From: an uncultured delta proteobacterium
GTDB taxonomy: Bacteria > Desulfobacterota > Deferrimicrobia > Deferrimicrobiales > Deferrimicrobiaceae
Length of the DNA: 64,000 nt
Reading direction: 5' to 3'
Assembly: GCA_963811025.1 (NCBI GenBank)
Contig: CAWEPX010000003.1
Coordinates: 115,190-179,189 of the forward strand
Shown: positions 1-64,000 of the stretch, one piece after another
Layout of the letters: each line of letters opens with the position of its first letter
How positions within the stretch are numbered: the first letter of the stretch is position 1
Made by a program: the position numbers and the translations under genes
Notes under the pieces: generated by a model
What the model saw: only the letters and a program-made list of their open reading frames with translations
Told to the model about the DNA's origin: nothing
Databases searched by the model: none

Positions 1-532
1 CCGCCGCGACCGAGGAAAGGGCGCGGAGAAGAAACGTGGCGGCAGTGAGAAGCCCCTCCCGGGTGATTCCGATCACCGCGGGGAGGAAGAACGGCCCGTA
101 GCGCCAATCCCGCCCCCGGTCGACAAGCGGGACGATGACCGTTCCGTCGAAAAACACGTTGAGCGTGGCGGGAGCCGCCATGAGGAGGGTGAACGCGACC
201 GCGACGAGGAATCCCGCCCCCAGGAACTCCGCCGGGCGGATACGGGAAAGCGTGATGGCCGCCAGGGGGAGTGCGGCGTGGGCGAGCAGCGCGGGGATCG
301 ACCGGGAGAGGCTCACGCTGACCAGGAATATGAGCGTCGCCAGGAGTCTTGCCCTCGGGTCCACCCGTTGCAGGATGCCCGCCCGACGTGCCGTCTCCTC
401 CCGGAACATCGAGCGGGTGAAGAACAGGGACAGATCCCGGAGGGTCTTCTCGACGTGGGTCCTCCCCGGGACAGCTAGACCCCGCGACGCGGCCATCTCC
501 AGAAATCGCTTTTCCCTGGTGGTTTCGTCCAT
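1..532 (-). CDS. cbiQ: ECF transporter transmembrane component CbiQ (5' part; gene runs off window start)
   Basis: Minus-strand translation of 1-532 reads MDETTREKRFLEMAASRGLAV...DPRARLLATLIFLVSVSL...GITREGLL, the typical CbiQ DPRxKLL signature. ATG at 532. Immediately downstream of cbiN. Confidence 0.7.
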   Translation of the reverse strand, partial: MDETTREKRFLEMAASRGLAVPGRTHVEKTLRDLSLFFTRSMFREETARRAGILQRVDPRARLLATLIFLVSVSLSRSIPALLAHAALPLAAITLSRIRPAEFLGAGFLVAVAFTLLMAAPATLNVFFDGTVIVPLVDRGRDWRYGPFFLPAVIGITREGLLTAATFLLRALSSVAA

Positions 533-539
533 CGCCCCC

Positions 540-896
540 TCACGACCGCCTGTCGGCGGGAGGCCGTCCCCGTCGCGTCAGCCAGCGGGCGAGCAGGTAG
601 GCGCCTCCTCCCGAGGCGACGATCCCGAGGAAGGCGGAGAGAAGGTAGAAAACGCCCTGCGTCGGGAGGGGGGCGGTCTTCCGGCCGGGGAGGGCATAGT
701 CGGGCATCGGGGCCTTCCACGTATCCGCCGTGTTCTCCATCCCGGAAGGTGCGTAGCCGATCATCTTCCGGACCTCGTGGATCCCCCATTCGCCCCACGC
801 ACCCCCCGCCTTCATGATCTGCGGGAGATAAAGCCCGATGGGGGTCAGAAACGCCATCAGGCCCAGGGCAACCAGGAGTTTCCGGTATTCTCTCAT
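540..896 (-). CDS. cbiN: small two-TM cobalt/nickel ECF component (CbiN/NikN-like)
   Basis: 118 aa: N-terminal TM, periplasmic loop, C-terminal TM. Its ATG overlaps the cbiM stop (ATGA). Position between cbiM and cbiQ. Confidence 0.6.
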   Translation of the reverse strand: MREYRKLLVALGLMAFLTPIGLYLPQIMKAGGAWGEWGIHEVRKMIGYAPSGMENTADTWKAPMPDYALPGRKTAPLPTQGVFYLLSAFLGIVASGGGAYLLARWLTRRGRPPADRRS

Positions 897-1585
897 CGCG
901 CGGGTCCACTTTCCTGTGAGCCGAGAATCCAGGCGGATTTCGACCGGTGCAGGTACAGGATCACGATCCCCGTGACCAGGGCCTCGACCGCACCGATGAA
1001 GGTCATGTGCTGGATCATCATGACGGGAATGGCCACGGAGAGGGGATAGGGAGAGTAGAGGGCCCGCCCGTCCGGGGCCGTGTGCAGCAGGGGCTGAATC
1101 CCGAACATGACCGCCGTGGTGAATGCCGCCGCATTGATCCCGATGTATCCTGCCGCCCCGGCAGCCAGGGCTTTTCCCCTCTCGGAGGAGACCATGCGGG
1201 AGAGAAGACGGTACGTGTAATACCCCGTGAACGGCATCACGAAGGCGATGTTCAGGCAGTTCGCGCCGATCGCCGTCACCCCCCCGTCGCCGAAGAGAAG
1301 CGCCTGGATGGCGAGAGCGATGCTGATGGAGAGCATTGCTCCCCAGGGGCCCACGGCGATCGCGATCAGGACGCCCCCCACCGCGTGCCCCGTGCTTCCA
1401 CCCGGAAGGGGCACGTTGAACATCATCAGGAGGAAGGAGAAGGCTGCGGAGATGGCGAGGAGGGGAGCCCGCCGCGTGTCGAGGCTTTCCCGGACCTTCC
1501 GGGCCGCAATCCCCCAGAGAGGGACGCAGGCCGCGTATGCCGCGACGTACGTCGGGGGGCCCAGATACCCGTCGGGGATGTGCAT
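893..1585 (-). CDS. cbiM: cobalt/nickel ECF substrate-capture subunit CbiM (core from MHIPDGYL; in-frame upstream extension to 1807)
   Basis: MHIPDGYLGP... N-terminus and multi-TM body typical of CbiM/NikM. AGGAGA RBS upstream of the ATG at 1585. No stop separates it from an upstream MKL... start at 1807. Confidence 0.85.
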   Translation of the reverse strand: MHIPDGYLGPPTYVAAYAACVPLWGIAARKVRESLDTRRAPLLAISAAFSFLLMMFNVPLPGGSTGHAVGGVLIAIAVGPWGAMLSISIALAIQALLFGDGGVTAIGANCLNIAFVMPFTGYYTYRLLSRMVSSERGKALAAGAAGYIGINAAAFTTAVMFGIQPLLHTAPDGRALYSPYPLSVAIPVMMIQHMTFIGAVEALVTGIVILYLHRSKSAWILGSQESGPAR

Positions 1586-1921
1586 CGGTTCCGCTGTCTC
1601 CTGTCGAGTTTCCTTGTCCACACCGGGGAATCCGGTGGATTTGTCGTCTGTTACTGTCCCAGTTTTTCGGGTAAAGGGAAATTCCCGGCCGCAATACGGG
1701 CAGATGACGGTGTCGCCGGGCTTCCAGGCCCGCACTTCCTTCTGGGAGGCGCACGCCGGCAACAGGAGAAGGAGGGTGAGCAGGACGGTGAGAATTCGGA
1801 GCTTCATGGAGGTCTCCTTGCAGGGAGATTCCGGATGTCCGCGCAACTCTTGCGGGGTCGGCATAATCTCCATACTATAATGACCCGGCGCGCGACGCAA
1901 AGCGGCCGGGGAGGATGTCCG

Positions 1922-2719
1922 ATGGAAAACCGGGAATGGCTGGAATTCGCCGAGGACGTGGCACGGGGAGCGGGGAAGATCCTCCGGAAGAGCTACGGGA
2001 AGCGGCAGTCCATCCATTACAAAGGGGAGATCAACCTCGTGACGGACGTGGACCGGCAGTCCGAGGCCTACATCTTCGAGCGGATCCGGTCCGCCTTTCC
2101 GGACCACGGGATCCTTTCCGAGGAGAGTTCGGAGCACGTGTCCCCCTCGCCGTACCGATGGGTCATCGACCCCCTCGATGGCACGACCAATTATGCCCAC
2201 AATTACCCGTGCTTCTGTGTTTCCGTCGCGCTGGAACGGGACGGCAGGCTTCTTGCGGGTGCCGTGTTCGATCCGCTCCTGTCCGAATCGTTCACCGCTT
2301 CACCGGGGAACGGAGCCTTCCGAAACGGGGAGCGGATTGCGGTGTCCGGGGTGGACGACCTGCGCCGGTCCCTTCTTGCCACCGGGTTTGCCTACGACGT
2401 GAAGCAGGCGACCGACAACAATCTCGATTTGTTCCGGGAGTTCGTATTTACCGGGCAGGCGATCCGGCGCGACGGGTCGGCTGCCCTCGACATGTGTTAC
2501 CTCGCCTGCGGGAGGTTCGACGGGTTCTGGGAGCTGAAGCTCTCGCCCTGGGACACGGCCGCCGGGCTTCTCATCCTCAGGGAGGCGGGAGGGGTGGTGA
2601 CGCGTCTTGACGGTTCCCCGTACGATATCCACCAGCCCGACATCCTTGCCTCGAACGGCCACATCCATCAGCAGATGATGGCGGTGCTTCGCCGGGTTTT
2701 GGAGAAGGACGACCCATGA
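1922..2719 (+). CDS. suhB: inositol monophosphatase family protein (SuhB-like)
   Basis: 265 aa with DPLDGTTNY and WDxAAG motifs of the IMPase family. ATG at 1922. Confidence 0.85.
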   Translation: MENREWLEFAEDVARGAGKILRKSYGKRQSIHYKGEINLVTDVDRQSEAYIFERIRSAFPDHGILSEESSEHVSPSPYRWVIDPLDGTTNYAHNYPCFCVSVALERDGRLLAGAVFDPLLSESFTASPGNGAFRNGERIAVSGVDDLRRSLLATGFAYDVKQATDNNLDLFREFVFTGQAIRRDGSAALDMCYLACGRFDGFWELKLSPWDTAAGLLILREAGGVVTRLDGSPYDIHQPDILASNGHIHQQMMAVLRRVLEKDDP

Positions 2720-2795
2720 GCAACGGGGGGGCGCCTCCCGGCGGGAACGTCCCGCGGAAGCGGCCCCCCTCGGATGGAATTCCCCGGAACGGGAC

Positions 2796-3308
2796 CTACT
2801 TCTTCACGCCCTCCAGCAGTTTCACCGAGAACTTGTCGTGCTGAAACGGGTGGACATCCGGGAATTTCGCAAAGAGCCACCCCTTGAACACCTGCTTTCC
2901 CTTCTCCTGGATCTCGATGTTGCAGGCCGGATTCGACAAATCGTTGGAGGCGGATGTAATCTGGTCGGCCGTCATCGAGAAGTGAGGGAGGAAGTCGCCG
3001 GTCTTTACGACCAGGTCGGTATCCGGGATCGGGAACTCGGAGTTCAGGGGGATGGTGAACTCTTTCCGGGTCTTCGATTCCTTGAACTCCACCTCGATCT
3101 TCACGGCCTTCCACGCCGTCTTGACTTCCTCGGGGACGACAACCGTCTTTTCCGGCCCTCCCCCCATCGGTCCGTGCGGGGCTCCCGGCTGCCCAGGGAC
3201 TCCTTCCTGCATCGGCGAGGGAACCGGTGTTTGCTCTTTCTTCTGGCAGGAGGCTCCCGCGAAGGCAATCATCAGGAGCGCTGCGAACATCAGGGATATT
3301 CTCTTCAT
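2796..3308 (-). CDS. hypothetical lipoprotein
   Basis: MKRISLMFAALLMIAFAGASC lipobox signal. GGAGG RBS. 170 aa. Confidence 0.6.
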   Translation of the reverse strand: MKRISLMFAALLMIAFAGASCQKKEQTPVPSPMQEGVPGQPGAPHGPMGGGPEKTVVVPEEVKTAWKAVKIEVEFKESKTRKEFTIPLNSEFPIPDTDLVVKTGDFLPHFSMTADQITSASNDLSNPACNIEIQEKGKQVFKGWLFAKFPDVHPFQHDKFSVKLLEGVKK

Positions 3309-3384
3309 GGTTCCTCGTACCTCCTCGTTTATCGTGCCCCTCCAGGGGACAGATGTTGGTTTTTTCAAGGACTTGGCGCCTCGG

Positions 3385-3410
3385 GGCGGCGGCTCCGGTT
3401 CGAATCCCCG
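3385..3410. repeat. 26-bp repeat GGCGGCGGCTCCGGTTCGAATCCCCG (copy 1), tRNA T-arm-like fragment
   Basis: Identical 26-mer also at 3613-3638. Each copy lies just 3' of a tRNA-Ser gene but in inverted orientation. It does not fold as a complete tRNA. Confidence 0.6.
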
Positions 3411-3472
3411 CCATTGATGGTGGGGGACACTCCTGAGACGATCAACGATAACAGCCAGGAATGTCCCCCATG

Positions 3473-3566
3473 TGGCGGAGAGGGAGGGATTCGAACCCTC
3501 GAGGCGGGGATTAGCCACCTACGCGATTTCCAGTCGCGTTCCTTCGGCCAGCTCGGACACCTCTCC
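3473..3566 (-). tRNA. tRNA-Ser (anticodon GGA), long variable arm, CCA encoded
   Basis: Cloverleaf derived by hand: acceptor GGAGAGG/CCUCUCC, T-arm GAGGGUUCGAAUCCCUC, anticodon loop CUGGAAA. 94 nt. Confidence 0.9.
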
Positions 3567-3612
3567 GTACAACCCCGGTTCTCTTCGGCGGCACCGGCAA
3601 CTACCGGGAATC

Positions 3613-3638
3613 GGCGGCGGCTCCGGTTCGAATCCCCG
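3613..3638. repeat. 26-bp repeat copy 2, followed by CCGGATCTCCGG hairpin
   Basis: Exact match to 3385-3410. Confidence 0.6.
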
Positions 3639-3659
3639 GATCTCCGGCAATCGAAAAAC

Positions 3660-3753
<94 letters not shown>

Positions 3754-3816
3754 AAACCATCGGGGACGTTCCCGGTTCCCATTCGAGATGTGGAAGAGGA
3801 GTGTCCCCGCTCATCC

Positions 3817-3904
3817 TGGCGGAGGGAGTAGGATTCGAACCTACGGAAGCTCGCGCTTCAGCGGTTTTCAAGACCGCTGCCTTAAGCCACTCGGCCATCC
3901 CTCC
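3817..3904 (-). tRNA. tRNA-Ser (anticodon UGA), CCA encoded
   Basis: Acceptor GGAGGGA/UCCCUCC, T-arm GUAGGUUCGAAUCCUAC, anticodon loop CUUGAAA. 88 nt. Confidence 0.9.
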
Positions 3905-4036
3905 GTAACCTTACTCTTATAGCAAGCCCGTCCCGCGAGCGCCACCAAAAACGGGCGAAAATTGGAAAACCCCCGGGGGTATGGTACAAGGAGGAAAACC
4001 GGCTGTGGAAACCCCGTACGGAAAGGATCTACCCCC

Positions 4037-5131
4037 ATGAAGTTCGTCGATCTGCAGAGCCAGTTCGCGGCCTACGAGCCCGAGATCCGCAGGGAGATCG
4101 AGGACGTCCTGCGGGGCGCGCAGTTCATCATGGGCCCCAAGGGGAGCGAACTGGAGGGGAAGCTCGCGGCCCACGTGGGGGCGACGCACGCGATCGGTTG
4201 CTCCTCCGGGACCGACGCTTTGCTCCTGACCCTCATGGCTTACGGGGTCGGGGCGGGGGACGAGATCGTGACTACCCCCTTTAGTTTTATCGCCACGGCC
4301 GAGGTGGTCTCCCTCGTCGGCGCCACGCCGGTTTTCATCGACATCGATCCGAAGACGTACAACATCGATACGGCCAGGATCGAGGACGCGCTCACGAAAA
4401 ATACCCGCGGGATCATCGCGGTCAGCCTGTACGGGCAGTGCCCGGAAATGGAGACGATCCTTTCGGTCGGCGGGGAATACGGAAAGTTCGTCATCGAGGA
4501 CGGCGCCCAGTCGTTCGGGGCGGAGCGGAACGGCCGCCGCTCGTGCGGCTGGCCGCACGTGGGGACGACCTCCTTCTTTCCCTCCAAGCCGCTCGGCTGC
4601 TACGGAGACGGCGGGATGGTGTTCACGTCCGACGACAAGGTGGCCGACCGCGTCCGGGGATTGCGAAACCACGGACAATGGGAGCGTTACCAGCACCGGG
4701 CCATCGGGATCAACGGCCGGCTCGACGACCTGCAGGCGGCGATCCTGCTCGGAAAGTTCCCTCGCTTTCCCGACGAGGTGAGCGTCCGCAATTACATGGG
4801 GCAGCGCTATTCCGACCGGCTGGGGGATCTCGTCGGCGTTCCCGTCACGAGCCCCGGGAATACCCACGTCTTCGCGCAATACACCATCCGCACGCCGAGG
4901 AGGGACGACCTCGCAGCCCACCTGCGCGAAAACGGGATTCCCACGGCGGTGCATTACCCGATCCCGCTCCATTTGCAGGAGGCGTTCCGGGGACTGGGAT
5001 ACGGCAAGGGGGATTTCCCGGAAAGCGAGGCGGCGGCGCGCGAGGTGATTTCGCTTCCCATGTCCGCCTTTCTCTCCGAGGCGGATCAGGACGAGGTGAT
5101 CCGGCAGGTAAGAAGGTTTTTCGGGAAATAG
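4037..5131 (+). CDS. DegT/DnrJ/EryC1/StrS-family PLP-dependent sugar aminotransferase
   Basis: 364 aa; MKFVDLQSQF... and the conserved Lys region (FFPSKPLGCYGDGG) match this family. ATG at 4037 with an AAGGA RBS. Confidence 0.85.
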   Translation: MKFVDLQSQFAAYEPEIRREIEDVLRGAQFIMGPKGSELEGKLAAHVGATHAIGCSSGTDALLLTLMAYGVGAGDEIVTTPFSFIATAEVVSLVGATPVFIDIDPKTYNIDTARIEDALTKNTRGIIAVSLYGQCPEMETILSVGGEYGKFVIEDGAQSFGAERNGRRSCGWPHVGTTSFFPSKPLGCYGDGGMVFTSDDKVADRVRGLRNHGQWERYQHRAIGINGRLDDLQAAILLGKFPRFPDEVSVRNYMGQRYSDRLGDLVGVPVTSPGNTHVFAQYTIRTPRRDDLAAHLRENGIPTAVHYPIPLHLQEAFRGLGYGKGDFPESEAAAREVISLPMSAFLSEADQDEVIRQVRRFFGK

Positions 5132-5177
5132 CATGGGCGGGGAAACTCCTCCAACCGTACTACCGACAACCTCGAGG

Positions 5178-6291
5178 AATGTCCCCGGCTAAGTCCAGAC
5201 GCTACCCCGGCGAATCTCCATCTGATATTCTTCAAGTCGTGCATTCCTTTCCCTGGAGCAGAACCGGCGCGCTCCTCGTCAGGGCGGTCAACTGGCTGGG
5301 CGACGCGGTACTGACGACGCCCGCCCTCGGGGCGCTGCGTCTGGCATGCCCGCAGGCACGGATCACGGTCGCCGCCAAGCCTCGCGTCGCCGAACTCCTG
5401 CGGCACCACCCGGACATCGACGCGATCGAGGTATACGACAAGGACGGACGACACGCCGGGGCTTTCGGCATGCTCCGGAAGGCGAGGGAGCTGCGAAGGG
5501 GAGAATACGACGCCGCCCTCCTGCTTCAGAACGCCGTTGACGCCGCGCTCCTCGCTTTTCTGGCCGGCATACCGGAACGGATGGGGTATGCGACGGACGG
5601 GAGACGTCTCCTGCTCTCCCGGCCCGTCCCGGTGACGGACGAGGTTCTTTCCCTGCATCATGCGGAATATTACCTGCGGCTCCTCGCGGAGCTCGGCGTG
5701 CCCCCCGCTCCTTCCCCGCGGATGTCCCTGCGGGTGACGGAGGAGGAGATGGCGGCGATGCGGTCGCGGCTCGCCGCGCTGGGCGTACCGGAGGGGAAAC
5801 GGATCCTCGGGATCAATCCGGGAGCGACCTTCGGTTCGGCGAAGCGCTGGTTCCCGGACCGGTTCGCGGAGGTTGCCGAGGCGCTGTCGGAGGAATGGGA
5901 CGTTGCCGTTGTCCTGATGGGGTCGGTCCCCGAGGCCCCCCTGTCGATGGAGATCGAGACGGCGATGAGGCGCAAGCCCGTGAACCTGGCCGGACGAACC
6001 ACCGTACGGGAACTGATGTCCCTGCTTGCCTCCTGCGCGTTCCTGGTGACGAACGACTCCGGGCCTATGCACATCGGAGCGGCGCTGGGCGTGCCGGTCG
6101 CCGCGATCTTCGGCCCCACGGACTGGAAAAAGACCGCGCCGTGGACCCAAAAGGCGCGGGTCGTCCAGGTGGACGTCGACTGCTCCCCCTGCCACTTGAG
6201 GGAGTGCAACCGGGGGCACGAGTGCATGCTGGGAGTCACCGCGGAGATGGTCGTGACCGCCGCGCGCGAACTCCTGGCGGAGGCCCGGTGA
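5178..6291 (+). CDS. waaF: ADP-heptose:LPS heptosyltransferase (GT9, WaaF-like)
   Basis: ALLVRAVNWLGDAVLTTPAL N-terminus and C-terminal DSGPMHIGAALGVPVAAIFGPT motif of GT9. Start uncertain: ATG 5178 or GTG 5238. Confidence 0.8.
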
Positions 6292-6292
6292 C

Positions 6293-7375
6293 ATGGACCC
6301 GTCGGGGCCGCGGGCGATCCTCGTGGTGAAACTCTCCGCCCTGGGGGACGTGGCGCACGCTCTTCCCGTCGTCGGTTATCTCGGGAAGGCAGCCCCCGGC
6401 GCGCAGGTCGACTGGGTGGTGGACCGCCGGTTCGCGGGGCTTCTCGAGGGGAATCCGGGCCTGCGCCGCGTGATCCCCCTGGACCTCGGTGCGTGGAAAA
6501 AGGAGTGGGCGGCGGGGAGCTCCCGCCGCGAGGCGGCGAATGCCGTCCGGCTTCTGCGGGAAGGCGGGTATGATGCCGCGTTCGACATCCAGGGAAATAT
6601 CAAGAGCGGGGTGGTGACCCGGTTGTCGGGAGCAGGGCTTCGTTTCGGGTTCGACAGGAGCGGGGTGCGCGAATCCCCGAACCTGCTCTTTACGAACCGG
6701 CACGTGCGTTCTCGACCGGAAGATGTGCACGTGACGCAGAAGATCCTTCGCGTGGTGAACGCTCCCTTCGGGGGGGAGATCCCCTCGTGGTGGACCGTCC
6801 CGGGCATCGTCACCTCCGAAGCTGCCGACAATGAGGCGGCGCGGCTTCTCGGGGAACTGTTGCCGGATAGGAATCCCCGGCTGGCCATCCACGCAGGGAC
6901 AACCTGGAACACCAAGAAGATGGATCCCGATTTCTGGGCGGGAGTCGCCCGTCTCCTTCGGGAGCGGTTTCCCCGGGTCGGCGTATTCCTTTCCTGGGGG
7001 ACGGAGGGGGAAAGGGAGGAGGCGGAGGTGATCCGTCGGTTGGCGGGGGGGGCGACCCGCGTGCTTCCCCGCCTGGCATTGCGGCAGCTGGCGGCACTTT
7101 ACAAGGTCTGCGGATACATGCTCGGCCCCGACACCGGTCCCCTCCACATCGCGGCGGCGGCGGGAGCGCGGACGGTGTCCATCTTCCGCGGGAGCGACGG
7201 GAAGTATGCGGCACCTCGGGGGCCCGGACACCGGTTCCTCCAGGCTCCGCTTCCCTGCACGGCATGCCAGATCAAGGGGGACAAGGTGTGCGAGCGGGAC
7301 GCCGAATGCCGGAAGAGCATCCCGCCGGAGGCCGCCGCAGGGGCGATGGTCGGGCTCATGGAAGGTGTTACGTGA
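6293..7375 (+). CDS. ADP-heptose:LPS heptosyltransferase (GT9, WaaC-like)
   Basis: AILVVKLSALGDVAHALPVV ... GPDTGPLHIAAAAGARTVSIF. The ATG at 6293 is 1 nt after the waaF stop. Confidence 0.8.
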   Translation: MDPSGPRAILVVKLSALGDVAHALPVVGYLGKAAPGAQVDWVVDRRFAGLLEGNPGLRRVIPLDLGAWKKEWAAGSSRREAANAVRLLREGGYDAAFDIQGNIKSGVVTRLSGAGLRFGFDRSGVRESPNLLFTNRHVRSRPEDVHVTQKILRVVNAPFGGEIPSWWTVPGIVTSEAADNEAARLLGELLPDRNPRLAIHAGTTWNTKKMDPDFWAGVARLLRERFPRVGVFLSWGTEGEREEAEVIRRLAGGATRVLPRLALRQLAALYKVCGYMLGPDTGPLHIAAAAGARTVSIFRGSDGKYAAPRGPGHRFLQAPLPCTACQIKGDKVCERDAECRKSIPPEAAAGAMVGLMEGVT

Positions 7376-8121
7376 AAGGGGTGAGCGCGATCCTCATCAC
7401 GCGGAACGAGGAGCGCAACGTGGCCGATTGCCTCGCCTCCCTGGTCTTTGCGGACGAAATCATCGTCGTCGATTCGGGGAGCACGGACGGGACGCAGGAG
7501 ATCTGCCGGAGGGACCCGCGCGTGCGGTGGCACACCGAGGAGTGGAAAGGGTTCGGCCCCCAGAAAAACAGCGCCCTCGAGAAGGCGGCGGGACCCTGGA
7601 TCTTCAGCATCGACGCCGACGAACGCGTGTCGGACGAACTGGCCCGGGAAGTCACCGGGCTCGATCTGCCTTCTCTTTCCGTCGACGGTTTTCGCATTCC
7701 GAGGAAGAGCTATTTCGGGGACACCTGGGTGCGGCACGGGGGATGGTATCCGGACTATGTGATCCGTCTATGGCGCAAGGACAGGGGGAGATTCAACGAC
7801 CGGACGGTGCACGAATCCGTTCGCCTCCCCGGCCCCGTGGGGACGCTTCGGGGGGACCTCGTTCACTTCACCTACCGGGACACAGCGGACTTCCTGGAGC
7901 GGATGAGCCGATACGCGGCTCTCGGCGCGGAGGAACTGCGGAGGGAAGGGGTCCGCGGGACGCTCACCGACCTCTGGCTCCGTCCGCCGTTCACATTCGT
8001 TAAAATGTACGTTCTCAAGCGGGGGTTCCTGGACGGCGCGCTGGGTTTTCGCCTCGCGTTGCTCTACGCCCGGTACACCTACGCCAAATACGCGAAACTG
8101 AGGGCGCTTCATGGGGGGTAG
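7372..8121 (+). CDS. family 2 glycosyltransferase (LPS core, WaaE/KdtX-like)
   Basis: VSAILITRNEERNVADCLASL...DADE GT2 signature. Probable GTG start at 7372 overlapping the upstream stop (GTGA). Confidence 0.75.
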   Translation: MKGVSAILITRNEERNVADCLASLVFADEIIVVDSGSTDGTQEICRRDPRVRWHTEEWKGFGPQKNSALEKAAGPWIFSIDADERVSDELAREVTGLDLPSLSVDGFRIPRKSYFGDTWVRHGGWYPDYVIRLWRKDRGRFNDRTVHESVRLPGPVGTLRGDLVHFTYRDTADFLERMSRYAALGAEELRREGVRGTLTDLWLRPPFTFVKMYVLKRGFLDGALGFRLALLYARYTYAKYAKLRALHGG

Positions 8122-9240
8122 TCTCCGGGGGCGGGATGTCCGATCGATCGTGGTGTTCAAGCAGCGCCACATCGGGGACGTCCTTCTGTCCACGCCGGTC
8201 TTTCGCGCCCTGCGGGTATCGTTTCCGGGCGCGAGCACGGCGGCGGTGGTGAACGAAGGGACGGAGGCGATGCTGTCCGGGAATCCGGACATCGACCGGA
8301 TCGTGGTTTTCCGCCGATCCCGGAGGGACGCGGGAGGGATGGTACGCGGGAAGGAGGAACTGTCCTTCCTTCGGGCGATCCGTGCCTGCCGCCCCGATCT
8401 GGCCGTCCAGCTTACGGAAGGGGACCGGGGGGCGATCCTGTCCTTCCTGTCAGGCGCACGATTTCGTCTGGGAGTGGCTCCCGCGCAAGCCGGGGGATGT
8501 TCGGCAAGGAGCGTCTGTTTACCCATCTGTGCCCGCCGCCGGACCGGTATCGGCACGCGGTGCTCCGGGACCTGGAGATTCTGGCGGAAGCGGGGATCCC
8601 CCCGGCCGATCCCTCCCTGCGGTTTTTCTTCTCCCCCGGGGACCGGGAAAGTCTCGAGCGGAAACTGCACCGGGCGGGAGTTTCCGGGGGTATGCCGTAC
8701 GCGATCATCCATCCTACCTCCCGCTGGAAGTTCAAATGCTGGACGGACGAGGGGATGGCCGGGATCATTGCCCATCTGTCCCGGAAAGGGATCGTCCCGG
8801 TGGTGACTTCGGGGCCCGATCCTGCCGAGGTCGCCCAGGCGGACCGTATCGCAGCCCTATCGGGGGCTGATTGCGCCTCGCTCGCCGGCTTCCTGACTCT
8901 CAAGGAGCTGGGGGCGGCGATCGCATCGGCCCGTCTCTTCGTCGGAGTGGACTCCGCGCCGATGCACCTCGCGGCGGCGGTGGGGACACCGGCGGTCGCC
9001 CTCTTCGGTCCGACGGGGGCCTACAACTGGGCCCCGTGGGAGGGGATCGACTGGGGATACACGGCGGACAGGCCGGCGGGGACGCGGCAGGTGGGACGCC
9101 ACATCGTCGTGCAGAAGGAAGGGGATCTCCTGCGGCGGGGGAAGGACGAAGGCAGGCGCAACCCCGGCATGGAGGAGATCACGTTGGCGGAGGTGGCGGA
9201 GGCGGTCGACCGCGTTCTTCTCACGGGGGCGGGGCGGTAG
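8111..9240 (+). pseudogene. GT9 heptosyltransferase (WaaQ-like) interrupted by one frameshift near the G5 run at 8492-8496
   Basis: The N-terminal GT9 half (8111 frame, ...IVVFKQRHIGDVLLSTPVF...) and C-terminal half (8497 frame, ...VGVDSAPMHLAAAVGTPAVALFGPT) lie in different frames. They join at ccgggggatg. Confidence 0.65.
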
Positions 9241-9241
9241 C

Positions 9242-10350
9242 GTGTGGTCGATCGTCCACACCGAGTGGTCGGACGGGTTCGGCGGCCAGGAGCACCGGAT
9301 CCTGCTGGAGTGCGGGGAGATGGTGCGAAGGGGGCACCGAGGCCCACATCGCCTGCCGCCCGGAGGCGGCCCTTTTTTCGAAAGCGAAGGAGGCCGGGAT
9401 CCCGGTGCATACCGGTGCCGATCCGCTCTTCCGCCGACCCCGCCGCGATCCGAGGTCTGTTCTCCCTCTTTCGTAGGGAGAGGGTGCAAGTCGTCAACAC
9501 GCACAGCGGCAAGGATTCGTGGGTGGGTTCGATGGCCGCGAAGATCGCCGGGGTTCCGCTGCTGATCCGGACACGCCACATCTCGGTTCCGATCCGCAGG
9601 CACGCATTCAACATGGTCTACCGGTGGCCGGACGGGTACGTCACCACCGGGGAGATGATCCGCGATCATTTCCTTGCGGAGGGAATCCCGGCCGACCGGG
9701 TGGTCTCCATACCCACCGGTGTCGACCCGAAGAGGTTTTCGCCGACGGTCGACGGAAGTCGAATCCGGCAGGAGTTCGGCATCGCGCGGGATACTTTCCT
9801 CGTCTCGATGGTCGGGGTGTTGCGAAGCTGGAAGCGGCACGACCTCTTCCTTACGGCGGTCGGCCATCTCAAGGAACGGGGACTGTCGGTGCGCGCTCTC
9901 GTGGCGGGGGAGGGACCGCAGCGGGAGAATATTTCCACGGCGATCCGGGAACGGGACCTCACGGATTCGGTTACGATGACCGGGTACCGGGAGGATGTGC
10001 CGGAGATCCTCGCCGCGTCGAACGTGCTGGTGCTCCCCTCGGACCGGTTCGAGGGGGTCCCCCAGGTGATCCTCCAGGCCCTGGCGATGGAGCGGCCGGT
10101 GGTCGCCTCCCCCGTAGGAGGGATCCCGGAGGTGGTGCACCCGGGGGAAACCGGGCTTCTTTGCCCGACCGGGGATGCGGCCGCCTGTGCGGAAGCCCTG
10201 GCGCGCCTTGCCGGGGACCCGGCTCTGCGGGAGCGGCTGGGGAAGGCAGGACGGGATCTTGTCCTCTCCGGCTATACGACTGCCGCCATGTGCGATCGGA
10301 CGGAGGCGTTCTACGCTGTCCTGGCGTCCGGTAAGGGAATTGCCGCATGA
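9242..10350 (+). pseudogene. GT4 (group 1) glycosyltransferase with two N-terminal frameshifts (~9345 and ~9410)
   Basis: The N-terminus is spread over three frames: VWSIVHTEWSDGFGGQEHRILLECGEMVRRGH / EAHIACRPEAALFSKAKEAGIPVHT / ...VVNTHSGKDSW. The remaining 300 aa form an intact GT4 (EGVPQVILQALAMERPVVAS). One shift is an extra C in cacc. Confidence 0.65.
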
Positions 10351-10421
10351 TGGATTGGAGTCCCGGGTCATCGGGTTTGCGGGGACCGTTGCGAAGATCG
10401 GCCGACAGGGGGTGGCTTTAG

Positions 10422-11099
10422 ATGTGCACGGTAGGTTGCCTGATGTTCGGAATCCGGAATCTGCACCCGGAGGAGGTGGCAGGCCGCGATGTGATCGAAG
10501 TCGGGGCGTACGAGGTGCTGGGCTCCCTGCGCCCTATCGTGGAATCCTGGGGGCCAAGGGCGTATCTCGGGGTCGATATCGTGTCCGGAAACGGGGTGGA
10601 CGAGATCTGCGATGCCGAGGATCTGCTGGAACGGTACGGACCCGAGAGGTTCGATATCGTAATCTCCACGGAGATGATCGAGCACACGCGGAACTGGAAA
10701 AAGGTCGTCTCCAACCTGAAGCACCTGTGCCGGCCGGGGGGGATACTTCTTGTCACGACACGCTCCCGGGGTTTTCACTACCATGCCTATCCCTACGACT
10801 ACTGGCGCTACGAACCGGAAGACATCCGGGAAATCTTCGCCGACTTTTCGGTCGAACGGATCGAGACGGATCCTCGCGATCCGGGCGTCTTCGTGAAAGG
10901 CGTGCGGCCCGCCCATTTTGTCGAGAAGAACCTGTCCGGATATCCGCTCTACAGTGTTGTGACGGGGAAGAGGGTGATCGAGATCGAGGAAAAGGATTTT
11001 CGCTCGTACCATTTCCGGAAGATCCGGTACAAGAGGTGGAAGAAAGAGACCAAGAAGAAGGTGAAGGCGACGATGCGGTCATGGGTCTCTTCGGCGTAG
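10422..11099 (+). CDS. class I SAM-dependent methyltransferase
   Basis: EVGAYEVLGSL...DIVISTEMIEH methyltransferase fold motifs. 225 aa. Confidence 0.7.
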   Translation: MCTVGCLMFGIRNLHPEEVAGRDVIEVGAYEVLGSLRPIVESWGPRAYLGVDIVSGNGVDEICDAEDLLERYGPERFDIVISTEMIEHTRNWKKVVSNLKHLCRPGGILLVTTRSRGFHYHAYPYDYWRYEPEDIREIFADFSVERIETDPRDPGVFVKGVRPAHFVEKNLSGYPLYSVVTGKRVIEIEEKDFRSYHFRKIRYKRWKKETKKKVKATMRSWVSSA

Positions 11100-11277
11100 A
11101 GGAGTCCGGAAAAGCGGTTCCGAAGGCAGGTTTGCAGGGCAATGTTCCTGCAGGCGGCATCGGCGGCAGGAAGTCCTGCTTCGCCCCTCGGCACCTCCGT
11201 TGAGGACGAATTGGTGACCATATCGCACCACGGCATACGATGTCGTCGGGTGAAGGGATGAGGGACGGGGAGGCGAA

Positions 11278-12458
11278 ATGGGAGTAGTCATTTCCTGTTT
11301 CTCACGGATCGGAGGGATAGGAATCGCCAATGTGCTGTTCCACACGGCACGGGCTGCCTTCCGCGCGAGCATGCTCGACGCGGTGATCTGCTACGGGAAC
11401 CGGCAGGAAGAAATACCCTCCCGGTTGATTCGCCCGGTGCGGTTTCAGCCGGCGAAGGTGTTCTCGTTTCTCAAGGCCCGCTATTACTACACCTTGAAGC
11501 GGATGACGCTGGACAAGCGCGCGGCATCCTATTTGCGCACCCGGGGATGCGACATATTTCACGGATGGACGACGGAGTGCATCCGGTCGCTGATGGAGGC
11601 GAAACGACTCGGCGCGAAAACGATCGTGGAGCGGCCTGCGCCCCATCCCGACCGCCACGAGACGACTCCTGACGGAGGAGCATGAGCGATGGGGCATCCC
11701 GCCCTCCCGGGAAGAGGAAATCCGCTGGCTGAGAAAGATCGATCAGAGCTGCCGGGACGAGGTGGTGCCCCGGAGGAATTCGAGTCTGGCGGACCGTGTC
11801 GTCGTCCAGTCCGAGTTCGGGGTGCAGTCCTTCCTGGAAGAAGGGTTCCCGAGGGAAAGGCTCGTGCTTCTTCCCAGGGCCGCGGAAATCGGGGATTTCC
11901 CCCGGTCATCGGCGGAGAAACCCGGGTTTCGTGTTCTCTTCGTGGGGATGGTGTGCCTTCGCAAGGGTTTCCTCGACCTCGCCGCGCGCATGGGCCGATC
12001 TCATCTTGCCGGGTGCGGAGCTTTGGGTTGTGGGACAGGTCGATGACGAGGTTGTTCCGTTGCTGAAACCGTACAGGGATGATCCATCCATACGATTCTT
12101 CGGGCACGTCACGGAGGGGGTGGCCCGGTGGTTTACAGAATCCACCGTGTTTATTCTTCCGAGCATCGTCGAGGGAAGCGCCAAAACGACCTATGAGGCG
12201 ATGGCGGCCGGGTTGCCCGTGATCACAACGGTGAATGCCGGTTCCACCGTTCGGGATGGAGTCGACGGGTATATCGTCCCGATCCGGAGCCCGGAGGCCA
12301 TCCGGGAGAGGCTCCTCTTCCTTTATGAAAACCGGGAGGCTGCAAGGGATATGGGAATGGCCGCAAGAAGACGAATCGCCTCCTTTTCATGGGAAACGTA
12401 CGAAGGACGGATCGTTTCGTTATACCGGGAGCTTTTGGGGGCAGACCATGCGGCATAG
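11278..12458 (+). pseudogene. GT4 glycosyltransferase split over three frames (shifts ~11680 and ~12000)
   Basis: ORFs 11278-11685, 11762-12046 and 11796-12458 together form one GT4, ending ...EGSAKTTYEAMAAGLPVITT. Confidence 0.6.
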
Positions 12459-12515
12459 CCTTCCTTAGGTTTTCCGATACCAAACAAGACTTCCCCGCAA
12501 GGGAGGGAGTGTTCC

Positions 12516-13343
12516 ATGTCGCTTCGGTCTACGTTGCAAAGGCTGATCGGGATATCCGAGACCATCGTGCAACGCCCTAGGCTGTTAAACCAGTTACCGC
12601 ACGTTCACCGTGCGTTTTCCTTCCCGACAGTGGGAACCAGATGGCGCAGATCCCCATGCACCGCCCATGGACACATCCGGGACAACGCCCGATCCTTCCA
12701 ATCCGCTGATGGCGTTTTTCGATTCCCGCAAGGAAGAAGGGAAATCTGGAAGTGGGATCACTATTTTGATGTATATCATCGCCATTTCGGCAAGTTCGTC
12801 GGAAGGGACGTGAATGTCCTTGAAATCGGTGTGTACAGCGGTGGCAGCCTTGAAATGTGGAAGGCGTACTTTGGCCCCCGATGCCGAATCTACGGTGTGG
12901 ATATCGAAGAATCGTGCAAATGTTATGAAGACGATGCAACGGAAATCGTCATAGGAGATCAAGCAGATCGCGATTTCTGGAAAACGTTCAGGGAACGCGT
13001 TCCGGTCGTTGACATCCTGGTAGATGACGGTGGGCACCAGAAGGAGCAGCAGATCGTGACACTCGAGGAAATGCTTCCTCATCTTCAACCGGGGGGGGTG
13101 TATGTCTGTGAGGATGTTCACGGGGAACATAACGGGTTTTCCGGGTACATGCAAGGTCTGGTCAGCAATCTGAACGTGTACAAAGCAAGCGGGGAGAAAC
13201 GGATCGTTCATGCCACGGGGTTCCAGTCCTCGATTCACTCGGTCCATTTCTATCCCTACGTGACGGTCATCGAGAAAGCGGATCGACCGGTAAAACAGTT
13301 TCTTTCCCTGAAGCACGGGACGCAATGGCAGCCGTTTCTCTAG
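12516..13343 (+). CDS. CmcI-family (rhamnosyl O-methyltransferase-like) sugar O-methyltransferase
   Basis: WKWDHYFDVYHRHFGKF...VLEIGVYSGGSLEMWKAYFGP...GVDI pattern of the CmcI/cephalosporin-hydroxylase-like methyltransferase family. Confidence 0.7.
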   Translation: MSLRSTLQRLIGISETIVQRPRLLNQLPHVHRAFSFPTVGTRWRRSPCTAHGHIRDNARSFQSADGVFRFPQGRREIWKWDHYFDVYHRHFGKFVGRDVNVLEIGVYSGGSLEMWKAYFGPRCRIYGVDIEESCKCYEDDATEIVIGDQADRDFWKTFRERVPVVDILVDDGGHQKEQQIVTLEEMLPHLQPGGVYVCEDVHGEHNGFSGYMQGLVSNLNVYKASGEKRIVHATGFQSSIHSVHFYPYVTVIEKADRPVKQFLSLKHGTQWQPFL

Positions 13344-13405
13344 ATCGCAGGACGGACATCGAGTCGTTCTGCATGCGTTGACTGTTTTTCCCGAAAGGTG
13401 GAGGA

Positions 13406-14010
13406 ATGGAGAGGATAGAACTCGATGCCGAGGGAAGAGGAACTTCGGGTCCTGCCCGGATTCTCTATCTCATCGTGACCATGCCCGTCGGGGGGGCGGA
13501 GGAGCACCTGCTTTCCCTTGTGCGGATTCTGGACCAGAACCGCTTCGATCCCACGGTCTGCTCCATCGGGGGGAGTGGTCCCATCGGAAGGGAAATCGAG
13601 ACGGGGGGCACCAGGGTCGTGGAGTTGGGAAAACTGAAAGAAGGGGGATACGACGGGAAGATCGTTGCCCTCCTGCATGCCCACCTGTACCACGCCAACA
13701 TGTACGGCCAGCTCGCGGTCTTCAGGGAAGGGGTACCGGCCCTCTGTTCGATCCACAATACCTACGTGCGCCCCAAGCCCCACCACCGTTTCGTCAACTG
13801 GTGTCTCGCACGGGTGACCCCGAGAACCATCGCGGGAACCAAGGCGATCCGGGAGAAAATCCTCGAGCTCTGCAGGAACCGGGACATCGCCAAGTCCAAG
13901 GGGGAATCCGCCCTCGGACGCGTCAGCGAATTTTCCTGGGAGACCTACGATCAACGTCTGGTTTCCCTTTACCGGGAACTTATGGGCGGGAGCCGGCGGG
14001 GTGAACATAC
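13406..14010 (+). pseudogene. GT4 glycosyltransferase remnant (N-terminal domain fused to its C-terminal tail; central catalytic region missing)
   Basis: ILYLIVTMPVGGAEEHLL...HNTYVRPKPHHRFVNW jumps directly to ...FSWETYDQRLVSLYRELMG. It is a paralog of the gene at 14996-16169. Confidence 0.5.
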
Positions 14011-15010
14011 TTCTCCTTCTTCCCCGCCGCGAGCTTCCGAGCACCCGGCTCAGGCTCCGGGAGCCGTCACGTTTCTGGGAGAGGGAGGGTCATTCATGCC
14101 GGTTCGTCTCAATCCCTTCCGGTCCCGTGGATCGATGGGCCGTCCTGCGCCAGGCGGCCGAAAGCGACGTGGTGATACTCCAGAAGAAAACGTCCCTGAA
14201 TCGCTGGGACTTGGCCCAGTTGTCCCGGGCGAACCCGAGAATCGTTTTCGACTACGACGATGCCGTAATGTTCCACGAACTCGAGCACGGGGAGACCTTG
14301 AGCGGAAAGCATTTCGGGAAATTCCTTCGAACCGTTCGGGCCGCTCGGCACGTCGTGGCGGGCAACGCCTTCCTTGCCCGTTTTGCCTCGGATTCCGGTT
14401 GCGACGTGACGGTTCTTCCAACGCCTGTCGATCCAGCGAGGTACCGGCTCCGTGCTCCCTCCGATATGCGTCGGGATGGTCCTGTCGTCGGGTGGCTCGG
14501 TGTTTCGCAGAACCAGAGATTCCTTGAGATATTGCGCGGGGTATTCCCGGTCCTGCGGGGGAAGTTCCCCGGCATGCGGCTGAAAATCGTATCCGAAAAG
14601 TTTCCCGTGGATTTCGGGGTTCCTACGGAGAGAAAACCGTGGAGCTTGGCCGATGAACCGGCCGACATCGCCTCCTTCGACGTCGGGATCATGCCTCTTC
14701 CCGATACCCTATGGGCATGGGGAAAATGCGGCTCCCGGCTGATCCAGTACCTTGCTTCGGGTGTTCCGGTCGTGGCGTCTCCCATCGGCCTGAACCTGGA
14801 TATCGTACGGGAAGGCTGGAACGGGTATTTCGCCGCAACGCATGACGAGTGGCTCCGGAAACTCACGGCGATCCTTTCTTCGCCCGAGATCGCAGCGCAA
14901 ATGGGATACGGGGGCGGGAGGACATCTCGGCCCGTTATGCGCTCCGGCCATACGCGGCGGCATATCTGGAAGTGCTCGGGAAGGCTCCACACCGAATGGC
15001 GGGGCACATG
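14001..15010 (+). pseudogene. glycosyltransferase (GT4-like) with C-terminal frameshift near 14915
   Basis: MNILLLLP...IVFDYDDAVMF...LASGVPVVASPIGLNLDIV. The C-terminus continues in the 14849 frame (REDISARYALRPYAAAYLEVL). Confidence 0.55.
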
Positions 15011-16169
15011 GTTGACCGCGGAACGCGCCCCGGGGCGTCAGGGGCCATCCGGATCCTCCACGTCATCGTCGACCTCCCGGTCGGCGGTGCAGAGGAGCAC
15101 CTTCTCTCCCTCGTGCGAAATCTGGGCCGGGATCGCTTCGAATCCACGGTCTGCTGCATCGGGCGAAGCGCCCTATCGGGAAGGAGATCGAGGCGGAGGG
15201 GATCCGGATCGTGGAACTGGGAAAATTGCGGAAAGGGAGATACGACGGGAAGATCGTTGCCCTCCTGCAGGGAATACTGCGGAGCGGGCGGATCTCCCTG
15301 ATGCATACACATCTGTATCACGCCAACATGTACGGCCGACTCGCCGCCTTCCGGGAAGGAGTACCAACGGTCTGTTCGATTCACAACACCTACATCCGTC
15401 CCAAGCGACATCGCCGGCTCATCAATTGGTGGCTCGCAAGGCGAACGCCCGTGATCATTGCGGGGTCCGAGGCCATCAAATCAGACATCCTGCGGTACGA
15501 TGGCGTCCCTCCCGGGATCGTACGCGTGATCCCCTACGGCGTGGCTGTCGAGAAGTTCGATATCCCCGCGACCCGGGATGAAGCACGGAAGAAACTCGGT
15601 TTACCCGCAAACCGGTTCTACGTGGGTACGGTGGGCCGTCTCGAGGAGCAGAAGGGACAGCGCCACCTGGTCAACGCGATTGCAAGGCTTCGCCGGGAGG
15701 GCATGGAGGTCTCCCTCATTCTGATTGGCAGCGGACGGGAAGAGGAACATCTGCGCGACAGGTTCTCCGGGAAGGCATAAAGGACGACGTCCTGTTTCTT
15801 GGAACGCGTCGAGATCTGCCGGACCTCTATCGCGCAATGGATGTTTTTGCCCTTCCTTCACTCTGGGAGGGGCTTCCTCTTGCCCTCCTCTCGGCGATGG
15901 CGTCGGGGCTGCCCGTGGTCGTGACGCCTGTCGGGGGAATTCCTGAGGTCGTAAGGGATGGGGAAAACGGATTTCTCGTTCCTCCTGAAGACCCCGTAGC
16001 CTTGGCAGCGGCTCTCCGGAGGGTCCGGGAGAACGCGGAACTTGCTTCTGCCTGCGGGAGGTCTGCAGCCGAGACGGTCCGGACGGAGTATTCCCATCGA
16101 CGGAATGCGGAAAGGATCATGGAGGTCTACGAAGAGATCCTCGCGGGAAAACGTCCCGCAGGATCGTAA
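14996..16169 (+). pseudogene. GT4 glycosyltransferase, full-length paralog of 13406, with two frameshifts (~15190 CCC run, ~15780)
   Basis: MAGHMVDRGTRPGASGAIRILHVIVDLPVGGAEEHLL... / ...ELGKLRKGRYDGKIVALL... / ...LWEGLPLALLSAMASGLPVVVTPVGGIPEVV in three frames. Confidence 0.6.
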
Positions 16170-16178
16170 GGAGGGACG

Positions 16179-17123
16179 ATGGCCGGTAATCCGCAATCCG
16201 ACGTGTTCCTTTTGGGGGGAAACGGTTTCATCGGCACGGCTCTGTCCGACCGTCTCCGCGGCGAGGGGCGGCTGGTTACGGTCCTGGACCCGATGCCTCC
16301 GCGGGACCCGTCGCATCGCGAATATTGGATACCCGGGAAACTGGAGGACATCCAGCTCTGCGACAAGGTCCTGCGGCCGGGAATGACGGTCGTCCACCTG
16401 GCCTGCAGTTCCCTGCCGGAGCCTTCCAACCGGGACCCTCACGGGGACCTTTCCTCCAACCTTCTGCCGACGGTGCTGTGGCTCGGGGCATGTGCGGAAG
16501 CCGGTGTGTCGAAGGTCATCTTCATGTCTTCGGGGGGGACTGTCTACGGGATTCCCCGAACAACTCCAATCCGGGAAGATCACCCCACTGACCCGATCTG
16601 CTCCTACGGTATCGGGAAACTTGCCGTGGAGAAGTATCTCGCTCTCTATGGCCATTTGCGCGGTCTTCCGTCGTTTGTGCTCCGTGCCTCGAATGTTTAC
16701 GGGGAGGGTAAAGACCCGTTCGGGAAGCAGGGGGCAATCAACGTGTTCCTGGGGAAGGTTGCGCGAAAGGAGACGATATCCATGTGGGGAGACGGGAAGA
16801 TCGTTCGTGATTACCTCTACATCTCCGATCTCGTCGACCTGATCGTGCGATGTCTGGACGAGGGATCCCGGGACGGGTCCCATATTCACAACGCTGGCTC
16901 CGGCAAGGGCCATTCCCTTAGGGAAATCCTTGGGGAAATCAAGGATGTTACAGGAGAGGAGCCACGGGTTGCCTGGGCGGAGGGACGGAAGGACGATGTC
17001 CCAACGAACGTTCTCGACATCACGAGGGCCTGTTCCCGATTCGGCTGGAGCCCCCGGGTGACGCTTCGCGACGGGATCCGTAAGACATGGGAGTGGATCC
17101 GAGGGTCCGGGTACGCCCGGTGA
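16179..17123 (+). CDS. NAD-dependent epimerase/dehydratase (SDR family, UDP-sugar epimerase-like)
   Basis: LLGGNGFIGTAL Rossmann motif and YxxxK (SYGIGKLAVEKY). 314 aa. Confidence 0.8.
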   Translation: MAGNPQSDVFLLGGNGFIGTALSDRLRGEGRLVTVLDPMPPRDPSHREYWIPGKLEDIQLCDKVLRPGMTVVHLACSSLPEPSNRDPHGDLSSNLLPTVLWLGACAEAGVSKVIFMSSGGTVYGIPRTTPIREDHPTDPICSYGIGKLAVEKYLALYGHLRGLPSFVLRASNVYGEGKDPFGKQGAINVFLGKVARKETISMWGDGKIVRDYLYISDLVDLIVRCLDEGSRDGSHIHNAGSGKGHSLREILGEIKDVTGEEPRVAWAEGRKDDVPTNVLDITRACSRFGWSPRVTLRDGIRKTWEWIRGSGYAR

Positions 17124-17127
17124 CATA

Positions 17128-18297
17128 ATGGAAAATCCCGGGTCAGGGATGAAGATCGCTCTCGTCCGGTACCGCTACTCCTCCCACGGGGGCGCGGAGC
17201 GGTATCTCGACATGCTGGCGGCCGGTTTGCAGGCATCGGGGGCACAGGTCCGGGTCCTCTCCTCCTCCTGGGAGGGAGAGAACGTCACGCGATTGCCGTG
17301 GGAGAAGCTCTCCGTGCCTCGTCGTCCTGTCCCTTTGCGCCTGTGGCTGTTCGCCCGGGCGGTACGGTCGTGGGCGAGGGCGCACCCGGACTGGCTTCTC
17401 TTCTCCCTCGAACGGATCCCGGGAGTGCAGGTCTACCGGGCGGGGGACGGCTGCCACGCGGAGTGGCTGATCCGGAAGAGAGCGCTTCGCCCGTTGTCCT
17501 GGAGGCTGGATTCCCTCCGTCCGCTCAACCGGTCCTATCTTCGCCTGGAACGGGAGATGTTCCGCTCCCCGGCCCTGCAAGCCGTGATCGCGAACTCGGA
17601 ACGGGGGAAGGAAGAGATCTCCCGACACTACGGAGTGCCCCGCGGGAAGATCACCGTCGTATACAACGGGGTGGAACTCTCCCGGTTTCCGGAGAAGCGG
17701 AAGGAGGAGGCCCGGCGAATCCTGCGGTGCCGCTACGGTCTCTCGGAGGAGGGCCCCGTTTTCCTGTACGTAGGGTCCGGTTTCGCCCGCAAGGGAGTGG
17801 GAACCCTGGTTCGGGCGGCGGCCCGTCTCGCGGGGAAGGGGCGTTCGTTCCGGGTGATCGTCGGAGGGAAGGGGAATCCCGGTCCGTACCGGGGGATGGC
17901 GGGGGAGGCGCGGGACCGGGTGATCTTTCCCGGCCCGATCCGGGAACCGGAGGATCATTTCCTGGGGGCGGACGCCTTTGTCTTCCCCACGGTGTACGAG
18001 CCCTTCAGCAACGCCTGCCTGGAGGCGATGGCCGCCGGGATTCCGGTCATCACAACCCGGGTGAACGGCGTTTCCGAGATTCTCCGGGACGGGGAATCCG
18101 GCTTCCTCCTGGAGGACCCGATGGACGACTCGGCGTTGGCCGACGGGATGGACGCGCTTTTTTCCGGGGAAACCCGGAGCCGGATGGGACGCGAGGCGCG
18201 GCGGACGGCGGAGAAGCTTCCGGCCGAACGGAACGCCCGGGAGACGTTGCAGGTGCTCGCCCGCGCCTGGAAGGGACGGACCGGGGAAGCGTCCTAG
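17128..18297 (+). CDS. GT4 glycosyltransferase (WaaG-like LPS core glycosyltransferase)
   Basis: MKIALVRYRYSSHGGAERYL...EPFSNACLEAMAAGIPVITT. An alternative start at 17149 is possible. Confidence 0.8.
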   Translation: MENPGSGMKIALVRYRYSSHGGAERYLDMLAAGLQASGAQVRVLSSSWEGENVTRLPWEKLSVPRRPVPLRLWLFARAVRSWARAHPDWLLFSLERIPGVQVYRAGDGCHAEWLIRKRALRPLSWRLDSLRPLNRSYLRLEREMFRSPALQAVIANSERGKEEISRHYGVPRGKITVVYNGVELSRFPEKRKEEARRILRCRYGLSEEGPVFLYVGSGFARKGVGTLVRAAARLAGKGRSFRVIVGGKGNPGPYRGMAGEARDRVIFPGPIREPEDHFLGADAFVFPTVYEPFSNACLEAMAAGIPVITTRVNGVSEILRDGESGFLLEDPMDDSALADGMDALFSGETRSRMGREARRTAEKLPAERNARETLQVLARAWKGRTGEAS

Positions 18298-18317
18298 GGA
18301 TCCCGCGGTTTCTCCGC

Positions 18318-20618
18318 CTATACCAGCAAAACCAGAAGTTCCTCCGCCGCCTCCCGGAGCATCTCCTCGTATTTCGCCAGATTCGGCACCTCGCTGCCGT
18401 CGAGGAACCCCACTGCCCGTCCCTGCTGCTTCGCTGTGCCCCCGGAGGCGAGCACACGGTTGGCGCTCCCGCGGAGTCCCCTCCCCTCGTCCGTCAGCAG
18501 GTACCGGATCTTCGAGCCGGCCCGCAGCGTCACCCCCCGTCCGCACAGCTCGCGGGTAACCGCGGCGGCGACCGTGTCGGTGACGTACTGCTCCGGCGCC
18601 CTGGACAGGCGCCTCGCGACCGCCAGCGCCTCCGGCGGGACGCGCCCTTCCCGCAGTTCCGCCGCTGCGGATTCCACGATCTCCCGCAGGCGAGGCAGCA
18701 TGGTGCGCAGCGCGTCCAGGTTCCCGGCCTCGGCCATCTCCGCAAGCAACGCCTGCTGGAGGGACGCGACGAAGGGGGGCGTATCGGAGCGGCGCATCGC
18801 GATCCCGCGCGCCTTGATCCCGCCGCCCGCGAACGCCCCGACGAACCGGTTCGGGACGGCGACCGACGGGTTTCGCTTCGAGGGAAGGAAGGCGAGCCAC
18901 CGGTAGATCCCTTCCAGGGCGATCGGCATCCCCGTTTCGGCGGTGATGGCCTCCGCCAGCCGCCGGTAGTCTGCCTCCTTGGCGCCGGCGCGCACGACCC
19001 ACACGGCGTCGGTCAGGCCGTGCAGGAAGAAAAACCCCTCGCGCTCGGCGACCTCCTTGGCGCAGAGGAGCTTCTCCCGCCCCCAGGCGGTGACCGCCTC
19101 GTGCGCCTCGATCCGGCCGAACCGGGCGTTCCTGTACCCGAGGAACCCGAAGCAGACGACGAGGATCCACTTGAGCGCCGCCTGCCGCTTCCGGAAGAGG
19201 TCGCGCTCCTCGTCGGTGGCGGCCGTCCTCTGGCGTTCCTTGAGAAGCCGCCGTTTTTCGAGGACGGGGGCCAGCACCCCCGGGATGAGACCCCTGCGGC
19301 GGGCGCACGTGTGGAAGCCGATCTCGGGGACGGGGAGGCCCGGGCGGCAGCAGCGGCAGTTGACCGTCTCCGGGGAGATGTTGTACCGGTCCATGAGCGA
19401 CGGGTACATCGAGGCGAAGTCGAGCTCGCCCGTGTTTTCATGCAGGCCGGGCCGGGGCAGATAGGTGAGTCCCCCCTTGTCGGCCGTGACGAGCCCGGCG
19501 CCGGTCTTGAACTCTTCCGGCTCCCGCTTCTTGTAGGGTACGAGGATTCCCTGCGAAAGCGCCGCCGCGACCTGCATCGCCGAGATGGCGGTCCCCGGCG
19601 ACGAGCGGGCCATGCGCTGCAGCGGGATGCCGGAGAGGCGGCAGAGCTCGATCAGGCCCGGGAGGCCGGTCTCCCCGAAGAGGAACGAGTTGCGGGCGTC
19701 CACGTGCCACCGGCCGGAGAGGGTGTGCGGCGCGGCGCGGAAGATCACCCGCCCGTACGAGAAGTAGGACCGCTCGCGGGCGCGCCGGATGCCGTCTCTT
19801 TCCGGATCCTGCCCTTCCTGCGCGGGGCGTGCCCCTTTCCCGGTCGCCCTCCCCGGCGGTCGGGGGGCGCGACCGAGGGGGAGCGGCATGCGGAGCCGGG
19901 AGGCGAGGGCGAGCATCCGCGGCAGGAGGTAGTCGTCTCCGTACTCCGTGACGAGCAGGTCGGGGTCCGCGCGGGCCAGGAGCCGAAGGAACTCCCGGAG
20001 GAAATCCGTTCCGTTCTCCCAGCAGAGGACGTGGGTGGTGCCGTCGGCCGAGAAAACGAGCGGCTGTGCCCTTCCGTGCGCGGGGTGTCCCGTTCCTTCC
20101 GCCCGGAGGAAGGCGCGGGAGAGCGACGGGAGGGGAGAGACGACGTCCCACGGCGAATCGAGGGCGCGGGCGGAGAGAATCCTTCCGTCTTCCGCGCATT
20201 CCACCTCGGCGAAGGAAAACGGGAAGAGTCCGGTGGCGTACGCGAACTGCTCCTCCGGGGCGATGTCGGCGTTGGCGAGCGCCTCCGCCCCGAACGCGCT
20301 TTCCGCCTTCCGGACGGTCGCCCGAAGGAGGAAAGGCGCCGGGACGGCGAACGTCCACGCCGGGACCGTCCTGCCGGAGAAGAACTCGATCCCTTCGCCT
20401 TTCCGGACGTCGCATCTCCAGCGCCCGGCGGCGGCCCGGACCGCGGTCTCCCGCACGCTCCGGCCCGTCACGGCGAAGGAGGGGCGGAACGGGGCGAACA
20501 GGGTCACGGTGTCGCCGGCGGCCGTCCGGAACCAGACCTCCATCCCGTCCCGCGCGGCGAGGAGGTCGAGCACCCACCCGGTCAGGGAAAGGGCAGAGGA
20601 GTTCTTCAAACGTTTCAT
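18318..20618 (-). CDS. polB: family B DNA polymerase (Pol II-like) with variant motif C
   Basis: Motif A LDFASMYPSLM, motif B KWILVVCFGFLGYRNARFG, motif C HGLTDA in place of YGDTDS, and an exo-II-like YGDDYLLP. 766 aa from ATG 20618. The in-frame upstream extension to 20900 is low-complexity and is rejected as coding. Confidence 0.75.
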   Translation of the reverse strand: MKRLKNSSALSLTGWVLDLLAARDGMEVWFRTAAGDTVTLFAPFRPSFAVTGRSVRETAVRAAAGRWRCDVRKGEGIEFFSGRTVPAWTFAVPAPFLLRATVRKAESAFGAEALANADIAPEEQFAYATGLFPFSFAEVECAEDGRILSARALDSPWDVVSPLPSLSRAFLRAEGTGHPAHGRAQPLVFSADGTTHVLCWENGTDFLREFLRLLARADPDLLVTEYGDDYLLPRMLALASRLRMPLPLGRAPRPPGRATGKGARPAQEGQDPERDGIRRARERSYFSYGRVIFRAAPHTLSGRWHVDARNSFLFGETGLPGLIELCRLSGIPLQRMARSSPGTAISAMQVAAALSQGILVPYKKREPEEFKTGAGLVTADKGGLTYLPRPGLHENTGELDFASMYPSLMDRYNISPETVNCRCCRPGLPVPEIGFHTCARRRGLIPGVLAPVLEKRRLLKERQRTAATDEERDLFRKRQAALKWILVVCFGFLGYRNARFGRIEAHEAVTAWGREKLLCAKEVAEREGFFFLHGLTDAVWVVRAGAKEADYRRLAEAITAETGMPIALEGIYRWLAFLPSKRNPSVAVPNRFVGAFAGGGIKARGIAMRRSDTPPFVASLQQALLAEMAEAGNLDALRTMLPRLREIVESAAAELREGRVPPEALAVARRLSRAPEQYVTDTVAAAVTRELCGRGVTLRAGSKIRYLLTDEGRGLRGSANRVLASGGTAKQQGRAVGFLDGSEVPNLAKYEEMLREAAEELLVLLV

Positions 20619-20952
20619 GTACGCCTTCCGTTGCGTTGAGCGCCCGTTGGTGGAGTGCCGGTAACCGGGCCCCTGGCTCGCGCGGGCTTCCCATCGGCTA
20701 CGCTCGCCGCACCAGCAACCTCGTTCCACAGGCCGCCTCGTGGAACCCTCCCGTTGCCTCAGGTCACCGGCTGCCGGCGCAGCGGCCGCAGGAGGAGGGC
20801 CGGAGTGAGGTAAAGCGCAGCCGTGCAGGTTGACCGCACGGCGAGCCACGAACGAAGGCCCCCTCCGAGGCTGCGGAGCCGTCCCCGGATCCCCGGACAA
20901 GGGGCACGGGCACCCGCGGGGGAGCGGACACGCCGGGCGCAGCCTTCCGGGC

Positions 20953-21237
20953 TCACGGGAGGTTCCCCGAGGAGCCGGCGACCCGTCGCTCGAGCTCCTC
21001 CACGCGGCGCAAAAGCTCCCGTACCGCCCGACGCTCCTCGACGAGGATGCTCATCAGGATCGCCTCGAACGGGACGGCGCGTCCCGAGCAGGTGCAGGCG
21101 GCGGTGTGGTACCTTGCCGCGGCGAACAGTTCGTCGAAGAGTTCGCGGTCCTCGCGTCGCAGCGCGCGCCGGAACGCTTTCCACGACTCCTCTTCGCGGT
21201 ACAGCTCCTGGGTGAAGGGGAGCACCGTGCGGCCCAT
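20953..21237 (-). CDS. hypothetical 94-aa helical protein within the lexA-polB block
   Basis: ORF in the same orientation, 8 nt downstream of the ImuA-like gene. It is rich in charged residues and predicted coiled coil. Confidence 0.4.
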   Translation of the reverse strand: MGRTVLPFTQELYREEESWKAFRRALRREDRELFDELFAAARYHTAACTCSGRAVPFEAILMSILVEERRAVRELLRRVEELERRVAGSSGNLP

Positions 21238-21245
21238 ATTATGCT

Positions 21246-21986
21246 TTACCTTTCAGGGGGACACCCTTGCGATACCGTAAATGAAACGCAAGAGTGTCCC
21301 CCGCCAGACGCCCTCTGCCCTTCCCCTTCCCGGCGCAGGAGGAGGCACGGGTCGGCGATCCGGACGAGGTGGCGGAAGAAGCCGGCCCGGTCGCCCCCCC
21401 TGGGAGCACTTTCCTTTCCCCGCGGCATGTTCCCCGAAGCGGCGGGGACCGCTGCGAAGGGGAAAGCATCCGAAGCAGGGGGGTCCGAGCCGACCAGCAC
21501 TACCCGCGTGCCGCCCGCCGCGAGCCGGCGCAGGGACGAAAGACAGTTCCGGAATACCCGGCACGCCTCCGCGTAGGGAACGTCGGCGTCCGCGAACGTC
21601 TCCGGAAGCCCGAAGACGACCGCGAGCCCCGCCCCGGAGCGGTCGAGGGCGGCCTCAAGCCGCCGCGACAGGAGCGCCTCCATCTGGTGGCACGTGAAGG
21701 CGCGGGAGACGAGGATGCGGGAGAGCGCGGCCCTGCCGCTTCCGCCCAGTGCCCTCTCCGCCTTGCCGATCTCGTACGGGTCGAACCGGTTTCCGCCGTC
21801 CACCGCCACCACGGGCTCCCCGGCCACGAGGGGGCGGGCCAGCGCGCGCAGCGCCAGCCGGTGGGCGCCCGTCCCGAAAAAGCCGGCGAGCTTGCCCGGC
21901 GCGGGGCGCAGGCAAAGGGCGGAGGCGCGCTCGATGTCCGTGGCGGCGGGGGAGACGACCGGCGTATGGGGCGCGCGACCGGGCAA
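21246..21986 (-). CDS. ImuA-like (inactivated RecA/SulA-fold) SOS protein
   Basis: VVAVDGGNRFDPYEIGKAERALGGSGRAALSRILVSRAFTCHQMEALLSRRLEAALDRSGAGLAVVFGLP resembles the ImuA core, which lacks a Walker A motif. It starts 17 nt after the lexA stop. Confidence 0.5.
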   Translation of the reverse strand: MPGRAPHTPVVSPAATDIERASALCLRPAPGKLAGFFGTGAHRLALRALARPLVAGEPVVAVDGGNRFDPYEIGKAERALGGSGRAALSRILVSRAFTCHQMEALLSRRLEAALDRSGAGLAVVFGLPETFADADVPYAEACRVFRNCLSSLRRLAAGGTRVVLVGSDPPASDAFPFAAVPAASGNMPRGKESAPRGGDRAGFFRHLVRIADPCLLLRREGEGQRASGGGHSCVSFTVSQGCPPER

Positions 21987-22003
21987 GGCGGACTCCTTCG
22001 TTC

Positions 22004-22615
22004 CTACAGTTTCCGGAAAATGCCGACGACTTTCCCCGCGATCCGGAAGGACGGGAAGCCGTCCGGCACGTCGAGGGGGGCATAGGCGGGGTTGGCGGGC
22101 TCGAGGCGGACTCCTCCGTTGCGACGGCGGATCCGTTTGACCGTGGCCTCCCCGTCGACGACGGCGACCACGATCTCCCCGTCCTCGGCGGTCTCCTGCG
22201 CCCGTACGAGGACGTAGTCCCCCTCGCAGATGTGCGCCCCTTCCATGCTGTCCCCTTTCACGCGGAGGGAGAAGATCTCCCCCTCGCCGGCCAGCGAAGG
22301 ATCCAGGAGGAGTTCCTCCTCGGCGAGTTCAATCGCCTCCCGGGGGCTTCCGGCGGGCACCCGTCCCAGCACCGGGACGCGCAAGGGGGAAGGAAGCGCC
22401 GCCTCCCCGAGAAACTCGATCCGGCGGGGGGATTTCCGGTGGCGGCGGAGGTACCCCTTTTTTTCAAGCAAATCCATGTAATAAAAGGCGTTTTTCTCCG
22501 CGATCCCGAAACGGTCCGCCACTTCCCTCGCGGTGGGGGCGAAGGAGCGGGAGAGGACGAACTCCCGCAGGAACGTGAGAACCCTGCGCTGTCTGGCGGT
22601 CAGCGGCCTGCCCAT
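22004..22615 (-). CDS. lexA: LexA repressor (S24 peptidase)
   Basis: N-terminal winged HTH (LTARQRRVLTFLREF...) and C-terminal Ser/Lys dyad region (VKGDSMEGAHICEGDYVLV...GKVVGIFRKL). 203 aa. Confidence 0.9.
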   Translation of the reverse strand: MGRPLTARQRRVLTFLREFVLSRSFAPTAREVADRFGIAEKNAFYYMDLLEKKGYLRRHRKSPRRIEFLGEAALPSPLRVPVLGRVPAGSPREAIELAEEELLLDPSLAGEGEIFSLRVKGDSMEGAHICEGDYVLVRAQETAEDGEIVVAVVDGEATVKRIRRRNGGVRLEPANPAYAPLDVPDGFPSFRIAGKVVGIFRKL

Positions 22616-22646
22616 ATGGGTATGCTGACATACCCATATGGGCAGG
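22607..22646. promoter_or_regulatory. 40-bp perfect palindrome with two CCCATATGGG boxes, overlapping the lexA start codon
   Basis: CCTGCCCATATGGGTATG-CTGA-CATACCCATATGGGCAGG; 18-bp arms. The two 10-bp self-palindromic boxes are 22 bp apart centre to centre. Confidence 0.6.
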
Positions 22647-22672
22647 TCAAGGGGGTGTGGGAAAGGGGGTTG

Positions 22673-23455
22673 CTACTCTCCCCGGAAAGCGGGCGGCCGC
22701 TTCTCGAGAAACGCCCGCACTCCCTCGCGAAAGTCCCCGGTCCGGGCGGACGCGGCAACCCGCTGGCGCTCGTCCTCGAGCTGCGCTTCCAGCGGCTGGC
22801 ACAGTGCCCGGTTGTACAGCTCCTTCGCCCTCGCGAAGGCGAGAGTGGGGCCGGAGGCGATGCGCTCCGCCAGTTCCGCCGTCCCTGCTTCGAACGAGTC
22901 GTCGGGAAGGACCCGCTGGACGAGCCCCCACGCGGCCGCTTCTTCCGCGGTGAGCGTCCTGCCGGTCAAGGTGAGTTCCATCGCCCGCTGGGTCCCGACG
23001 GCCCGGGCGAGGAAAAAGGTGGCCCCGCCGTCCGGGGAGAGCCCGATGTTCTGGTAGGCGAGGGTGAAGCGGGCCGACTTCGCGGCGACCACGAGATCGC
23101 CGGCCAGCGCCATGGAGAACCCCGCCCCTGCCGCGACGCCGTTGACCGCCGAAAGGACGGGCTTGGGGACTCTCCTGAGGGACGCGATGAAGGCGTGCAG
23201 CCGGACCATGAGCTCCAGGAAGTTCGCGTCGGCTTCCCCCCGGAAGGTTTCCATCATCCCCACGTCGCCGCCTCCCGAGAAGGCCTTTCCGGACCCGGTG
23301 AACACGATGCAGCGGACGCCCGGGTCGTTGCCCAGGGATGAAACGGCGCCTTGCAGCTCCTTCCCCATTTCGAAATCGTACGCGTTCATCCGGTCGGGCC
23401 GGTGCATCCGGATCGTGGCAACGCCACCGTGCTTCTCGACGATTACCGTGCTCAT
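22673..23455 (-). CDS. enoyl-CoA hydratase/isomerase (crotonase family)
   Basis: [10 protein letters not shown]...[20 protein letters not shown] crotonase signature. 260 aa. Confidence 0.85.
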
Positions 23456-23540
23456 GGGTACCCCCTTTTCGCGGAAAATGCCACGGGCTCCTACGATAGC
23501 CTTGTACTACGGTCTGCCCCGATTGGGATATAATTCTGCC

Positions 23541-24023
23541 ATGCCCGTTTCCCGGATGTCCTGCCCCGCCTGCGGGGCGGATCTTGTCTACGATTCCCAT
23601 GAGGCGATAAAGGACTCGGACGGAAAGGAAGTGTGCCCTTACCGGGGCCGGGGGTACCCGAATCTGCAGGCGGGCCACGACCGGATCTATTTCGGAAAGT
23701 GGAGGAAGATGAACGCCACGCCGGTCGATATCCGGCGGGCCTACCATCAGCTCGAGCGACACTTGAAGGCGATCGGCGAGGTTCTCGAATCGAAGGATCG
23801 GCCCGCGGCGCGGCGCGATCTTGCCAAGGCGATCGAGGCGCTTGCGGCGGGGGATCCCGATGCGGAGTCTTCGGACGCCCTACGGTTCCTGGACCACGCC
23901 CTTTCCTACGCACACACCGCGATCGACGACCTCCTGCACGGGGAGGGCCTGCCCCCCCACGACCCCATGGAATTTGCGAAATGGTACGACGCGGTGGAAG
24001 TGCCGTTCAAGGAAGAGTGGTAA
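23541..24023 (+). CDS. hypothetical protein with N-terminal CxxC zinc-ribbon
   Basis: MPVSRMSCPACGADLVYD...CPY; helical C-terminal half. 160 aa. Confidence 0.45.
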   Translation: MPVSRMSCPACGADLVYDSHEAIKDSDGKEVCPYRGRGYPNLQAGHDRIYFGKWRKMNATPVDIRRAYHQLERHLKAIGEVLESKDRPAARRDLAKAIEALAAGDPDAESSDALRFLDHALSYAHTAIDDLLHGEGLPPHDPMEFAKWYDAVEVPFKEEW

Positions 24024-24051
24024 GCGGCACCGGAACCGGGGGAGGAAACCG

Positions 24052-24630
24052 ATGATAACGCTCGAACGATACCCAAGGGAAATCACCCTCCGCGACGGAG
24101 CGCGGCTCACCCTCCGCCCGATGGTGCGGGAGGACGTGGACCGGCTCTGGGATTTTCTCCGCCGGATCCCCCCGGAGGACAGGATGTACTTCCGGGAGGA
24201 CGTAACCCGGAAGGAAGTGGTCGAACGGTGGGCGGAACATCTCGAATACGATTCGGTGCTTCCCGTTCTTGCCCTCGAGGAGGGACGGGTGGTGGGGGAT
24301 GCGACCCTTCACCGGAACCGGAACGGCTGGAAGCAGCGCGTCGGGACGGTCCGGATCCAGATCGCGCCGGATTTCCGTCACCGGGGCCTCGGGACGGCGA
24401 TGCTCCGGGAGATACGGCACCTGGGGGAGAAGGGGGCCCTGCACTATCTCCTGGCGGAGGTGATCGAGGAGCAACAGGCCGCCATACGGGCCTTCGAAAA
24501 GATGGGGTTCGAGCGCGCGGTCTTCTTACGGAACTTCGTGAACGATCAGGAGGGGAGATTCCACAACCTCGTCGTGTTGCTCTACTCCATGGGGGATTCC
24601 GGACGGGGAACGCTTTCTTTTCCTCCGTGA
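24052..24630 (+). CDS. GNAT family N-acetyltransferase
   Basis: ...VRIQIAPDFRHRGLGTAMLREI... acetyl-CoA-binding motif. 192 aa. Confidence 0.75.
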   Translation: MITLERYPREITLRDGARLTLRPMVREDVDRLWDFLRRIPPEDRMYFREDVTRKEVVERWAEHLEYDSVLPVLALEEGRVVGDATLHRNRNGWKQRVGTVRIQIAPDFRHRGLGTAMLREIRHLGEKGALHYLLAEVIEEQQAAIRAFEKMGFERAVFLRNFVNDQEGRFHNLVVLLYSMGDSGRGTLSFPP

Positions 24631-24711
24631 TGTTTTTCCTGAAGTTTCGCGACCGGTTGGCCGATACCGTCATCAAAGGATGGTAGGGAGTCAGTCAACC
24701 CTAACCGGATC

Positions 24712-24746
24712 GGGGGCCGCAGGGACAACGGCCCCCTATTTTTTTT
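24712..24746 (+). terminator. rho-independent terminator (GGGGGCCG...CGGCCCCC + T8)
   Basis: GC stem followed by tattttttttt, directly after the GNAT gene. Confidence 0.75.
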
Positions 24747-24747
24747 A

Positions 24748-24775
24748 AGAGGCCGCGGGCCTCTTTCGTTTTTTT
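24748..24775 (+). terminator. second tandem terminator hairpin (AGAGGCC gcg GGCCTCT + T-run)
   Basis: Stem plus ttcgttttttt. Confidence 0.65.
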
Positions 24776-24781
24776 GATGGT

Positions 24782-24810
24782 TTGACGGGGGAAACCCGGC
24801 CGAATATCAT
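24782..24810 (+). promoter_or_regulatory. sigma70-like promoter TTGACG-N17-TATCAT upstream of the permease gene
   Basis: Read directly from the sequence; 17-bp spacer. Confidence 0.5.
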
Positions 24811-24847
24811 TAGGCTTTGTCGATTGGGGAGGGTGGCGCTAACCGAT

Positions 24848-26824
24848 ATGGGCATGGCATCCTTTTTTCAGCGCGCCAAGCGGTTCCTCCTGGGAGCGCC
24901 CCGCGACCTGTTCGACCCGAAACTCTTCCACCGGATCTCCCTGATCGCCTTCTTCGCGTGGGTCGGCCTCGGGGCGGACGGGATATCCTCCTCCGCCTAC
25001 GGCCCGGAGGAGGCGTTCCTCGCACTCGGGCGACACACCTCCCTGGCGATTTTCATCGCGATCGCCACGGTCATCACCGTCTTCATCATCTCGGGGAGCT
25101 ACGCCCGGATCATCGAGAAATTCCCCATGGGAGGGGGAGGATATATCCTCGCCGCCAAGCTGCTCGGGGAGAGGGCGGGGGTCGTCTCCGGCTCGGCGCT
25201 GGTCATCGATTACGTCCTGACCGTGACCATCTCCGTGGCGGCAGGAGTCGACGCGGTATTCAGCTTCCTCCCGCTTGGCTGGCAGACCTACAAGTTCTCG
25301 TCCATTGCCTTCGTCATCATCCTGCTCATCGTGCTCAACCTGAGGGGGATCAAGGAGTCGGTAACAATCCTCACCCCCATTTTCCTGGCGTTCATCTTCT
25401 GTCACGTCCCGCTCGTTCTCTATGCGGTCCTGAAACACCTGCCCGAACTTCCCACCGTAACGGCTACCGTGTCGGGGGATATGTCCGATGCCGTGGCGGA
25501 ATTGGGGTTGTTCGGGGTGGGCGTGCTTCTCCTGCGGGCCTATTCGATGGGGGCCGGAACGTACACGGGGATCGAGGCGGTCTGTAACGCCATGGGGACG
25601 CTTCGGGAACCCCGCGTAAAAACAGGGAAGAAGGCTCTCCTGTACATGGCCCTCTCGCTCTCGTTCGTCGCCGGCGGGATCATTCTGGGGTACATGCTAA
25701 ACGGGGTGGAACACATCCCCGGGAAAACGCTCAACGCCTCGCTGATCGAAGGGATCGCAGGCAACATCTGGGAGGGCCGGACCAGAAGCATCATCGTGGC
25801 GTTCGTTCTGGTGACGGAGGCGACCCTCCTGTTCGTCGCCGCCCAGACGGGCTTCCTCGGGGGTCCACAGGTCCTCTCGAGCATGGCGGTCGATTCCTAC
25901 ATGCCCCACCGGTTCGCGCACCTGTCCGACCGGCTGGTGACCAAGTACGGGATATATTTCATGGGGATGATGGCCATCGTGATGTTGTACATCACCGGCG
26001 GCTCCGTGAAGTACCTCGTCATCATGTACTCGATCAACGTGTTCCTCACCTTTACCGTCGACCAGTTCGGGATGTGCGTCCACTGGCTGAGAGAACGCAG
26101 AACGGCGACGGATTGGAAATTCGGGCTCGGAATGAACGGAATCGGGGTTCTCCTGACCGCATCGATCCTGACCGCGACGGTAATGATCAAGTTCCCGGAA
26201 GGCGGATGGTTGACCCTGTTGATCACCGGGACCTTCATCGCGCTTTCTTTCCTGATCCGGAGACATTACCGGAACGTGGAAGGGCACATGCAGAGGCTGG
26301 ACGAACTTCTGACGGGACTCCCCTCACTGACGGTGCCTTCCGAACAGGAGCCGGTTCTCCGGAAGGACGGTCCGACCGCCGCCATCATGGTGTCGGGCTA
26401 CAACGGGATGGGCATGCACGTCTTTTTCTCCGTGGTCCGGTCGTTCCCGGGAATGTTCCGGAACTTCGTCTTTCTCTCCGCCGGTGTGATCGACTCCCGC
26501 ACGTTCAAGGGGGTCGAGGAGATCGAAAATCTCGGAGAGGATCTGAAACGCCAGCTCGGGCAATACGTGGAGTTCGCCAAGGGGCACGGCTACTACGCCG
26601 AATTGCGTTATGAAGTCGGAACGGACGTCATAACGGTGGTCGACCGGCTGGCGCCGAAAATCGCAAATGATTTTCCCAACATCACGTTCTTCGCCGGCCA
26701 GCTTGTCTTCGAGGAGGAGACCTTCATCACGAGGGTGCTACACAACCAGACGGCGTTTCTCGCGCAGAGAAAACTCGTCTTCCACGGGCTGCCGATGATC
26801 ATCATGCCCGTCCGGGTGCTGTAG
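24848..26824 (+). CDS. APC-superfamily permease with ~200-aa C-terminal cytoplasmic domain (KimA-like / amino-acid permease)
   Basis: 12-TM core (GISSSAYGPEE... typical APC N-terminus) plus a soluble tail. Start MGMASFF.... Confidence 0.65.
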   Translation: MGMASFFQRAKRFLLGAPRDLFDPKLFHRISLIAFFAWVGLGADGISSSAYGPEEAFLALGRHTSLAIFIAIATVITVFIISGSYARIIEKFPMGGGGYILAAKLLGERAGVVSGSALVIDYVLTVTISVAAGVDAVFSFLPLGWQTYKFSSIAFVIILLIVLNLRGIKESVTILTPIFLAFIFCHVPLVLYAVLKHLPELPTVTATVSGDMSDAVAELGLFGVGVLLLRAYSMGAGTYTGIEAVCNAMGTLREPRVKTGKKALLYMALSLSFVAGGIILGYMLNGVEHIPGKTLNASLIEGIAGNIWEGRTRSIIVAFVLVTEATLLFVAAQTGFLGGPQVLSSMAVDSYMPHRFAHLSDRLVTKYGIYFMGMMAIVMLYITGGSVKYLVIMYSINVFLTFTVDQFGMCVHWLRERRTATDWKFGLGMNGIGVLLTASILTATVMIKFPEGGWLTLLITGTFIALSFLIRRHYRNVEGHMQRLDELLTGLPSLTVPSEQEPVLRKDGPTAAIMVSGYNGMGMHVFFSVVRSFPGMFRNFVFLSAGVIDSRTFKGVEEIENLGEDLKRQLGQYVEFAKGHGYYAELRYEVGTDVITVVDRLAPKIANDFPNITFFAGQLVFEEETFITRVLHNQTAFLAQRKLVFHGLPMIIMPVRVL

Positions 26825-26879
26825 GGGGAAGCCGGTTGGATTCCCCCGGGAAATGGGGTAGAAGGAGAGTCGGGACCGC

Positions 26880-27428
26880 ATGAAGGGCCGGGAGGTCGTC
26901 TACGATATGGGGGGAAGGACAAAAGGTACGCTCCTCCTCGTGCTGGTTCTGTCCCTGTCGCTGTGCCCCGTCCCCCCGGTGAACGGGGAAGGGCTCTCCG
27001 GCTCCCCGGCCGGTCCTCACTCCCATTTCATGAAATCCTCGAGCTGCCCGCGGTGCCACGTCTATCGCGGGTCCAAGCGGGAGAAGGGCCTGTTTCTCCC
27101 GGACACGGACACATTCTGCCTGGATTGCCACTCGCTCGAGGGACTGGGAATAACCCATCCGATCGCCATCCGGCCCGGGGACGGGCGCCGCCGATTGAGG
27201 GTGCCGACAGACCTGCCGCTGGACAACGAGGGGAAGATGTTCTGCCTCACCTGCCACAATGCCCATGGGCCGTTCCTTTCTTCGATCCGGGCGTTCGCTT
27301 CCCAGAAGGCGGCGAACCCGGGCGCACCGGCAGGCTCGAAACCCGCCTACCGGACCTACTTCGTGAGGCGGTCCGATCCCGTTCGGGGGTTCTCACCGTT
27401 GTGCGAGGAGTGCCACGGGAAACGATGA
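26880..27428 (+). CDS. tetraheme c-type cytochrome, secreted
   Basis: Signal peptide and four CxxCH motifs (CPRCH, CLDCH, CLTCH, CEECH). 182 aa. Confidence 0.75.
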   Translation: MKGREVVYDMGGRTKGTLLLVLVLSLSLCPVPPVNGEGLSGSPAGPHSHFMKSSSCPRCHVYRGSKREKGLFLPDTDTFCLDCHSLEGLGITHPIAIRPGDGRRRLRVPTDLPLDNEGKMFCLTCHNAHGPFLSSIRAFASQKAANPGAPAGSKPAYRTYFVRRSDPVRGFSPLCEECHGKR

Positions 27429-27979
27429 GGCGAAATCCCCATTTCAAATACCGGCGACGGACCAAGCTGGTCAACCCGAAGTTCCAGGGAGGGGCCGCGA
27501 TTCTCATCATCGCCGTCGTCCTCGCCGCCGGGGCGCTGGTCGCGGTTTTGCTGTTCCGTGACCTCCGGCAGGCCCTTGGGAACGCCTCTGCCAGCGGCCA
27601 TTTCGGGTTCCCGGCCCCCTACCGGATCGTAAGTGACATCCTGGTCCGGCAGCTTCTTGTCCTGTTCGCCCTTGTCTTCGCGGGAGGGTCTCTCGCGTTC
27701 CTGTGGTACGTGCGCAGGATACGGCTGGGGATATCCCGACTGACAGAGGTTTTCGAGGCTGCGGGGAAGGGGGACCTCTCTTCCCCGTCGAATGTACGGA
27801 GTTTCAAGGAACTCGTCGATTTCGGGACGGAAATCGATGCGGTCCGATCCTACACCCTTGACCTGATCGAGGAAATCCGGGGAGAGGCGAAAGCGATTCG
27901 GACGTCCGACCTGTCGCAGGTGGAGTTTGAAAAGCGATGGGATGCGCTCAAGGAGAAGATCGGGAGGATCGTACCGTGA
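27425..27979 (+). CDS. two-TM membrane protein with HAMP domain and no output domain
   Basis: Two TM helices followed by a HAMP-like segment (ISRLTEVFEAAGKGDLSSPSNVRSFKELVDFGTEIDAV). The ATG overlaps the upstream stop (ATGA). Confidence 0.55.
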   Translation: MRRNPHFKYRRRTKLVNPKFQGGAAILIIAVVLAAGALVAVLLFRDLRQALGNASASGHFGFPAPYRIVSDILVRQLLVLFALVFAGGSLAFLWYVRRIRLGISRLTEVFEAAGKGDLSSPSNVRSFKELVDFGTEIDAVRSYTLDLIEEIRGEAKAIRTSDLSQVEFEKRWDALKEKIGRIVP

Positions 27980-28533
27980 GCCCGTGGAGAGGGGGCAGGG
28001 GGGATCCTGCCGCGGGCCATTCGTTCTGGGGACGGTTCCTTCTTTTCTGGCTCGCCTCTTCCGGCGTGGGAACGCTCCTCCTGTTCCTTTTCCATTACCT
28101 GTACCTCACCCCCCCCTTCCCGGACGGGTATGCTGCGGTGTATTATGCCCTTCGCCACCTTGCGGATACCATGCTCCCCGTTGTCGCTCTCTCCCTCCTG
28201 GCCTACGTTCTCTTCCTGAGCGGAGCCGCGGCCTGGCTCTGCATCAACCTGCTCCACAAGGTCGCCGGGCCGATTTTCGGACTGGAAAAGGTTCTTGGGA
28301 CCTTTCTCAACGGGGCGCCGATCAGGCCGTTCTTCATGCGCCACGGCGACCAGGTGCCGGACCTCATCTCCGCGTTCAACGGGTTCGTGAGTCGGTTGCG
28401 GGAGGACCGGCGCAAGTGGTTGGGGGTGATGGAGAGCGCGGATCGCCTCGGCCTGCAGGACCGGGAGACATGCCGCGCCGGGATGGAGAAGGCCCTGGCC
28501 GAACTGGAAACTCTGCTCTCCCCATACCGTTGA
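27976..28533 (+). CDS. hypothetical polytopic membrane protein
   Basis: GTG start overlapping the upstream stop (GTGA). Four predicted TM helices plus a C-terminal helical region. Confidence 0.5.
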   Translation: MSPWRGGRGDPAAGHSFWGRFLLFWLASSGVGTLLLFLFHYLYLTPPFPDGYAAVYYALRHLADTMLPVVALSLLAYVLFLSGAAAWLCINLLHKVAGPIFGLEKVLGTFLNGAPIRPFFMRHGDQVPDLISAFNGFVSRLREDRRKWLGVMESADRLGLQDRETCRAGMEKALAELETLLSPYR

Positions 28534-28615
28534 CCTTGCCCCCCGGGCGGTTTTTTGCCAATATACGGGAAACGGGAAAATGAATGTGCGGGATACTCTC
28601 GAGGGAGGTCGACGT

Positions 28616-29020
28616 ATGAAAGCGATCCGGAAGGCGGGCTGGTTTTTCCTGTTGGCTTTGATGATGGCGTGCTGGATGGGAGTGCTCGGGTCGATCCGGG
28701 GGGAGGCACTGGCAGGCGTCATTGCGTCCCACGGGACCGATGGCGTGTCGGTCCGGGGAGCGGACATCGGCAAGCTCCAGGCCTTCCTGGAACAGAAGAT
28801 CGTCCTCCAGAAACTCACGGACTACGGAGTGTCCGCGGATGAGGCGATTGCCAAGATCCGTTCCATGAGCGACGCGGATCTGCACCGCCTTGCCTCCCTG
28901 TCCGACAGGGCAGCCGAAGGGGCGGACAGCGCCCTGGGTTTTCTGATCGGCGTGGCGGTCCTGATCATCCTCATCGTCGTGATCGTCAAGCTGATGAACA
29001 AGGAGATCGTCATACGCTGA
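28616..29020 (+). CDS. small secreted/C-terminally anchored protein (PA2779-family-like)
   Basis: N-terminal signal peptide and C-terminal TM (GFLIGVAVLIILIVVIV). Sits immediately upstream of the C39-like peptidase lipoprotein. Confidence 0.45.
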   Translation: MKAIRKAGWFFLLALMMACWMGVLGSIRGEALAGVIASHGTDGVSVRGADIGKLQAFLEQKIVLQKLTDYGVSADEAIAKIRSMSDADLHRLASLSDRAAEGADSALGFLIGVAVLIILIVVIVKLMNKEIVIR

Positions 29021-29022
29021 AA

Positions 29023-29619
29023 GTGATGCGAAGAGGGGTGATGGGCGCCGCCCTGCTCGCGGGCGGCGCCTTTTTCATTTTGGGGGGATGCGCGCAGGAC
29101 GTCGGGATCCGGGGGGGGAACCCTGCCATCCCGGAGGCGGAGGCAGGTATACGGCACGCCGCAGCCGCAACCGTCATCCCGCATGTTCCCTTTCTGCCCC
29201 AGGAGGAGGACACCTGCGGCCCCTCCTCGCTTGCGATGCTCCTGCGCTTTTACGGGATGGATGTCAGCACCGGGGAGATCATGCGGGAGACGAGGACCGC
29301 GGGGCTCCGCGGGACGCTCATCACCGACCTGGCGGCGGCTGCCCGGCGTCGCGGATTCGAGGCGGAGGTCGTGGATCTCGACCTGGAGCGGTTGCGGGAA
29401 AGGATAGCGGAGGGCATCCCCGTGATCCTGCTCGTGGACCTTGGGGCATGGGTCTACAGCCGCCCGCACTACCTGCTCGCATTCGGCGTGACTCCCGAAG
29501 GGGTGGTTGCCCACTCGGGAAGGGAGGAGGGAAAGGTGATCCCTTATTCCTCCCTCGAGACACAGTGGGCGAAGATGGGGCGGTTGGCGATCATCGTGCG
29601 AAGGAGGGTGTCGAAGTGA
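29023..29619 (+). CDS. C39-like cysteine peptidase domain lipoprotein (PA2778-family-like)
   Basis: LGGC lipobox. EEDTCGPSSLAMLLRFYG papain/C39-type catalytic Cys context. Confidence 0.55.
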   Translation: MMRRGVMGAALLAGGAFFILGGCAQDVGIRGGNPAIPEAEAGIRHAAAATVIPHVPFLPQEEDTCGPSSLAMLLRFYGMDVSTGEIMRETRTAGLRGTLITDLAAAARRRGFEAEVVDLDLERLRERIAEGIPVILLVDLGAWVYSRPHYLLAFGVTPEGVVAHSGREEGKVIPYSSLETQWAKMGRLAIIVRRRVSK

Positions 29620-30278
29620 CCGGCAGGAGAGGGAGACACCGCCGCTTTCGGCGGGAGATTCTGGCGCTTGCGATCCCCGGCCTTCTTCTGGCGGCGGTTT
29701 TCGCGATGACGGGGTGCGGGAGGATGCCTCACGTCATCGTGCTGGAGGATCCCTTGACGGCGGGTGAGCACCTCGAGCTTGGCGTGCTGTACGAGCGCCA
29801 GGGGAAGTTCGATCTGGCGATCCGGGAATACGAGCGGGCCCTCCGGAAGGACAAGGAGTGTTTCCAGGCCCGGGTGAACCTGGGAAACGTCTGGTTGGCG
29901 AAGAAAGAGTACGGGAAGGCGAGGGGGGAGTACGGGGAAGCGCTTGCCATGCGGCCCGGCGACCCCGAGGCGACCAACAACCTCGCCTGGGCGGCGATCT
30001 TTTCCGGCGAGCGCCGGGAGGAGGCGGCGGAGCGGATGGAGGCGGTCCTCTCCCGGAAAGCGAACCGAACCGTGACGCTGCTCGACACGCTCGGGGTGCT
30101 CCGGATGCGCATGGGCCAGCCGGGCCGCGCGGACGAGGCCTTCGCGGAAGCGGAACGGCTTTGCCTCGAGGCGGGCGGGTCCGGGTGTCCGGACGAGGTT
30201 CTGCGGGAGGTCCGGGATCACCGGGCGGAAGCTTGCGGGGGCTGCTTACCCTCCGCGGCGCCCCCTTTGGTAAAATAG
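29616..30278 (+). CDS. TPR-repeat lipoprotein
   Basis: GTG start overlapping the upstream stop. MTGCG lipobox. TPR helices (LGVLYERQGKFDLAIREYERAL...). Confidence 0.55.
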   Translation: MTGRRGRHRRFRREILALAIPGLLLAAVFAMTGCGRMPHVIVLEDPLTAGEHLELGVLYERQGKFDLAIREYERALRKDKECFQARVNLGNVWLAKKEYGKARGEYGEALAMRPGDPEATNNLAWAAIFSGERREEAAERMEAVLSRKANRTVTLLDTLGVLRMRMGQPGRADEAFAEAERLCLEAGGSGCPDEVLREVRDHRAEACGGCLPSAAPPLVK

Positions 30279-30282
30279 GCAC

Positions 30283-31209
30283 ATGTATCCTCCAATCCAC
30301 CCGGATCTTCGTTTCCACAATTACGCGTCGTATCTGCGGAGGCGACTCGGCGGGGCCGCGGTGCGAATCAGCGTCGATGGGGGATTCACCTGCCCGAACC
30401 GGGACGGAACCCGGGGCGAGGGCGGCTGTTTCTACTGCAACAGCGACTCCTTCACCAACGGGATCAAGTTTCCGGGTCTTCCTGTCGAAGAGCAGGTCCG
30501 GCGGACGATCCTTTCCCCGGGAAGGCACCGGAATGCCCGGCACATCCTCGTTTATTTCCAGCGGTTCAGCAACAGCTATGCTCCCCCGGACGAACTGGAC
30601 CGGATATACCGGGCCGCCTTTTGCCATCCCGACGTGGTAGGAATCGTCGTGGGTACCCGACCCGACTGCCTCGGCCCGGAGGTGCTCGACGTGCTGGAGG
30701 GGATCGGCCGAACCGGGTATGTCTTCGTCGAGATCGGGCTTCAGTCGAAATCCGACGCCGTTCTCGCGGGGATCAACCGCGGGCACACCGTCGACGATTT
30801 TGTGACTGCCGTTGCGGCGGTCCGGGAACGGAAGATCGACACCGGTGTCCACCTGATCTACGGGCTCCCCGGAGAGACGCGGGAGAATTTCGTGGAAACG
30901 GCTGGCTTCCTCTCTGATCTCGACGTGCAGGGGGTGAAGCTGCATCACTTCCACGTTGTGGCAGGGAGCGCCCTTGCGGAAGAGTGGAGGAAAGGAACGG
31001 TGAGGGTGCCGGAATACGGGGAATACGTATCGGTATGCGCGGATTTCCTCGAACGGCTCTCTGCGGAAGTCGCCGTGCTCCGGCTGATCGGATCGGCGCC
31101 CGCCGGGACGCTGATCGCCCCCCTGTGGGAGAAAGGCGGCAGGGAGATGGCGCAGGATGTGGCGGCCGAACTGCAAAGAAGAGGTACCTGGCAGGGAGCG
31201 CTCCGATAG
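30283..31209 (+). CDS. radical SAM protein, TIGR01212 (YhcC-like) family
   Basis: VDGGFTCPNRDG...CFYC cysteine cluster and a TIM-barrel-like remainder. 308 aa. Confidence 0.7.
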   Translation: MYPPIHPDLRFHNYASYLRRRLGGAAVRISVDGGFTCPNRDGTRGEGGCFYCNSDSFTNGIKFPGLPVEEQVRRTILSPGRHRNARHILVYFQRFSNSYAPPDELDRIYRAAFCHPDVVGIVVGTRPDCLGPEVLDVLEGIGRTGYVFVEIGLQSKSDAVLAGINRGHTVDDFVTAVAAVRERKIDTGVHLIYGLPGETRENFVETAGFLSDLDVQGVKLHHFHVVAGSALAEEWRKGTVRVPEYGEYVSVCADFLERLSAEVAVLRLIGSAPAGTLIAPLWEKGGREMAQDVAAELQRRGTWQGALR

Positions 31210-31232
31210 AGAGAAGCGGAAAAGGAGAGGAT

Positions 31233-31733
31233 ATGGGTGACGCGGAGAGGGAGTACCTTCCTCACTCGTCCCGGTGCTTCATTTGCGGGGACGAGAACGG
31301 GTGCGGTGTGCGTACCCGTTTCTTTGTCGAAGGGGATGCCGTGCGGACGCGGGTGACCCTGCCCCGCCATGTCAACGGGTACAAGGACGTCGCTCATGGA
31401 GGCGTCATCGCGGCTCTCCTGGACGAGTCGATGGGGTGGGCGGCCACGGTGTTCGGGAGCCGGCATCCGATGTATCTCACGGGCGAACTGACCGTGAAGT
31501 ACCTTTTCCCCGTTCCGGTCGGGGAGGAGATCGAAATCGTGAGCCGACTCGAGGAGGATTCGGGGCGTATCGCCTACAGCACCGGGGAACTCGTTTGCGG
31601 AGGAAAGGTCAGCGTGAGGGCGAAGGGAAAGTTCCTCCCGATGAGCAAGGAAGCGACCGGGCGCATCCTGTCCTACCTGAAGTTCGACCTGTGCAGGAAG
31701 TACCGGACGCTGTTCGACTACGCGAAAGAGTAA
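31233..31733 (+). CDS. PaaI/hotdog-fold thioesterase
   Basis: HGGVIAALLDESMG hotdog motif. 166 aa. Confidence 0.7.
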   Translation: MGDAEREYLPHSSRCFICGDENGCGVRTRFFVEGDAVRTRVTLPRHVNGYKDVAHGGVIAALLDESMGWAATVFGSRHPMYLTGELTVKYLFPVPVGEEIEIVSRLEEDSGRIAYSTGELVCGGKVSVRAKGKFLPMSKEATGRILSYLKFDLCRKYRTLFDYAKE

Positions 31734-31791
31734 CGGGTGGAAAAGGGGTATCGGGGCATCACCGCCCCGCCGACCCGGTCCGGCGGGGAGT

Positions 31792-32886
31792 TTATTTGAC
31801 GCGAATCCGGACCGTATAGGTAACGGGATCGGGCGAGAGGCCCGGCGGGATGTCAAGCTTCCCGGGGATCCCCTCCGGGGGGATCGATCCCAGTTTCCCC
31901 AGTTCTTCGAGGAATACGTCGGCAAACACCGCCGGGATGAGGACCCGGACGACATTGGAGACGACCACCGGCTTCTCCATGCGGCTTGTCGCGAAACGCA
32001 CCCTGTCCCGGCGGACCGCTCCCCCCAGGCGCAGGGCAACGGCGGCGATACGGTCCTCAACGCCGGGCCGGGCATCCCGATCGACTTCGATCGTCACTTC
32101 TCTACCGAAGGGCGCTTGCCGTAAGAGGCCCGGCGGTGCGGCGAAAACGTGCAACCCCTCGGTTTCCCCGGGCGGGGATTCCCGGAGGAAGGCCGGTTCG
32201 GTCGTCCCGCTTTCGGTACTCACCCGTGCGAGGCCCGCCGGAAGTTCCGACCTTGCAAACATGCCCGGTCTTTCGGGCATCGGTTCGGGAACTGCTTCCC
32301 GTTCCTTCCCGGTCGCTCCGCTCCCGGTACGCACCTGTTCTGCGGGGGCCGACGGAAGTTCCGGTCTTGCATGGACGGTCGGTTTTTCGGGTATCGGCGT
32401 TACGACAGCCTTCCGTCCCTCTTCAGGGGTCGGTTCGGCCTTGGCCCCACGGGTTGTGTCAGCGTCCGGGCGCTTCGCAACCGTTTCGGTTCTCGCCACC
32501 CGTACCCCGCTCTCGGCGGATGCGGGAGGAGACGGGACAGGCGTTGTCGTCGGCATCTCTTTCTGGATTCCGTAGACAAGGAGAAAGACCAGCACCACGG
32601 CAGCGGCTTCGAGCGGGATCTTGATGTGCGCGGGCAGGAACACCTTCTTCCACAAGGGTACCGCCGTCTTCTCCGCGATGCGCAGTTTGACCCCCTTGAG
32701 GAGTTCCGGAGGGGCCGCCTCGGCGGGGAGGCTTCGCAGGAGGGAGAGCGTCTCCCGGAGTGCTCTCTCCTCCTCGGCGCACCGGGAGCATTGCCGGATG
32801 TGGCCGGCGATCCCCTCCTGCTCCCTGTCCGAAAGGTCCCCGTCCAGGTAAGAGGAAAGCATATCCTGTGTCCTGGTGCACTCCAT
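31792..32886 (-). CDS. anti-sigma factor (zf-HC2 N-terminus, one TM, Pro/Glu-rich repetitive periplasmic domain)
   Basis: MECTRTQDMLSSYLDGDLS...HIRQCSRCAEE zinc-finger anti-sigma N-terminus. Located directly downstream of the ECF sigma gene. Confidence 0.7.
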   Translation of the reverse strand: MECTRTQDMLSSYLDGDLSDREQEGIAGHIRQCSRCAEEERALRETLSLLRSLPAEAAPPELLKGVKLRIAEKTAVPLWKKVFLPAHIKIPLEAAAVVLVFLLVYGIQKEMPTTTPVPSPPASAESGVRVARTETVAKRPDADTTRGAKAEPTPEEGRKAVVTPIPEKPTVHARPELPSAPAEQVRTGSGATGKEREAVPEPMPERPGMFARSELPAGLARVSTESGTTEPAFLRESPPGETEGLHVFAAPPGLLRQAPFGREVTIEVDRDARPGVEDRIAAVALRLGGAVRRDRVRFATSRMEKPVVVSNVVRVLIPAVFADVFLEELGKLGSIPPEGIPGKLDIPPGLSPDPVTYTVRIRVK

Positions 32887-32898
32887 CCTTGCCATCCT

Positions 32899-33525
32899 TT
32901 ACACGACCGGCGCCAGCATCTTCCGCAGCGCCATCCTCGCTCTGTGAAGCCTTGATTTCACCGTCCCCAGGGGAATGCCGACCGCCTCGGAAAGTTCCTC
33001 GTAGCTTAACCCCTCGACATCCGACAGCAGTACGAGCATCCGGGAATCTTCGTCGAGATTCGCAATCGCCGCTTCCAGGATCTTCCTGGTCTCCCGGGAT
33101 TCCACCATGCGGTCGGGGCGATCCTCCTCCCTGCCGGGAGGCTGGAAGGGTGAATCGCCGTCCCCTTGCGGTTCAATCGACATAACCTCCCTTGCGGCCC
33201 GGGTCGCACGCTGGCGAATGCGGTTCAGGGACCGGTTGGCCGCGATGCGGAGCAGCCACGTGGAGAGCGACGCCTCCCCGCGAAACCCCGCCAGGTTCCG
33301 GTAGGCCGAGAGGAACACCTCCTGCGCGACGTCCAAGGCATCCTCCCGATCCGACAACATCCGGAGGCAGAAGGCGTAAACCCGGTCCTGGTGGGTCCTG
33401 ACGATGGCGTCAAACGCCCCCGGTTTCCCCTCCCGGAATGCCTCCACCAAGAGGTCCACGGGTCTGTTTTCCGCCTCGCTCTTATTATTTTTCAAGCGGT
33501 TAGGCGGAGGAGCGTCAGAATCCAC
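32899..33525 (-). CDS. ECF (sigma-70 family, RpoE-like) RNA polymerase sigma factor
   Basis: Region 2 (VAQEVFLSAYRNLAGFRGEASLSTWLLRIAANRSLN) and region 4 (LSYEELSEAVGIPLGTVKSRLHRAR). Confidence 0.85.
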   Translation of the reverse strand: MDSDAPPPNRLKNNKSEAENRPVDLLVEAFREGKPGAFDAIVRTHQDRVYAFCLRMLSDREDALDVAQEVFLSAYRNLAGFRGEASLSTWLLRIAANRSLNRIRQRATRAAREVMSIEPQGDGDSPFQPPGREEDRPDRMVESRETRKILEAAIANLDEDSRMLVLLSDVEGLSYEELSEAVGIPLGTVKSRLHRARMALRKMLAPVV

Positions 33526-33731
33526 GGCGATCCCTTACCCTCCATATTGACAGTCGGTAGTCGGCTTCGGTTCCGGTGCCATGCGTCCCCGGGGGAGAAA
33601 CTTCCCTCGCCCGTTCTGTCCATTGTACTGCAGCAATGGTTGCGGTTGGGGAAGGTTTCTTGTATTTTAATAGTGAACCTACGGAACTTTGTACGCGTTT
33701 GCAATATCTCAACAAACAAGGGGGTCTGGGG

Positions 33732-34136
33732 TTGGGAATCTCGTCGGGTCTGCTCTCGGCTCTAACCGTGGTTGCCATTGTGGTTGCCGGCATATTGGCG
33801 TGGTACGTCTGGAAACTCGTAAAAACCATTGAAAAAGTTGCGGAGCACGTCGATGCGTCTTTCCGGCTTTTCGAGAAGGCGGCAGAGGAGATCCGGGTAA
33901 CCAATGCCTTAATCCAGGAGATCGCATCCCATGCCCGGAAGGGTGCGGCCAACATCGAGCACGTGACGGAAGGCGTGCGGAAAATGCGGAAGACGCTGGA
34001 CGCGGCAACGGGAGTTCTCGATTTCGCCGTCCTCCCGGTTCTGGGGACCATGGCCGGTGTGCTGGCGGGTTCGAAGGCCGGCATGTCGCATGTCGTGAAA
34101 CGAATATTCCGAAAGGAGGGTCGTCATGGCGAATGA
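33732..34136 (+). CDS. hypothetical membrane protein (DUF948-like; TM + coiled coil)
   Basis: Probable TTG start after an AAGGGGG RBS. Divergently transcribed from the ECF sigma gene. Confidence 0.45.
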   Translation: MGISSGLLSALTVVAIVVAGILAWYVWKLVKTIEKVAEHVDASFRLFEKAAEEIRVTNALIQEIASHARKGAANIEHVTEGVRKMRKTLDAATGVLDFAVLPVLGTMAGVLAGSKAGMSHVVKRIFRKEGRHGE

Positions 34137-34157
34137 AAATTGTAATGCGGAGGAGGG

Positions 34158-34419
34158 GTGTTCATGGCGTTCCTTGCCGGCGGCCTGATCGGCGCGGGGC
34201 TGGCCCTTCTTTATGCTCCTGTATCCGGCACGGAGGCACGGGTCAAGATCAACGAGGTCGTCGATGGACATGAAGAAGAAGACCGAAGGGTGGGGCATCG
34301 ACGTCAAGCAGAAGGTCGATTCCTTCATGGAGGAGGAGAAGGCGGTCATCAAGGCCGCCTACGACGCGGGCAGAGACGCGATGGAGAAGGAAAAAGCGAA
34401 GTACACGAAGGCCGACTAG
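34158..34419 (+). CDS. YtxH-like small membrane-anchored protein; apparent frameshift near 34290
   Basis: MFMAFLAGGLIGAGLALLYAPVSGTEARVKINEVVDG (frame 1) continues as MKKKTEGWGIDVKQKVDSFMEEEKAVIKAAYDAGRDAMEKEKAKYTKAD (frame 2). Confidence 0.5.
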
Positions 34420-34547
34420 CCCGTCGATCCTCTGTTTTCCTCGCAGGGAGAAAACAAGGCGGCGTTTCATTCCGCATCGGGAATCCGGGGTAGGGGGGGA
34501 ATTGCTCCCCCTCTCCCGCTCCGGGGCTCGGTTGCCCGCGACGGGCT

Positions 34548-35405
34548 CTACCGTCGAGACAATCCTTTGAGCAGAGCCGTGACCGCGAAAAACGCAGAGG
34601 CGAAAAGCACCACCGTCGCCCCCGTTGCGGTATCCAGGTAGTACGAGGCGGCTATCCCCAGGAGGCCGGAAACCATGGCGATGGCGATGGCTGCCCAGAA
34701 GGCGGAGGCGATTCCGCGGGCCACGTTCCGGGCGGCGGCTGCCGGAACGACGAGAAGGGCCGTGACGAGAAGGATTCCCACCGCCCGGATGGCGGTCGTG
34801 ACCACGAGGGCGACGACGAGGGCGAAGGAGATTTCCAGTCCGCGGACGGGGACGCCCATCGACTTGGCGAACCCCTCGTGGACACCGATGAGCATGATCT
34901 TGTTGAAGGCGACGAACAGGTAGGCGCCGACAACCCCAAGAAGCATTCCCATCCAGAGGAGTTCCGTCTCGGAAACCGCAAGAAGGTCGCCGTAGAGGTA
35001 GGCCTGCAGGTTGCGCGTGAGCCCCTTTTGCGCGCTGATGATGGCGATCCCGAGGGCGATGACCGTAGAGAAGAAGACCCCGATAACGGTGTCCGGGGAA
35101 AGCTCCGTGCGTCCCCTGACCAGGGTGATCGCCCATGCCACGAACAGGCCGAAGGCCACCATCGTGAGGAGAGGGTGGACACCGAGAAGCACGCCGATAG
35201 CCACGCCGGTGAAGGCGGAGTGCCCGATGGCGTCGGAGAAGAACGCCATCCGGAAGTGGACGAGAGGGACGCCTACAGCCGCCGCTGCGGGAGCGACGAA
35301 AAGCATCGCCAGGATCGCACGCTTCATGAAGAGCGGCTCCGCGAAGCCGAACGGCATGAGGTGCCCCATCGCGGAGAAAAGGAGATCGAGCAGCGAATGT
35401 GCCAT
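34548..35405 (-). CDS. znuB: metal (Zn/Mn) ABC transporter permease ZnuB-like
   Basis: 285 aa, 8 TM, TroCD/ZnuB family. ATGA overlap with znuC. Confidence 0.8.
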   Translation of the reverse strand: MAHSLLDLLFSAMGHLMPFGFAEPLFMKRAILAMLFVAPAAAAVGVPLVHFRMAFFSDAIGHSAFTGVAIGVLLGVHPLLTMVAFGLFVAWAITLVRGRTELSPDTVIGVFFSTVIALGIAIISAQKGLTRNLQAYLYGDLLAVSETELLWMGMLLGVVGAYLFVAFNKIMLIGVHEGFAKSMGVPVRGLEISFALVVALVVTTAIRAVGILLVTALLVVPAAAARNVARGIASAFWAAIAIAMVSGLLGIAASYYLDTATGATVVLFASAFFAVTALLKGLSRR

Positions 35406-36217
35406 CAATCCCTCGTTTCCTCTTCCTGCCCGGACTCCGGCGGCCCATGGAGGTGGCCGCGGCCATCGGCGTGGCCGTGACTTACCAGATGTGCGCCGCT
35501 GCCGTACATCGCCTCGAGGTTCTCCGGCGTAAGCATCTCCGTCGTAGCCCCTTGGCAGATGATCCTCCGGTTCAGACAGATGACGCGGTCGGCGTGGCGG
35601 CTGACCACGGAGAGGTCGTGGCTCACAAGGAGCAGGCTGAACCGGGACTCGCTGTGGATCTTGCTGAGGAAATCGCAAAACAGCATTTCGCCCGAGAGGT
35701 CCACCCCGGACACCGGCTCGTCAAGCAGCAGGATGTCGGGGTCGTCCCGAAGGGCAAGGGCGAGCAGGATCCTCTGGAGCTCTCCCCCCGAGAGTTTTCC
35801 CAGGGGGCGGGAGATGAGCCGGGCCGCGTCCACCCGGGCCAGGATCTCTTCGGCCGACCTCCTCGACCGCGCGGAGTGTCCGAAGACGACGGGATATCGC
35901 TGGGAGGAAAGCGCGAAAAAATCGATCACTCTCATCGGGGCGTTCCGGTCGAAGTCGAGCCGCTGCGGTACGTATCCGATCCGGGGGGCGCCCTCCCCGT
36001 GCTCCGCAGCGCGGCAGAACCGGATTTCCCCCTGGTAGGGGACGAGTCCCAGGATGGCCTGAAGCAGGGTTGTCTTCCCCGCCCCGTTCGGGCCGACGAG
36101 GGCGGTGACTTCCCCGCACCGGATGTCGGCCTCGATTCCGGACAGGATCTCCGTTTCGCCCGCGTGGACGGAAAGATCCCGGATTTCGAGCGTGTGGCGA
36201 TGCGCCGGGGGTGTCAT
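35405..36217 (-). CDS. znuC: metal ABC transporter ATP-binding protein ZnuC-like
   Basis: Walker A GPNGAGKTTLL, signature LSGGELQR, Walker B ILLLDEP. Confidence 0.85.
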   Translation of the reverse strand: MTPPAHRHTLEIRDLSVHAGETEILSGIEADIRCGEVTALVGPNGAGKTTLLQAILGLVPYQGEIRFCRAAEHGEGAPRIGYVPQRLDFDRNAPMRVIDFFALSSQRYPVVFGHSARSRRSAEEILARVDAARLISRPLGKLSGGELQRILLALALRDDPDILLLDEPVSGVDLSGEMLFCDFLSKIHSESRFSLLLVSHDLSVVSRHADRVICLNRRIICQGATTEMLTPENLEAMYGSGAHLVSHGHADGRGHLHGPPESGQEEETRD

Positions 36218-37095
36218 CGGTCTCCCAACGCCTCCGCGAGCGTCCGCAGATTCCGCCGCATGATGTCCTCATATGTCGATGGCGTCGTGGAACCCGTCGA
36301 CACCGGGTCGAGCGTGAGGACGGGGACACCGGCCTCCCCGGCGACCATTGCGGCGAGCCTCCCGGGGTACTGGGGCTCCGCGAAGACGGCGGCCGCTTTC
36401 TTTTCCCGGATCGTCCGGATGAGGTCCCGGATTTCGCCGGCGGAGGGCTCCTGGCCCGGCGTTTCCTCGATCCACCCCACGACGGTAAGCCCGAGGTCCC
36501 TCGCCAGGTAGTCGAAGACGTTGTGGAAGGTCACGATGTTCCGGCTCCGGAAATGGGCTGCCGCCTTGTCGAATTCCCCGGCGAGGATTTCGAGCCTGCC
36601 CACGTACGCGTCGGCGTTCCGGCGGAAGACCGGTTCGTTCTCCGGGGATGCGGCCGAGAGGGCCTTCTCGATCGCACGGACCTGCAGGATGGCGTTCCGG
36701 GGGCTGACCCAGGTGTGCGGGTTGATCTCCCCGCGGTCATTCCCCACAAGGAGAGGAGTCACGGAAGAAGCGGTTTCCACGATCCGGATGCCGGGGTTCG
36801 CCCGCCGTATGGGAGTGCCGAGAAAATCCTCCATTCCGTAGCCGTTCGCGATAAACAGGTCCGCTTCGGAGATCTTCCTCATGTCTCCCGGAGAAAGCGA
36901 ATAGTCGTGGGGGCATCCCAGGGTGGCGGGGAGCATCATCCTTACCGTGACGCCCGGTGCGTCGCCGACGACGTTCCGTGTGAAGATATCCATCGGAAGA
37001 AACGAGGTGAGGACACGAAGATCGGCCCCCTGCGCCGCCTGTGGAAAGGGGGATAAGATCAGCACGGCGGCAAGCAGGATGACGCGGCCGATCAT
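36214..37095 (-). CDS. znuA: metal ABC transporter periplasmic substrate-binding protein (TroA/ZnuA-like)
   Basis: Signal peptide MIGRVILLAAVLILSPFPQAAQGA and cluster A-I SBP fold. Lies immediately downstream of the Fur-family gene. Confidence 0.75.
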   Translation of the reverse strand: MIGRVILLAAVLILSPFPQAAQGADLRVLTSFLPMDIFTRNVVGDAPGVTVRMMLPATLGCPHDYSLSPGDMRKISEADLFIANGYGMEDFLGTPIRRANPGIRIVETASSVTPLLVGNDRGEINPHTWVSPRNAILQVRAIEKALSAASPENEPVFRRNADAYVGRLEILAGEFDKAAAHFRSRNIVTFHNVFDYLARDLGLTVVGWIEETPGQEPSAGEIRDLIRTIREKKAAAVFAEPQYPGRLAAMVAGEAGVPVLTLDPVSTGSTTPSTYEDIMRRNLRTLAEALGDR

Positions 37096-37544
37096 CGTTC
37101 CTTCTCCCTTCGGCTGCATTGCGGGCAGATGCCGAAAAATTCCAGGGAATGGTCTTTCACGTCGTATCCGAGAGTGCCGCGGATGTCCGCCTCGAGACGG
37201 GAGAGGTCGCACCGAAGGGATTCGAACGATTCGATCCTGCCGCACCCCTTGCAGACGACGCGATGGCGATGTCCTCCGTCGTTGGCCGCCTCGTAGCGGC
37301 GGCTCCGTTCGTGCAGCGCGACGCTCCGGACCATGCCGAGAGAAACAAGCAGGGAAAGGTTCCGGTAGACGGTGGACGCGTCGGGCTTGGGCGCCGGAAA
37401 TCTGTCCAGGATCTCCTTCGACGACAGAGGGATCGGGCTTTCCGTCAGGATGCGCAGAATCTCCCCTCTGCCGCGAGTGGCAGGGTGTCCCAACTTTCGA
37501 AGCTCTTCTGCGGGCGGTCCCACGGGTTTCCTCCAGCAATGCAA
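37092..37544 (-). CDS. zur: Fur-family metalloregulator (Zur-like)
   Basis: Winged HTH followed by HRHRVVCKGCG...CPQC metal sites. The TTG start at 37544 lies inside the palindrome; GTG at 37523 is an alternative start. Confidence 0.75.
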   Translation of the reverse strand: MHCWRKPVGPPAEELRKLGHPATRGRGEILRILTESPIPLSSKEILDRFPAPKPDASTVYRNLSLLVSLGMVRSVALHERSRRYEAANDGGHRHRVVCKGCGRIESFESLRCDLSRLEADIRGTLGYDVKDHSLEFFGICPQCSRREKER

Positions 37545-37572
37545 GTGTATTGCAGTTGCAAATATTTTGCAA
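37540..37572. promoter_or_regulatory. adjacent palindromes TGCAAGTGTATTGCA and TTGCAAATATTTTGCAA: candidate Zur/Fur operator at the zur-znuACB promoter
   Basis: AT-rich TTGCAA inverted repeats overlapping the 5' end of zur. Seen directly in the sequence. Confidence 0.5.
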
Positions 37573-37688
37573 CCGGGGGAGGTTGTCGAATCCTTGGATT
37601 TTCGGAATACATCTAAAGTCAGAGACAGGAACCCAACAACGAAACCGTTTCCGAGAACGTGTAGGCGCGAAACGAAGGAGAGACAGCA

Positions 37689-38222
37689 ATGCGCAGTGCA
37701 GGGGTCGTAACCAGATCAGGGGTCGGAATCGTCCTGCTTTCCCTCGGGATTCTGTTGTTCGGTACGGGTACGGCGGGCGCCGGCCCGCGGATCCTCAATG
37801 TTGATTTCGGTGATGACAACGGATACTGGGTGGATCTCATCGTCCGGGAGGTACGCGTCACCCCGATCGTCGCGCACGTGGGCGACACCATCCGGGTTGA
37901 TATGGTCCTGGAAAACCATGGGGACCCGATCAACAGGACCATACCGATCGATATCCTGGCAAACGGCAAGGAGGTGTCGGGCAAGCTGTTCACGTTCGGT
38001 TGGTCTAATGAACCGGGAAAGATTTACCGGGAAACGTTTCAGTGGAACACCAGCGGGGTGACGCCGGGGAAATACCGGATCCGGGGGGACGCGTTCGTAT
38101 GGGGTGACGATGACCCGTTCGACAATTCCCTCGACGTGAAGGAGTCGTTGGTCCTGCTTCCGGTCGGTGCGGCGTTCCCGGCGGGAAAAGAGGACGGGGG
38201 AACGGCCGTCGCAGTGAATTGA
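37689..38222 (+). CDS. secreted CARDB-like domain protein
   Basis: Signal peptide and a CARDB-like beta-sandwich motif (VDLIVREVRVTPIVAHVGDTIRVDMVLENHG). Divergent from zur. Confidence 0.5.
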   Translation: MRSAGVVTRSGVGIVLLSLGILLFGTGTAGAGPRILNVDFGDDNGYWVDLIVREVRVTPIVAHVGDTIRVDMVLENHGDPINRTIPIDILANGKEVSGKLFTFGWSNEPGKIYRETFQWNTSGVTPGKYRIRGDAFVWGDDDPFDNSLDVKESLVLLPVGAAFPAGKEDGGTAVAVN

Positions 38223-38306
38223 GGGGAGAAAGGAGGACGTCCCCGGACGGAATCTTTCCTCCCCTTCCCGCATCGAACGGGAAACGACGGGAAAGGAGGA
38301 AGACCC

Positions 38307-38627
38307 GTGAGGAAGCTACTCCCGGTTGCGCTGGCGGGAACAGTGCTGCTGTTCGCCATGTATCATATCCGGGCGAGCGAACCGCTTGCCTCTTTCGCAT
38401 CATCCTCGAGCCAGATCTATATACACGGGACTCCCGTATGTGTGACACAGCAGGGGAAGGAGATTGTGGCGCAGGTCGGAGAGTGTGGTGTTCTCCGGCT
38501 TCCTCCGTATGCCGAATCCCTGGAGAGACTTCCGTTCCATGGCCGTCCGGGGATGCAGCTTCCGCCTGGGCACCCCCCGATCGACCGGGAGATGTTCCCC
38601 GGGGAAAACCGGCGCGTGCTGATCTGA
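38307..38627 (+). CDS. small secreted hypothetical protein
   Basis: Signal peptide MRKLLPVALAGTVLLFA. 106 aa. Confidence 0.4.
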   Translation: MRKLLPVALAGTVLLFAMYHIRASEPLASFASSSSQIYIHGTPVCVTQQGKEIVAQVGECGVLRLPPYAESLERLPFHGRPGMQLPPGHPPIDREMFPGENRRVLI

Positions 38628-38636
38628 CCCTAAAAA

Positions 38637-38700
38637 CAGGGACGTTCCTAAGAACTCCTATCCACTATTCGTGAGTTCCTAGGAACGTCCCTGATACCAC
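38637..38700 (-). terminator. rho-independent terminator: 21-bp near-perfect stem (CAGGGACGTTCCTAAGAACTC / GAGTTCCTAGGAACGTCCCTG) with a T5 run on the minus-strand transcript
   Basis: Located between convergent genes. A-run precedes the stem on the plus strand, i.e. a U-run follows it on the minus strand. Confidence 0.75.
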
Positions 38701-38758
38701 GTACAAGACGGGAGGGCCTTCCGGCCCCCCCGTCGATCTTTCCGGGTAACGGTATTTG

Positions 38759-39685
38759 CTAGAACAGGTAGGTGAACCGAAGGGTGGTGCGGTTGCCTTC
38801 GGTACGGTTCTCGGTCGACGTCTCCCACTGGGTCTTCAGGCCCGCGGAGAATTTATCGCTGAAGAAGTAGTGCAGCGCCGGGCCGACCGCGAAGACCTGC
38901 TCCTCCGAATTCGAAATATCCCCGAAACTTCCCTCGTCCTCGGTCAGCTGCTTCAGATAGTACCCGGCCACCGCGCCCCGGAACCCCTTGAAAAACTCGT
39001 ATTCGAAGGAATAGTTGAAATGGAAGACCTGTCCGGGGGTGACTTCGGTGGAGAAGCCGTTGAACGGCGAAGGGGAAACGTCGTCGTTCTTGGTGCTGAA
39101 CGTATAGTGGATCCGCCAGGAAGTGGAAAACTTCGGGGTCAGAAACCAGGTGAACGCGTAGTACGGCTCGATCACCCAGAGGTTGCTCCCCGGGTTCAGG
39201 GCGTAATTCTTGTCGTACTGCCCCGTGGGCATGGTGAAGTCCAGTTCGAGCCGCTGCACGATCGGGCGCCCGAGCAGCTTCGTGTCGAGCCACTGGAGGA
39301 ACGGCCCCGCCGTCAGATCGCCCAGCACGCCCGGATTGGTGGGAAGTCCGCCCCCGTTGATGGAGACCACGGGGAGAAGAAGGTCCACCCCGATGTGGGC
39401 GCCCAGCAGCTTCTGCTTGTACACGTGTACGAGCTGGTTCATGGAAAGAACGCTGCTCACGCGCGGAAGGCCCGGAATGTCGTCGCCATTGCTGTCCTTG
39501 AACTCGTCGGACTGGTACACCTGGACGTACTCGGTGAAGAAGGTGCCCACGCCGGGAACGCCGCCGTCCAGGATGTCGGTCAGGCCGAGGTTGAGCGGCG
39601 GCTGGTTGAAGGCCTGGGCGGGGCTGCCGCAAAGCCCCGTCAGAACAAAGGCCATCAGGAGAAACACCGATCCCCGTTTCATCAT
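38759..39685 (-). CDS. outer-membrane beta-barrel protein (MetA-pathway/putative transport family)
   Basis: Signal peptide, alternating amphipathic beta strands, C-terminal ...FTYLF. Confidence 0.65.
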   Translation of the reverse strand: MMKRGSVFLLMAFVLTGLCGSPAQAFNQPPLNLGLTDILDGGVPGVGTFFTEYVQVYQSDEFKDSNGDDIPGLPRVSSVLSMNQLVHVYKQKLLGAHIGVDLLLPVVSINGGGLPTNPGVLGDLTAGPFLQWLDTKLLGRPIVQRLELDFTMPTGQYDKNYALNPGSNLWVIEPYYAFTWFLTPKFSTSWRIHYTFSTKNDDVSPSPFNGFSTEVTPGQVFHFNYSFEYEFFKGFRGAVAGYYLKQLTEDEGSFGDISNSEEQVFAVGPALHYFFSDKFSAGLKTQWETSTENRTEGNRTTLRFTYLF

Positions 39686-39822
39686 CCCCCCTCCTTGTAT
39701 ATCGTTATGCCGTTGTTCCGGCTTCCCAATACATATCCGCGGAGAATCTCGCCCGTCAACCTTTTCTTTGTTCGATTGCGCATTTTCCCCTGATACAATG
39801 GGACGCCACGAAAGGAGGGACC

Positions 39823-40557
39823 TTGGTTTTCTACACGGACCTGAGTGACGTGTATGATGCGCTCTTTCCGGTCTCCGACGCCCAGCGTTCCCTCTTCGAC
39901 CGGCTCCTCGCGTCGGGCCGTGTCCGCCGCGTCGCGGACGCCGGATGCGGCTCGGGGGCGCAGCTTCTCCCTTTCGCCGTCGCGGGGGCGGAGTGCCTGG
40001 GATTCGATCCCGATCCGGCCCTGGTCGCCCGGGCGGAGGCGAAGCTTGCCCCGTTTCCCGGGGCGCGCGTGGAGACCGGCGGGTTTGCGGACGTCGCCCG
40101 CATCGTCTCTCCGCCGGCCGACCTCATCCTTTGCCTGGGCAATTCGCTGGTCCACGTCCCGCAGGAGGAGGCGTCACGCTTTCTCCGGGACGCCGCCGGG
40201 GCGATCACGGGGGGAGGGGAGATTCTGCTCCAGATCCTCAACTACGAGCGTCTGCTTCTCGGGAAGGTCACGACGCTTCCCCTCATGCAGGCGGAGGAGG
40301 GAGCGATCGAATTCCGCCGGGGCTACGTGTGGGAGGGGGACCGGCAGGTGCGGTTCCAGACGGTGCTCCGGATTTCCGAGGGGGGCCAGCCCCGGATCGT
40401 GAGGAACGACATTCCCCTGTACCCGATCTATCCCGATGAGCTGTGGGATATGCTGGATAGGGCCGGGTTCTCCGGGATCCGGTTTTTCGGGGATTTCGCC
40501 GGATCGGATTTCTCGCCGGAATCGGACGCCCTCGTGTGCCGGGCGGGGAAACGGTAA
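39823..40557 (+). CDS. class I SAM-dependent methyltransferase
   Basis: VADAGCGSGAQLL motif I. 244 aa. Confidence 0.75.
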   Translation: MVFYTDLSDVYDALFPVSDAQRSLFDRLLASGRVRRVADAGCGSGAQLLPFAVAGAECLGFDPDPALVARAEAKLAPFPGARVETGGFADVARIVSPPADLILCLGNSLVHVPQEEASRFLRDAAGAITGGGEILLQILNYERLLLGKVTTLPLMQAEEGAIEFRRGYVWEGDRQVRFQTVLRISEGGQPRIVRNDIPLYPIYPDELWDMLDRAGFSGIRFFGDFAGSDFSPESDALVCRAGKR

Positions 40558-40558
40558 C

Positions 40559-41545
40559 GTGGATTTTTCCCGGGTGATTGCGGCGCGGCGGAGCCTGCGG
40601 GCATTCTCGGACAGGCCCGTGGAGCCGGAGAAGATCGAGCGGATGATCGAAGCGGCCCGCTGGTCCCCTTCCTGCGCGAACCGGCAGCCGTGGCGGTTCG
40701 TGATCGTGGACAGGGAATCGCCGGCGAGAGCATCCCTGGAAGAAGCGCTCGATCCGGGGAACGCCTGGGCGAAGCGGGCGCCGGTCCTGATCGTGACGGG
40801 GGCGCGCAAGGCCGATGGAGCCGTCGTGGAGAGCCGGGAATATTTCCTGCACGACACGGGACTGGCCACGATGAGCCTTGTCTACCGGGCGGTGGACCAG
40901 GGGCTCCTTGCCCACCCGATGGCGGGGTGGAAGGAGCAACCCGTGAAAGCCGCGCTTCGCCTGCCGGACGAGTTCCGTCCCATCGCCGTAATCGCCGTGG
41001 GGTATGCGGGGAAGCTCGGGGACGTGGACGAGGAGACACGGAGGAAGGACGAGAAGCCCCGCACCCGGAAGGAAACGGGCAAGATCGCCTTCCGGGGCCG
41101 CTTCGGCGATCCGCTCGCCGCTTCCCTTCCGTCCGCCCCCGCAAAGGTGTTCGAAACCGACATCCCCTTGCGGTTCGGGGACATCGACGCGATGGGGCAC
41201 GTCAACAACGCGGTGACGATGACGCTCTTCGAGCTGGGAAGGGCGAAGTTCTTCGCCGATGTGATGGGAGTGAGGAGGATCGAGGACTTCGAGTTCATTC
41301 TGGCGGAGGCGACCGTGCGGTACCGACTCCCGATCCTGCTTCAGGACCACGTGCGGGTTCGCATGCATATAACCGATGTCACGCGAAGTTCCTTCCGGTT
41401 CCGGGCCGAGCTGTTCGATCCCCGCGACGGACGGGTCTACACGGAAGCGGAGACGGTCCAGGTGATGTACGACTACGGGAAAGGCCGCGTCAAGCCTGTC
41501 CCTCCCGAATTTCTGGAAAAGGTGCGCGACTATATTGGCGGGTGA
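40559..41545 (+). CDS. nitroreductase-family domain fused to hotdog (4HBT/YbgC-like) thioesterase
   Basis: N-terminus IAARRSLRAFSDRPVEPEKIERMIEAARWSPSCANRQPWRFVIV (nitroreductase). C-terminus FGDIDAMGHVNNAVTMTLFELGRAKFF (4HBT). GTG start. Confidence 0.65.
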   Translation: MDFSRVIAARRSLRAFSDRPVEPEKIERMIEAARWSPSCANRQPWRFVIVDRESPARASLEEALDPGNAWAKRAPVLIVTGARKADGAVVESREYFLHDTGLATMSLVYRAVDQGLLAHPMAGWKEQPVKAALRLPDEFRPIAVIAVGYAGKLGDVDEETRRKDEKPRTRKETGKIAFRGRFGDPLAASLPSAPAKVFETDIPLRFGDIDAMGHVNNAVTMTLFELGRAKFFADVMGVRRIEDFEFILAEATVRYRLPILLQDHVRVRMHITDVTRSSFRFRAELFDPRDGRVYTEAETVQVMYDYGKGRVKPVPPEFLEKVRDYIGG

Positions 41546-41767
41546 AGACGCCACCGGACGGAGCAGATAGACAGGATTGCCGACAGTCGGCGTCCGGACG
41601 GTGTTTGTCTGCGGGGCGGAAAGAGCTGCGCAGGAAAAGTCTTCGGTTGAAAACCGAACTGCCGATTCATTATAATGACCGCCGATCAGCACCAGGGCAT
41701 GGTACCTGGCCCTTGGGCTTTTTTTTCCAACGCATTCCCAATTCCATGTTTTTTCGGGAGGTCGCTT

Positions 41768-44431
41768 ATGCCGAGAGCCGCGAAACGGTATGTTTATTTT
41801 TTTGGGGACGGAAAGGCCGACGGAACGGGAAAGATGAGGGACCTGCTGGGCGGAAAGGGGGCGGGCCTGGCGAATATGGTGAACCTGAAGATCCCCGTTC
41901 CCGCCGGATTCACCATCACCACGGAGGCATGCAATACGTACTTCGGGAACGGGAAAAAATATCCACCCGGCATGTGGGACCAGGTTCTATCCAACCTGAA
42001 GAAGGTGGAGAAGGCGATGGGGACGAAGTTCGGGGATGCGAAAGATCCTCTCCTCCTTTCCGTCCGTTCGGGATCGAAATTCTCCATGCCCGGGATGATG
42101 GACACGGTGCTGAACCTCGGACTCAATGACACGACGCTTAAGGCTCTCGTCGCGAAGACGGGCAATGAGCGTTTCGCTCTGGACACCTACCGGAGACTGA
42201 TCTCCATGTTCGGAAGCACCGTCATGGGGATCGACCGGCAGCTTTTCGAAAAGGTTCTGGAAGCGAAGAAGGCGGGCAGGAAGGTCCGTCTTGACACGGA
42301 TCTGACCGTGGAGGATTTACGGGACCTCGTCGGGAAGTTCAAGAAAGTCTTCGAGAAGGAAACCGGGAAAAGTTTCCCGAAGGACCCTCTCCAGCAGCTC
42401 AGGCTGGCCATCAATGCCGTGTTCGACTCCTGGTTCGCCGACAGGGCGGTCACCTACAGAAAACTCAACAATATTTCCCATGATCTCGGAACGGCGTGCA
42501 ACGTCCAGGCCATGGTCTTCGGGAATATGGGCGAGAACTCGGGCACCGGCGTCGGTTTTACCCGGGACCCCTCCACCGGCCAGAAGAAATTCTTCGCCGA
42601 ATACCTCACCAATGCGCAGGGGGAGGACGTCGTGGCGGGGATCAGGACACCACTTCACATCGATGAACTGAAAAGAAAAATTCCCGCCGCGTACAAGGAA
42701 CTGGAAAAGACCTACCGGAAGCTGGAGAGGCACTACAAGGACATGCTGGACATCGAGTTTACCATCCAGGACGGCAAGCTCTACATGCTCCAGACCCGGG
42801 TCGGAAAGCGGACGGCCGCCGCATCCCTGCAGATCGCCATCGACATGGTCAAGGAAAAACTGATCGACAGGAAAACGGCCATCATGCGGATCGACCCCGG
42901 TCAGCTGGATACGCTCATGCACCCGTCCTTTGACCCGAAGGTTCCCGTCAAGGTCATCGGCAAGGGGCTTCCCGCATCGCCCGGCGCCGCGGTCGGCACG
43001 GTCGTGTTCTCCGCGGAAGACGCCGAACAACGGGCCGAACGGGGAGAAAAGGTGATCCTGGTGAGAACCGAGACCTCACCCGAGGATATCGGAGGCATGG
43101 ATGCGGCCCAGGGGATTCTCACTGCCCGGGGAGGGATGACGTCCCATGCGGCCGTTGTGGCAAGGGGGATGGGCAAGTGCTGTGTCGCCGGCTGCTCCGC
43201 GCTCAATATCAACGAAAAGAAGAAGACCATGACCCTGGAGCCGCACACCCTGAAGGAGGGCGATACCATCACCCTCAACGGGACCACGGGGGAAGTCATC
43301 CTGGGGAAGGTTCCCCTCGTGGAACCGGAACTCACGGGGAATTTTCACACCATCATGAAGTGGGCCGATGAGGCAAGGGAGCTCGGAGTCCGGGCCAACG
43401 CCGATACGCCGGCCGATGCCCGCATGGCGCTCAAGTTCGGCGCGGAAGGGATCGGACTCGTCCGCACGGAGCACATGTTCTTCGAGGCGGAGAGAGTGCA
43501 GGCGGTGCGCGAAATGATCCTGGCCGACGACACGGAAGGGAGGAAAAAGGCCCTCAAGAAGATCCTCCCCATGCAACGAAAGGATTTCATCGAGATCTTC
43601 AAGGTGATGAACGGGTTGCCGGTGACCATCCGTCTCCTCGATCCGCCGTTGCACGAATTCCTGCCGAAAACCGATGAGGAACTGAGGGCGATCGCCAAGG
43701 ATCTGGGCGTCCCCTTCCAGAAACTGCAGGCACGCAACAAGGCGCTGCACGAGTTCAACCCCATGCTGGGGCACAGAGGATGCCGGCTCGGCATCACGTA
43801 CCCGGAAATCTCGGAGATGCAGGTCCAGGCCATCATGGAAGCCGCCTGTCATGTGGCCAAGCAGAAGATCAAGGCTATCCCCGAGATCATGATTCCGCTC
43901 ATCGCCGACGTGAAGGAATTTCGCATGATGCGCGAGTTGACGGTGAGGGTCGCCGAAGCGGTGCAGAAGCGGTACGGGGTCAAGGTCCGCTACGATGTGG
44001 GGACCATGATCGAAATCGCCCGGGCGGCCCTGCTGGCCCACGAGATCGCGCCGGAAGCCGACTTCTATTCCTTCGGCACCAACGACCTGACCCAGACGAC
44101 GTACGGCCTGTCGAGGGACGATGCGGGAAGGTTCCTGCCCTACTACGTGGCCCACGGGATCTTCGAGGATGATCCCTTCATCACCCTCGACCGGAAGGGC
44201 GTCGGTCTCCTCATGAGGATGGCCATCACAAACAGCCGGAAGATCAAGAAGGGGATGAAGATGGGGATCTGCGGGGAGCAGGTGGATCCCCGGTCGGTCG
44301 AGTTCTGCGACGAGATCGGACTCACCTATGTGAGCGGCTCCCCGTACCGGTTGCCGGTGGCCCGTCTTGCGGCGGCCCAGACGACGATTGCGAAAAAGAG
44401 GAAAAAGGGCACGTCCCTGTCGTCGGTGTAA
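41768..44431 (+). CDS. ppdK: pyruvate, phosphate dikinase
   Basis: 887 aa. Catalytic His region GGMTSHAAVVARGMGKCCVAG and C-terminal PEP-utilising TIM barrel. Confidence 0.9.
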   Translation: MPRAAKRYVYFFGDGKADGTGKMRDLLGGKGAGLANMVNLKIPVPAGFTITTEACNTYFGNGKKYPPGMWDQVLSNLKKVEKAMGTKFGDAKDPLLLSVRSGSKFSMPGMMDTVLNLGLNDTTLKALVAKTGNERFALDTYRRLISMFGSTVMGIDRQLFEKVLEAKKAGRKVRLDTDLTVEDLRDLVGKFKKVFEKETGKSFPKDPLQQLRLAINAVFDSWFADRAVTYRKLNNISHDLGTACNVQAMVFGNMGENSGTGVGFTRDPSTGQKKFFAEYLTNAQGEDVVAGIRTPLHIDELKRKIPAAYKELEKTYRKLERHYKDMLDIEFTIQDGKLYMLQTRVGKRTAAASLQIAIDMVKEKLIDRKTAIMRIDPGQLDTLMHPSFDPKVPVKVIGKGLPASPGAAVGTVVFSAEDAEQRAERGEKVILVRTETSPEDIGGMDAAQGILTARGGMTSHAAVVARGMGKCCVAGCSALNINEKKKTMTLEPHTLKEGDTITLNGTTGEVILGKVPLVEPELTGNFHTIMKWADEARELGVRANADTPADARMALKFGAEGIGLVRTEHMFFEAERVQAVREMILADDTEGRKKALKKILPMQRKDFIEIFKVMNGLPVTIRLLDPPLHEFLPKTDEELRAIAKDLGVPFQKLQARNKALHEFNPMLGHRGCRLGITYPEISEMQVQAIMEAACHVAKQKIKAIPEIMIPLIADVKEFRMMRELTVRVAEAVQKRYGVKVRYDVGTMIEIARAALLAHEIAPEADFYSFGTNDLTQTTYGLSRDDAGRFLPYYVAHGIFEDDPFITLDRKGVGLLMRMAITNSRKIKKGMKMGICGEQVDPRSVEFCDEIGLTYVSGSPYRLPVARLAAAQTTIAKKRKKGTSLSSV

Positions 44432-44443
44432 GCGAAAACGAAC

Positions 44444-44480
44444 AGGGCTCCCTCCGGTTTCCGGAGGGAGCCCTTGCTTG
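44444..44480. terminator. bidirectional terminator hairpin AGGGCTCCCTCCGG-tttc-CGGAGGGAGCCCT
   Basis: Perfect 14-bp stem between convergent ppdK and ggt. T-rich flank on the minus-strand side. Confidence 0.6.
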
Positions 44481-44501
44481 ACCCTCCTGTCCCGCCCGAC
44501 C

Positions 44502-46290
44502 CTACCACCCTATGGCATAGCCGGTATCCAGGCGCGCCGTCGCCACACCGTGGAGCACTCCGCTGCCGGCATCGTACCGTATGCCGAGAACCCGTCCGTG
44601 GCTCCAATCCCCGCCGACTTCCACCGTATGCCCCTTTTCCCGAAGGGCGGCTATCGTCGACTCGGGGATGCGGCTCTCCAGGTGCATGGTCCCCGGTTGC
44701 GCGCTGTGCGGGTGGAAGGATGCGGGAAAATGGCTCGTGTGGAAAGTGGGCGCGTCGACGGCGACCTGCATGTTCATGCTGAAATCGACGCAGTTTATGA
44801 AGAACTGGAGCGACCACTGGTCTTGCTGGTCCGCCCCCGGTGTCCCGAGCGCCATGAACGGCCTGCCGTCCTTCAGCACAATCGTGGGAGTGAGGGTGGT
44901 GCGGGGACGTTTGCCGGGCTGAAAGGCAATTGGCGTGGCCTTTGTCCAGGTAGAACATCTGCATGCGGGTTCCAAGGGGAAACCCCAGGCCCTCGATGAC
45001 CGGCGAACTTCGGAACCATCCTCCGCTGGGCGTGGCGGACATCATGTTCCCCCACTGATCCGCCGCATCCAGATGGGTGGTGTCTCCCTTGTGGATGTCC
45101 AGGCCTCCCTTCCTTTCCCTGGGCTTTACCGGCGGGGCGTTGCCGGGTCGCAGTTCCAGGGATGCGCATTCCGGGTCGATCAGCGTGCGGCGCTTTGCCG
45201 CGTACGCCTTGGAAAGAAGGATATCGAGGGGAACGTCGACGAAGTCCGGGTCGCCGTAATATTTTTCCCGGTCCGCGAACGCAAGTTTGGCCGTTTCGAT
45301 CAGGAGGTGGATGTATTCGGGGGAGTTGTGTCCCAGGGAGGCCAGGTCGAACCCTTCCAGGATGGTCAACTGCTGCAGGAAGACCGGTCCCTGCGACCAG
45401 GGGCCGCATTTGAAGACGTCGTACCCCCGGTAGTTCGCCGTTACCGGGTCTTCGACCCGGGTTGCGTAGCGAGACAGGTCCTCCTTCGCGATCAGCCCGC
45501 CGTGAAGCTTTCCCGTGGAGTCGGGGAGTCGGCTTTCGGTGATGAACGTGATGATCCGCTTCGCGATCTCTCCCTTGTAGAAGACGTCGTGAGCTGCCTG
45601 GAGCGCTTCCCGACGGCCTCTTCGTCTCTCCCGGGATTCCGCCTCCACGAGCATTGCAAACATCCCGGCAAGGTCCTTTTGGACATAGATCTCCCCCACG
45701 GCCGGAACCCGTCCGTCGGGGAGATAGGCCCGGGCCGAACTCGGCCATTTCTCCAGGAACTGCTCCTTGCTCCGCTCGAAGGCGGACGCAAGTCTTCCGA
45801 ACATGGGGAATCCCCGTTCCGCCAGGTCCATGGCAGGCGAAAGGACCTGCGCAAGTCGCATGGTCCCGAAGCGGGACAGGGCTGCGATCCAGGTCGAGAC
45901 CGCGTCCGGAACGGCGGCGGCCAGCAACCCGTCGCCGGGAATGGTCTCGATCCCGTTCTTCCGGAACCAATCGATGGTCGCTCTTTGCGGGGCGGGTCCC
46001 TGGCCGGAGAGGCTCACTACACGTTTCTCGTCCGCCAGGTAGATCAGGATGGGAACTTCGCCGCCGATGCCGTAAATGTACGGCTCCAGGACGGCCAGGG
46101 CGAATCCCATCGCCACGCCGGCGTCCACGGCGTTCCCGCCCTCCTCGAGAATGTGCAGTCCGATCCTGCTGGCAAGATAATGCCCGGAGGTGACCATTCC
46201 ATGCGTGCCCATGATGACGGGGCGGGTGGTGAACGCCCCCGTGTCGGGACCGGCCAGGATGGAGAGCATATCTCTGGAGTCGGTTGACAT
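44502..46290 (-). CDS. ggt: gamma-glutamyltransferase (apparent frameshift near 44960)
   Basis: N-terminal 450 aa in frame A (TTRPVIMGTHGMVTSGHYLAS...GTRMQMFYLDKGHANCL). C-terminal small subunit in frame B, ORF 44502-44975 (...TPGADQQDQWSLQFF...). Confidence 0.7.
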
Positions 46291-46338
46291 CACGCGCACC
46301 TTCCTTGGACGTTGCGGTTCACGGCTGCCCTTCAAAGG

Positions 46339-48133
46339 TCAGGACTGGCGGAGCCTGTCCCGCAAGGCCTTCAGTTGGACATCGAGGCGTTTCGGGAGGT
46401 GGCTGCCGAACCGGTCGTAGAAGACTTCGATATCGAAGTATTCGGACTTCCAGACATCCGGGTCGAGCCGGAAAAGCTCCTCCATGTCAGCGGGAGGGAT
46501 GGACAGACCCGAAAGATCGAGGTCCCCTTCTTCCGGCAACAGGCCGATGAACGTTTCCCTTGCCCCGACCTTGCCGTCGACCCTGTCGCACATCCATTTG
46601 AGGACCCGGCTGTTTTCGCCGAAGCCCGGCCACAACCATCGTCCGTCGTTCCCCTTGCGGAACCAGTTGACGTAGAAGACCCGGGGGGCCTTTTCCCCAG
46701 CCTGACCCCCATCTCGAGCCAGTGCTGGAAGTAGTCTCCCATGTTGTATCCGCAGAAGGGCTTCATGGCGAAGGGGTCACGGCGCACCCGGGAGACCTTG
46801 TCGAGGATGGCTGCGGTGCTTTCCGAGGAGGCCGAGGAGCCCAGGAAGACTCCATGGTCCCAATTGAATGCCTCGAAGACCAGGGGCACCGCTGCGGACC
46901 GGCGCCCGCCGAAAAGGAAGATGTCGATCGGGATCCCCTCGGGATCCTCCCAGTCACGGATGGCGCTCGGGCACTGGCCGATGTGGGCGGTGAAGCGGGC
47001 GTTGGGGTGGGCCGCAGGTTCTTCCTCGTCCGGCGTCCAGTCCCAACCCTTCCAGTCGATGAGGTGGGACGGGACCGGCCCGTCCATCCCTTCCCACCAG
47101 ACATCCCCGTCGTCGGTCAGGGCGCAGTTCGTGAAGATGATGTTCTCCTTCAGCATCTCTGCCGCGACCGGGTTGGATCCGTAGGAAGTGCCCGGGGCCA
47201 CGCCGAAGAGGCCCGTCTCCGGGTTGATGGCATGCAGTCGTCCGTCCGGACGGATTTTCATCCAGCAGATGTCGTCGCCGATGGTTTCGGCCGTCCAGCC
47301 GGGGATGGTCGGCTTGATCATCGCCAGGTTCGTTTTTCCGCACGCGGAAGGGAAGGCGGCGGCGATGTGGTACTTCCGTCCCTCCGGGCTTACGAGGCGA
47401 AGGATCAGCATGTGCTCGGCCAGCCAGCCTTCCCGCCGGGCGATCGCCGAGGCGATGCGCAGGCTGAGACACTTCTTGCCCAGCAGGGCGTTCCCTCCGT
47501 AGCCGGATCCGTAGGACCAGATCAGGTTTTCCCGGGGGAAATGGCTGATGTACTTGTCTTCTATGGGTGCGCAGGGCCAGTGGACGTCATGCTGCCCCGG
47601 CTCCAGGGGGGACCCCACGGAATGCAGACAGGGGATGAACTCTCCCTCGGTGCCAAGCGCCTCCAGAACCCGGGAGCCGACCCGGGTCATGAGGTGCATG
47701 TTGCAGACCACGTAGGGGCTGTCCGAGATCTGCACGCCGATCTTGGCCAGAGGCGATCCGACGGGTCCCATGGAGAAGGGGATGACGTACATCGTGCGCC
47801 CCTTCATGCAGCCGTCGTACAGGCCCTTCATGGTGGTTTTTCAGCTCGACGGGATCGATCCAGTTGTTGGTGGGGCCGGCCTCCTCCGCGGTAGGGGTGC
47901 TGAGGTAGGTGCGCGCCTCGATCCGGGCGACGTCGCTGGGATCGGACCGGAAGAGGAAGCTGTTCGGCCGCTTCTTGAAGCGGGATGGCGGTTCCGCTTT
48001 CCACCATCATCGTCATCAATCGGTCGTACTCTTCCCTGGAGCCGTCGGCCCAGGAGATCCGGTCGGGCCGGCACATGGCCGCAACTTCCTCGACCCAGCG
48101 CGTAAGCCCGGCGTGTCTGCATGTCACCGTCAT
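46339..48133 (-). CDS. pckG: phosphoenolpyruvate carboxykinase (GTP) with at least three frameshifts (~46640, ~47836, ~47990)
   Basis: The kinase-1a/GTP-binding regions are present but split between ORFs 47828-48235, 46371-47831 and 46339-46635. The 47836 shift is an A5 run where A4 restores VELKTTMKGL. Confidence 0.7.
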
Positions 48134-48451
48134 AGGATCATCCCCCCGTCGGTTTTCTTGTCGCGTGCTTTCCCTTCTTAAGGATGCGCGTTTCCTGCGA
48201 ATCCCGGGACTACCGTTAAGAAACTGGTTTCCCATATCCTTGCGCTGGCGATCGTGAACGACGCCGGTTAGAAAAAAATTATGGGACCGTCAGGAGGAGG
48301 GCAGGACACTTCCCTCCGGAGTCCGGAAAAGGGTTCCGGGAAAAAGCTACCCGTGATGAACAATGGGCAACCGGCAACCGATCACGAATCGCCGTGAGCA
48401 CTTGCCCGTGCGGACCGGCAACGGCGGATTCACGGGAAAGACCGGATGCGT

Positions 48452-48943
48452 TTAGCTCGGTCCTCCGCAATAGTGGGTCAGGACAGCGTACCGTGACTGC
48501 GACATGATCTTCGTCGCGACGGTTCCGAACAAGGCCCCCATGGCCCCCGGGTTGCCATGCGTCGAGATGAAAATGAGGTCGCAGCCTTTTTCCTTGGCCA
48601 CCTTGAGGATGCCGTCCACAGGGGATTTTTCCGTAACCTGAACCGTCTCGCACGGCACTCCGACCTCGGCGCACATCTTTTCCGCCACCTCGAGCGCCTT
48701 GGTCGCCAGTTCCTTACGGGACTCCTCCAGGTGCGCCATGTCATCCTGGAGCCTCTTGGCGTCCGAGCGAGCCGATAACGATTCGACCGAATACACCTCC
48801 AGGATTTCACGGGCGCTGAGCTTACCCGTGACATGGACCGCGATGATTTTTGCGTTCAGTTCTTTGGCCAGGAGAATCCCGTGGCAGGTACCGTACGCGC
48901 ATTTCCCCAACCCATCTGTCGGCAAGAGGATGTTCTTGTACAT
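48452..48943 (-). CDS. uspA: universal stress protein (UspA family)
   Basis: MYKNILLPTDG...ATP-binding G-x2-G-x9-G(S/T) region (FISTHGNPGAMGALFGTVATKI). 163 aa. Confidence 0.8.
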   Translation of the reverse strand: MYKNILLPTDGLGKCAYGTCHGILLAKELNAKIIAVHVTGKLSAREILEVYSVESLSARSDAKRLQDDMAHLEESRKELATKALEVAEKMCAEVGVPCETVQVTEKSPVDGILKVAKEKGCDLIFISTHGNPGAMGALFGTVATKIMSQSRYAVLTHYCGGPS

Positions 48944-49143
48944 GCGTTCTCCTTCGTCTGCACCCGGCCGGTATTCCCGGGTCCCGAGATGTGATTGCGT
49001 GCCGATTGTGAAGGAATTGGAAACGCATGTCAAGAGAGAGGTGTTGTGCGAACGTTCTTCGTGCGAGCATTGTCGAATCGGAAAGGGGAGCCGGGGTATT
49101 CGCGTCATTTCCTCCGGCGAGTGTATTTGGCATTACGAATACA

Positions 49144-49153
49144 GGGGGGGGGG
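49144..49153. repeat. G10 homopolymeric tract in the uspA/cdc48 divergent intergenic region
   Basis: acaGGGGGGGGGGttg counted directly from the sequence. Confidence 0.7.
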
Positions 49154-49240
49154 TTGTCTCGACATCTCTTCCGGGAGATGTATACTGTACACCTTAACCC
49201 CTTAAGAAATATGGTTGTTGCGGATCACTCGTATTTTCCC

Positions 49241-49269
49241 TTGACAGGGGGTTCCGGTTAAACATATTC
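49241..49269 (+). promoter_or_regulatory. sigma70-like promoter TTGACA-N17-ATATTC upstream of the cdc48-like gene
   Basis: Canonical -35 with a 17-bp spacer. Lies immediately 5' of the operator pair. Confidence 0.55.
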
Positions 49270-49271
49270 TC

Positions 49272-49306
49272 TGGTCTGACCATCAGTCCTAACGCTGGTC
49301 AGACCA
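49272..49306. promoter_or_regulatory. two FadR/GntR-type operator palindromes TGGTCTGACCA and TGGTCAGACCA
   Basis: 11-bp palindromes TGGTC-N-GACCA 24 bp apart centre to centre, overlapping the predicted transcription start. Confidence 0.6.
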
Positions 49307-49345
49307 CCCAACAACTGGCTTTAAATCAATGGTTAGAACGGTAGG

Positions 49346-51514
49346 GTGATGAAGACGCAGGTGAAACGAAAAGATGAGTTCTCGCTGCGCATAGTCAAAG
49401 CTTTTATCGAGGATGAGGGCAAGGGCCTTGCCCGCGTGGATGAGGATGTCATGAAGAGTCTGGGGGCCGTCCCCGGCGACGCTGTCATGATTACCGGCCG
49501 CCGGTCCACAGTCGCCCGCATTGCCCAGACCACCGCTAATTACTCCGGACAGAACCTGATTCAGGTAGACGGCATCACGAGGGACAATGCCCAGGTATCG
49601 GTGGACGAATGGTGCACCATCCAGAAGGTCCCGTTCAAGCAGGCCGACACCTTGATCCTCACCCCTGCCGATCCCCGCAGGCCGATCCCCAAAGATGCCG
49701 AGATCCGTCATATCATTCAACTTCTGGCAGGAATCCATGTGGTCATCGGAGACAAGGTCCAGATCGCACTCTTCGGAACCACGCCGCAGTTCTTCATCGT
49801 GGAAGGAGCGAGCCCGAGAGGGGCCCTCCGGATCACTCCCCATACGACGATAACCTTCCGGGCTTCCGATTATTCCTATGAAAAGGCATTCCGGGCAACT
49901 TACGAGGATATCGGGGGGCTGGAACACGAGCTTCGCAGTGTTCGGGAGATGATCGAGCTTCCCCTGAAGTTCCCCGAACTCTTCACCACGCTCGGGATCG
50001 ATCCCCCGCGGGGGGTTCTCCTTTCCGGACCTCCGGGAACGGGAAAGACCCTCATCGCAAGAGCCATTTCCAACGAGGTCCGGGCCCATTTCATCCACGT
50101 CAACGGCCCCGAAGTCATCCACAAGTTCTACGGGGAGAGCGAGGCGAAGCTCAGGATGGTCTTCGAGGAGGCCCGCAAGAACGCTCCCAGCATCATTTTC
50201 CTCGATGAGATGGACGCTCTCGCACCGAGGAGGGCGCATGTCGTCGGGGATGTGGAAAAGCGGGTGGTGGCGCAGCTTCTCGCCCTGATGGATGGGCTCG
50301 TCGCCCGGGGAGAGATCGTGATCATCGGCGCCACGAACATGCCGGAACTGGTCGATCCGGCTCTTCGCCGTCCCGGACGTTTCGACCGCGAAATCACCAT
50401 CGGCGTCCCGAACCGGGCGGATCGCCTCCAGATCCTGAAAATCCATTCCCGCAAGATGCCGCTCGCGGCGGATGTGGACCTGGTTCGTCTGGCGGAAATC
50501 ACCCATGGGTACGTCGGGGCGGACCTTGCCGCCCTCTGCTCGGAGGCAGGCATGGCGACGCTGCGTCGCATCATGCCCGGGATCAAATTCGAAGTGGATG
50601 CGAAGCCCAGCCTGCCAGATGATGCGATGGTCGAGGTTACCGCGGAAGATTTTCTGACCGCGTTCAAGTCGGTCGAGCCCACATCGACCCGGGAGTTCAT
50701 GAGCGAGAGGCCTCGCGTCTCCTTCAAGGATGTGGGGGGATCGCATGAGATAAAGCAGAAACTCCTGTCCCTCATCCGGCTTCCCTTGCTCGGTCTGCCC
50801 GTCTTCTCCCAATCCCGCGTGGGCCCCCCCAAGGGCGTTCTCTTCACCGGCGCCTCCGGTACGGGGAAAACCCTTATGGCAAGGGCTCTTGCAGGGGAGA
50901 CGGGAATGACCCTCATCTCCGTCGATCCTCCCACCCTTCTGTCGAAGTGGGTGGGGGAATCGGAAAAGGGCTTGCGGGAGGTCTTCAAGCGGGCCAAACA
51001 GGTATCCCCGTGCATCGTGCTCATCGACGAGGTCGAAGCCATCGCCCCGTCCCGGACCGCGGAAGATTCCGGCCGTATCTCCCAGAGGATCGTCAGCCAG
51101 CTCTTCCGGGAGCTCGATGATCTCCAGAGCTCATTGGGGATCGTGGTCATCGCCACCACCAATCGCGTGGATCTGATGGAGCCGGCGCTGCTCAGGTCCG
51201 GGCGCTTCGATTACGCCATCGAATTTTCTCTTCCCGACAGAGAGGACAGGATCGAGATACTGAATATATTCATGCAGAAGCTTCCTTTGGATAACCGGAT
51301 CGACATCGAAATCCTCGCCGACATGAGCGAAGGGTGGACGGGGGCGGATATCGAGGCCATGTGCAAGAAGGCGGTCCTGCTGGCGATGGAAGAGTGCCTG
51401 CAAAAAGACGAGCGGCCCGATTTTTCACGTTGCAAGATCACCTCGCGGCATTTCGAGCAGGCAATCGAACTGGGGACCTCCGCGACGGTCCATTCCGGGG
51501 CGACGAGGCACTGA
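49346..51514 (+). CDS. CDC48/VCP-like AAA+ ATPase (N-domain plus two AAA modules)
   Basis: Two Walker A motifs (GPPGTGKTL, GASGTGKTL) and two second-region-of-homology segments. N-terminal CDC48_N-like domain. 722 aa. Confidence 0.85.
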   Translation: MMKTQVKRKDEFSLRIVKAFIEDEGKGLARVDEDVMKSLGAVPGDAVMITGRRSTVARIAQTTANYSGQNLIQVDGITRDNAQVSVDEWCTIQKVPFKQADTLILTPADPRRPIPKDAEIRHIIQLLAGIHVVIGDKVQIALFGTTPQFFIVEGASPRGALRITPHTTITFRASDYSYEKAFRATYEDIGGLEHELRSVREMIELPLKFPELFTTLGIDPPRGVLLSGPPGTGKTLIARAISNEVRAHFIHVNGPEVIHKFYGESEAKLRMVFEEARKNAPSIIFLDEMDALAPRRAHVVGDVEKRVVAQLLALMDGLVARGEIVIIGATNMPELVDPALRRPGRFDREITIGVPNRADRLQILKIHSRKMPLAADVDLVRLAEITHGYVGADLAALCSEAGMATLRRIMPGIKFEVDAKPSLPDDAMVEVTAEDFLTAFKSVEPTSTREFMSERPRVSFKDVGGSHEIKQKLLSLIRLPLLGLPVFSQSRVGPPKGVLFTGASGTGKTLMARALAGETGMTLISVDPPTLLSKWVGESEKGLREVFKRAKQVSPCIVLIDEVEAIAPSRTAEDSGRISQRIVSQLFRELDDLQSSLGIVVIATTNRVDLMEPALLRSGRFDYAIEFSLPDREDRIEILNIFMQKLPLDNRIDIEILADMSEGWTGADIEAMCKKAVLLAMEECLQKDERPDFSRCKITSRHFEQAIELGTSATVHSGATRH

Positions 51515-51540
51515 ATCCTCGAGTGGTATCGGGGGGGAGA

Positions 51541-52278
51541 GTGCGGGAAAAACTGAAATTGTTCAAGCCGGTCAAAAAAACCAGGGTCTACGAGGAAATC
51601 GTTGTCAAGGTCAAGGAGATGATCGAGCAGGGCAAGCTCAAATCGGGAGACCAGCTACCCGGGGAACGGGAGCTTTCCGATGTGTTCCGCGTGAGCCGGT
51701 CCTCCGTTCGGGAAGCGCTCCGTTCCCTGGAGAGCAAGGGATATCTCGAAAGCCGTCAGGGCGACGGGACGTACATCGCCAGTCAGTCCGTGGAGTCCCT
51801 GGTCAGCACCCTGGCTTCCGTCATCTCTTCGGAGAAGGACAGCCAGATGGAACTTTTCGAGATGCGCCGGCTGATCGAACCCCAGCTTGCCTACCTCGCC
51901 GCGGAACGGGCCACCGAGGAGGAGATCGCCCAGATGGAGGAAGCCCTGGTCCTGCAGGAAGAGGCGATCGCCAGAGGGGAAACGGGAACGGAGGTTGACA
52001 AGGCGTTTCATTACATCATGGCAAACGCAACGAAAAACAAGGTTCTTCTCCGCCTGGCCGACCACATGAGGGATCTCCTGGCGGAAAGTCGGGACAAGTA
52101 CCTTCAGGTGGAGGGAAGACCGGATAAGTCCATAGCGCGTCACAGACAGGTGCTAGACGCGATCAAGGCGAGGGACGCAGATCTCGCCGCGCAAGTCATG
52201 CGCGACCACGTGCAAGATATCGAGAACTGTCTGTTCGCGGGAAATTATCACAAAGAAAGGGGGGATGCCCCGGCGTAG
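51541..52278 (+). CDS. GntR-family transcriptional regulator (FadR/FCD subfamily)
   Basis: N-terminal wHTH (GDQLPGERELSDVFRVSRSSVREALRSLESKGYL) and a helical FCD domain. GTG start. Confidence 0.75.
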   Translation: MREKLKLFKPVKKTRVYEEIVVKVKEMIEQGKLKSGDQLPGERELSDVFRVSRSSVREALRSLESKGYLESRQGDGTYIASQSVESLVSTLASVISSEKDSQMELFEMRRLIEPQLAYLAAERATEEEIAQMEEALVLQEEAIARGETGTEVDKAFHYIMANATKNKVLLRLADHMRDLLAESRDKYLQVEGRPDKSIARHRQVLDAIKARDADLAAQVMRDHVQDIENCLFAGNYHKERGDAPA

Positions 52279-52371
52279 ACGGGAAAGGGGGCGGTTTCGG
52301 GAAGCCGTTCATCATTTGCAAGGCAGTGATCGGACAGTCGCTTTGAGTAGAAAAAAAGGAGGAAAGACACG

Positions 52372-53013
52372 ATGTCTAATGTCGCAACAGCAAAAGCTGC
52401 TCAAGACCTATACGAAATCACAATCTGGTGCAGTGGAGTTACCCAGGACATGGAAGGAAGGCACCTGTCGCTCCTGCTCGCCAACGCCGCGAGCAAGGAC
52501 GGCAAGCACACCCAGGCATGGGACAACTACGCGGACCTGCCGGACCGGGTCGGCGTTCCCCTGCGGAAGTACACGCGCATCTGCGACGAAGAGATCGAGA
52601 TGCGGTACCTCTATGAGAATGCCACGCCGAACATGTCCATCGTCATGAACGACGCGATCGTCAAGGGGATCGACGTCCTGAGAGGCATGGAGAAGGGCGG
52701 GGTGCTCGTCGTCAACACCAAGAGGCCTGTGGACGAGATCCTGAAGCTCATTCCCAACAAGGATATCCTCAGCGCCATCGTAACCGTGGATGCCACCGGC
52801 ATCGCGGGCGGATCCGGACTGGAAAGCCTCGATTTCATGGGTTCGGAAGGCGGCGTGGAAGCTACCGCCGTCGGAGCCGGGCTGTCGGCGCCGCTGGTCG
52901 GCGCGGCCGCGAAGGTGTGCGACAAGTTGACACTGGAGAGCCTGGTCGCGGTTGCGGCGAACAAGGCCGGAGTGAAAGAGGGCAACAAGCAGGCAGTAGT
53001 AAAAACTCTATAA
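52372..53013 (+). CDS. porG: 2-oxoacid:ferredoxin oxidoreductase gamma subunit
   Basis: 213 aa. POR gamma fold (NTKRPVDEIL...). Strong AAAGGAGGA RBS. Confidence 0.8.
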   Translation: MSNVATAKAAQDLYEITIWCSGVTQDMEGRHLSLLLANAASKDGKHTQAWDNYADLPDRVGVPLRKYTRICDEEIEMRYLYENATPNMSIVMNDAIVKGIDVLRGMEKGGVLVVNTKRPVDEILKLIPNKDILSAIVTVDATGIAGGSGLESLDFMGSEGGVEATAVGAGLSAPLVGAAAKVCDKLTLESLVAVAANKAGVKEGNKQAVVKTL

Positions 53014-53033
53014 GTCACTGGAAGGAGAAGGTT

Positions 53034-53381
53034 ATGAGCAAAAAGTACAACGAAAACTTCAATATTCCGAAGCACCTCGAGGTCCCCATGGGCGCGGTTA
53101 TCCCGGCGCCGGTGAAGGAACAGCCGGCGATGAAGACCGGCAACTGGCGGACCGAGCGTCCCGTCATCGATCACGAGAAGTGCACGCTGTGTCTGAACTG
53201 CTTCGCGTACTGCCCGGACTCGAGCTGGCATCTGGACGACAAGGGCGAGCGGATGGTCTGGGATCCGATCTACTGCAAGGGCTGCCGGATCTGCGTCGAG
53301 GTCTGCCCGGCCGACGCTCTTCGCAACGAAAACGAGCTGGATTTCAAAGGCGGCGTGGCCCGTCTGGATAAACCCTACTAG
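53034..53381 (+). CDS. porD: 2-oxoacid:ferredoxin oxidoreductase delta subunit (2x[4Fe-4S] ferredoxin)
   Basis: CTLCLNCFAYCP and CKGCRICVEVCP clusters. 115 aa. Confidence 0.85.
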   Translation: MSKKYNENFNIPKHLEVPMGAVIPAPVKEQPAMKTGNWRTERPVIDHEKCTLCLNCFAYCPDSSWHLDDKGERMVWDPIYCKGCRICVEVCPADALRNENELDFKGGVARLDKPY

Positions 53382-53403
53382 AGATAAAGAGGAGGAATTT
53401 CAA

Positions 53404-54598
53404 ATGGCAAAAGAAACAGTCATGGCGGGTTGTTCCGCCGCCGCACACGCCGCCAAGGCCGCGAGGGTCGAGGTGATCAGCTCCTACCCGATCCGTCCGT
53501 ACACCGGCATCATGATGGAGCTGTCGAAACTGGTCGCCAACGGGGACCTCGACGCCGAATTCGTGCACGGAGAGGGCGAGCATGCCCAGGTCTCCATCGC
53601 GTTGGGCGCTTCCGCCTCCGGGGCGAGGGCATATACCGGAAGCTCGGGCGTCGGCGTGACCTACGCCATGGAAGTCTACTCCCCGACCGCCGGCGGGCGC
53701 TATCCCCTTCAGATGTCGATCGCCGATCGCGCCCTGGATCCTCCCGGAGACTTCGGTTCCGAGCACACCGACGTCATGAGCGCCCGGGACCAGGGATGGA
53801 TCATGGGCTGGGCGGAGACGCCCCAGGAAGTCTTCGACAACACTCATCATGTATTACAAGATCGGCGAAGACTCGACGGTGATGCTGCCCCAGTTCTGCT
53901 GCCAGGACGGCTACTTCGTCTCCCACATCCCGGGCAAGGTGTCCATCCCGGAGCAGTCCCAGGTGGACGAGTTCCTGCCTGCCTACAAGCCGCACCTTCC
54001 GCTCGATCCGACGAGGCCGTCGTCTCACGGTCCCCAGATCTATCCCGACCAGGGATCGGCGATCGACATCCAGAGGGCGATAGCCATGATCAACACCCCG
54101 AAGGTGATCGAGAAAGCCGTTGCGGACTTCAACAAGCAGTTCGGCCGGAACTACAGCCCCTTCGTGGAAGAGTACAAGTGCGACGACGCCGACTTCGTCT
54201 TCTTCCTCCAGGGCGCCCATTGCCGGACCGCCCGGTATGCCGTAGACCACCTCCGGAAGCAGGGGGCCAAGGTCGGAATGGTGAAGCTGCGCTTCGTGCG
54301 TCCCTTCCCCACCGAAGCGGTCGCGGAGAGCCTCAAGAAGTTCAAGGCGGTGGGAACCATCGAGACCAGCACTTCCTACGGCGGGGCCATGAAGGGCGGA
54401 AACCTCATTCACGAGGTCCGGTCGGCCTGCTACGATCTGCCCAAGGGACCCGCGATCACATCGTTCATGGCCGGACTCGGAGGGGAAGTGGTTACCCTGG
54501 AAGAGTTCTACAAGATGGCGAAGATCCTCGCCGAGGCGGCAAAGAAGGGAGCGATCGATCAGTACGTCTACTGGGTGAATTTCGACAAAGGGATATAG
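53404..54598 (+). CDS. porA: 2-oxoacid:ferredoxin oxidoreductase alpha subunit (apparent +1 insertion near 53842)
   Basis: Frame A reads MAKETVMAGCSAAAHAAKAARVEVISSYPIRP... to ...EVFDN. Frame B continues ...LIMYYKIGEDSTVMLPQFCCQDGYFVSH... to the end. Confidence 0.75.
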
Positions 54599-54663
54599 AT
54601 AACGATAAAACTATTTCGCTTGTCAGAATGGAACATTACCGCTGATAAGCATACAAGGAGTGA

Positions 54664-55650
<987 letters not shown>

Positions 55651-55925
55651 TGAATCGGGCATAAACGTGTATCGTTTTTCCCGCTTGCGAAACATGTGAA
55701 CGGAAGCAAGTGGGTTTGAATGAAAGCGAGGGAAACGTCGTTTCCTGTTGAAGGTCCCTGGGTACCGGCAGCGCTCCCGAGAAATGTCCCCCGGAGAGCG
55801 TTGCCGGACCTGAGGGGAATCCTGGCAACCACATAGGAGGAGGGAGGTGGGGAAAAGAGGGGTTGGAAGCTGCTAGAGGTGGCTGTAGGGGGCACATGGT
55901 CTGCAATCTTCCTAATGGAGGTGTG

Positions 55926-56906
55926 ATGACTATGCGTGTTCTAAGATTCCGGTTCGCCGTTCCGTTACTGCTTTCGGTCGCGTTAATCTTCTGCTTCGTG
56001 GACATGGCAGCGGCCGCATGGCCGGACAAACCTGTTGAATTCACGATCTCCGCAGGTGTGGGGGGCGGGGCGGACAAATACGCCCGGTTCCTGGTCGGCC
56101 TCAACGTAAAGAACCACTACATTTCCCAGCCGATTATTCCCGTCAACAAGCCGGGCGGGGCCGGGGCCGTGGCTATGCAGTCGGTGTTGAGCCAGAAGGG
56201 CAACGGGTACCAGATGCTCATCACCCTGAACAGCTTCATCACCACCCCCCTGTTCCAGAATCTGCCCTTCACGTACCGTGACTTTACCCCCATCGCACTC
56301 TTGGCCCTGGACAACTTCCCCCTCTGGGTCAAAAAGGACGCCCCGTGGAAAACGGCGATGGACTTCATAAATGACGCCAAGAAACGGACCATCATCGTCG
56401 GAGGGACGGGATCCAAGCAGGAAGATGAGATCGTCTTCCGTGCCATCCAGAAGATCATGGAAACCAAACCGTTCAAATATGTTCCCTTCAAGGGCGGCGG
56501 CGCCGTGGCCAAGGCACTGGTGGGCGGGCATGTCGAAGCCACCGTGAACCAGGTCAGCGAGGCGGGCCCCTTCTTCCCGGATTATTTGCGTCCCCTTTGT
56601 GTCTTCCAGGAAAAGCGGCTGGATATTCCGGGCTACGAGGATGTCCCCACCGGCAAGGAAGCGGGGATCGATTTCAACTACAACATGATGCGGGCGATCT
56701 TCGCTCCTCCGGCCATCTCCAAGGAGGCCCAGGACGGACTGGTGGGGCTGTTCAAGAAGATCTCCGATGGACAAGGACTGGGTAGCGTTCGCCAAGAAAA
56801 CCGGTCTGCAGAGGGATTTCATCACCGGCGACGCACTGATGAATTTCTGCGCGCAGTACGAGAAAAAGCACATCGAGATCATGAAGGCGCAAGGCTGGAT
56901 CAAGTA
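55926..56906 (+). CDS. tctC: tripartite tricarboxylate transporter substrate-binding protein TctC (frameshift near 56775)
   Basis: Bug/TctC family (signal peptide; GGGADKYARFL...). The conserved C-terminus ...KDWVAFAKKTGLQRDFITGDALMNFCAQYEKKHIEIMKAQGWIK is in the alternate frame. Confidence 0.7.
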
Positions 56907-57016
56907 ACCCGTTACATCGAGGGAGGGACTGTTTTTTAACGGCAATTCGAACGGGGGGTGTAGGGTCGAGTAAAACACCTTGCACCCCCCTTTACAAACC
57001 ACCTTGGGAGGCTGAA

Positions 57017-57487
57017 TTGAAAAGAGGTGAGTTGATCGTTGGGGCGGCATTTATCCTCCTTGCTGTCATCGTGATTGGCGACATGTACCGGATCGGCTCC
57101 GGATGGACGGAATCTGGCCCCGACGCGGGGTTTGTCCCCTTCTGGGAAGGCGTGCTCATGCTGGTCTCCGCCATTATCATATTTGTCGGCGGATTGAAGG
57201 AAAAAGGCGGCGAAAACTTCTTCGTCAGCAAAGAGGGATTCTGGGAGGCGGTCCGGATAACCTTCACGTCGGTCCTCCTGACCGTCGGGTTCATCTTCCT
57301 GGGAGCATACTTCTCCACATTTCTCTACTCCATCCTGTTCGCCCGCTGGCTGGGAAAGCATCGCTGGGTTTCATGCATTGCCTTTGCCGTCATTATCACC
57401 GCGTTCATTTTCTTCGGCATGGAGAAGGGATTGAAGATCACTTTGCCCAAGAGCCCGCTTTACGCGAGAGATTTGTTTATTTTCTAG
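57017..57487 (+). CDS. tctB: tripartite tricarboxylate transporter small membrane protein TctB
   Basis: 4 TM, 156 aa, between tctC and tctA. TTG start. Confidence 0.7.
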   Translation: MKRGELIVGAAFILLAVIVIGDMYRIGSGWTESGPDAGFVPFWEGVLMLVSAIIIFVGGLKEKGGENFFVSKEGFWEAVRITFTSVLLTVGFIFLGAYFSTFLYSILFARWLGKHRWVSCIAFAVIITAFIFFGMEKGLKITLPKSPLYARDLFIF

Positions 57488-57661
57488 GGAAAAAGAGTGG
57501 AAACGGGATTGCGCGATGAGCGGGGTTGTTCCGTTCATCTGCCTCCCGTTAACTTGATCAATACGGATTGTTAATAAAGATGTATTGCCACATCAGCGTG
57601 GAGGCGTTTCAAAGGTTCGGACATGCCGTTTGCTAGAACACCATAGGAACGGGAGGCATAG

Positions 57662-59185
57662 ATGGAAACCTTGGCTCACCTAATGACGGGATTCGGGGTG
57701 GCACTCCAGCCCTTCTCTTTGCTGATGATGACCCTCGGGCTTCTTCTGGGTCTTGCGGTCGGCGTTTTGCCGGGGCTGGGCGGTACGGCGGGTGTGGCTC
57801 TGCTGTTGCCCCTCACCGTCCTCGTTGCCCCTGAGGTTGCGATCATCTTCCTGGCCGCCATTTACTGGGGGGCCCTCTTCGGAGGGGTGATCACATCCGT
57901 GCTGTTCGCCATCCCGGGGGAACCGTGGTCGGTGGCGCTCATCTTCGACGGGTACCCGATGTCGAAACAGGGGAAATCGGGGCTGGCGCTGGCGACCTCC
58001 TTTCTCGCTTCCTTCGTCGGGATCATCATCGCGGCCGTCTTTTTCGTGGCCGCCGCGCTGCCCCTGGCCCTCCTTGCTCTTCGTTTCGGTCCCCCGGAGA
58101 TGTTCGCGATCATGATGCTGGCCTTCAGCACCTTCGTGGGGCTGGGAACCGGCAAGCCCTCGAAGACCCTGGTGAGCACCTCCTTCGGGCTGCTCCTGAC
58201 GGCGGTGGGCCTGGATATCGTCACGGGCAAGCCCCGGTTGAACTTCGGATCGATCACCTGGCTCAGCGGCTTCCATTTCGTTCCGATAACCATCGGCATG
58301 TTCGGTCTGGGGGAGATCCTGATCGACGGCGAGGACCGGTTCTCCACGGTGATCCGGGAGAAAGTAATCGCCAAGGTAGGCTGGAAAGACGTCAGGGAAG
58401 CATGGAGCGAGATCTGGAAGTTCTTCCCACAGACGATTGCCGCCTCCGTCATGGGCTTCTTCGTAGGGGTTCTCCCCGGGACGGGGGCGACGCCCGCCTC
58501 CTTCCTCGGCTACGGCCTTGCCAAACAGTACTCCAAGGATCCGGACAAGTACGGCAAAGGGGCAATCGAAGGGATCATCGCTCCCCAGGCGGCCGCCAAC
58601 GCGGCGGGTACCGGCTCCCTGCTCCCCATGATCACCCTGGGCATCCCCGGCTCCCCGACCGCGGCCGTCCTTCTGGCGGGCCTCTACATGTGGGGCCTGT
58701 GGCCCGGTCCGAGGCTCTTCCTGGAGCAGCCGGTCTTCGTCTGGGGACTTATCGCCAGTCTCTTCCTGGCCGGCTTTGTCTGCCTGATCATCTGCCTCGT
58801 CGGCACGCCGATGCTGGCCTCCATCATGAAGGTGCCCTGGGGTATCCTCACCCCGATCATCGTGGTCGCCTGCTTCGTCGGCAGCTTCGTGATGCGCAAT
58901 CTCATGTTCGACGTCTGGTGCACGCTCATCTTCGGGGTGATCGGGTACATCATGAAGAAGCTCAAATACCCGCTTGCTCCGCTGGCCGTGGCCCTCGTGC
59001 TCGGTGACATGACGGAGCGGTTCCTCCGGCAGTCCCTGATCCTGAGCGACGGATCGTTTGGCATCTTCTTCACCCGTCCCATCGCGGCCGTATGCTCGTC
59101 GTTCGCCCTTCTCCTTTTCCTGCTCCCGGTCGTCAAGATCATCCGGGGGAAGAAAAAGGCCAAGGCTACCATCGGACCGGGATGA
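57662..59185 (+). CDS. tctA: tripartite tricarboxylate transporter large permease TctA
   Basis: 507 aa polytopic. Conserved GxxxGxLPGxG motifs (LGLAVGVLPGLGGTAGVAL; FFVGVLPGTGATPASF). Confidence 0.85.
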   Translation: METLAHLMTGFGVALQPFSLLMMTLGLLLGLAVGVLPGLGGTAGVALLLPLTVLVAPEVAIIFLAAIYWGALFGGVITSVLFAIPGEPWSVALIFDGYPMSKQGKSGLALATSFLASFVGIIIAAVFFVAAALPLALLALRFGPPEMFAIMMLAFSTFVGLGTGKPSKTLVSTSFGLLLTAVGLDIVTGKPRLNFGSITWLSGFHFVPITIGMFGLGEILIDGEDRFSTVIREKVIAKVGWKDVREAWSEIWKFFPQTIAASVMGFFVGVLPGTGATPASFLGYGLAKQYSKDPDKYGKGAIEGIIAPQAAANAAGTGSLLPMITLGIPGSPTAAVLLAGLYMWGLWPGPRLFLEQPVFVWGLIASLFLAGFVCLIICLVGTPMLASIMKVPWGILTPIIVVACFVGSFVMRNLMFDVWCTLIFGVIGYIMKKLKYPLAPLAVALVLGDMTERFLRQSLILSDGSFGIFFTRPIAAVCSSFALLLFLLPVVKIIRGKKKAKATIGPG

Positions 59186-59428
59186 TCGATTTGTGGAAAT
59201 GCGCGGGGGGGATCCCCTTCCAAAGGGATCCCCCCGTTATTGCGATATGATGGATCAATAGGTAATGGGAACCCGGCAATCCTGCAAGCGGATAGAGAAG
59301 CTGTTGATATTCATGAAGAATACGACCGTGACCACCCACCGGGGAAATGTCATCTTGGAGAAGCGGCCTGGGTCGGCCATTTCCTTTAGCGGTCCCTGCA
59401 GCCGTTCTTTCCTGCGTGTGGCCTCGCC

Positions 59429-60370
59429 ATGACGCCAAACCGTAAAATCCTGATTACCGGCGGTGCCGGTTCGTGCGGCAGATACCTGGTCGCCTCGCTC
59501 CTCGCACAGGGGCATGAGGTGCGGGTGATCGACAAGGATATGGGTTCCCTTCCATCCATCGAGGACAGGAGGTTGACCCTTATCCGCGCGGGGGTCGAGG
59601 ACAGGGATGTCCTGAAATCCGCTGTCGAAGGCGTGGACGCCGTCCTCCATTTGGCCTGGTCCTTCTCCGAGGATCCCCTCACGGTGCTGGAGCACGACCT
59701 GAAAGGCCATATCTACCTCCTGGAGGAGATGGCCTCGCAAAAGGTCAGGCACCTGATCTATACGAGCACGGCGGTGGTATACGGAAAGCCCCGGTATTCC
59801 CCCATCGATGAAAAGCATCCCCTGCTGGGGGAAGAGGCGAGAAAACCCCTCTACGGGATCGCCAAGGCGGCTGCCGAAAAACTCTGCCTCATGTACGGGA
59901 AGACAAAGGGACCGCCGGCTACCGTCATCCGGTTCTGGTGGGCCTACGGGGAGGAGATCGGCGGGAAGCACCTGCGGGAGATGCTTCGGATCGCCTCGGC
60001 AGGGGATCCCCTGACGGTTCCCGCCGATTCCGGAGGGAGTTTCCTCCACATGGCGGATCTGGCAAAGGGACTGGAGCGATGCCTCTTCCGTCCCGAGGCA
60101 TTCGGGCAGACGTTCAATTTCTCTACCGTCTACGTCACGTGGGAAGAGGTGGCGGAAATGGCCCGGGATGCGACCGGTTCCCGCTCCGAGATCCGTTGCA
60201 TTCCGCGCGAAGAGTGGACGGGAAGCGCCTTCCTGGCCGACCCCTGGGAGCTGTCCGACGTCTCGGCCCGAGAACGGTTGGGATACGATCCCATGGAGGC
60301 TTCCCGGGCGAAGGCATCCCTTAAGAAGGCGATCGGAAACTGCTGGGAGGCGATGCGCAGGATAGCGTAA
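59429..60370 (+). CDS. NAD-dependent epimerase/dehydratase family protein
   Basis: ILITGGAGSCGRYL Rossmann motif; YxxxK (YGIAKAAAEKL). Confidence 0.8.
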   Translation: MTPNRKILITGGAGSCGRYLVASLLAQGHEVRVIDKDMGSLPSIEDRRLTLIRAGVEDRDVLKSAVEGVDAVLHLAWSFSEDPLTVLEHDLKGHIYLLEEMASQKVRHLIYTSTAVVYGKPRYSPIDEKHPLLGEEARKPLYGIAKAAAEKLCLMYGKTKGPPATVIRFWWAYGEEIGGKHLREMLRIASAGDPLTVPADSGGSFLHMADLAKGLERCLFRPEAFGQTFNFSTVYVTWEEVAEMARDATGSRSEIRCIPREEWTGSAFLADPWELSDVSARERLGYDPMEASRAKASLKKAIGNCWEAMRRIA

Positions 60371-60432
60371 TCGGCCGAACGCGACAGGATCGACAAAAAA
60401 GAAAGCGTCTTCAAGGAGCACGGAGGGATTAA

Positions 60433-61179
60433 ATGATCGATTTGGGCTGGTTCGGGTACATCGCATGGGATGCGGCATTCTTCTCCGCGCTGATGAGCAT
60501 CATCGTGATCAACCTGATCCTGTCGGGCGACAATGCGGTCGTCATCGCGCTGGCCGTCAGGAATCTTCCCAAAAAGCAGAGGTTGTGGGGGATCATTCTC
60601 GGATCGGGGCTTGCGGTCCTGCTGCGGGTCGTCCTCACCTTTTTCGCGGCGAAACTGCTGTTGATCTCCTTCCTGAAGTTTTTCGGGGGAGCGTTGATCC
60701 TCTGGATCGCGGTGAAGCTTTTCACGTCGGGGCACGAAGACGAGAACATCGAGGCCGCGGCAGGCCTGTGGCAGGCCGTAAAGGTGATTCTCGTCGCCGA
60801 CCTGGTCATGAGCATCGACAACGTGCTGGCGATCGCCGGCGCCTCGAAAGGGAACATGTTTCTCCTGCTCTTCGGACTGGGCACCAGCATTCCCCTGGTC
60901 GTGGGGACGAGCACGCTGCTGTCCATGCTGATGGACAAGTACCCGATCATCATCACCCTCGGCGCCGCCATTCTGGGCAAGGTCGGCGGCGAGATGATCA
61001 TCACGGACCCCTGGATCCACAAGACCTTCCATCCCGCGCACTGGATGGACTACGGGATGCAGGCCGTCTGTGCCGTCGGGGTCGTCCTGGTGGGGAAATA
61101 CCTGGTGAGAAGGAAGATCGCCCGGTCCGAAAATACGGTGGCAAAGAGCAAGCAGGTTCCCGTGAGCGAGAACGAGTAG
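60433..61179 (+). CDS. TerC-family integral membrane protein (copy 1)
   Basis: LSGDNAVVIALA and SIDNVLAIAG signature pair. 248 aa. Confidence 0.8.
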   Translation: MIDLGWFGYIAWDAAFFSALMSIIVINLILSGDNAVVIALAVRNLPKKQRLWGIILGSGLAVLLRVVLTFFAAKLLLISFLKFFGGALILWIAVKLFTSGHEDENIEAAAGLWQAVKVILVADLVMSIDNVLAIAGASKGNMFLLLFGLGTSIPLVVGTSTLLSMLMDKYPIIITLGAAILGKVGGEMIITDPWIHKTFHPAHWMDYGMQAVCAVGVVLVGKYLVRRKIARSENTVAKSKQVPVSENE

Positions 61180-61350
61180 GCGTGACAATCCTGACTCGCA
61201 ATAGTTATGAGGGGACTGCGGGGAGAAGCGGCTCGCATGCCGGAGGGGCCTGAATGAGCGTGCCTCTTCCCCCCGGAAACGGTTCGATCGTTCCTTGGCG
61301 GGGTTCGATTTGGAACACGGAGCCCGTATGGGCGATCACGGAGGCAGAGA

Positions 61351-62142
61351 ATGATTGATCTGGGCTGGTTCGGGCACATCGCGTTCGACGCGGCGTTCTT
61401 CTCCGCGCTGTTCAGCATCATCGTCATCAACCTGATTTTGTCCGGAGACAATGCGGTCGTCATCGCCCTGGCGGTCCGGTCTCTTCCGAAACGACAGAGA
61501 CTATGGGGCATCATCCTGGGATCGCTGCTCGCCGTGGTGCTCCGGATCGTCCTCACCTTCTTCGCCGCGCAGCTGCTCCTCATCTCCTTCCTGAAGCTGA
61601 TCGGCGGGCTCCTGATCGCCTGGATCGCGGTGAAGCTGTTTACGGAAGGGCACGGAGACGAAAATATCGAGGCGGCCGCGGGCTTGTGGCAGGCGGTGAA
61701 GATCATCTGCATCGCCGACCTCATCATGTCCACCGACAACGTGCTGGCGATCGCCGGAGCATCGAAAGGGAATATGTTCCTCCTGCTGTTCGGCCTGGGG
61801 ACGAGCATTCCCCTCGTGGTCGGCACGAGCACCCTCCTGTCCATGCTGATGGACAGGTACCCGATCATCATCACCCTCGGTTCCGCCATCCTGGGGAAGG
61901 TCGCGGGCGAGATGATCATCACGGATCCCTGGATCCACAAGACGTTCCATCCTCCGCACTGGGTGGAGTATGCGACGATGGCCGTGTTCACCGTCGGCGT
62001 GGTCGTGGTCGGAAAGATCATGCTGAAACGAAAGATCGCCAAATCGGAGGCGGATGGCGCGGCGAATGCGGGCCTCCATGGAACGGAACCGGAACAGGTG
62101 GCAGCGGGCAGCGAGCAGACCCGGAAAACAGGGAAGGTGTAG
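61351..62142 (+). CDS. TerC-family integral membrane protein (copy 2, tandem paralog)
   Basis: About 85% identical to copy 1 at both nucleotide and protein level. 263 aa. Confidence 0.8.
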   Translation: MIDLGWFGHIAFDAAFFSALFSIIVINLILSGDNAVVIALAVRSLPKRQRLWGIILGSLLAVVLRIVLTFFAAQLLLISFLKLIGGLLIAWIAVKLFTEGHGDENIEAAAGLWQAVKIICIADLIMSTDNVLAIAGASKGNMFLLLFGLGTSIPLVVGTSTLLSMLMDRYPIIITLGSAILGKVAGEMIITDPWIHKTFHPPHWVEYATMAVFTVGVVVVGKIMLKRKIAKSEADGAANAGLHGTEPEQVAAGSEQTRKTGKV

Positions 62143-62144
62143 AC

Positions 62145-62951
62145 ATGGCCATCGTGACGATCGCAAGATTGATTGGGGGCGGCGGGGAGGAGATCGGCAA
62201 GGAGGTCGCCGAGAAGCTGGGGTACGAGTATATCGGAAAGAATCGAATCCTCAAGGGCGTCGAGGTGAGCGGGGAGAAGTGGCTGGATTGGGGAAGGGAG
62301 CTGGACGAACACGCCCCCTCCCCCTGGGAGCGATTCGACCGCTCGTTCACCGGATTCGTGTCGCTGGTGGAAAGCGCCATATGCAGTTATGCCCTCGAGG
62401 ACAGGAAGGTGATTACCGGCCGTGGAGGGAACTGGCTCCTCAAGGATGTCCCGTTCGCCCTGCGTCTCCTGATCACCGGGTCTCCGCAAGAACGGGCCAA
62501 ACGGGTGAGCGACCGGGAGCACGTCAACATCGATACGGCCCGGAGGATGATCGAGTTCAGCGACCACGAGAGGATGGAGTATCTGTCTACCGTCTATCAT
62601 CGGGATCCGTTCGATCCGAGAGAGTACGACATGGTGTTCGACACGGATAAGATGGGTCAGGACGAGATCGTCCGGCTGGTCCTGGACGAAGTTCCCGCGC
62701 GAGAACAACGGGCCACGCCGGAGGCCCGGGAGACACTGCGCCGGATGGCGGTGGTGGCCAAGGTCAAGGCGGCGATCTGCACCGATCCGCGGACACATGT
62801 TCCCACGCTGGAAGTCGCCCATGACGGGAAAGGGATCGTCGTTCGCGGCATCGTTCACAGCCCGAAGGAGCAGAAGTTGGTCATGGAGATCGCAAACCGG
62901 GTGGCTATGCAGACTCCGGTCAGAAGCGAACTCCACTACCGCGGCGCCTGA
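62145..62951 (+). CDS. cytidylate-kinase-like P-loop protein with C-terminal BON domain
   Basis: ARLIGGGGEEIGKEVAEKLGYEYI P-loop-like N-terminus. C-terminal ...VAHDGKGIVVRGIVHSPKEQKLVMEIANRV BON-like segment. The ATG is 3 nt after the terC copy 2 stop. Confidence 0.6.
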   Translation: MAIVTIARLIGGGGEEIGKEVAEKLGYEYIGKNRILKGVEVSGEKWLDWGRELDEHAPSPWERFDRSFTGFVSLVESAICSYALEDRKVITGRGGNWLLKDVPFALRLLITGSPQERAKRVSDREHVNIDTARRMIEFSDHERMEYLSTVYHRDPFDPREYDMVFDTDKMGQDEIVRLVLDEVPAREQRATPEARETLRRMAVVAKVKAAICTDPRTHVPTLEVAHDGKGIVVRGIVHSPKEQKLVMEIANRVAMQTPVRSELHYRGA

Positions 62952-62998
62952 GATTCCGCCCGCACCCCCCGGCATACGGGGAACGGGCCATCATCGTC

Positions 62999-63871
62999 CT
63001 ACCCAAGGCGGATGCACATGATCCCCGCCACGATGAGCCCCGCGCCCAGCAGGCGGATTCGCCCGAAACGTTCCCGGAAGAGAAGGATTCCCCCCACTAC
63101 GCCCGCGATGGCGCTTACCTGGCGGACCGAGGTGGCGTACGACACCTTTGCCATCTGCAGGCCGATCCGGAAGGTGATGAACGACAGGAACAGGATGAGC
63201 CCTGCCGCAACCCCTCGCGGCCAGTGGACCCGGATCTCCTCGAAAAACCGGTTCGGGGAAATCGTCATGAGGGCGTAGGCCAGCAGGAAAAGGAACAGGG
63301 AAATATCCAGGTAATAGGTGTAGACGAAGACGTCGGCCACCGTGACTCCCCGCTTGTCCACGATCGCCCCCACGGAGTAGAAGAGCCCTGCCGAGAGCGC
63401 AAACAGGACGCCGGGCTGGCGGAGGTGAAGCAGGGGAAAGGAAATTCCTGCCCGGGAAAATTCCCGCATCTGCAGGATGTATGCGCCCAGGAACACGACC
63501 AGGATGCCGCCCATCCCGAGCAGGGAGAGGCGCTCGTCGAGGAAGAGGTATGCCCACAGGGGGATGTAAAGCGGGCCCGTCGTGGTGAGCGGGTAGGCGA
63601 GGGAGACGTCTGCCCGCTCGTACGAGGCCGTAAGACACGCGTGGTAGATCGAGAAGAAGAACCCGGCCGCGAGGGCGAACGGAAGGACCGGCCCCCGGGG
63701 GAGGGGGATCGCGCCGTGTCGCACGAGCCAGTACGCCGAGAAGATGGCGATCGCCGAGGCGTGCATGAAGACGTTGAAGGCGAGTTTGTGCCGCGTCGTC
63801 TTCAGGATCAGGTTCCATCCGGCGTGCATCACCGCGGACAGCAGGATGTAGAGCAGCGCGGTATCGGGCAT
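62999..63871 (-). CDS. EamA/DMT-family transporter
   Basis: 10-TM profile with two EamA repeats. Start MPDTALLYILLSAVMHAGWN. Confidence 0.7.
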   Translation of the reverse strand: MPDTALLYILLSAVMHAGWNLILKTTRHKLAFNVFMHASAIAIFSAYWLVRHGAIPLPRGPVLPFALAAGFFFSIYHACLTASYERADVSLAYPLTTTGPLYIPLWAYLFLDERLSLLGMGGILVVFLGAYILQMREFSRAGISFPLLHLRQPGVLFALSAGLFYSVGAIVDKRGVTVADVFVYTYYLDISLFLFLLAYALMTISPNRFFEEIRVHWPRGVAAGLILFLSFITFRIGLQMAKVSYATSVRQVSAIAGVVGGILLFRERFGRIRLLGAGLIVAGIMCIRLG

Positions 63872-64000
63872 CCTGCCTACAGTACGGTGCCGGGGTTTTT
63901 TTCGCAACCGGCGCAGGGACGCAGTGTCCGGCGCACTCCCCGGAACGTGGGGTTGGAAGAGCGAAAAAAAACTCTTGACGGGAGAAGCGTGCGTGGTATC

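Follow-up and report, generated by a model that had tools for sequence, protein, structure and literature searches.

Two three-gene modules, a tetraheme cytochrome trio and a split PA2779/PA2778-type peptidase set, adjoin in a Deferrimicrobiaceae genome

Introduction

In a contig of an uncultured delta proteobacterium (Deferrimicrobiaceae), six genes (g1 to g6) follow one another on the plus strand and encode a tetraheme cytochrome, two membrane proteins, a PA2779-like protein, a C39-type peptidase and a TPR lipoprotein. Do they form a single system? A preliminary description did not recognize the combination as a described system, a statement that stands, and suggested a redox-sensing envelope module controlling a periplasmic peptidase. 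We favor another reading, to which we give a probability of about 0.7: the six genes are two independent three-gene modules, brought side by side only by the local synteny of a single lineage (Candidatus Deferrimicrobiaceae / MBNT15). One of them, module B (g4-g6), is a split PA2779/PA2778 form in which g5 would cut g4; the other, module A (g1-g3), may be a heme-sensor trio.

Organization of the locus

The window, i.e., the whole stretch of 64,000 nucleotides that was analyzed, contains the following features.

24747-24765, terminator-like hairpin comparable to that at 31765-31788, ahead of the permease gene
24848-26824, plus strand, KimA-type K+ transporter of the APC family, 658 aa, a flank outside the six genes
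26880-27428, plus strand, g1, secreted tetraheme c-type cytochrome with four CxxCH (Paired_CXXCH_1, 31.4 bits)
27425-27979, plus strand, g2, 184 aa, two TM helices and a HAMP-like segment, no output domain
27976-28533, plus strand, g3, 185 aa, two TM helices and a HAMP-like helix-loop-helix, motif H-K-[IV]-A-G-P-[IL]-[FY]
28536-28564, plus strand, predicted sigma-70-like promoter element (TTGCCC, 17-nt spacer ending TGC, CAATAT)
28616-29020, plus strand, g4, PA2779-family (DUF6627) small envelope protein, NF033919 and PF20332 above cutoff
29023-29619, plus strand, g5, stand-alone lipoprotein with a C39-type cysteine peptidase domain (Gln60, Cys65, His149) and lipobox Cys23
29616-30278, plus strand, g6, TPR lipoprotein (TPR_2, 55 bits), counterpart of the TPR half at the C-terminus of fused PA2778 proteins
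30283-31209, plus strand, MnmL/YtqA radical-SAM tRNA-modification gene (TIGR01212, 288 bits; cutoff 180)
31765-31788, plus strand, strong terminator-like hairpin, 8 G-C pairs then a T-rich tail, past a 4HBT thioesterase gene

An ORF check of the window recovered all six plus-strand genes at 26880-30278 as first described, together with the three overlaps reported at their junctions, namely ATGA at 27425-27428 (g1/g2) and GTGA at 27976-27979 (g2/g3) and 29616-29619 (g5/g6). The g5 gene begins 2 nt past the g4 stop, and the space of about 80 nt noticed before the PA2779-like gene measures 82 nt after g3 when g4 starts at ATG 28616. This codon, behind a ribosome binding site (GGGAGG, 28603-28608), is the most likely start, rather than 28580. 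An alternative start of g1, ATG 26907, also lies behind GGGAGG, and the GTG start of g3 is supported by its homologues, nearly all full-length ones being 185 aa long.

Such tight packing is not special here, because MnmL/YtqA begins 4 nt past g6. Stop/start overlaps are frequent in compact genomes and are, alone, not beyond chance, and the six-gene boundary is arbitrary. A scan for hairpins returned strong terminator-like structures only at 24747-24765 and 31765-31788, the latter being likely the end of a transcription unit that starts at g4.

Conservation of the two trios

The locus was compared to 160 related loci seeded with g3 or g4. The cytochrome/g2/g3 trio was intact in every locus with room for it. 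Downstream of g3, the next gene was g4 in 20 of the 44 informative g3-seeded loci, a KimA-type permease in 11 and an unrelated gene in 13. Upstream of g4, the g4-seeded loci of the same lineage presented g3 in 9 cases, the permease in 22 and another gene in 8. In many relatives the KimA-type permease gene sits between the two trios, and four loci (L003-L006) exhibit the order trio-permease-trio-g4, with C39 and TPR absent. The cytochrome trio occurs without PA2779, C39 and TPR genes in L063 and L080-L084. The MAG GWA2_65_63 has its two trios apart in the genome: proteins of this MAG are identical to those of the L080 trio, and its permease-g4-C39-TPR cluster is located on another scaffold (L127).

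Outside the lineage, g4 has an unrelated gene upstream and C39 downstream in all 26 informative loci from other phyla. In Aquificota, Eisenbacteria, Desulfuromonas and Verrucomicrobiota, PA2779-like, C39 and TPR genes form a group from which the cytochrome trio is always absent, and loci of at least five other phyla have PA2779-C39(-TPR) away from any cytochrome or HAMP gene. Similarly, an annotated PA2779 and PA2778 pair is present on two betaproteobacterial replicons (Azoarcus pAZKH and Eleftheria terrae), and neither cytochrome nor HAMP genes were found within 5 kb of it. The co-occurrence analysis therefore went against the initial grouping, and the single six-gene system fails because the genes are not conserved together in relatives.

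The split PA2779/PA2778 module

Module B spreads over three genes what is elsewhere the PA2779/PA2778 pair (NF033919 and NF033920; DUF6627), widespread but uncharacterised and present for instance in P. aeruginosa (PA2779-PA2778) and Azoarcus sp. KH32C (AZKH_RS25060/25055). Its description in the literature does not go beyond a hypothetical protein for PA2779 (PMC3985676), which is also among the P. stutzeri genes listed in a screen for strong constitutive promoters (PMC10155442). Module and pair share order and orientation: a small protein with a signal/anchor segment and a TM helix at its C-terminus comes first, directly followed by a C39-type peptidase with TPR, whereas the peptidase and the TPR part are here two genes, with a lipobox-like signal on each (ILGGC in g5, AMTGC in g6). 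The g4 protein scores 70.6 bits against PA2779_fam NF033919 (cutoff 40) and 35.6 against PF20332 (DUF6627; cutoff 27). NF033920 is covered by g5 at positions 2-144 of 255 (85.7 bits, under the cutoff of 150) and by g6 at positions 166-248 (22.9 bits); since each of them covers one half of the model for fused PA2778, they represent a split variant, and the PA2779/PA2778-type pairing and gene order proposed at the outset hold. The fused Azoarcus PA2778 protein aligns with both g5 and g6, its TPR part matching g6 at E=4e-4, and no scanned locus with both C39 and TPR has them in a single ORF.

The peptidase assignment of g5 (Peptidase_C39, 43.7 bits) is accompanied by an alignment with the ComA peptidase domain (3k8u) at the catalytic Cys (E=3e-4). 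Across 18 loci of several phyla its Gln, Cys-Gly and His do not vary. The third catalytic C39 residue, Asp, is not conserved. The C39 domains of ComA, PCAT1 and LahT, which belong to bacteriocin/peptide ABC exporters, share its papain-like fold and Gln/Cys/His active site; on the contrary, g5 lacks a transporter fusion and a conserved catalytic Asp, is a periplasmic lipoprotein rather than cytoplasmic, and has its presumed site near the C-terminus of tethered g4 instead of at the end of an N-terminal leader. At the level of the C39 fold it also resembles FapD of the Pseudomonas functional-amyloid (Fap) system, likewise a C39-like peptidase that stands alone in the periplasm and is specified by an envelope operon, although neither Fap amyloid subunits nor a FapF channel are present here.

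The candidate substrate, g4, begins with a signal or anchor and continues with about 70 aa of helical periplasmic sequence; a TM helix near its C-terminus precedes the basic tail KLMNKEIVIR. Directly ahead of the C-terminal helix lies G102-A103-D104 (nt 28919-28927). Among 109 g4 representatives at 50% identity, G occupies position 102 in 90% and position 103 in 84% (A, T or S in the others), and D occupies position 104 in 70%; the Azoarcus PA2779 protein carries the same site as AGGN. In the AF2 model, of low confidence (pLDDT 50), the helix is broken at 102-106. C39 peptidases cut after GG, GA or GS, and we take the Gly-Gly/Ala site of g4 to be of the kind cut by ComA/PCAT1/LahT-type enzymes, although it is off the canonical distance from the LSxxELxxI-like motif. 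A mechanism can be proposed in which g4 is a small envelope protein held by its C-terminal membrane helix, and g5, aided by its lipoprotein partner g6 (fused to the peptidase in other bacteria), would cut g4 after the conserved Gly-Gly, here Gly-Ala, just outside this helix. The cut would free the periplasmic part, some 70 residues, from the membrane.

Module B also has its own conserved promoter-like element, which ends 51 nt ahead of ATG 28616. Of 50 unique upstream regions submitted to a regex test, 47 contain the motif at a distance of 45-59 nt from the start of g4, whichever gene, g3 or permease, precedes g4. It takes the form TTGACC-N17-CACAAT in Deferrimicrobium and TGATATAAT in Aquificota loci. 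A generic scanner missed the element at 28536-28564 and listed only the hairpin with which it overlaps (28536-28550, followed by a T-run). This hairpin is weak, so that read-through from g3 to g4 is possible.

The cytochrome trio

Module A is confined to one lineage, where its three genes are always kept together. As announced by the preliminary description, g1 is a tetraheme cytochrome c, with CxxCH motifs at nt 27045-27059, 27118-27132, 27244-27258 and 27403-27417 (C56, C80, C122 and C175), all four kept in 58/58 unique homologues; only three further His (H47, H93 and H129) are invariant in this set. In profile searches, g1 had no NapC/NirT family match, reached only 14 bits with the NrfH model (cutoff 134) and showed weak matches to the DmsE, GSU2203 and NrfH families.

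The second gene had been presented as a TM-HAMP protein without output domain. The absence of an output domain is confirmed, whereas the HAMP itself is only sub-threshold (13.6 bits versus a Pfam cutoff of 25). Sub-threshold HAMP matches occur in 11 of 20 members of the g2 family (best E 0.0073), the best PDB match is Tsr TM2-HAMP (E=0.033), 79/79 homologues are short stand-alone proteins, and at least 95% of 74 sequences retain His59, a residue of the periplasmic loop. Regarding g3, taken initially for a polytopic partner with four TM helices, the AF2 model (pLDDT 69; helices 12-44, 51-60 and 62-111, a loop, then 127-158 and 163-184) rules this out, as it displays two hydrophobic TM helices followed by a HAMP-like helix-loop-helix hairpin. 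Sub-threshold HAMP was detected in 4 of 18 members of the g3 family, and HAMP, though sub-threshold, is the commonest Pfam match for both proteins. The 63 homologues of g3 all fall within the Deferrimicrobiaceae / 'Deltaproteobacteria' MAG lineage. Homology between g2 and g3 could not be demonstrated (hhalign probability 3%), and neither conserved His inside their TM helices for b-type heme nor quinone-site features were found.

The trio is plausibly a heme-based sensor. It combines a secreted tetraheme cytochrome c with two different 2-TM proteins, each having a HAMP-like cytoplasmic hairpin and no output domain; g1 may sense redox or a ligand in the periplasm, and its signal would cross the membrane through the g2/g3 HAMP-like pair to a further partner. 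Both parts have precedents: Af1503 is a HAMP-only receptor (2-TM plus HAMP, no output domain), as g2 and g3 may be, and the Geobacter chemoreceptors GSU0582/GSU0935 use a periplasmic c-type heme as sensor for a transmembrane signalling protein. Unlike in these, the heme protein is here a separate tetraheme cytochrome, and two different HAMP-like proteins with sub-threshold matches are present.

Alternative explanations

A single system g1-g6, in which the cytochrome/HAMP trio senses redox and controls the C39 peptidase, follows the logic of LapD-LapG, where a HAMP-containing inner-membrane receptor controls a periplasmic cysteine protease. In its favor, the window and many close relatives show the six genes side by side with unchanged order and orientation, and HAMP-like proteins that lack an output domain need some partner; both modules also share genomes of the lineage. 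However, the entire neighborhood is syntenic, unrelated GNAT, YtqA and 4HBT genes included, so that adjacency weighs little, and MnmL/YtqA keeps its place in relatives even if a MoaA-like radical-SAM gene is often inserted ahead of it. Moreover, g2 and g3 lack the GGDEF/EAL output of LapD, g5 is of C39 type unlike LapG, and HAMP-like and peptidase genes co-occur in one lineage only. With trios that are separable in both directions and a promoter-like element of its own before g4, this explanation is highly improbable: of the redox-sensing module first suggested, the cytochrome and HAMP-like proteins survive as a candidate redox sensor, and peptidase control by a six-gene unit does not. A partnership of the trio with the KimA-type transporter, coupling K+ uptake to periplasmic redox via HAMP-like contacts with the transporter cytoplasmic domain, is also improbable, if less so. 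The permease is a KimA homologue (PDB 6s3k, E=3.2e-60; Pfam AA_permease_2) and the commonest neighbor of the trio, upstream, downstream or on both sides. It lies directly upstream in the window and directly downstream in other clades (L003 5422/5425; L046, L057, L061, L065), with the stop codon of g3 overlapping or touching the start of the permease gene, and tandem forms (permease-trio-permease, trio-permease-trio) exist. Yet L063 and L080-L084 have the trio without permease within 4-10 kb, and in many Deferrimicrobium loci the permease, as a single copy or as two, is present while the trio is missing. Furthermore, one tandem duplication in a single lineage can yield all these arrangements, which are therefore not independent observations.

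Two other alternatives concern the function of each module. The trio might be an electron-transfer component of an iron-reducing bacterium, g2 and g3 tethering or organizing the periplasmic tetraheme cytochrome at its inner membrane. The lineage is indeed predicted to respire metals by means of many multiheme cytochromes (PMC9386147), and the weak g1 matches and missing output domain are compatible with such a role. The lack of a NapC/NirT match and of conserved TM His or quinone-site features in g2/g3 speaks against it, as does the succession of TM2, helix-loop-helix and conserved cytoplasmic tail, an architecture of signalling proteins; we regard it as possible but doubtful. Slightly less probable still is that g4 is not a substrate but an anchor, inhibitor or adaptor for a C39/TPR pair acting on another envelope protein, or that the C39-like domain is a non-proteolytic binding module. 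Many Deferrimicrobium loci hold g4 without a nearby C39 gene, which would be odd if g4 were only a substrate; the two hydrophobic ends of g4 show unusually high conservation, with a mean column identity of 80%, suggesting specific membrane contacts, and the triad Asp is not conserved. Against this, the active-site Gln, Cys and His are invariant across phyla, the GG(A)D motif is conserved, exposed and beside the membrane, and PA2779 and C39 genes are strictly adjacent outside the lineage.

Two independent modules, a possible sensor trio and a split PA2779/PA2778 set, hence remain our preferred reading. Given that both co-exist in genomes of the Deferrimicrobiaceae lineage, they may be functionally linked without any need for adjacency.

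Gene content and boundaries

Six genes occupy positions 26880-30278 on the plus strand, as the preliminary description had stated and as the ORF listing and a direct reading of 26700-30400 confirmed. They fall into two groups of three: the cytochrome trio (g1 to g3), encoding a tetraheme cytochrome c and two small HAMP-like membrane proteins, and a second group (g4 to g6), encoding a PA2779-like protein, a C39 peptidase lipoprotein and a TPR lipoprotein.

Features of the six-gene region and its flanks (positions in the window)
24848-26824, permease gene (658 aa), 55 nt upstream of the six genes
26880-27428, plus strand, g1, tetraheme cytochrome c; alternative ATG at 26907
27425-27979, plus strand, g2, small HAMP-like membrane protein; ATGA overlap at 27425
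27976-28533, plus strand, g3, small HAMP-like membrane protein; GTGA overlap at 27976
28536-28564, promoter-like motif, in the window TTGCCC-N17-CAATAT
28616-29020, plus strand, g4, PA2779-like protein; 82-nt gap after g3
29023-29619, plus strand, g5, C39 peptidase lipoprotein; start 2 nt past the g4 stop
29616-30278, plus strand, g6, TPR lipoprotein; GTGA overlap at 29616
from 30283, MnmL/YtqA radical-SAM gene; the tight spacing runs on past 30278

For g4, the ATG at 28616, with GGGAGG in front, appears a better start than 28580. Overlapping stop and start codons are ordinary in compact genomes. While the description of the six genes was correct, the limit drawn around them was arbitrary, since the tight spacing extends past 30278 to the MnmL/YtqA gene at 30283, itself followed by a thioesterase gene, and since the only strong terminator-like hairpins within 23500-33600 lie at 24747-24765 and 31765-31788. 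Terminator-like sites showed no enrichment over shuffled sequences (14 vs. 8.9 +/- 3.5), and the transcription unit boundaries are predictions. By its match to PDB 6s3k (E=3e-60), the permease upstream is a K+ transporter of the KimA type.

A repeat search of 24000-32000 found neither mobile-element boundaries nor meaningful repeats, PADLOC matched no defence system, and the sole Rfam matches in the window were three tRNAs outside the six-gene region, clustered on the minus strand at 3476-3904. The G+C content is unusually high at 18000-22000 (0.71 vs. about 0.62). A short way downstream of the six genes, the opposite strand (31792-33525) encodes an ECF sigma factor and a zf-HC2 anti-sigma protein, whose genes keep their synteny across the lineage.

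Conservation of the two groups in related loci

The region is a juxtaposition of an uncharacterised, lineage-restricted trio with a split variant of a known but uncharacterised gene pair. Two sets of loci were compared with the window, namely 80 loci from metagenomes, with the g3 alignment as seed, and 80 loci of species-representative genomes, with a PA2779 alignment as seed, and all six-frame ORFs of both sets were scored against custom HMMs covering the six genes plus five that flank them. The PA2779 seed was a 10-sequence subset, the 30-sequence alignment being too diverse, and the genome scan covers relatives with the C-terminal tail KL[ML][DN]K[EQ]...; fused-type PA2779/PA2778 families, such as that of Pseudomonas, fell outside it and were covered through a plasmid collection instead.

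The genes g1-g2-g3 were intact in every locus with room for all three, and g3 was followed by g4 (20 loci), by a KimA-type permease (11) or by an unrelated gene (13). The order permease-trio-g4-C39-TPR is that of the window and of the 99% identical locus L010, and relatives exhibited trio-permease-g4-C39-TPR, permease-trio-permease-g4 and onward, or trio-permease-trio-g4 with C39/TPR present or absent (L003-L006, L051, L104). In other relatives, the trio stands alone between serC and a convergent pair of histidine kinase and sigma-54 regulator genes (L063, L080-L084); as all such loci are syntenic, they count as a single observation. Many Deferrimicrobium genomes present one or two permease genes followed by g4, the trio being absent and C39/TPR often so. 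Moreover, the trio of L080 is sequence-identical to proteins of the MAG GWA2_65_63, whose permease-g4-C39-TPR cluster is found on another scaffold (L127), hence the two groups are unlinked in a related genome.

Outside the lineage, the C39 gene directly followed g4 in all 26 informative loci, with the TPR gene next in most; these belong to Thermocrinis, Sulfurihydrogenibium, Hydrogenobacter, Eisenbacteria, Desulfuromonas, Desulfobacteraceae and Udaeobacter, and none of the 26 harbors the cytochrome, g2, g3 or permease near g4. Similarly, two betaproteobacterial replicons of the plasmid collection encode an annotated PA2779 with a fused PA2778 amid unrelated genes.

The preliminary description had suggested that the six genes could be one redox-sensing envelope module controlling a periplasmic peptidase and had called for a co-occurrence analysis, which went against it: the two groups separate in relatives. 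Their adjacency within the lineage says little on function, because the whole neighbourhood is syntenic there (GNAT, permease, ..., YtqA, 4HBT, FMN reductase, anti-sigma/sigma). The co-occurrence data do not favour protease control of the LapD/LapG type, for which receptor and protease genes would be expected to be conserved together: the two groups split in relatives, and PA2779-C39 pairs occur without HAMP-like genes in other phyla.

The convergent genes beside the lone trio after serC encode a small secreted protein, a sigma-54-dependent response regulator and a HAMP histidine kinase (L080 10587-13863; also L063, L082 and L084). In many relatives, a MoaA-like radical-SAM gene with Radical_SAM and Mob_synth_C domains separates ytqA from the TPR gene (L001 12551-13525, L003 9874-10845, L007 9656-10630); the window lacks it.

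The PA2779-family protein and its split PA2778 partner

The pairing of PA2779 and PA2778 type that had been proposed for this locus was borne out by profile searches, which place g4 in the PA2779 family and g5 and g6 as a split PA2778. By its matches above curated cutoffs (NF033919, 70.6 bits vs. 40; DUF6627 PF20332, 35.6 vs. 27), g4 is a PA2779-family protein. It also shares the layout seen in alignments of 30 and 109 members, with an N-terminal signal/anchor, a short helical domain and a C-terminal transmembrane helix, and a C39 peptidase gene lies immediately downstream, 2 nt past its stop, as in the 26 of 26 loci of other phyla. An indexed search returned more than 1000 homologues and an exhaustive search 991 clusters at 50% identity. 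The AlphaFold2 model, of low confidence (pLDDT 50; helices 3-35 and 107-132), was used solely for the helix break at residues 102-106.

A conserved site coincides with this break. Among 109 family representatives at 50% identity, Gly occupies position 102 in 90% and position 103 in 84%, the others having Ala, Thr or Ser at 103, where the window has Ala; Asp occupies position 104 in 70%. Immediately after this G-[GA]-D site come the membrane helix of the C-terminus (106-124) and a basic tail; upstream of it, residues 84-93 form an LSDxELHxLA motif, and the PA2779 protein of Azoarcus has AGGN at the corresponding place.

The g5 product, a stand-alone protein of 198 aa with a lipobox, matches Peptidase_C39 (PF03412, 43.7 bits vs. 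22) and Peptidase_C39_2 (38.1 vs. 24). The PA2778 model NF033920 aligns to it over positions 2-144 of 255 with 85.7 bits, below the cutoff of 150, and weakly to g6, which contains TPR repeats, over positions 166-248 (22.9 bits), so that g5 and g6 correspond to the two halves of fused PA2778. Indeed, the 248-aa protein of Azoarcus sp. KH32C annotated as PA2778 family cysteine peptidase, a fused form, has a first half that aligns to g5 (E=2e-11) and a TPR half that aligns to g6 (E=4e-4). In the window, C39 and TPR do not share one polypeptide: the two genes overlap at a GTGA, and both products carry a lipoprotein signal of their own. They were separate ORFs in every scanned locus carrying both. 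Judged from these alignments, PA2778 is split into g5 and g6 here, and this variant falls short of both the family cutoff and the fused architecture.

Gln60, Cys65 and His149 of g5 (Gln of VPFxxQ; Cys-Gly) are invariant among 18 C39 proteins of several phyla, consistent with a papain-like active site, and an alignment with the peptidase domain of ComA spans the catalytic Cys; among these 18, the third member of the classical C39 triad, an Asp, is not conserved. In the bacteriocin-processing type, the C39 peptidase is the N-terminal domain of an ABC exporter, whereas g5 is not fused to a transporter and has no adjacent ABC transporter gene.

C39 peptidases cleave after GG, GA or GS. Because a conserved GG/GA site lies near the membrane in g4, our working model is that the PA2779-type protein may be the substrate of the periplasmic C39 protein and its TPR partner: g5, together with g6, would cleave the tethered protein at the G-[GA]-D site, and cleavage by this dedicated periplasmic peptidase would release it. 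Against this model, the spacing of the site is unlike that of classical double-glycine leaders, some g4 genes are orphans without a neighbouring C39 gene, and the structure model of g4 is poor. No functional study of PA2779, PA2778 or DUF6627 was found in the literature.

Orphan g4 genes following one or two permease genes, without C39/TPR nearby, were seen in many Deferrimicrobium genomes (L099, L113-L117, L119, L122, L130, L132, L136, L140; g4 at about 8001-8399), and the MAG MFD02199.bin.2.95 has two orphan copies (L124, L132). In Aquificaceae, loci L148-L153, L156, L157, L161, L164, L166 and L168 carry the PA2779-like and C39 genes, and a TPR gene was not detected there; all three genes are present in loci of the related Hydrogenothermaceae.

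A promoter-like element before g4

Among relatives, the g3-g4 spacer ranges from 29 to 268 nt and keeps a motif that lies 45-59 nt from the start of g4: TTG[ACT]C[CG], about 17 nt ending in TG[CG], then [CG]AA[GT]AT. The motif is also present where the permease rather than g3 is upstream; Deferrimicrobium loci show TTGACC-N17-CACAAT at the equivalent place, and Aquificota loci TGATATAAT. We read it as a putative extended -10 promoter of g4's own; a generic promoter scan missed it, and a T-run scored as a weak terminator is read as the spacer of this putative promoter. In most contexts g1, too, has promoter-like elements in front of it, less uniform than that of g4.

Just past the -10-like hexamer, the sequence at 28565-28590, ACGGGAAACGG(G/A)AA, is conserved in many relatives and may serve the PA2779-like gene as an operator or as an element of its 5'-UTR. 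This gene is tandemly duplicated before a single C39-TPR pair in L051 (14319-15309), L104 (8001-8990), L111 (2884-3812) and L118 (3927-4904), the second copy being without the conserved promoter-like motif.

The cytochrome trio

The g1 product combines an N-terminal hydrophobic segment, visible in the sequence as a secretion signal, with CxxCH motifs, as multiheme cytochromes c do: it matches Paired_CXXCH_1 of Pfam (31.4 bits vs. 20.6), and all 58 unique homologues have exactly four CxxCH motifs. Membership in the NapC/NirT/NrfH quinol dehydrogenases was rejected on family profiles, as g1 has no Cytochrom_NNT match in Pfam and scores 14.3 bits against NrfH TIGR03153 (cutoff 134); matches to decaheme/NrfH families are weak, and a search of PDB sequences gave nothing meaningful. 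Besides the CxxCH motifs, only three His are invariant among homologues (H47, H93, H129), so that one of the four hemes would be left without a conserved distal His inside the cytochrome. A conserved His59 is found in the periplasmic loop of g2, of about 30 residues.

Both g2 and g3 fall short of the Pfam gathering threshold for HAMP and are HAMP-like only. The former has no significant profile match (HAMP PF00672, 13.6 bits vs. 25), the g3 protein of the window has no profile match whatever, and HAMP, though the commonest Pfam match among relatives (g2, 11/20; g3, 4/18), always stays below threshold; by comparison, the canonical HAMP of the nearby histidine kinase in L080 scores 59 bits. The g2 profile finds its best alignment in Tsr, over TM2-HAMP (E=0.033). 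The four transmembrane segments previously assigned to g3 are contradicted by its AlphaFold2 model (pLDDT 69), in which residues 12-44 form a long hydrophobic helix, with a short helix in the loop behind it; then come a second long helix (62-111) that exits the membrane, a loop (112-126) and two further helices, the first being 127-158. The motif H-K-[IV]-A-G-P-[IL]-[FY] sits at the membrane exit. Foldseek against the PDB gave nothing at E <= 0.001 for this model, as expected for a helical monomer, and the g3 profile retrieved from PDB sequences only a spurious protein A repeat. We do not claim paralogy of g2 and g3, since BLASTP gave no pairwise alignment and hhalign a profile-profile probability of 3%. 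A b-type heme or quinol-oxidase role was ruled out, as their transmembrane helices have no conserved His.

In both proteins the C-terminal cytoplasmic helices are conserved and an output domain is absent, the homologues all being short stand-alone proteins (g3, n = 63; g2, n = 79); where a source is named, it is a MAG labelled Candidatus Deferrimicrobiaceae, Thermodesulfobacteriota or 'Deltaproteobacteria'. These features fit a heme-based periplasmic sensor that would signal through the HAMP-like g2/g3 pair to a partner, the main rival being a purely structural or electron-transfer role. A more specific version of the sensor reading is a long shot: the trio would be a new three-protein heme sensor in which one heme is ligated or left open by His59 of g2, a redox or ligand change is relayed by a g2/g3 HAMP-like heterodimer, and the output is a protein contact, most likely with the KimA-type K+ transporter. 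The adjacency of this transporter to the trio is frequent and non-obligate, and is a lead, not a finding. No functional study of sensors combining HAMP and tetraheme cytochromes was found in the literature.

Tandem duplications of the forms permease-trio-permease and trio-permease-trio were observed (window 24848-26824; L001 4874-10601; L003 3784-9106; L051 8962-14223), and the stop codon of g3 overlaps the start of the permease gene, or lies right next to it, in several clades.

Significance

The six-gene 'system' dissolves, which keeps a false new system out of catalogues. What stands in its place is of interest on both sides. The MBNT15/Deferrimicrobia group, to which the host belongs, is predicted to respire iron (PMC9386147). 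The trio is an uncharacterised, always-intact module of this metal-respiring candidate lineage, and could sense periplasmic redox without a conventional output domain. PA2779/PA2778, an uncharacterised family named after a gene pair of P. aeruginosa, numbers about 1000 clusters at 50% identity and reaches across multiple phyla; the Gly-Gly-Asp site by the membrane, the invariant Gln, Cys and His of the adjacent peptidase and the recurrent split form provide a concrete hypothesis, release of a tethered protein by a dedicated periplasmic C39 peptidase, that may be tested in a model organism.

Follow-up and report, generated by a model that had tools for sequence, protein, structure and literature searches.

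FadR-subfamily GntR regulators recognise operators with the consensus T.GT-N-AC.A. In the pdhR-aceEF-lpdA operon of Escherichia coli, an FCD repressor is encoded inside its own operon together with a TPP-dependent 2-oxoacid-oxidising enzyme, and a TGGT-N3-ACCA operator lies at the promoter. Oxalate is a growth substrate of Moorella, from which oxalate oxidoreductase (OOR) has been purified and crystallised as well as assayed; the enzyme reportedly undergoes suicide inactivation by pyruvate. OOR converts oxalate to 2 CO2 by an oxidation that needs no CoA and uses ferredoxin. Members of the Cdc48/VAT/p97 family are hexameric, ATP-driven unfoldases. AAA+ motors that stand beside one enzyme prone to dead-end inhibited states are exemplified by Rubisco activase and CbbQ/CbbO. 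In Corynebacterium glutamicum, LldR has a high-affinity operator at -4 to +13, bound with a Kd of about 81 nM (PMC2602784). Bacterial Cdc48 proteins outside the Actinobacteria have been described as sporadic transfers from archaea to which no function is assigned (PMC6017811).

The locus considered here lies within a 64-kb stretch of DNA from a Candidatus Deferrimicrobiaceae (MBNT15) bacterium (64,000 nucleotides, referred to below as the window) and contains, in this order, genes for a Cdc48-like ATPase, a GntR/FCD regulator, four OOR subunits and TctCBA (Table 1). On balance, we favour reading the region as the regulated promoter of a FadR-type autoregulated oxalate-catabolism operon, whose ATPase would probably be a remodeller dedicated to OOR.

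Table 1. Positions of the promoter elements, palindromes and genes of the locus, in window coordinates.
Feature	Position	Strand	Basis or remark
Second palindrome-like element, GTATACTGTACAC	49180..49192	.	49 nt upstream of the -35 hexamer; membership of the unit uncertain
-35 hexamer TTGACA, cdc48 promoter	49241..49246	+	Direct reading and promoter scan
-10-like hexamer ATATTC	49264..49269	+	17-nt spacer after TTGACA; direct reading and promoter scan
Putative operator box 1, TGGTCTGACCA	49272..49282	.	Starts 3 nt past the -10 hexamer
Putative operator box 2, TGGTCAGACCA	49296..49306	.	Its start lies 24 bp beyond that of box 1
Leading gene of the unit: Cdc48/VAT-type AAA+ ATPase of 721 aa with an N-domain and two rings, D1 and D2	49349..51514	+	Pfam
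FadR-subfamily GntR regulator (wHTH and FCD), 245 aa, GTG start	51541..52278	+	Pfam
OOR gamma-type subunit (N-terminal part of the fused delta of Moorella)	52372..53013	+	NF045790
OOR ferredoxin-like delta subunit	53034..53381	+	tblastn with PorD of L081, 90% identity
OOR alpha subunit	53404..54598	+	Frame broken near 53844; shift from frame 1 to 2 relative to L081
OOR beta (TPP-binding) subunit	54670..55650	+	NF045792
tctC, tctB and tctA, tripartite tricarboxylate-type transporter	55932..59185	+	Pfam TctC, TctB and TctA in L081 and L082; synteny

With the E. coli operon the locus shares an in-operon FCD repressor, a TPP-dependent 2-oxoacid-oxidising enzyme and an operator of the TGGT-N3-ACCA type, but here the regulator gene comes second rather than first, the enzyme is a ferredoxin-dependent OOR, and an AAA+ ATPase leads the putative operon. 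The resemblance to C. glutamicum LldR (PDB 2DI3) extends to the DNA site itself, the 11-bp core of site 1 in the cgl2917-lldD operator, TGGTCTGACCA, being identical to box 1 (PMC2602784). As in cgl2917-lldD, the site would overlap the transcription start; the recognition helices are nearly identical (VSRSSVREAL in the window's regulator, VSRSSLREAL in LldR); and LldR, an FCD-domain repressor, leaves its operator in response to a small carboxylate, which is what we propose for the regulator of the window. The two proteins are nevertheless distant (68.8 bits), and LldR acts through one strong and one weak operator on a lactate permease and dehydrogenase, whereas the presumed oxalate operon combines two or three strong sites with an AAA+ ATPase and OOR. 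Since the regulator scores under the NCBIfam equivalog or subfamily cut-offs for NanR (149.1 against 260 bits), PdhR (138.1 against 330) and LldR (135.1 against 311), its effector is not readable from homology.

The Moorella-type OOR cluster (5C4I; L164, Moorella glycerini, and L165, Zhaonella formicivorans) likewise comprises an FCD regulator, a Cdc48-like ATPase (51% identical), OOR and then a transporter, with a palindromic GntR-type site upstream of cdc48. It differs in its gene order (gntR-cdc48-oor), in its regulator (26% identical) and palindrome (GGTATACCGTATACC), in the fusion of the gamma and delta OOR subunits in Moorella, and in a lactate-permease or MFS transporter in place of TctCBA. 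Archaeal Cdc48/VAT and actinobacterial Cpa have in common with the window's ATPase an N-domain of CDC48_N and CDC48_2 and two AAA rings in which the Walker motifs are intact and the pore loops aromatic; the window protein, however, has neither a C-terminal HbYX motif nor a proteasome context, is embedded in a presumed metabolic operon and belongs to a separate, OOR-linked bacterial clade. The likeness to Rubisco activase and CbbQ/CbbO could be one of working principle only, an AAA+ motor encoded beside its proposed single client, for the motor here is a type II Cdc48 rather than a single-ring Rca or MoxR protein, and the proposed client is a TPP/[4Fe-4S] enzyme.

The genes downstream of the regulator had been labelled a porGDAB operon in the first-pass annotation, a name that we reject: by family assignment they are oxalate oxidoreductase genes, with hits to the NCBIfam OOR equivalogs. 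The beta subunit reaches 592.1 bits on NF045792 (cut-off 590), against 311 bits for PorB, the next-best family, and is 67% identical to the beta subunit of Moorella glycerini OOR; its L081 orthologue scores 474 bits against PDB chain 5c4i_C. The frame-broken alpha ORF of the window attains 254 bits against a cut-off of 500, and its full-length orthologue in L081 reaches 584.8 on NF045791. Gamma and delta are split into two genes, as they also are in Zhaonella and a Clostridium sp. MAG, and they cover complementary parts of NF045790, whose cut-off of 230 bits is set for the fused protein: 210.8 bits over model positions 11-207 of 316 for the gamma subunit of the window, and 95.8 bits over positions 221-315 for the ferredoxin part in L081. 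Frame breaks also occur in tctC (near 56700), in PEPCK and in a GGT-like gene, besides porA; these may be assembly errors, and gene decay is a conceivable cause as well. Because the "por" genes of MBNT15/Deferrimicrobia genomes are thus corrected to OOR, anaerobic oxidation of oxalate is probable in these bacteria, which are widespread in sediment and peat.

The first gene of the unit encodes a protein in which Pfam recognises CDC48_N (63.9 bits), two AAA domains (PF00004) and two AAA lids (AAA_lid_3). When the N-terminal 195 residues are scanned alone, CDC48_2 is marginal, at 22.5 bits against a threshold of 22.4; the Moorella orthologue, which aligns without gaps, scores 42.6. From the matches to CDC48_N, a double-psi barrel, and CDC48_2, a beta-clam, it follows that the N-domain is intact, as had been claimed from the first reading. 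Both rings carry their motifs, namely Walker A GPPGTGKT, Walker B IIFLDE and pore loop KFYGESE in D1, and GASGTGKT, VLIDE and KWVGESE, respectively, in D2. On NCBIfam TIGR01243 the protein stays just under the cut-off (777.6 against 802.65 bits, model positions 3-708 of 733), and an HbYX C-terminal motif is absent from every OOR-linked ATPase checked, the window protein ending in ...HSGATRH. The earlier remark that bacterial CDC48 homologues are uncommon outside Actinobacteria holds in the sense that their occurrence is sporadic, but not in the sense of absence, since Bacillota, Chloroflexota, Syntrophales, Lentisphaerae and other groups yielded such homologues in a genome scan.

Outside Deferrimicrobia, nine OOR loci were compared (Moorella, Zhaonella, Caldinitratiruptor, a Clostridium sp. 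MAG and others), and a Cdc48-like ATPase is directly adjacent to OOR in seven of them, whatever the gene order or type of regulator; in an eighth it lies 6 kb away, and at the OOR-like locus L166 no Cdc48 was found within 9 kb. Five of the seven also have an adjacent FCD regulator, together with the palindrome GGTATACC-N-GTATACC. In a tree that contains no verified Cpa sequence, the OOR-linked ATPases, that of the window among them, form one clade (98 of 100 bootstraps), which includes one member not linked to OOR. Pairwise distances of the ATPases and of OOR beta are correlated (r = 0.88; 0 of 2000 permutations in a Mantel test), a correlation that could stem from shared species phylogeny.

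This linkage bears directly on the extent of the transcript. The first-pass annotation had suggested an autoregulated cdc48-gntR unit beside an independent por operon, and on such a reading, which we consider rather improbable, the ATPase would serve general protein quality control as an unfoldase, next to separately expressed oxidoreductase genes. It would accord with the 93-nt spacer and small hairpin after gntR in the window; with the lack of a box ahead of oorG at up to two mismatches; with L167, where the gntR-cdc48 pair is not directly attached to OOR genes; and with L034, a member of the ATPase clade that has no OOR nearby. Against it, the same spacer holds neither a consensus promoter nor a T-tract terminator, and its predicted fold is no more stable than that of shuffled sequence (z = 0.56); the order cdc48-gntR-oorGDAB is kept wherever flanking DNA exists (about 65 loci, with a regulator identity of at least 64%); the ATPase adjoins OOR in seven of the nine distant loci, with gntR, cdc48 and oorG overlapping in L171 and a 30-nt gap recorded in L167; and the OOR-linked ATPases form a clade of their own. 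The gap between gntR and oorG is 47-116 nt in all loci but one, and oorG has a strong RBS. The short box-free spacer, the identity of the downstream genes as OOR and the Cdc48-OOR adjacency across phyla argue instead for a single unit, and a transcript from the cdc48 promoter probably includes the OOR genes. At the far end, tctCBA follows the OOR genes in the clade wherever the contig extends far enough, and its place in the OOR transcript is uncertain. A very stable, conserved hairpin stands between oorB and tctC, and this hairpin and the weak one after gntR could each delimit transcripts.

The promoter and the two 11-bp palindromes reported from the first reading (TTGACA-N17-ATATTC followed by two boxes of the type TGGTC-N-GACCA) are present as described, with CATATT and TATTCT as alternative -10 registers, and box 1 is predicted to overlap the transcription start. 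The boxes are non-random, being the sole matches to TGGTCNGACCA at zero or one mismatch in the window; two-mismatch matches are not enriched elsewhere (16 found against 35 expected). Phylogenetic footprinting over 36 distinct orthologous promoters gives the reading strong support: TTGACA is invariant and box 1 is kept, with at most one mismatch and at a fixed distance from TTGACA, in 36 of 36, whereas the promoter spacer (17-18 nt) is unconserved, and the -10 hexamers at equal distance are TATGCT, TATTAT, TATGTT and similar. Each promoter has one to three boxes, most orthologues having a second or third at spacings of 24, 30, 46 or 24+22 bp. Among 81 boxes, conservation is 84-100% at each of the ten positions in the arms, while the central base varies freely (A25/T21/G18/C17). 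The boxes belong to cdc48, since loci of the L082 type have another upstream gene yet keep this promoter and its boxes. Taken together, these patterns make it very probable that the boxes work as operators at the cdc48 promoter.

As to the protein that would bind them, a tblastn search of the 64 kb bears out that the window encodes a single GntR/FCD regulator, beginning 27 nt past the ATPase stop. It has a GntR domain (PF00392, 75.5 bits, cut-off 27, residues 17-79) and a C-terminal, all-helical FCD domain (PF07729, 107.8 bits, cut-off 24.3, residues 104-225), whose histidines line up with those at the FH, H-R and H positions in NanR, LldR and PdhR. The boxes could in principle be bound by another FadR-family regulator encoded elsewhere, such as an LldR- or PdhR-like lactate or pyruvate sensor, the adjacent regulator having other targets or binding a GTATAC-type palindrome. 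The exact match of TGGTCTGACCA to the LldR operator would fit, as would the occurrence of a similar recognition helix in many FCD regulators, the label of PdhR-type repressor given by JGI to the orthologues, and the second palindrome near the cdc48 promoter, which resembles the operator of Firmicute OOR loci. We regard this as improbable, however, because boxes and adjacent regulator occur together in every orthologous locus, no exact box was found outside the cdc48 promoter in 10 loci scanned end to end, no other GntR gene is present in the 64 kb, and the type of operator switches along with the type of neighbouring regulator across lineages. Firmicute-type loci, in which the neighbouring FCD regulator is 26% identical, have GGTATACC-N-GTATACC at equivalent places. 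Given this constant association with the boxes, and a different palindrome wherever regulator identity drops to 26%, boxes 1 and 2 are likely to be bound by the adjacent FCD regulator, a view that we hold with good confidence.

That the boxes are RNA elements, mutual reverse complements forming an 11-bp hairpin in the 5'-UTR (an attenuator or stability element), or mere chance occurrences is highly improbable: the window boxes do pair perfectly, within an 83-nt leader of -28.5 kcal/mol (z = -2.8), but a palindrome present twice can always pair in this way, the independent positions show no covariation (central pair Watson-Crick in 7 of 28 loci, arm deviations compensated in 0 of 30), box number and spacing vary, box 1 would be only partly transcribed because it starts so close to the -10 hexamer, no Rfam match was obtained, and chance is excluded by an expectation of 0.12 exact sites in 64 kb and by the finding of two or more sites in 0 of 100 shuffles.

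For the autoregulated oxalate operon, we infer the following course of events from the sequence. Transcription would start at the sigma-70 promoter, which is followed directly by two FadR-type operators, and the FCD-domain repressor, product of the second gene, would bind both as dimers; with box 1 covering the start and box 2 about 20 nt downstream, initiation or early elongation would be blocked. Binding of a small carboxylate to the FCD domain would release the repressor, oxalate being the most likely such effector, although we put its case at a little under even. Transcription would then pass through the Cdc48-like ATPase, the repressor gene (hence autoregulation) and the four OOR genes, and may run on into the tctCBA genes, which probably encode an uptake system. 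For OOR, the ATPase would most likely be a dedicated remodeller, which might act in assembly, in reactivation by stripping a dead-end cofactor adduct, or in removal of damaged enzyme. Arguments for and against OOR as its substrate seem to us evenly balanced; a more specific role as an OOR-dedicated, ATP-driven assembly factor or reactivase, for instance releasing a dead-end TPP adduct such as that with pyruvate, and co-induced with OOR by an oxalate-sensing FCD repressor, is speculative and somewhat doubtful.

The regulation of the operon is ordinary, offering a clean and conserved example of a FadR-type autoregulated operon, and of more value, and the point of interest, is that a Cdc48-type unfoldase is coupled to OOR across phyla. 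If the role of dedicated assembly factor or reactivase holds, the sporadic archaeal-like Cdc48 of proteasome-less bacteria would gain a first defined task in the cell, and the ATPase would be the first Cdc48-type motor bound to one metabolic enzyme; with OOR as candidate client the role of this orphan bacterial class becomes directly testable. Should the ATPase be needed to make OOR or keep it active, this would also bear on heterologous OOR for oxalate removal or CO2 chemistry.

One further element near the cdc48 promoter, apart from the boxes, suggests additional regulation that is as yet unexplained. The palindrome-like GTATACTGTACAC differs at one position from GTATACNGTATAC, which forms the palindrome core in Firmicute-type OOR loci, and is possibly a site for a second regulator; in the L082 and L134 sub-clades the element recurs, though differently placed.

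The genes downstream of the regulator, labelled porGDAB in the first-pass annotation, are by sequence those of an oxalate oxidoreductase (OOR), not of a pyruvate:ferredoxin oxidoreductase, and that label does not hold. The beta subunit encoded in the window scores 592.1 bits against the NCBIfam OOR beta equivalog (cut-off 590) and 311 bits against PorB, and is 67% identical to the beta subunit of Moorella glycerini. The full-length alpha subunit of the orthologous locus L081 reaches 584.8 bits against a cut-off of 500, the L081 beta subunit matches PDB 5C4I chain C with 474 bits, and the fused Moorella delta subunit is matched over one half by the gamma protein and over the other by the ferredoxin-like delta protein. 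OOR is known from Moorella, and its occurrence in Deferrimicrobiaceae corrects the earlier annotation. For this lineage, formerly candidate phylum MBNT15, the published genome study names POR and 2-oxoacid oxidoreductases without mention of oxalate (PMC9386147).

Relative to orthologues, the window's alpha-subunit gene (porA, 53404-54645) changes frame near 53844, and further frame changes affect the genes for PEP carboxykinase (46342-48133, three places), a GGT-like protein (44505-46287, near 44984) and tctC (55932-56904, near 56700). With four frame-broken genes within 14 kb, these look like assembly indels, although real pseudogenes may be present instead; the ATPase and regulator genes keep unbroken reading frames.

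Comparison loci came from exact-protein look-ups (4 loci) and a metagenome scan with the regulator (79 loci); the regulator has numerous orthologues at 65-99% identity. In all loci with flanking DNA and a regulator of at least 64% identity, the cdc48-like ATPase, the regulator and the four oxidoreductase genes follow in fixed order, with no counter-example among about 65 loci, and tctCBA comes next wherever the contig extends far enough. The closest genome locus, a Candidatus Deferrimicrobiaceae MAG (L001) with a 97% identical ATPase, was also the single close relative returned by a genome-contig scan with the ATPase, in which generic AAA motifs in the peptide patterns let archaeal Cdc48 proteins dominate and orthologues be missed; the other 79 loci of that scan show no box and no OOR or GntR neighbours. 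The more distant homologues of the regulator, with 57-63% identity (L137-L139, L141, L147) or, in a frame-damaged copy, 35% (L162), lie in unrelated contexts without boxes or on short frame-damaged contigs; at 59-63% the context differs and boxes are absent. None of them points to an ancestral gntR-oor arrangement lacking cdc48.

Features of the window and of the compared loci
Feature or locus	Position	Details
-35 hexamer TTGACA (cTTGACA)	49241-49246	read from sequence
-10-like hexamer ATATTC	49264-49269	17-nt spacer after -35
Box 1, TGGTCTGACCA	49272-49282	tc between -10 hexamer and box
Box 2, TGGTCAGACCA	49296-49306	13 nt after box 1
Cdc48-like ATPase	49349-51514	721 aa; CDC48_N, two AAA domains, two AAA lids
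GntR/FCD regulator	51541-52278	GTG start, 27 nt past ATPase stop; GntR and FCD domains
Ten-G run	49144-49153	usp-cdc48 intergenic
Heptamer TCAG(T/G)CC	49283-49289	immediately 3' of box 1
usp (minus strand)	48452-49108	divergent
Minus-strand promoter-like site	49033-49005	TTGACA-17-CACAAT, conserved
Second palindrome	49180-49192	L082 3751-3763; L134 3754-3766
Second palindrome, Firmicute counterparts		L164 4407-4419; L165 3511-3523; L169 4545-4557
oorB-tctC gap	55766-55808	GC-rich hairpin
Block 5' of tctC	55890-55925	GGGGGCACATGGTCTG(A/C)A...CCTAA(A/T)GGAGG
GGT-family genes	44326-46335 (-)	L081 1-783; L082 1882-3672; L171 13389-18951
L164, Moorella glycerini		gntR, cdc48, oorDAB, permease
L165, Zhaonella formicivorans		gntR, cdc48, oorGDAB, permease
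L169, Clostridium sp. MAG		gntR, cdc48, oorGDAB, MFS transporter
L171, JGI contig		gntR, cdc48, oorG mutually overlapping
L172, Firmicutes MAG		gntR, cdc48, oor, permease
L167, Caldinitratiruptor microaerophilus		two-component system, cdc48, oorDAB (30-nt gap); separate gntR-cdc48 pair 7 kb downstream
L168, JGI contig		oorGDAB, cdc48, MFS transporter
L170, NCBI MAG		LysR-linked OOR-like genes; split cdc48 at 6 kb
L166, JGI contig		LysR-linked OOR-like genes; cdc48 absent within 9 kb

The promoter with paired palindromes that had been proposed upstream of the ATPase is borne out. Boxes 1 and 2, both upstream of the ATPase ATG, are the sole matches to TGGTCNGACCA at 0 or 1 mismatch in the 64-kb window, where 0.12 exact sites are expected by chance and 0 of 100 shuffles contained two; at 2 mismatches there is no enrichment elsewhere in the window (16 found against 35 expected). 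The heptamer adjoining box 1, kept in most promoters, could be an extended operator contact or initially transcribed sequence. Further upstream, the ten-G run is not the same in L001 (GGGGGGAGAAAA), either in length or in sequence, and is likely a hotspot for sequencing error or slippage. For the divergent usp gene the probable start is at about 48943 rather than 49108, giving 163 aa as in orthologues and a usp-cdc48 intergenic region of about 405 bp.

A phylogenetic footprint of 36 distinct promoter sequences, drawn from 37 loci with upstream DNA, reinforces this picture. TTGACA is unchanged in all 36, a -10-like hexamer follows a spacer whose sequence is not conserved, and box 1 begins 1-3 nt past the -10 element in every promoter; most carry a second box, at 24, 30 or 46 bp, and one sub-clade has three exact boxes spaced 24 and 22 bp. 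Across 81 boxes, arm 1 reads T68/C13, G81, G81, T80, C73, the central position A25, T21, G18, C17, and arm 2 G81, A77, C80, C69, A79, a pattern expected for a dimeric protein reading two 5-bp arms. Over the whole length of the 10 loci scanned in full, exact boxes are confined to the cdc48 promoter. In L082-type loci, where the upstream gene is a co-oriented GGT-family gene instead of the divergent usp, promoter and boxes are unchanged, which indicates that the boxes belong to the cdc48 promoter. This conservation across orthologous promoters strongly favours the earlier reading of the boxes as operators. The sub-clade of L103, L105, L107, L113, L114, L116 and L140, which has the three exact boxes, also encodes ATPases that appear to be longer at the N-terminus by about 65 aa (MSKDG...VDS...), judging by the in-frame sequence that precedes the tblastn match.

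Boxes 1 and 2 of the window are mutual reverse complements that fold well, but their reading as an RNA hairpin fails because the boxes do not covary across loci: arm deviations are compensated in 0 of 30 cases, and only 7 of 28 loci have a Watson-Crick pair at the centre. No Rfam family matched within 48400-56100.

The adjacent FCD regulator directly follows the cdc48-like gene and, as claimed, no other GntR-like gene turned up in the window (tblastn); it is the probable binder of the boxes. Boxes and regulator always co-occur, whereas in other lineages, where the neighbouring FCD regulator is just 26% identical, a different palindrome, GGTATACC-N-GTATACC, occupies equivalent positions upstream of gntR and/or cdc48 (L164, L165, L169, L171, L172 and the second gntR-cdc48 pair of L167); from this co-variation we infer that the neighbour is the cognate binder. 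Corynebacterium glutamicum LldR, a FadR-subfamily FCD repressor, binds the inverted repeat TGGTCTGACCA with a Kd of about 81 nM at a site positioned -4 to +13 of its target operon (PMC2602784), and box 1 is exactly this repeat. In an alignment to PDB 2DI3 the recognition helices are nearly the same (VSRSSVREAL in the window regulator, VSRSSLREAL in LldR). The regulator falls below the cut-off of every named equivalog (NanR 149 vs 260, PdhR 138 vs 330, LldR 135 vs 311 bits). With regulation comparable to that of LldR and PdhR, the boxes and the adjacent FCD regulator are a further member of a well-known regulatory type.

Close to the cdc48 promoter, several Deferrimicrobia sub-clades have a second palindrome (GTATAC-N-GTAYAC), which may mark a second regulator. 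Its place differs among them: in the window clade it precedes the -35 hexamer, in the L082 clade it lies between the boxes, and in the L134 clade it takes the position of box 2. The palindrome is similar to GGTATACCGTATACC in the Firmicute OOR loci and, in the window, overlaps an alternative promoter-like site, TCGACA-16-TATACT.

The proposed two-gene cdc48-gntR unit stands as regards likely autoregulation and appears incomplete in extent, the unit probably being an oxalate operon. The gntR-oorG spacer measures 47-116 nt in all loci except one, carries a strong AAGGAGGAA ribosome-binding site, and contains no box, as had been noted, nor any consensus promoter or T-tract terminator; in the window its predicted fold is no more stable than that of shuffled sequence. 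Given so short a spacer without these signals, co-transcription of the OOR genes with cdc48-gntR from the box-controlled promoter would be the simplest reading. The oorB-tctC gap likewise holds no box or consensus promoter, and its long, very stable hairpin (without a U-tract; -48.5 kcal/mol, z = -5.4 in the window) recurs at the same place with different stem sequences in every sub-clade (L081, L082, L089, L103, L107, L143 and others), as judged by single-sequence folds. It could be a transcript end or terminator or an intercistronic stabiliser, so that tctCBA may lie on the same transcript or outside it. The conserved block just 5' of tctC, found in most sub-clades and in a looser ...GGTCT/GGTCA... 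form in some, carries one TGGTCTG half-site of the operator motif.

The ATPase has two rings with Walker A/B motifs and aromatic pore loops, and CDC48_2 was detected at the Pfam threshold when its N-terminal 195 residues were scanned alone. The OOR-linked ATPases lack the HbYX tail that many archaeal Cdc48 proteins carry; among the Deferrimicrobia-clade C-termini listed (window 51490-51514), 6 of 9 end in a basic residue and His (..ATRH, ..AMRH, ..EMKH, ..QVKH). Bacterial Cdc48 homologues outside Actinobacteria have been described as sporadic archaeal-like acquisitions and given no function (PMC6017811).

With most of the Moorella OOR beta sequence, rebuilt from the PDB alignment, as query, nine OOR loci of other lineages were examined. 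The ATPase directly adjoins OOR in seven of them and lies nearby in an eighth, across gene orders and across regulator and transporter types. A neighbour-joining tree built from 100 Cdc48 homologues places every OOR-linked ATPase, along with one unlinked bacterial sequence (L034), in a single clade (98 of 100 bootstraps, from a 52-taxon set); other bacterial homologues and archaeal Cdc48 fall outside it, none with OOR or GntR neighbours. Pairwise distances between ATPases correlate with those between OOR beta subunits (r = 0.88; Mantel, 0 of 2000 permutations), which fits co-inheritance and may also simply reflect species phylogeny. In L167, the OOR-adjacent cdc48 is preceded by a histidine kinase and response regulator pair, and the second gntR(FCD)-cdc48 pair (17336-18951, 4-nt gap) has its own GGTATACC-type palindrome.

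Altogether, the sequences show directly that the promoter is conserved and carries FadR-type operators, that an FCD regulator lies within the unit, that OOR genes are present and that a clade of Cdc48-type ATPases is genomically tied to OOR. By promoter geometry, box 1 would cover the transcription start and box 2 lie at about +20 to +30, positions that imply repression, so that the FCD protein would repress through start-site occupancy and be released by a carboxylate ligand. Oxalate is the favoured effector because it is the pathway substrate; the Moorella OOR is oxalate-induced. The ATPase would act on OOR, and assembly or reactivation is favoured since OOR reportedly suffers suicide inactivation by pyruvate (Pierce et al. 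2017). The rescue of inhibited enzymes by AAA+ activases is well established. Alternatively, the ATPase may degrade damaged enzyme or act on the repressor itself. In the literature searched, no title or abstract connects OOR with Cdc48 or an ATPase, and no paper treats Moorella, Cdc48 and oxalate together; the 2010 OOR paper by Pierce et al. may mention the gene cluster. The value of the finding lies in a testable Cdc48-OOR coupling, rather than in the operator pair itself, and this coupling is the part that merits experiments.

GGT-family (Ntn-hydrolase) genes scoring below the gamma-glutamyltransferase equivalog cut-off adjoin the cluster in Deferrimicrobia, and L171, an unrelated locus, has three more of them downstream of OOR. 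The family includes oxamate amidohydrolase, an activity that would supply oxalate to OOR if these neighbours possessed it. The upstream flank of the cluster also encodes pyruvate phosphate dikinase (41675-44431, +) and a GTP-dependent PEP carboxykinase (minus strand), the former being found near the OOR cluster of Caldinitratiruptor as well (L167 14173-16590).
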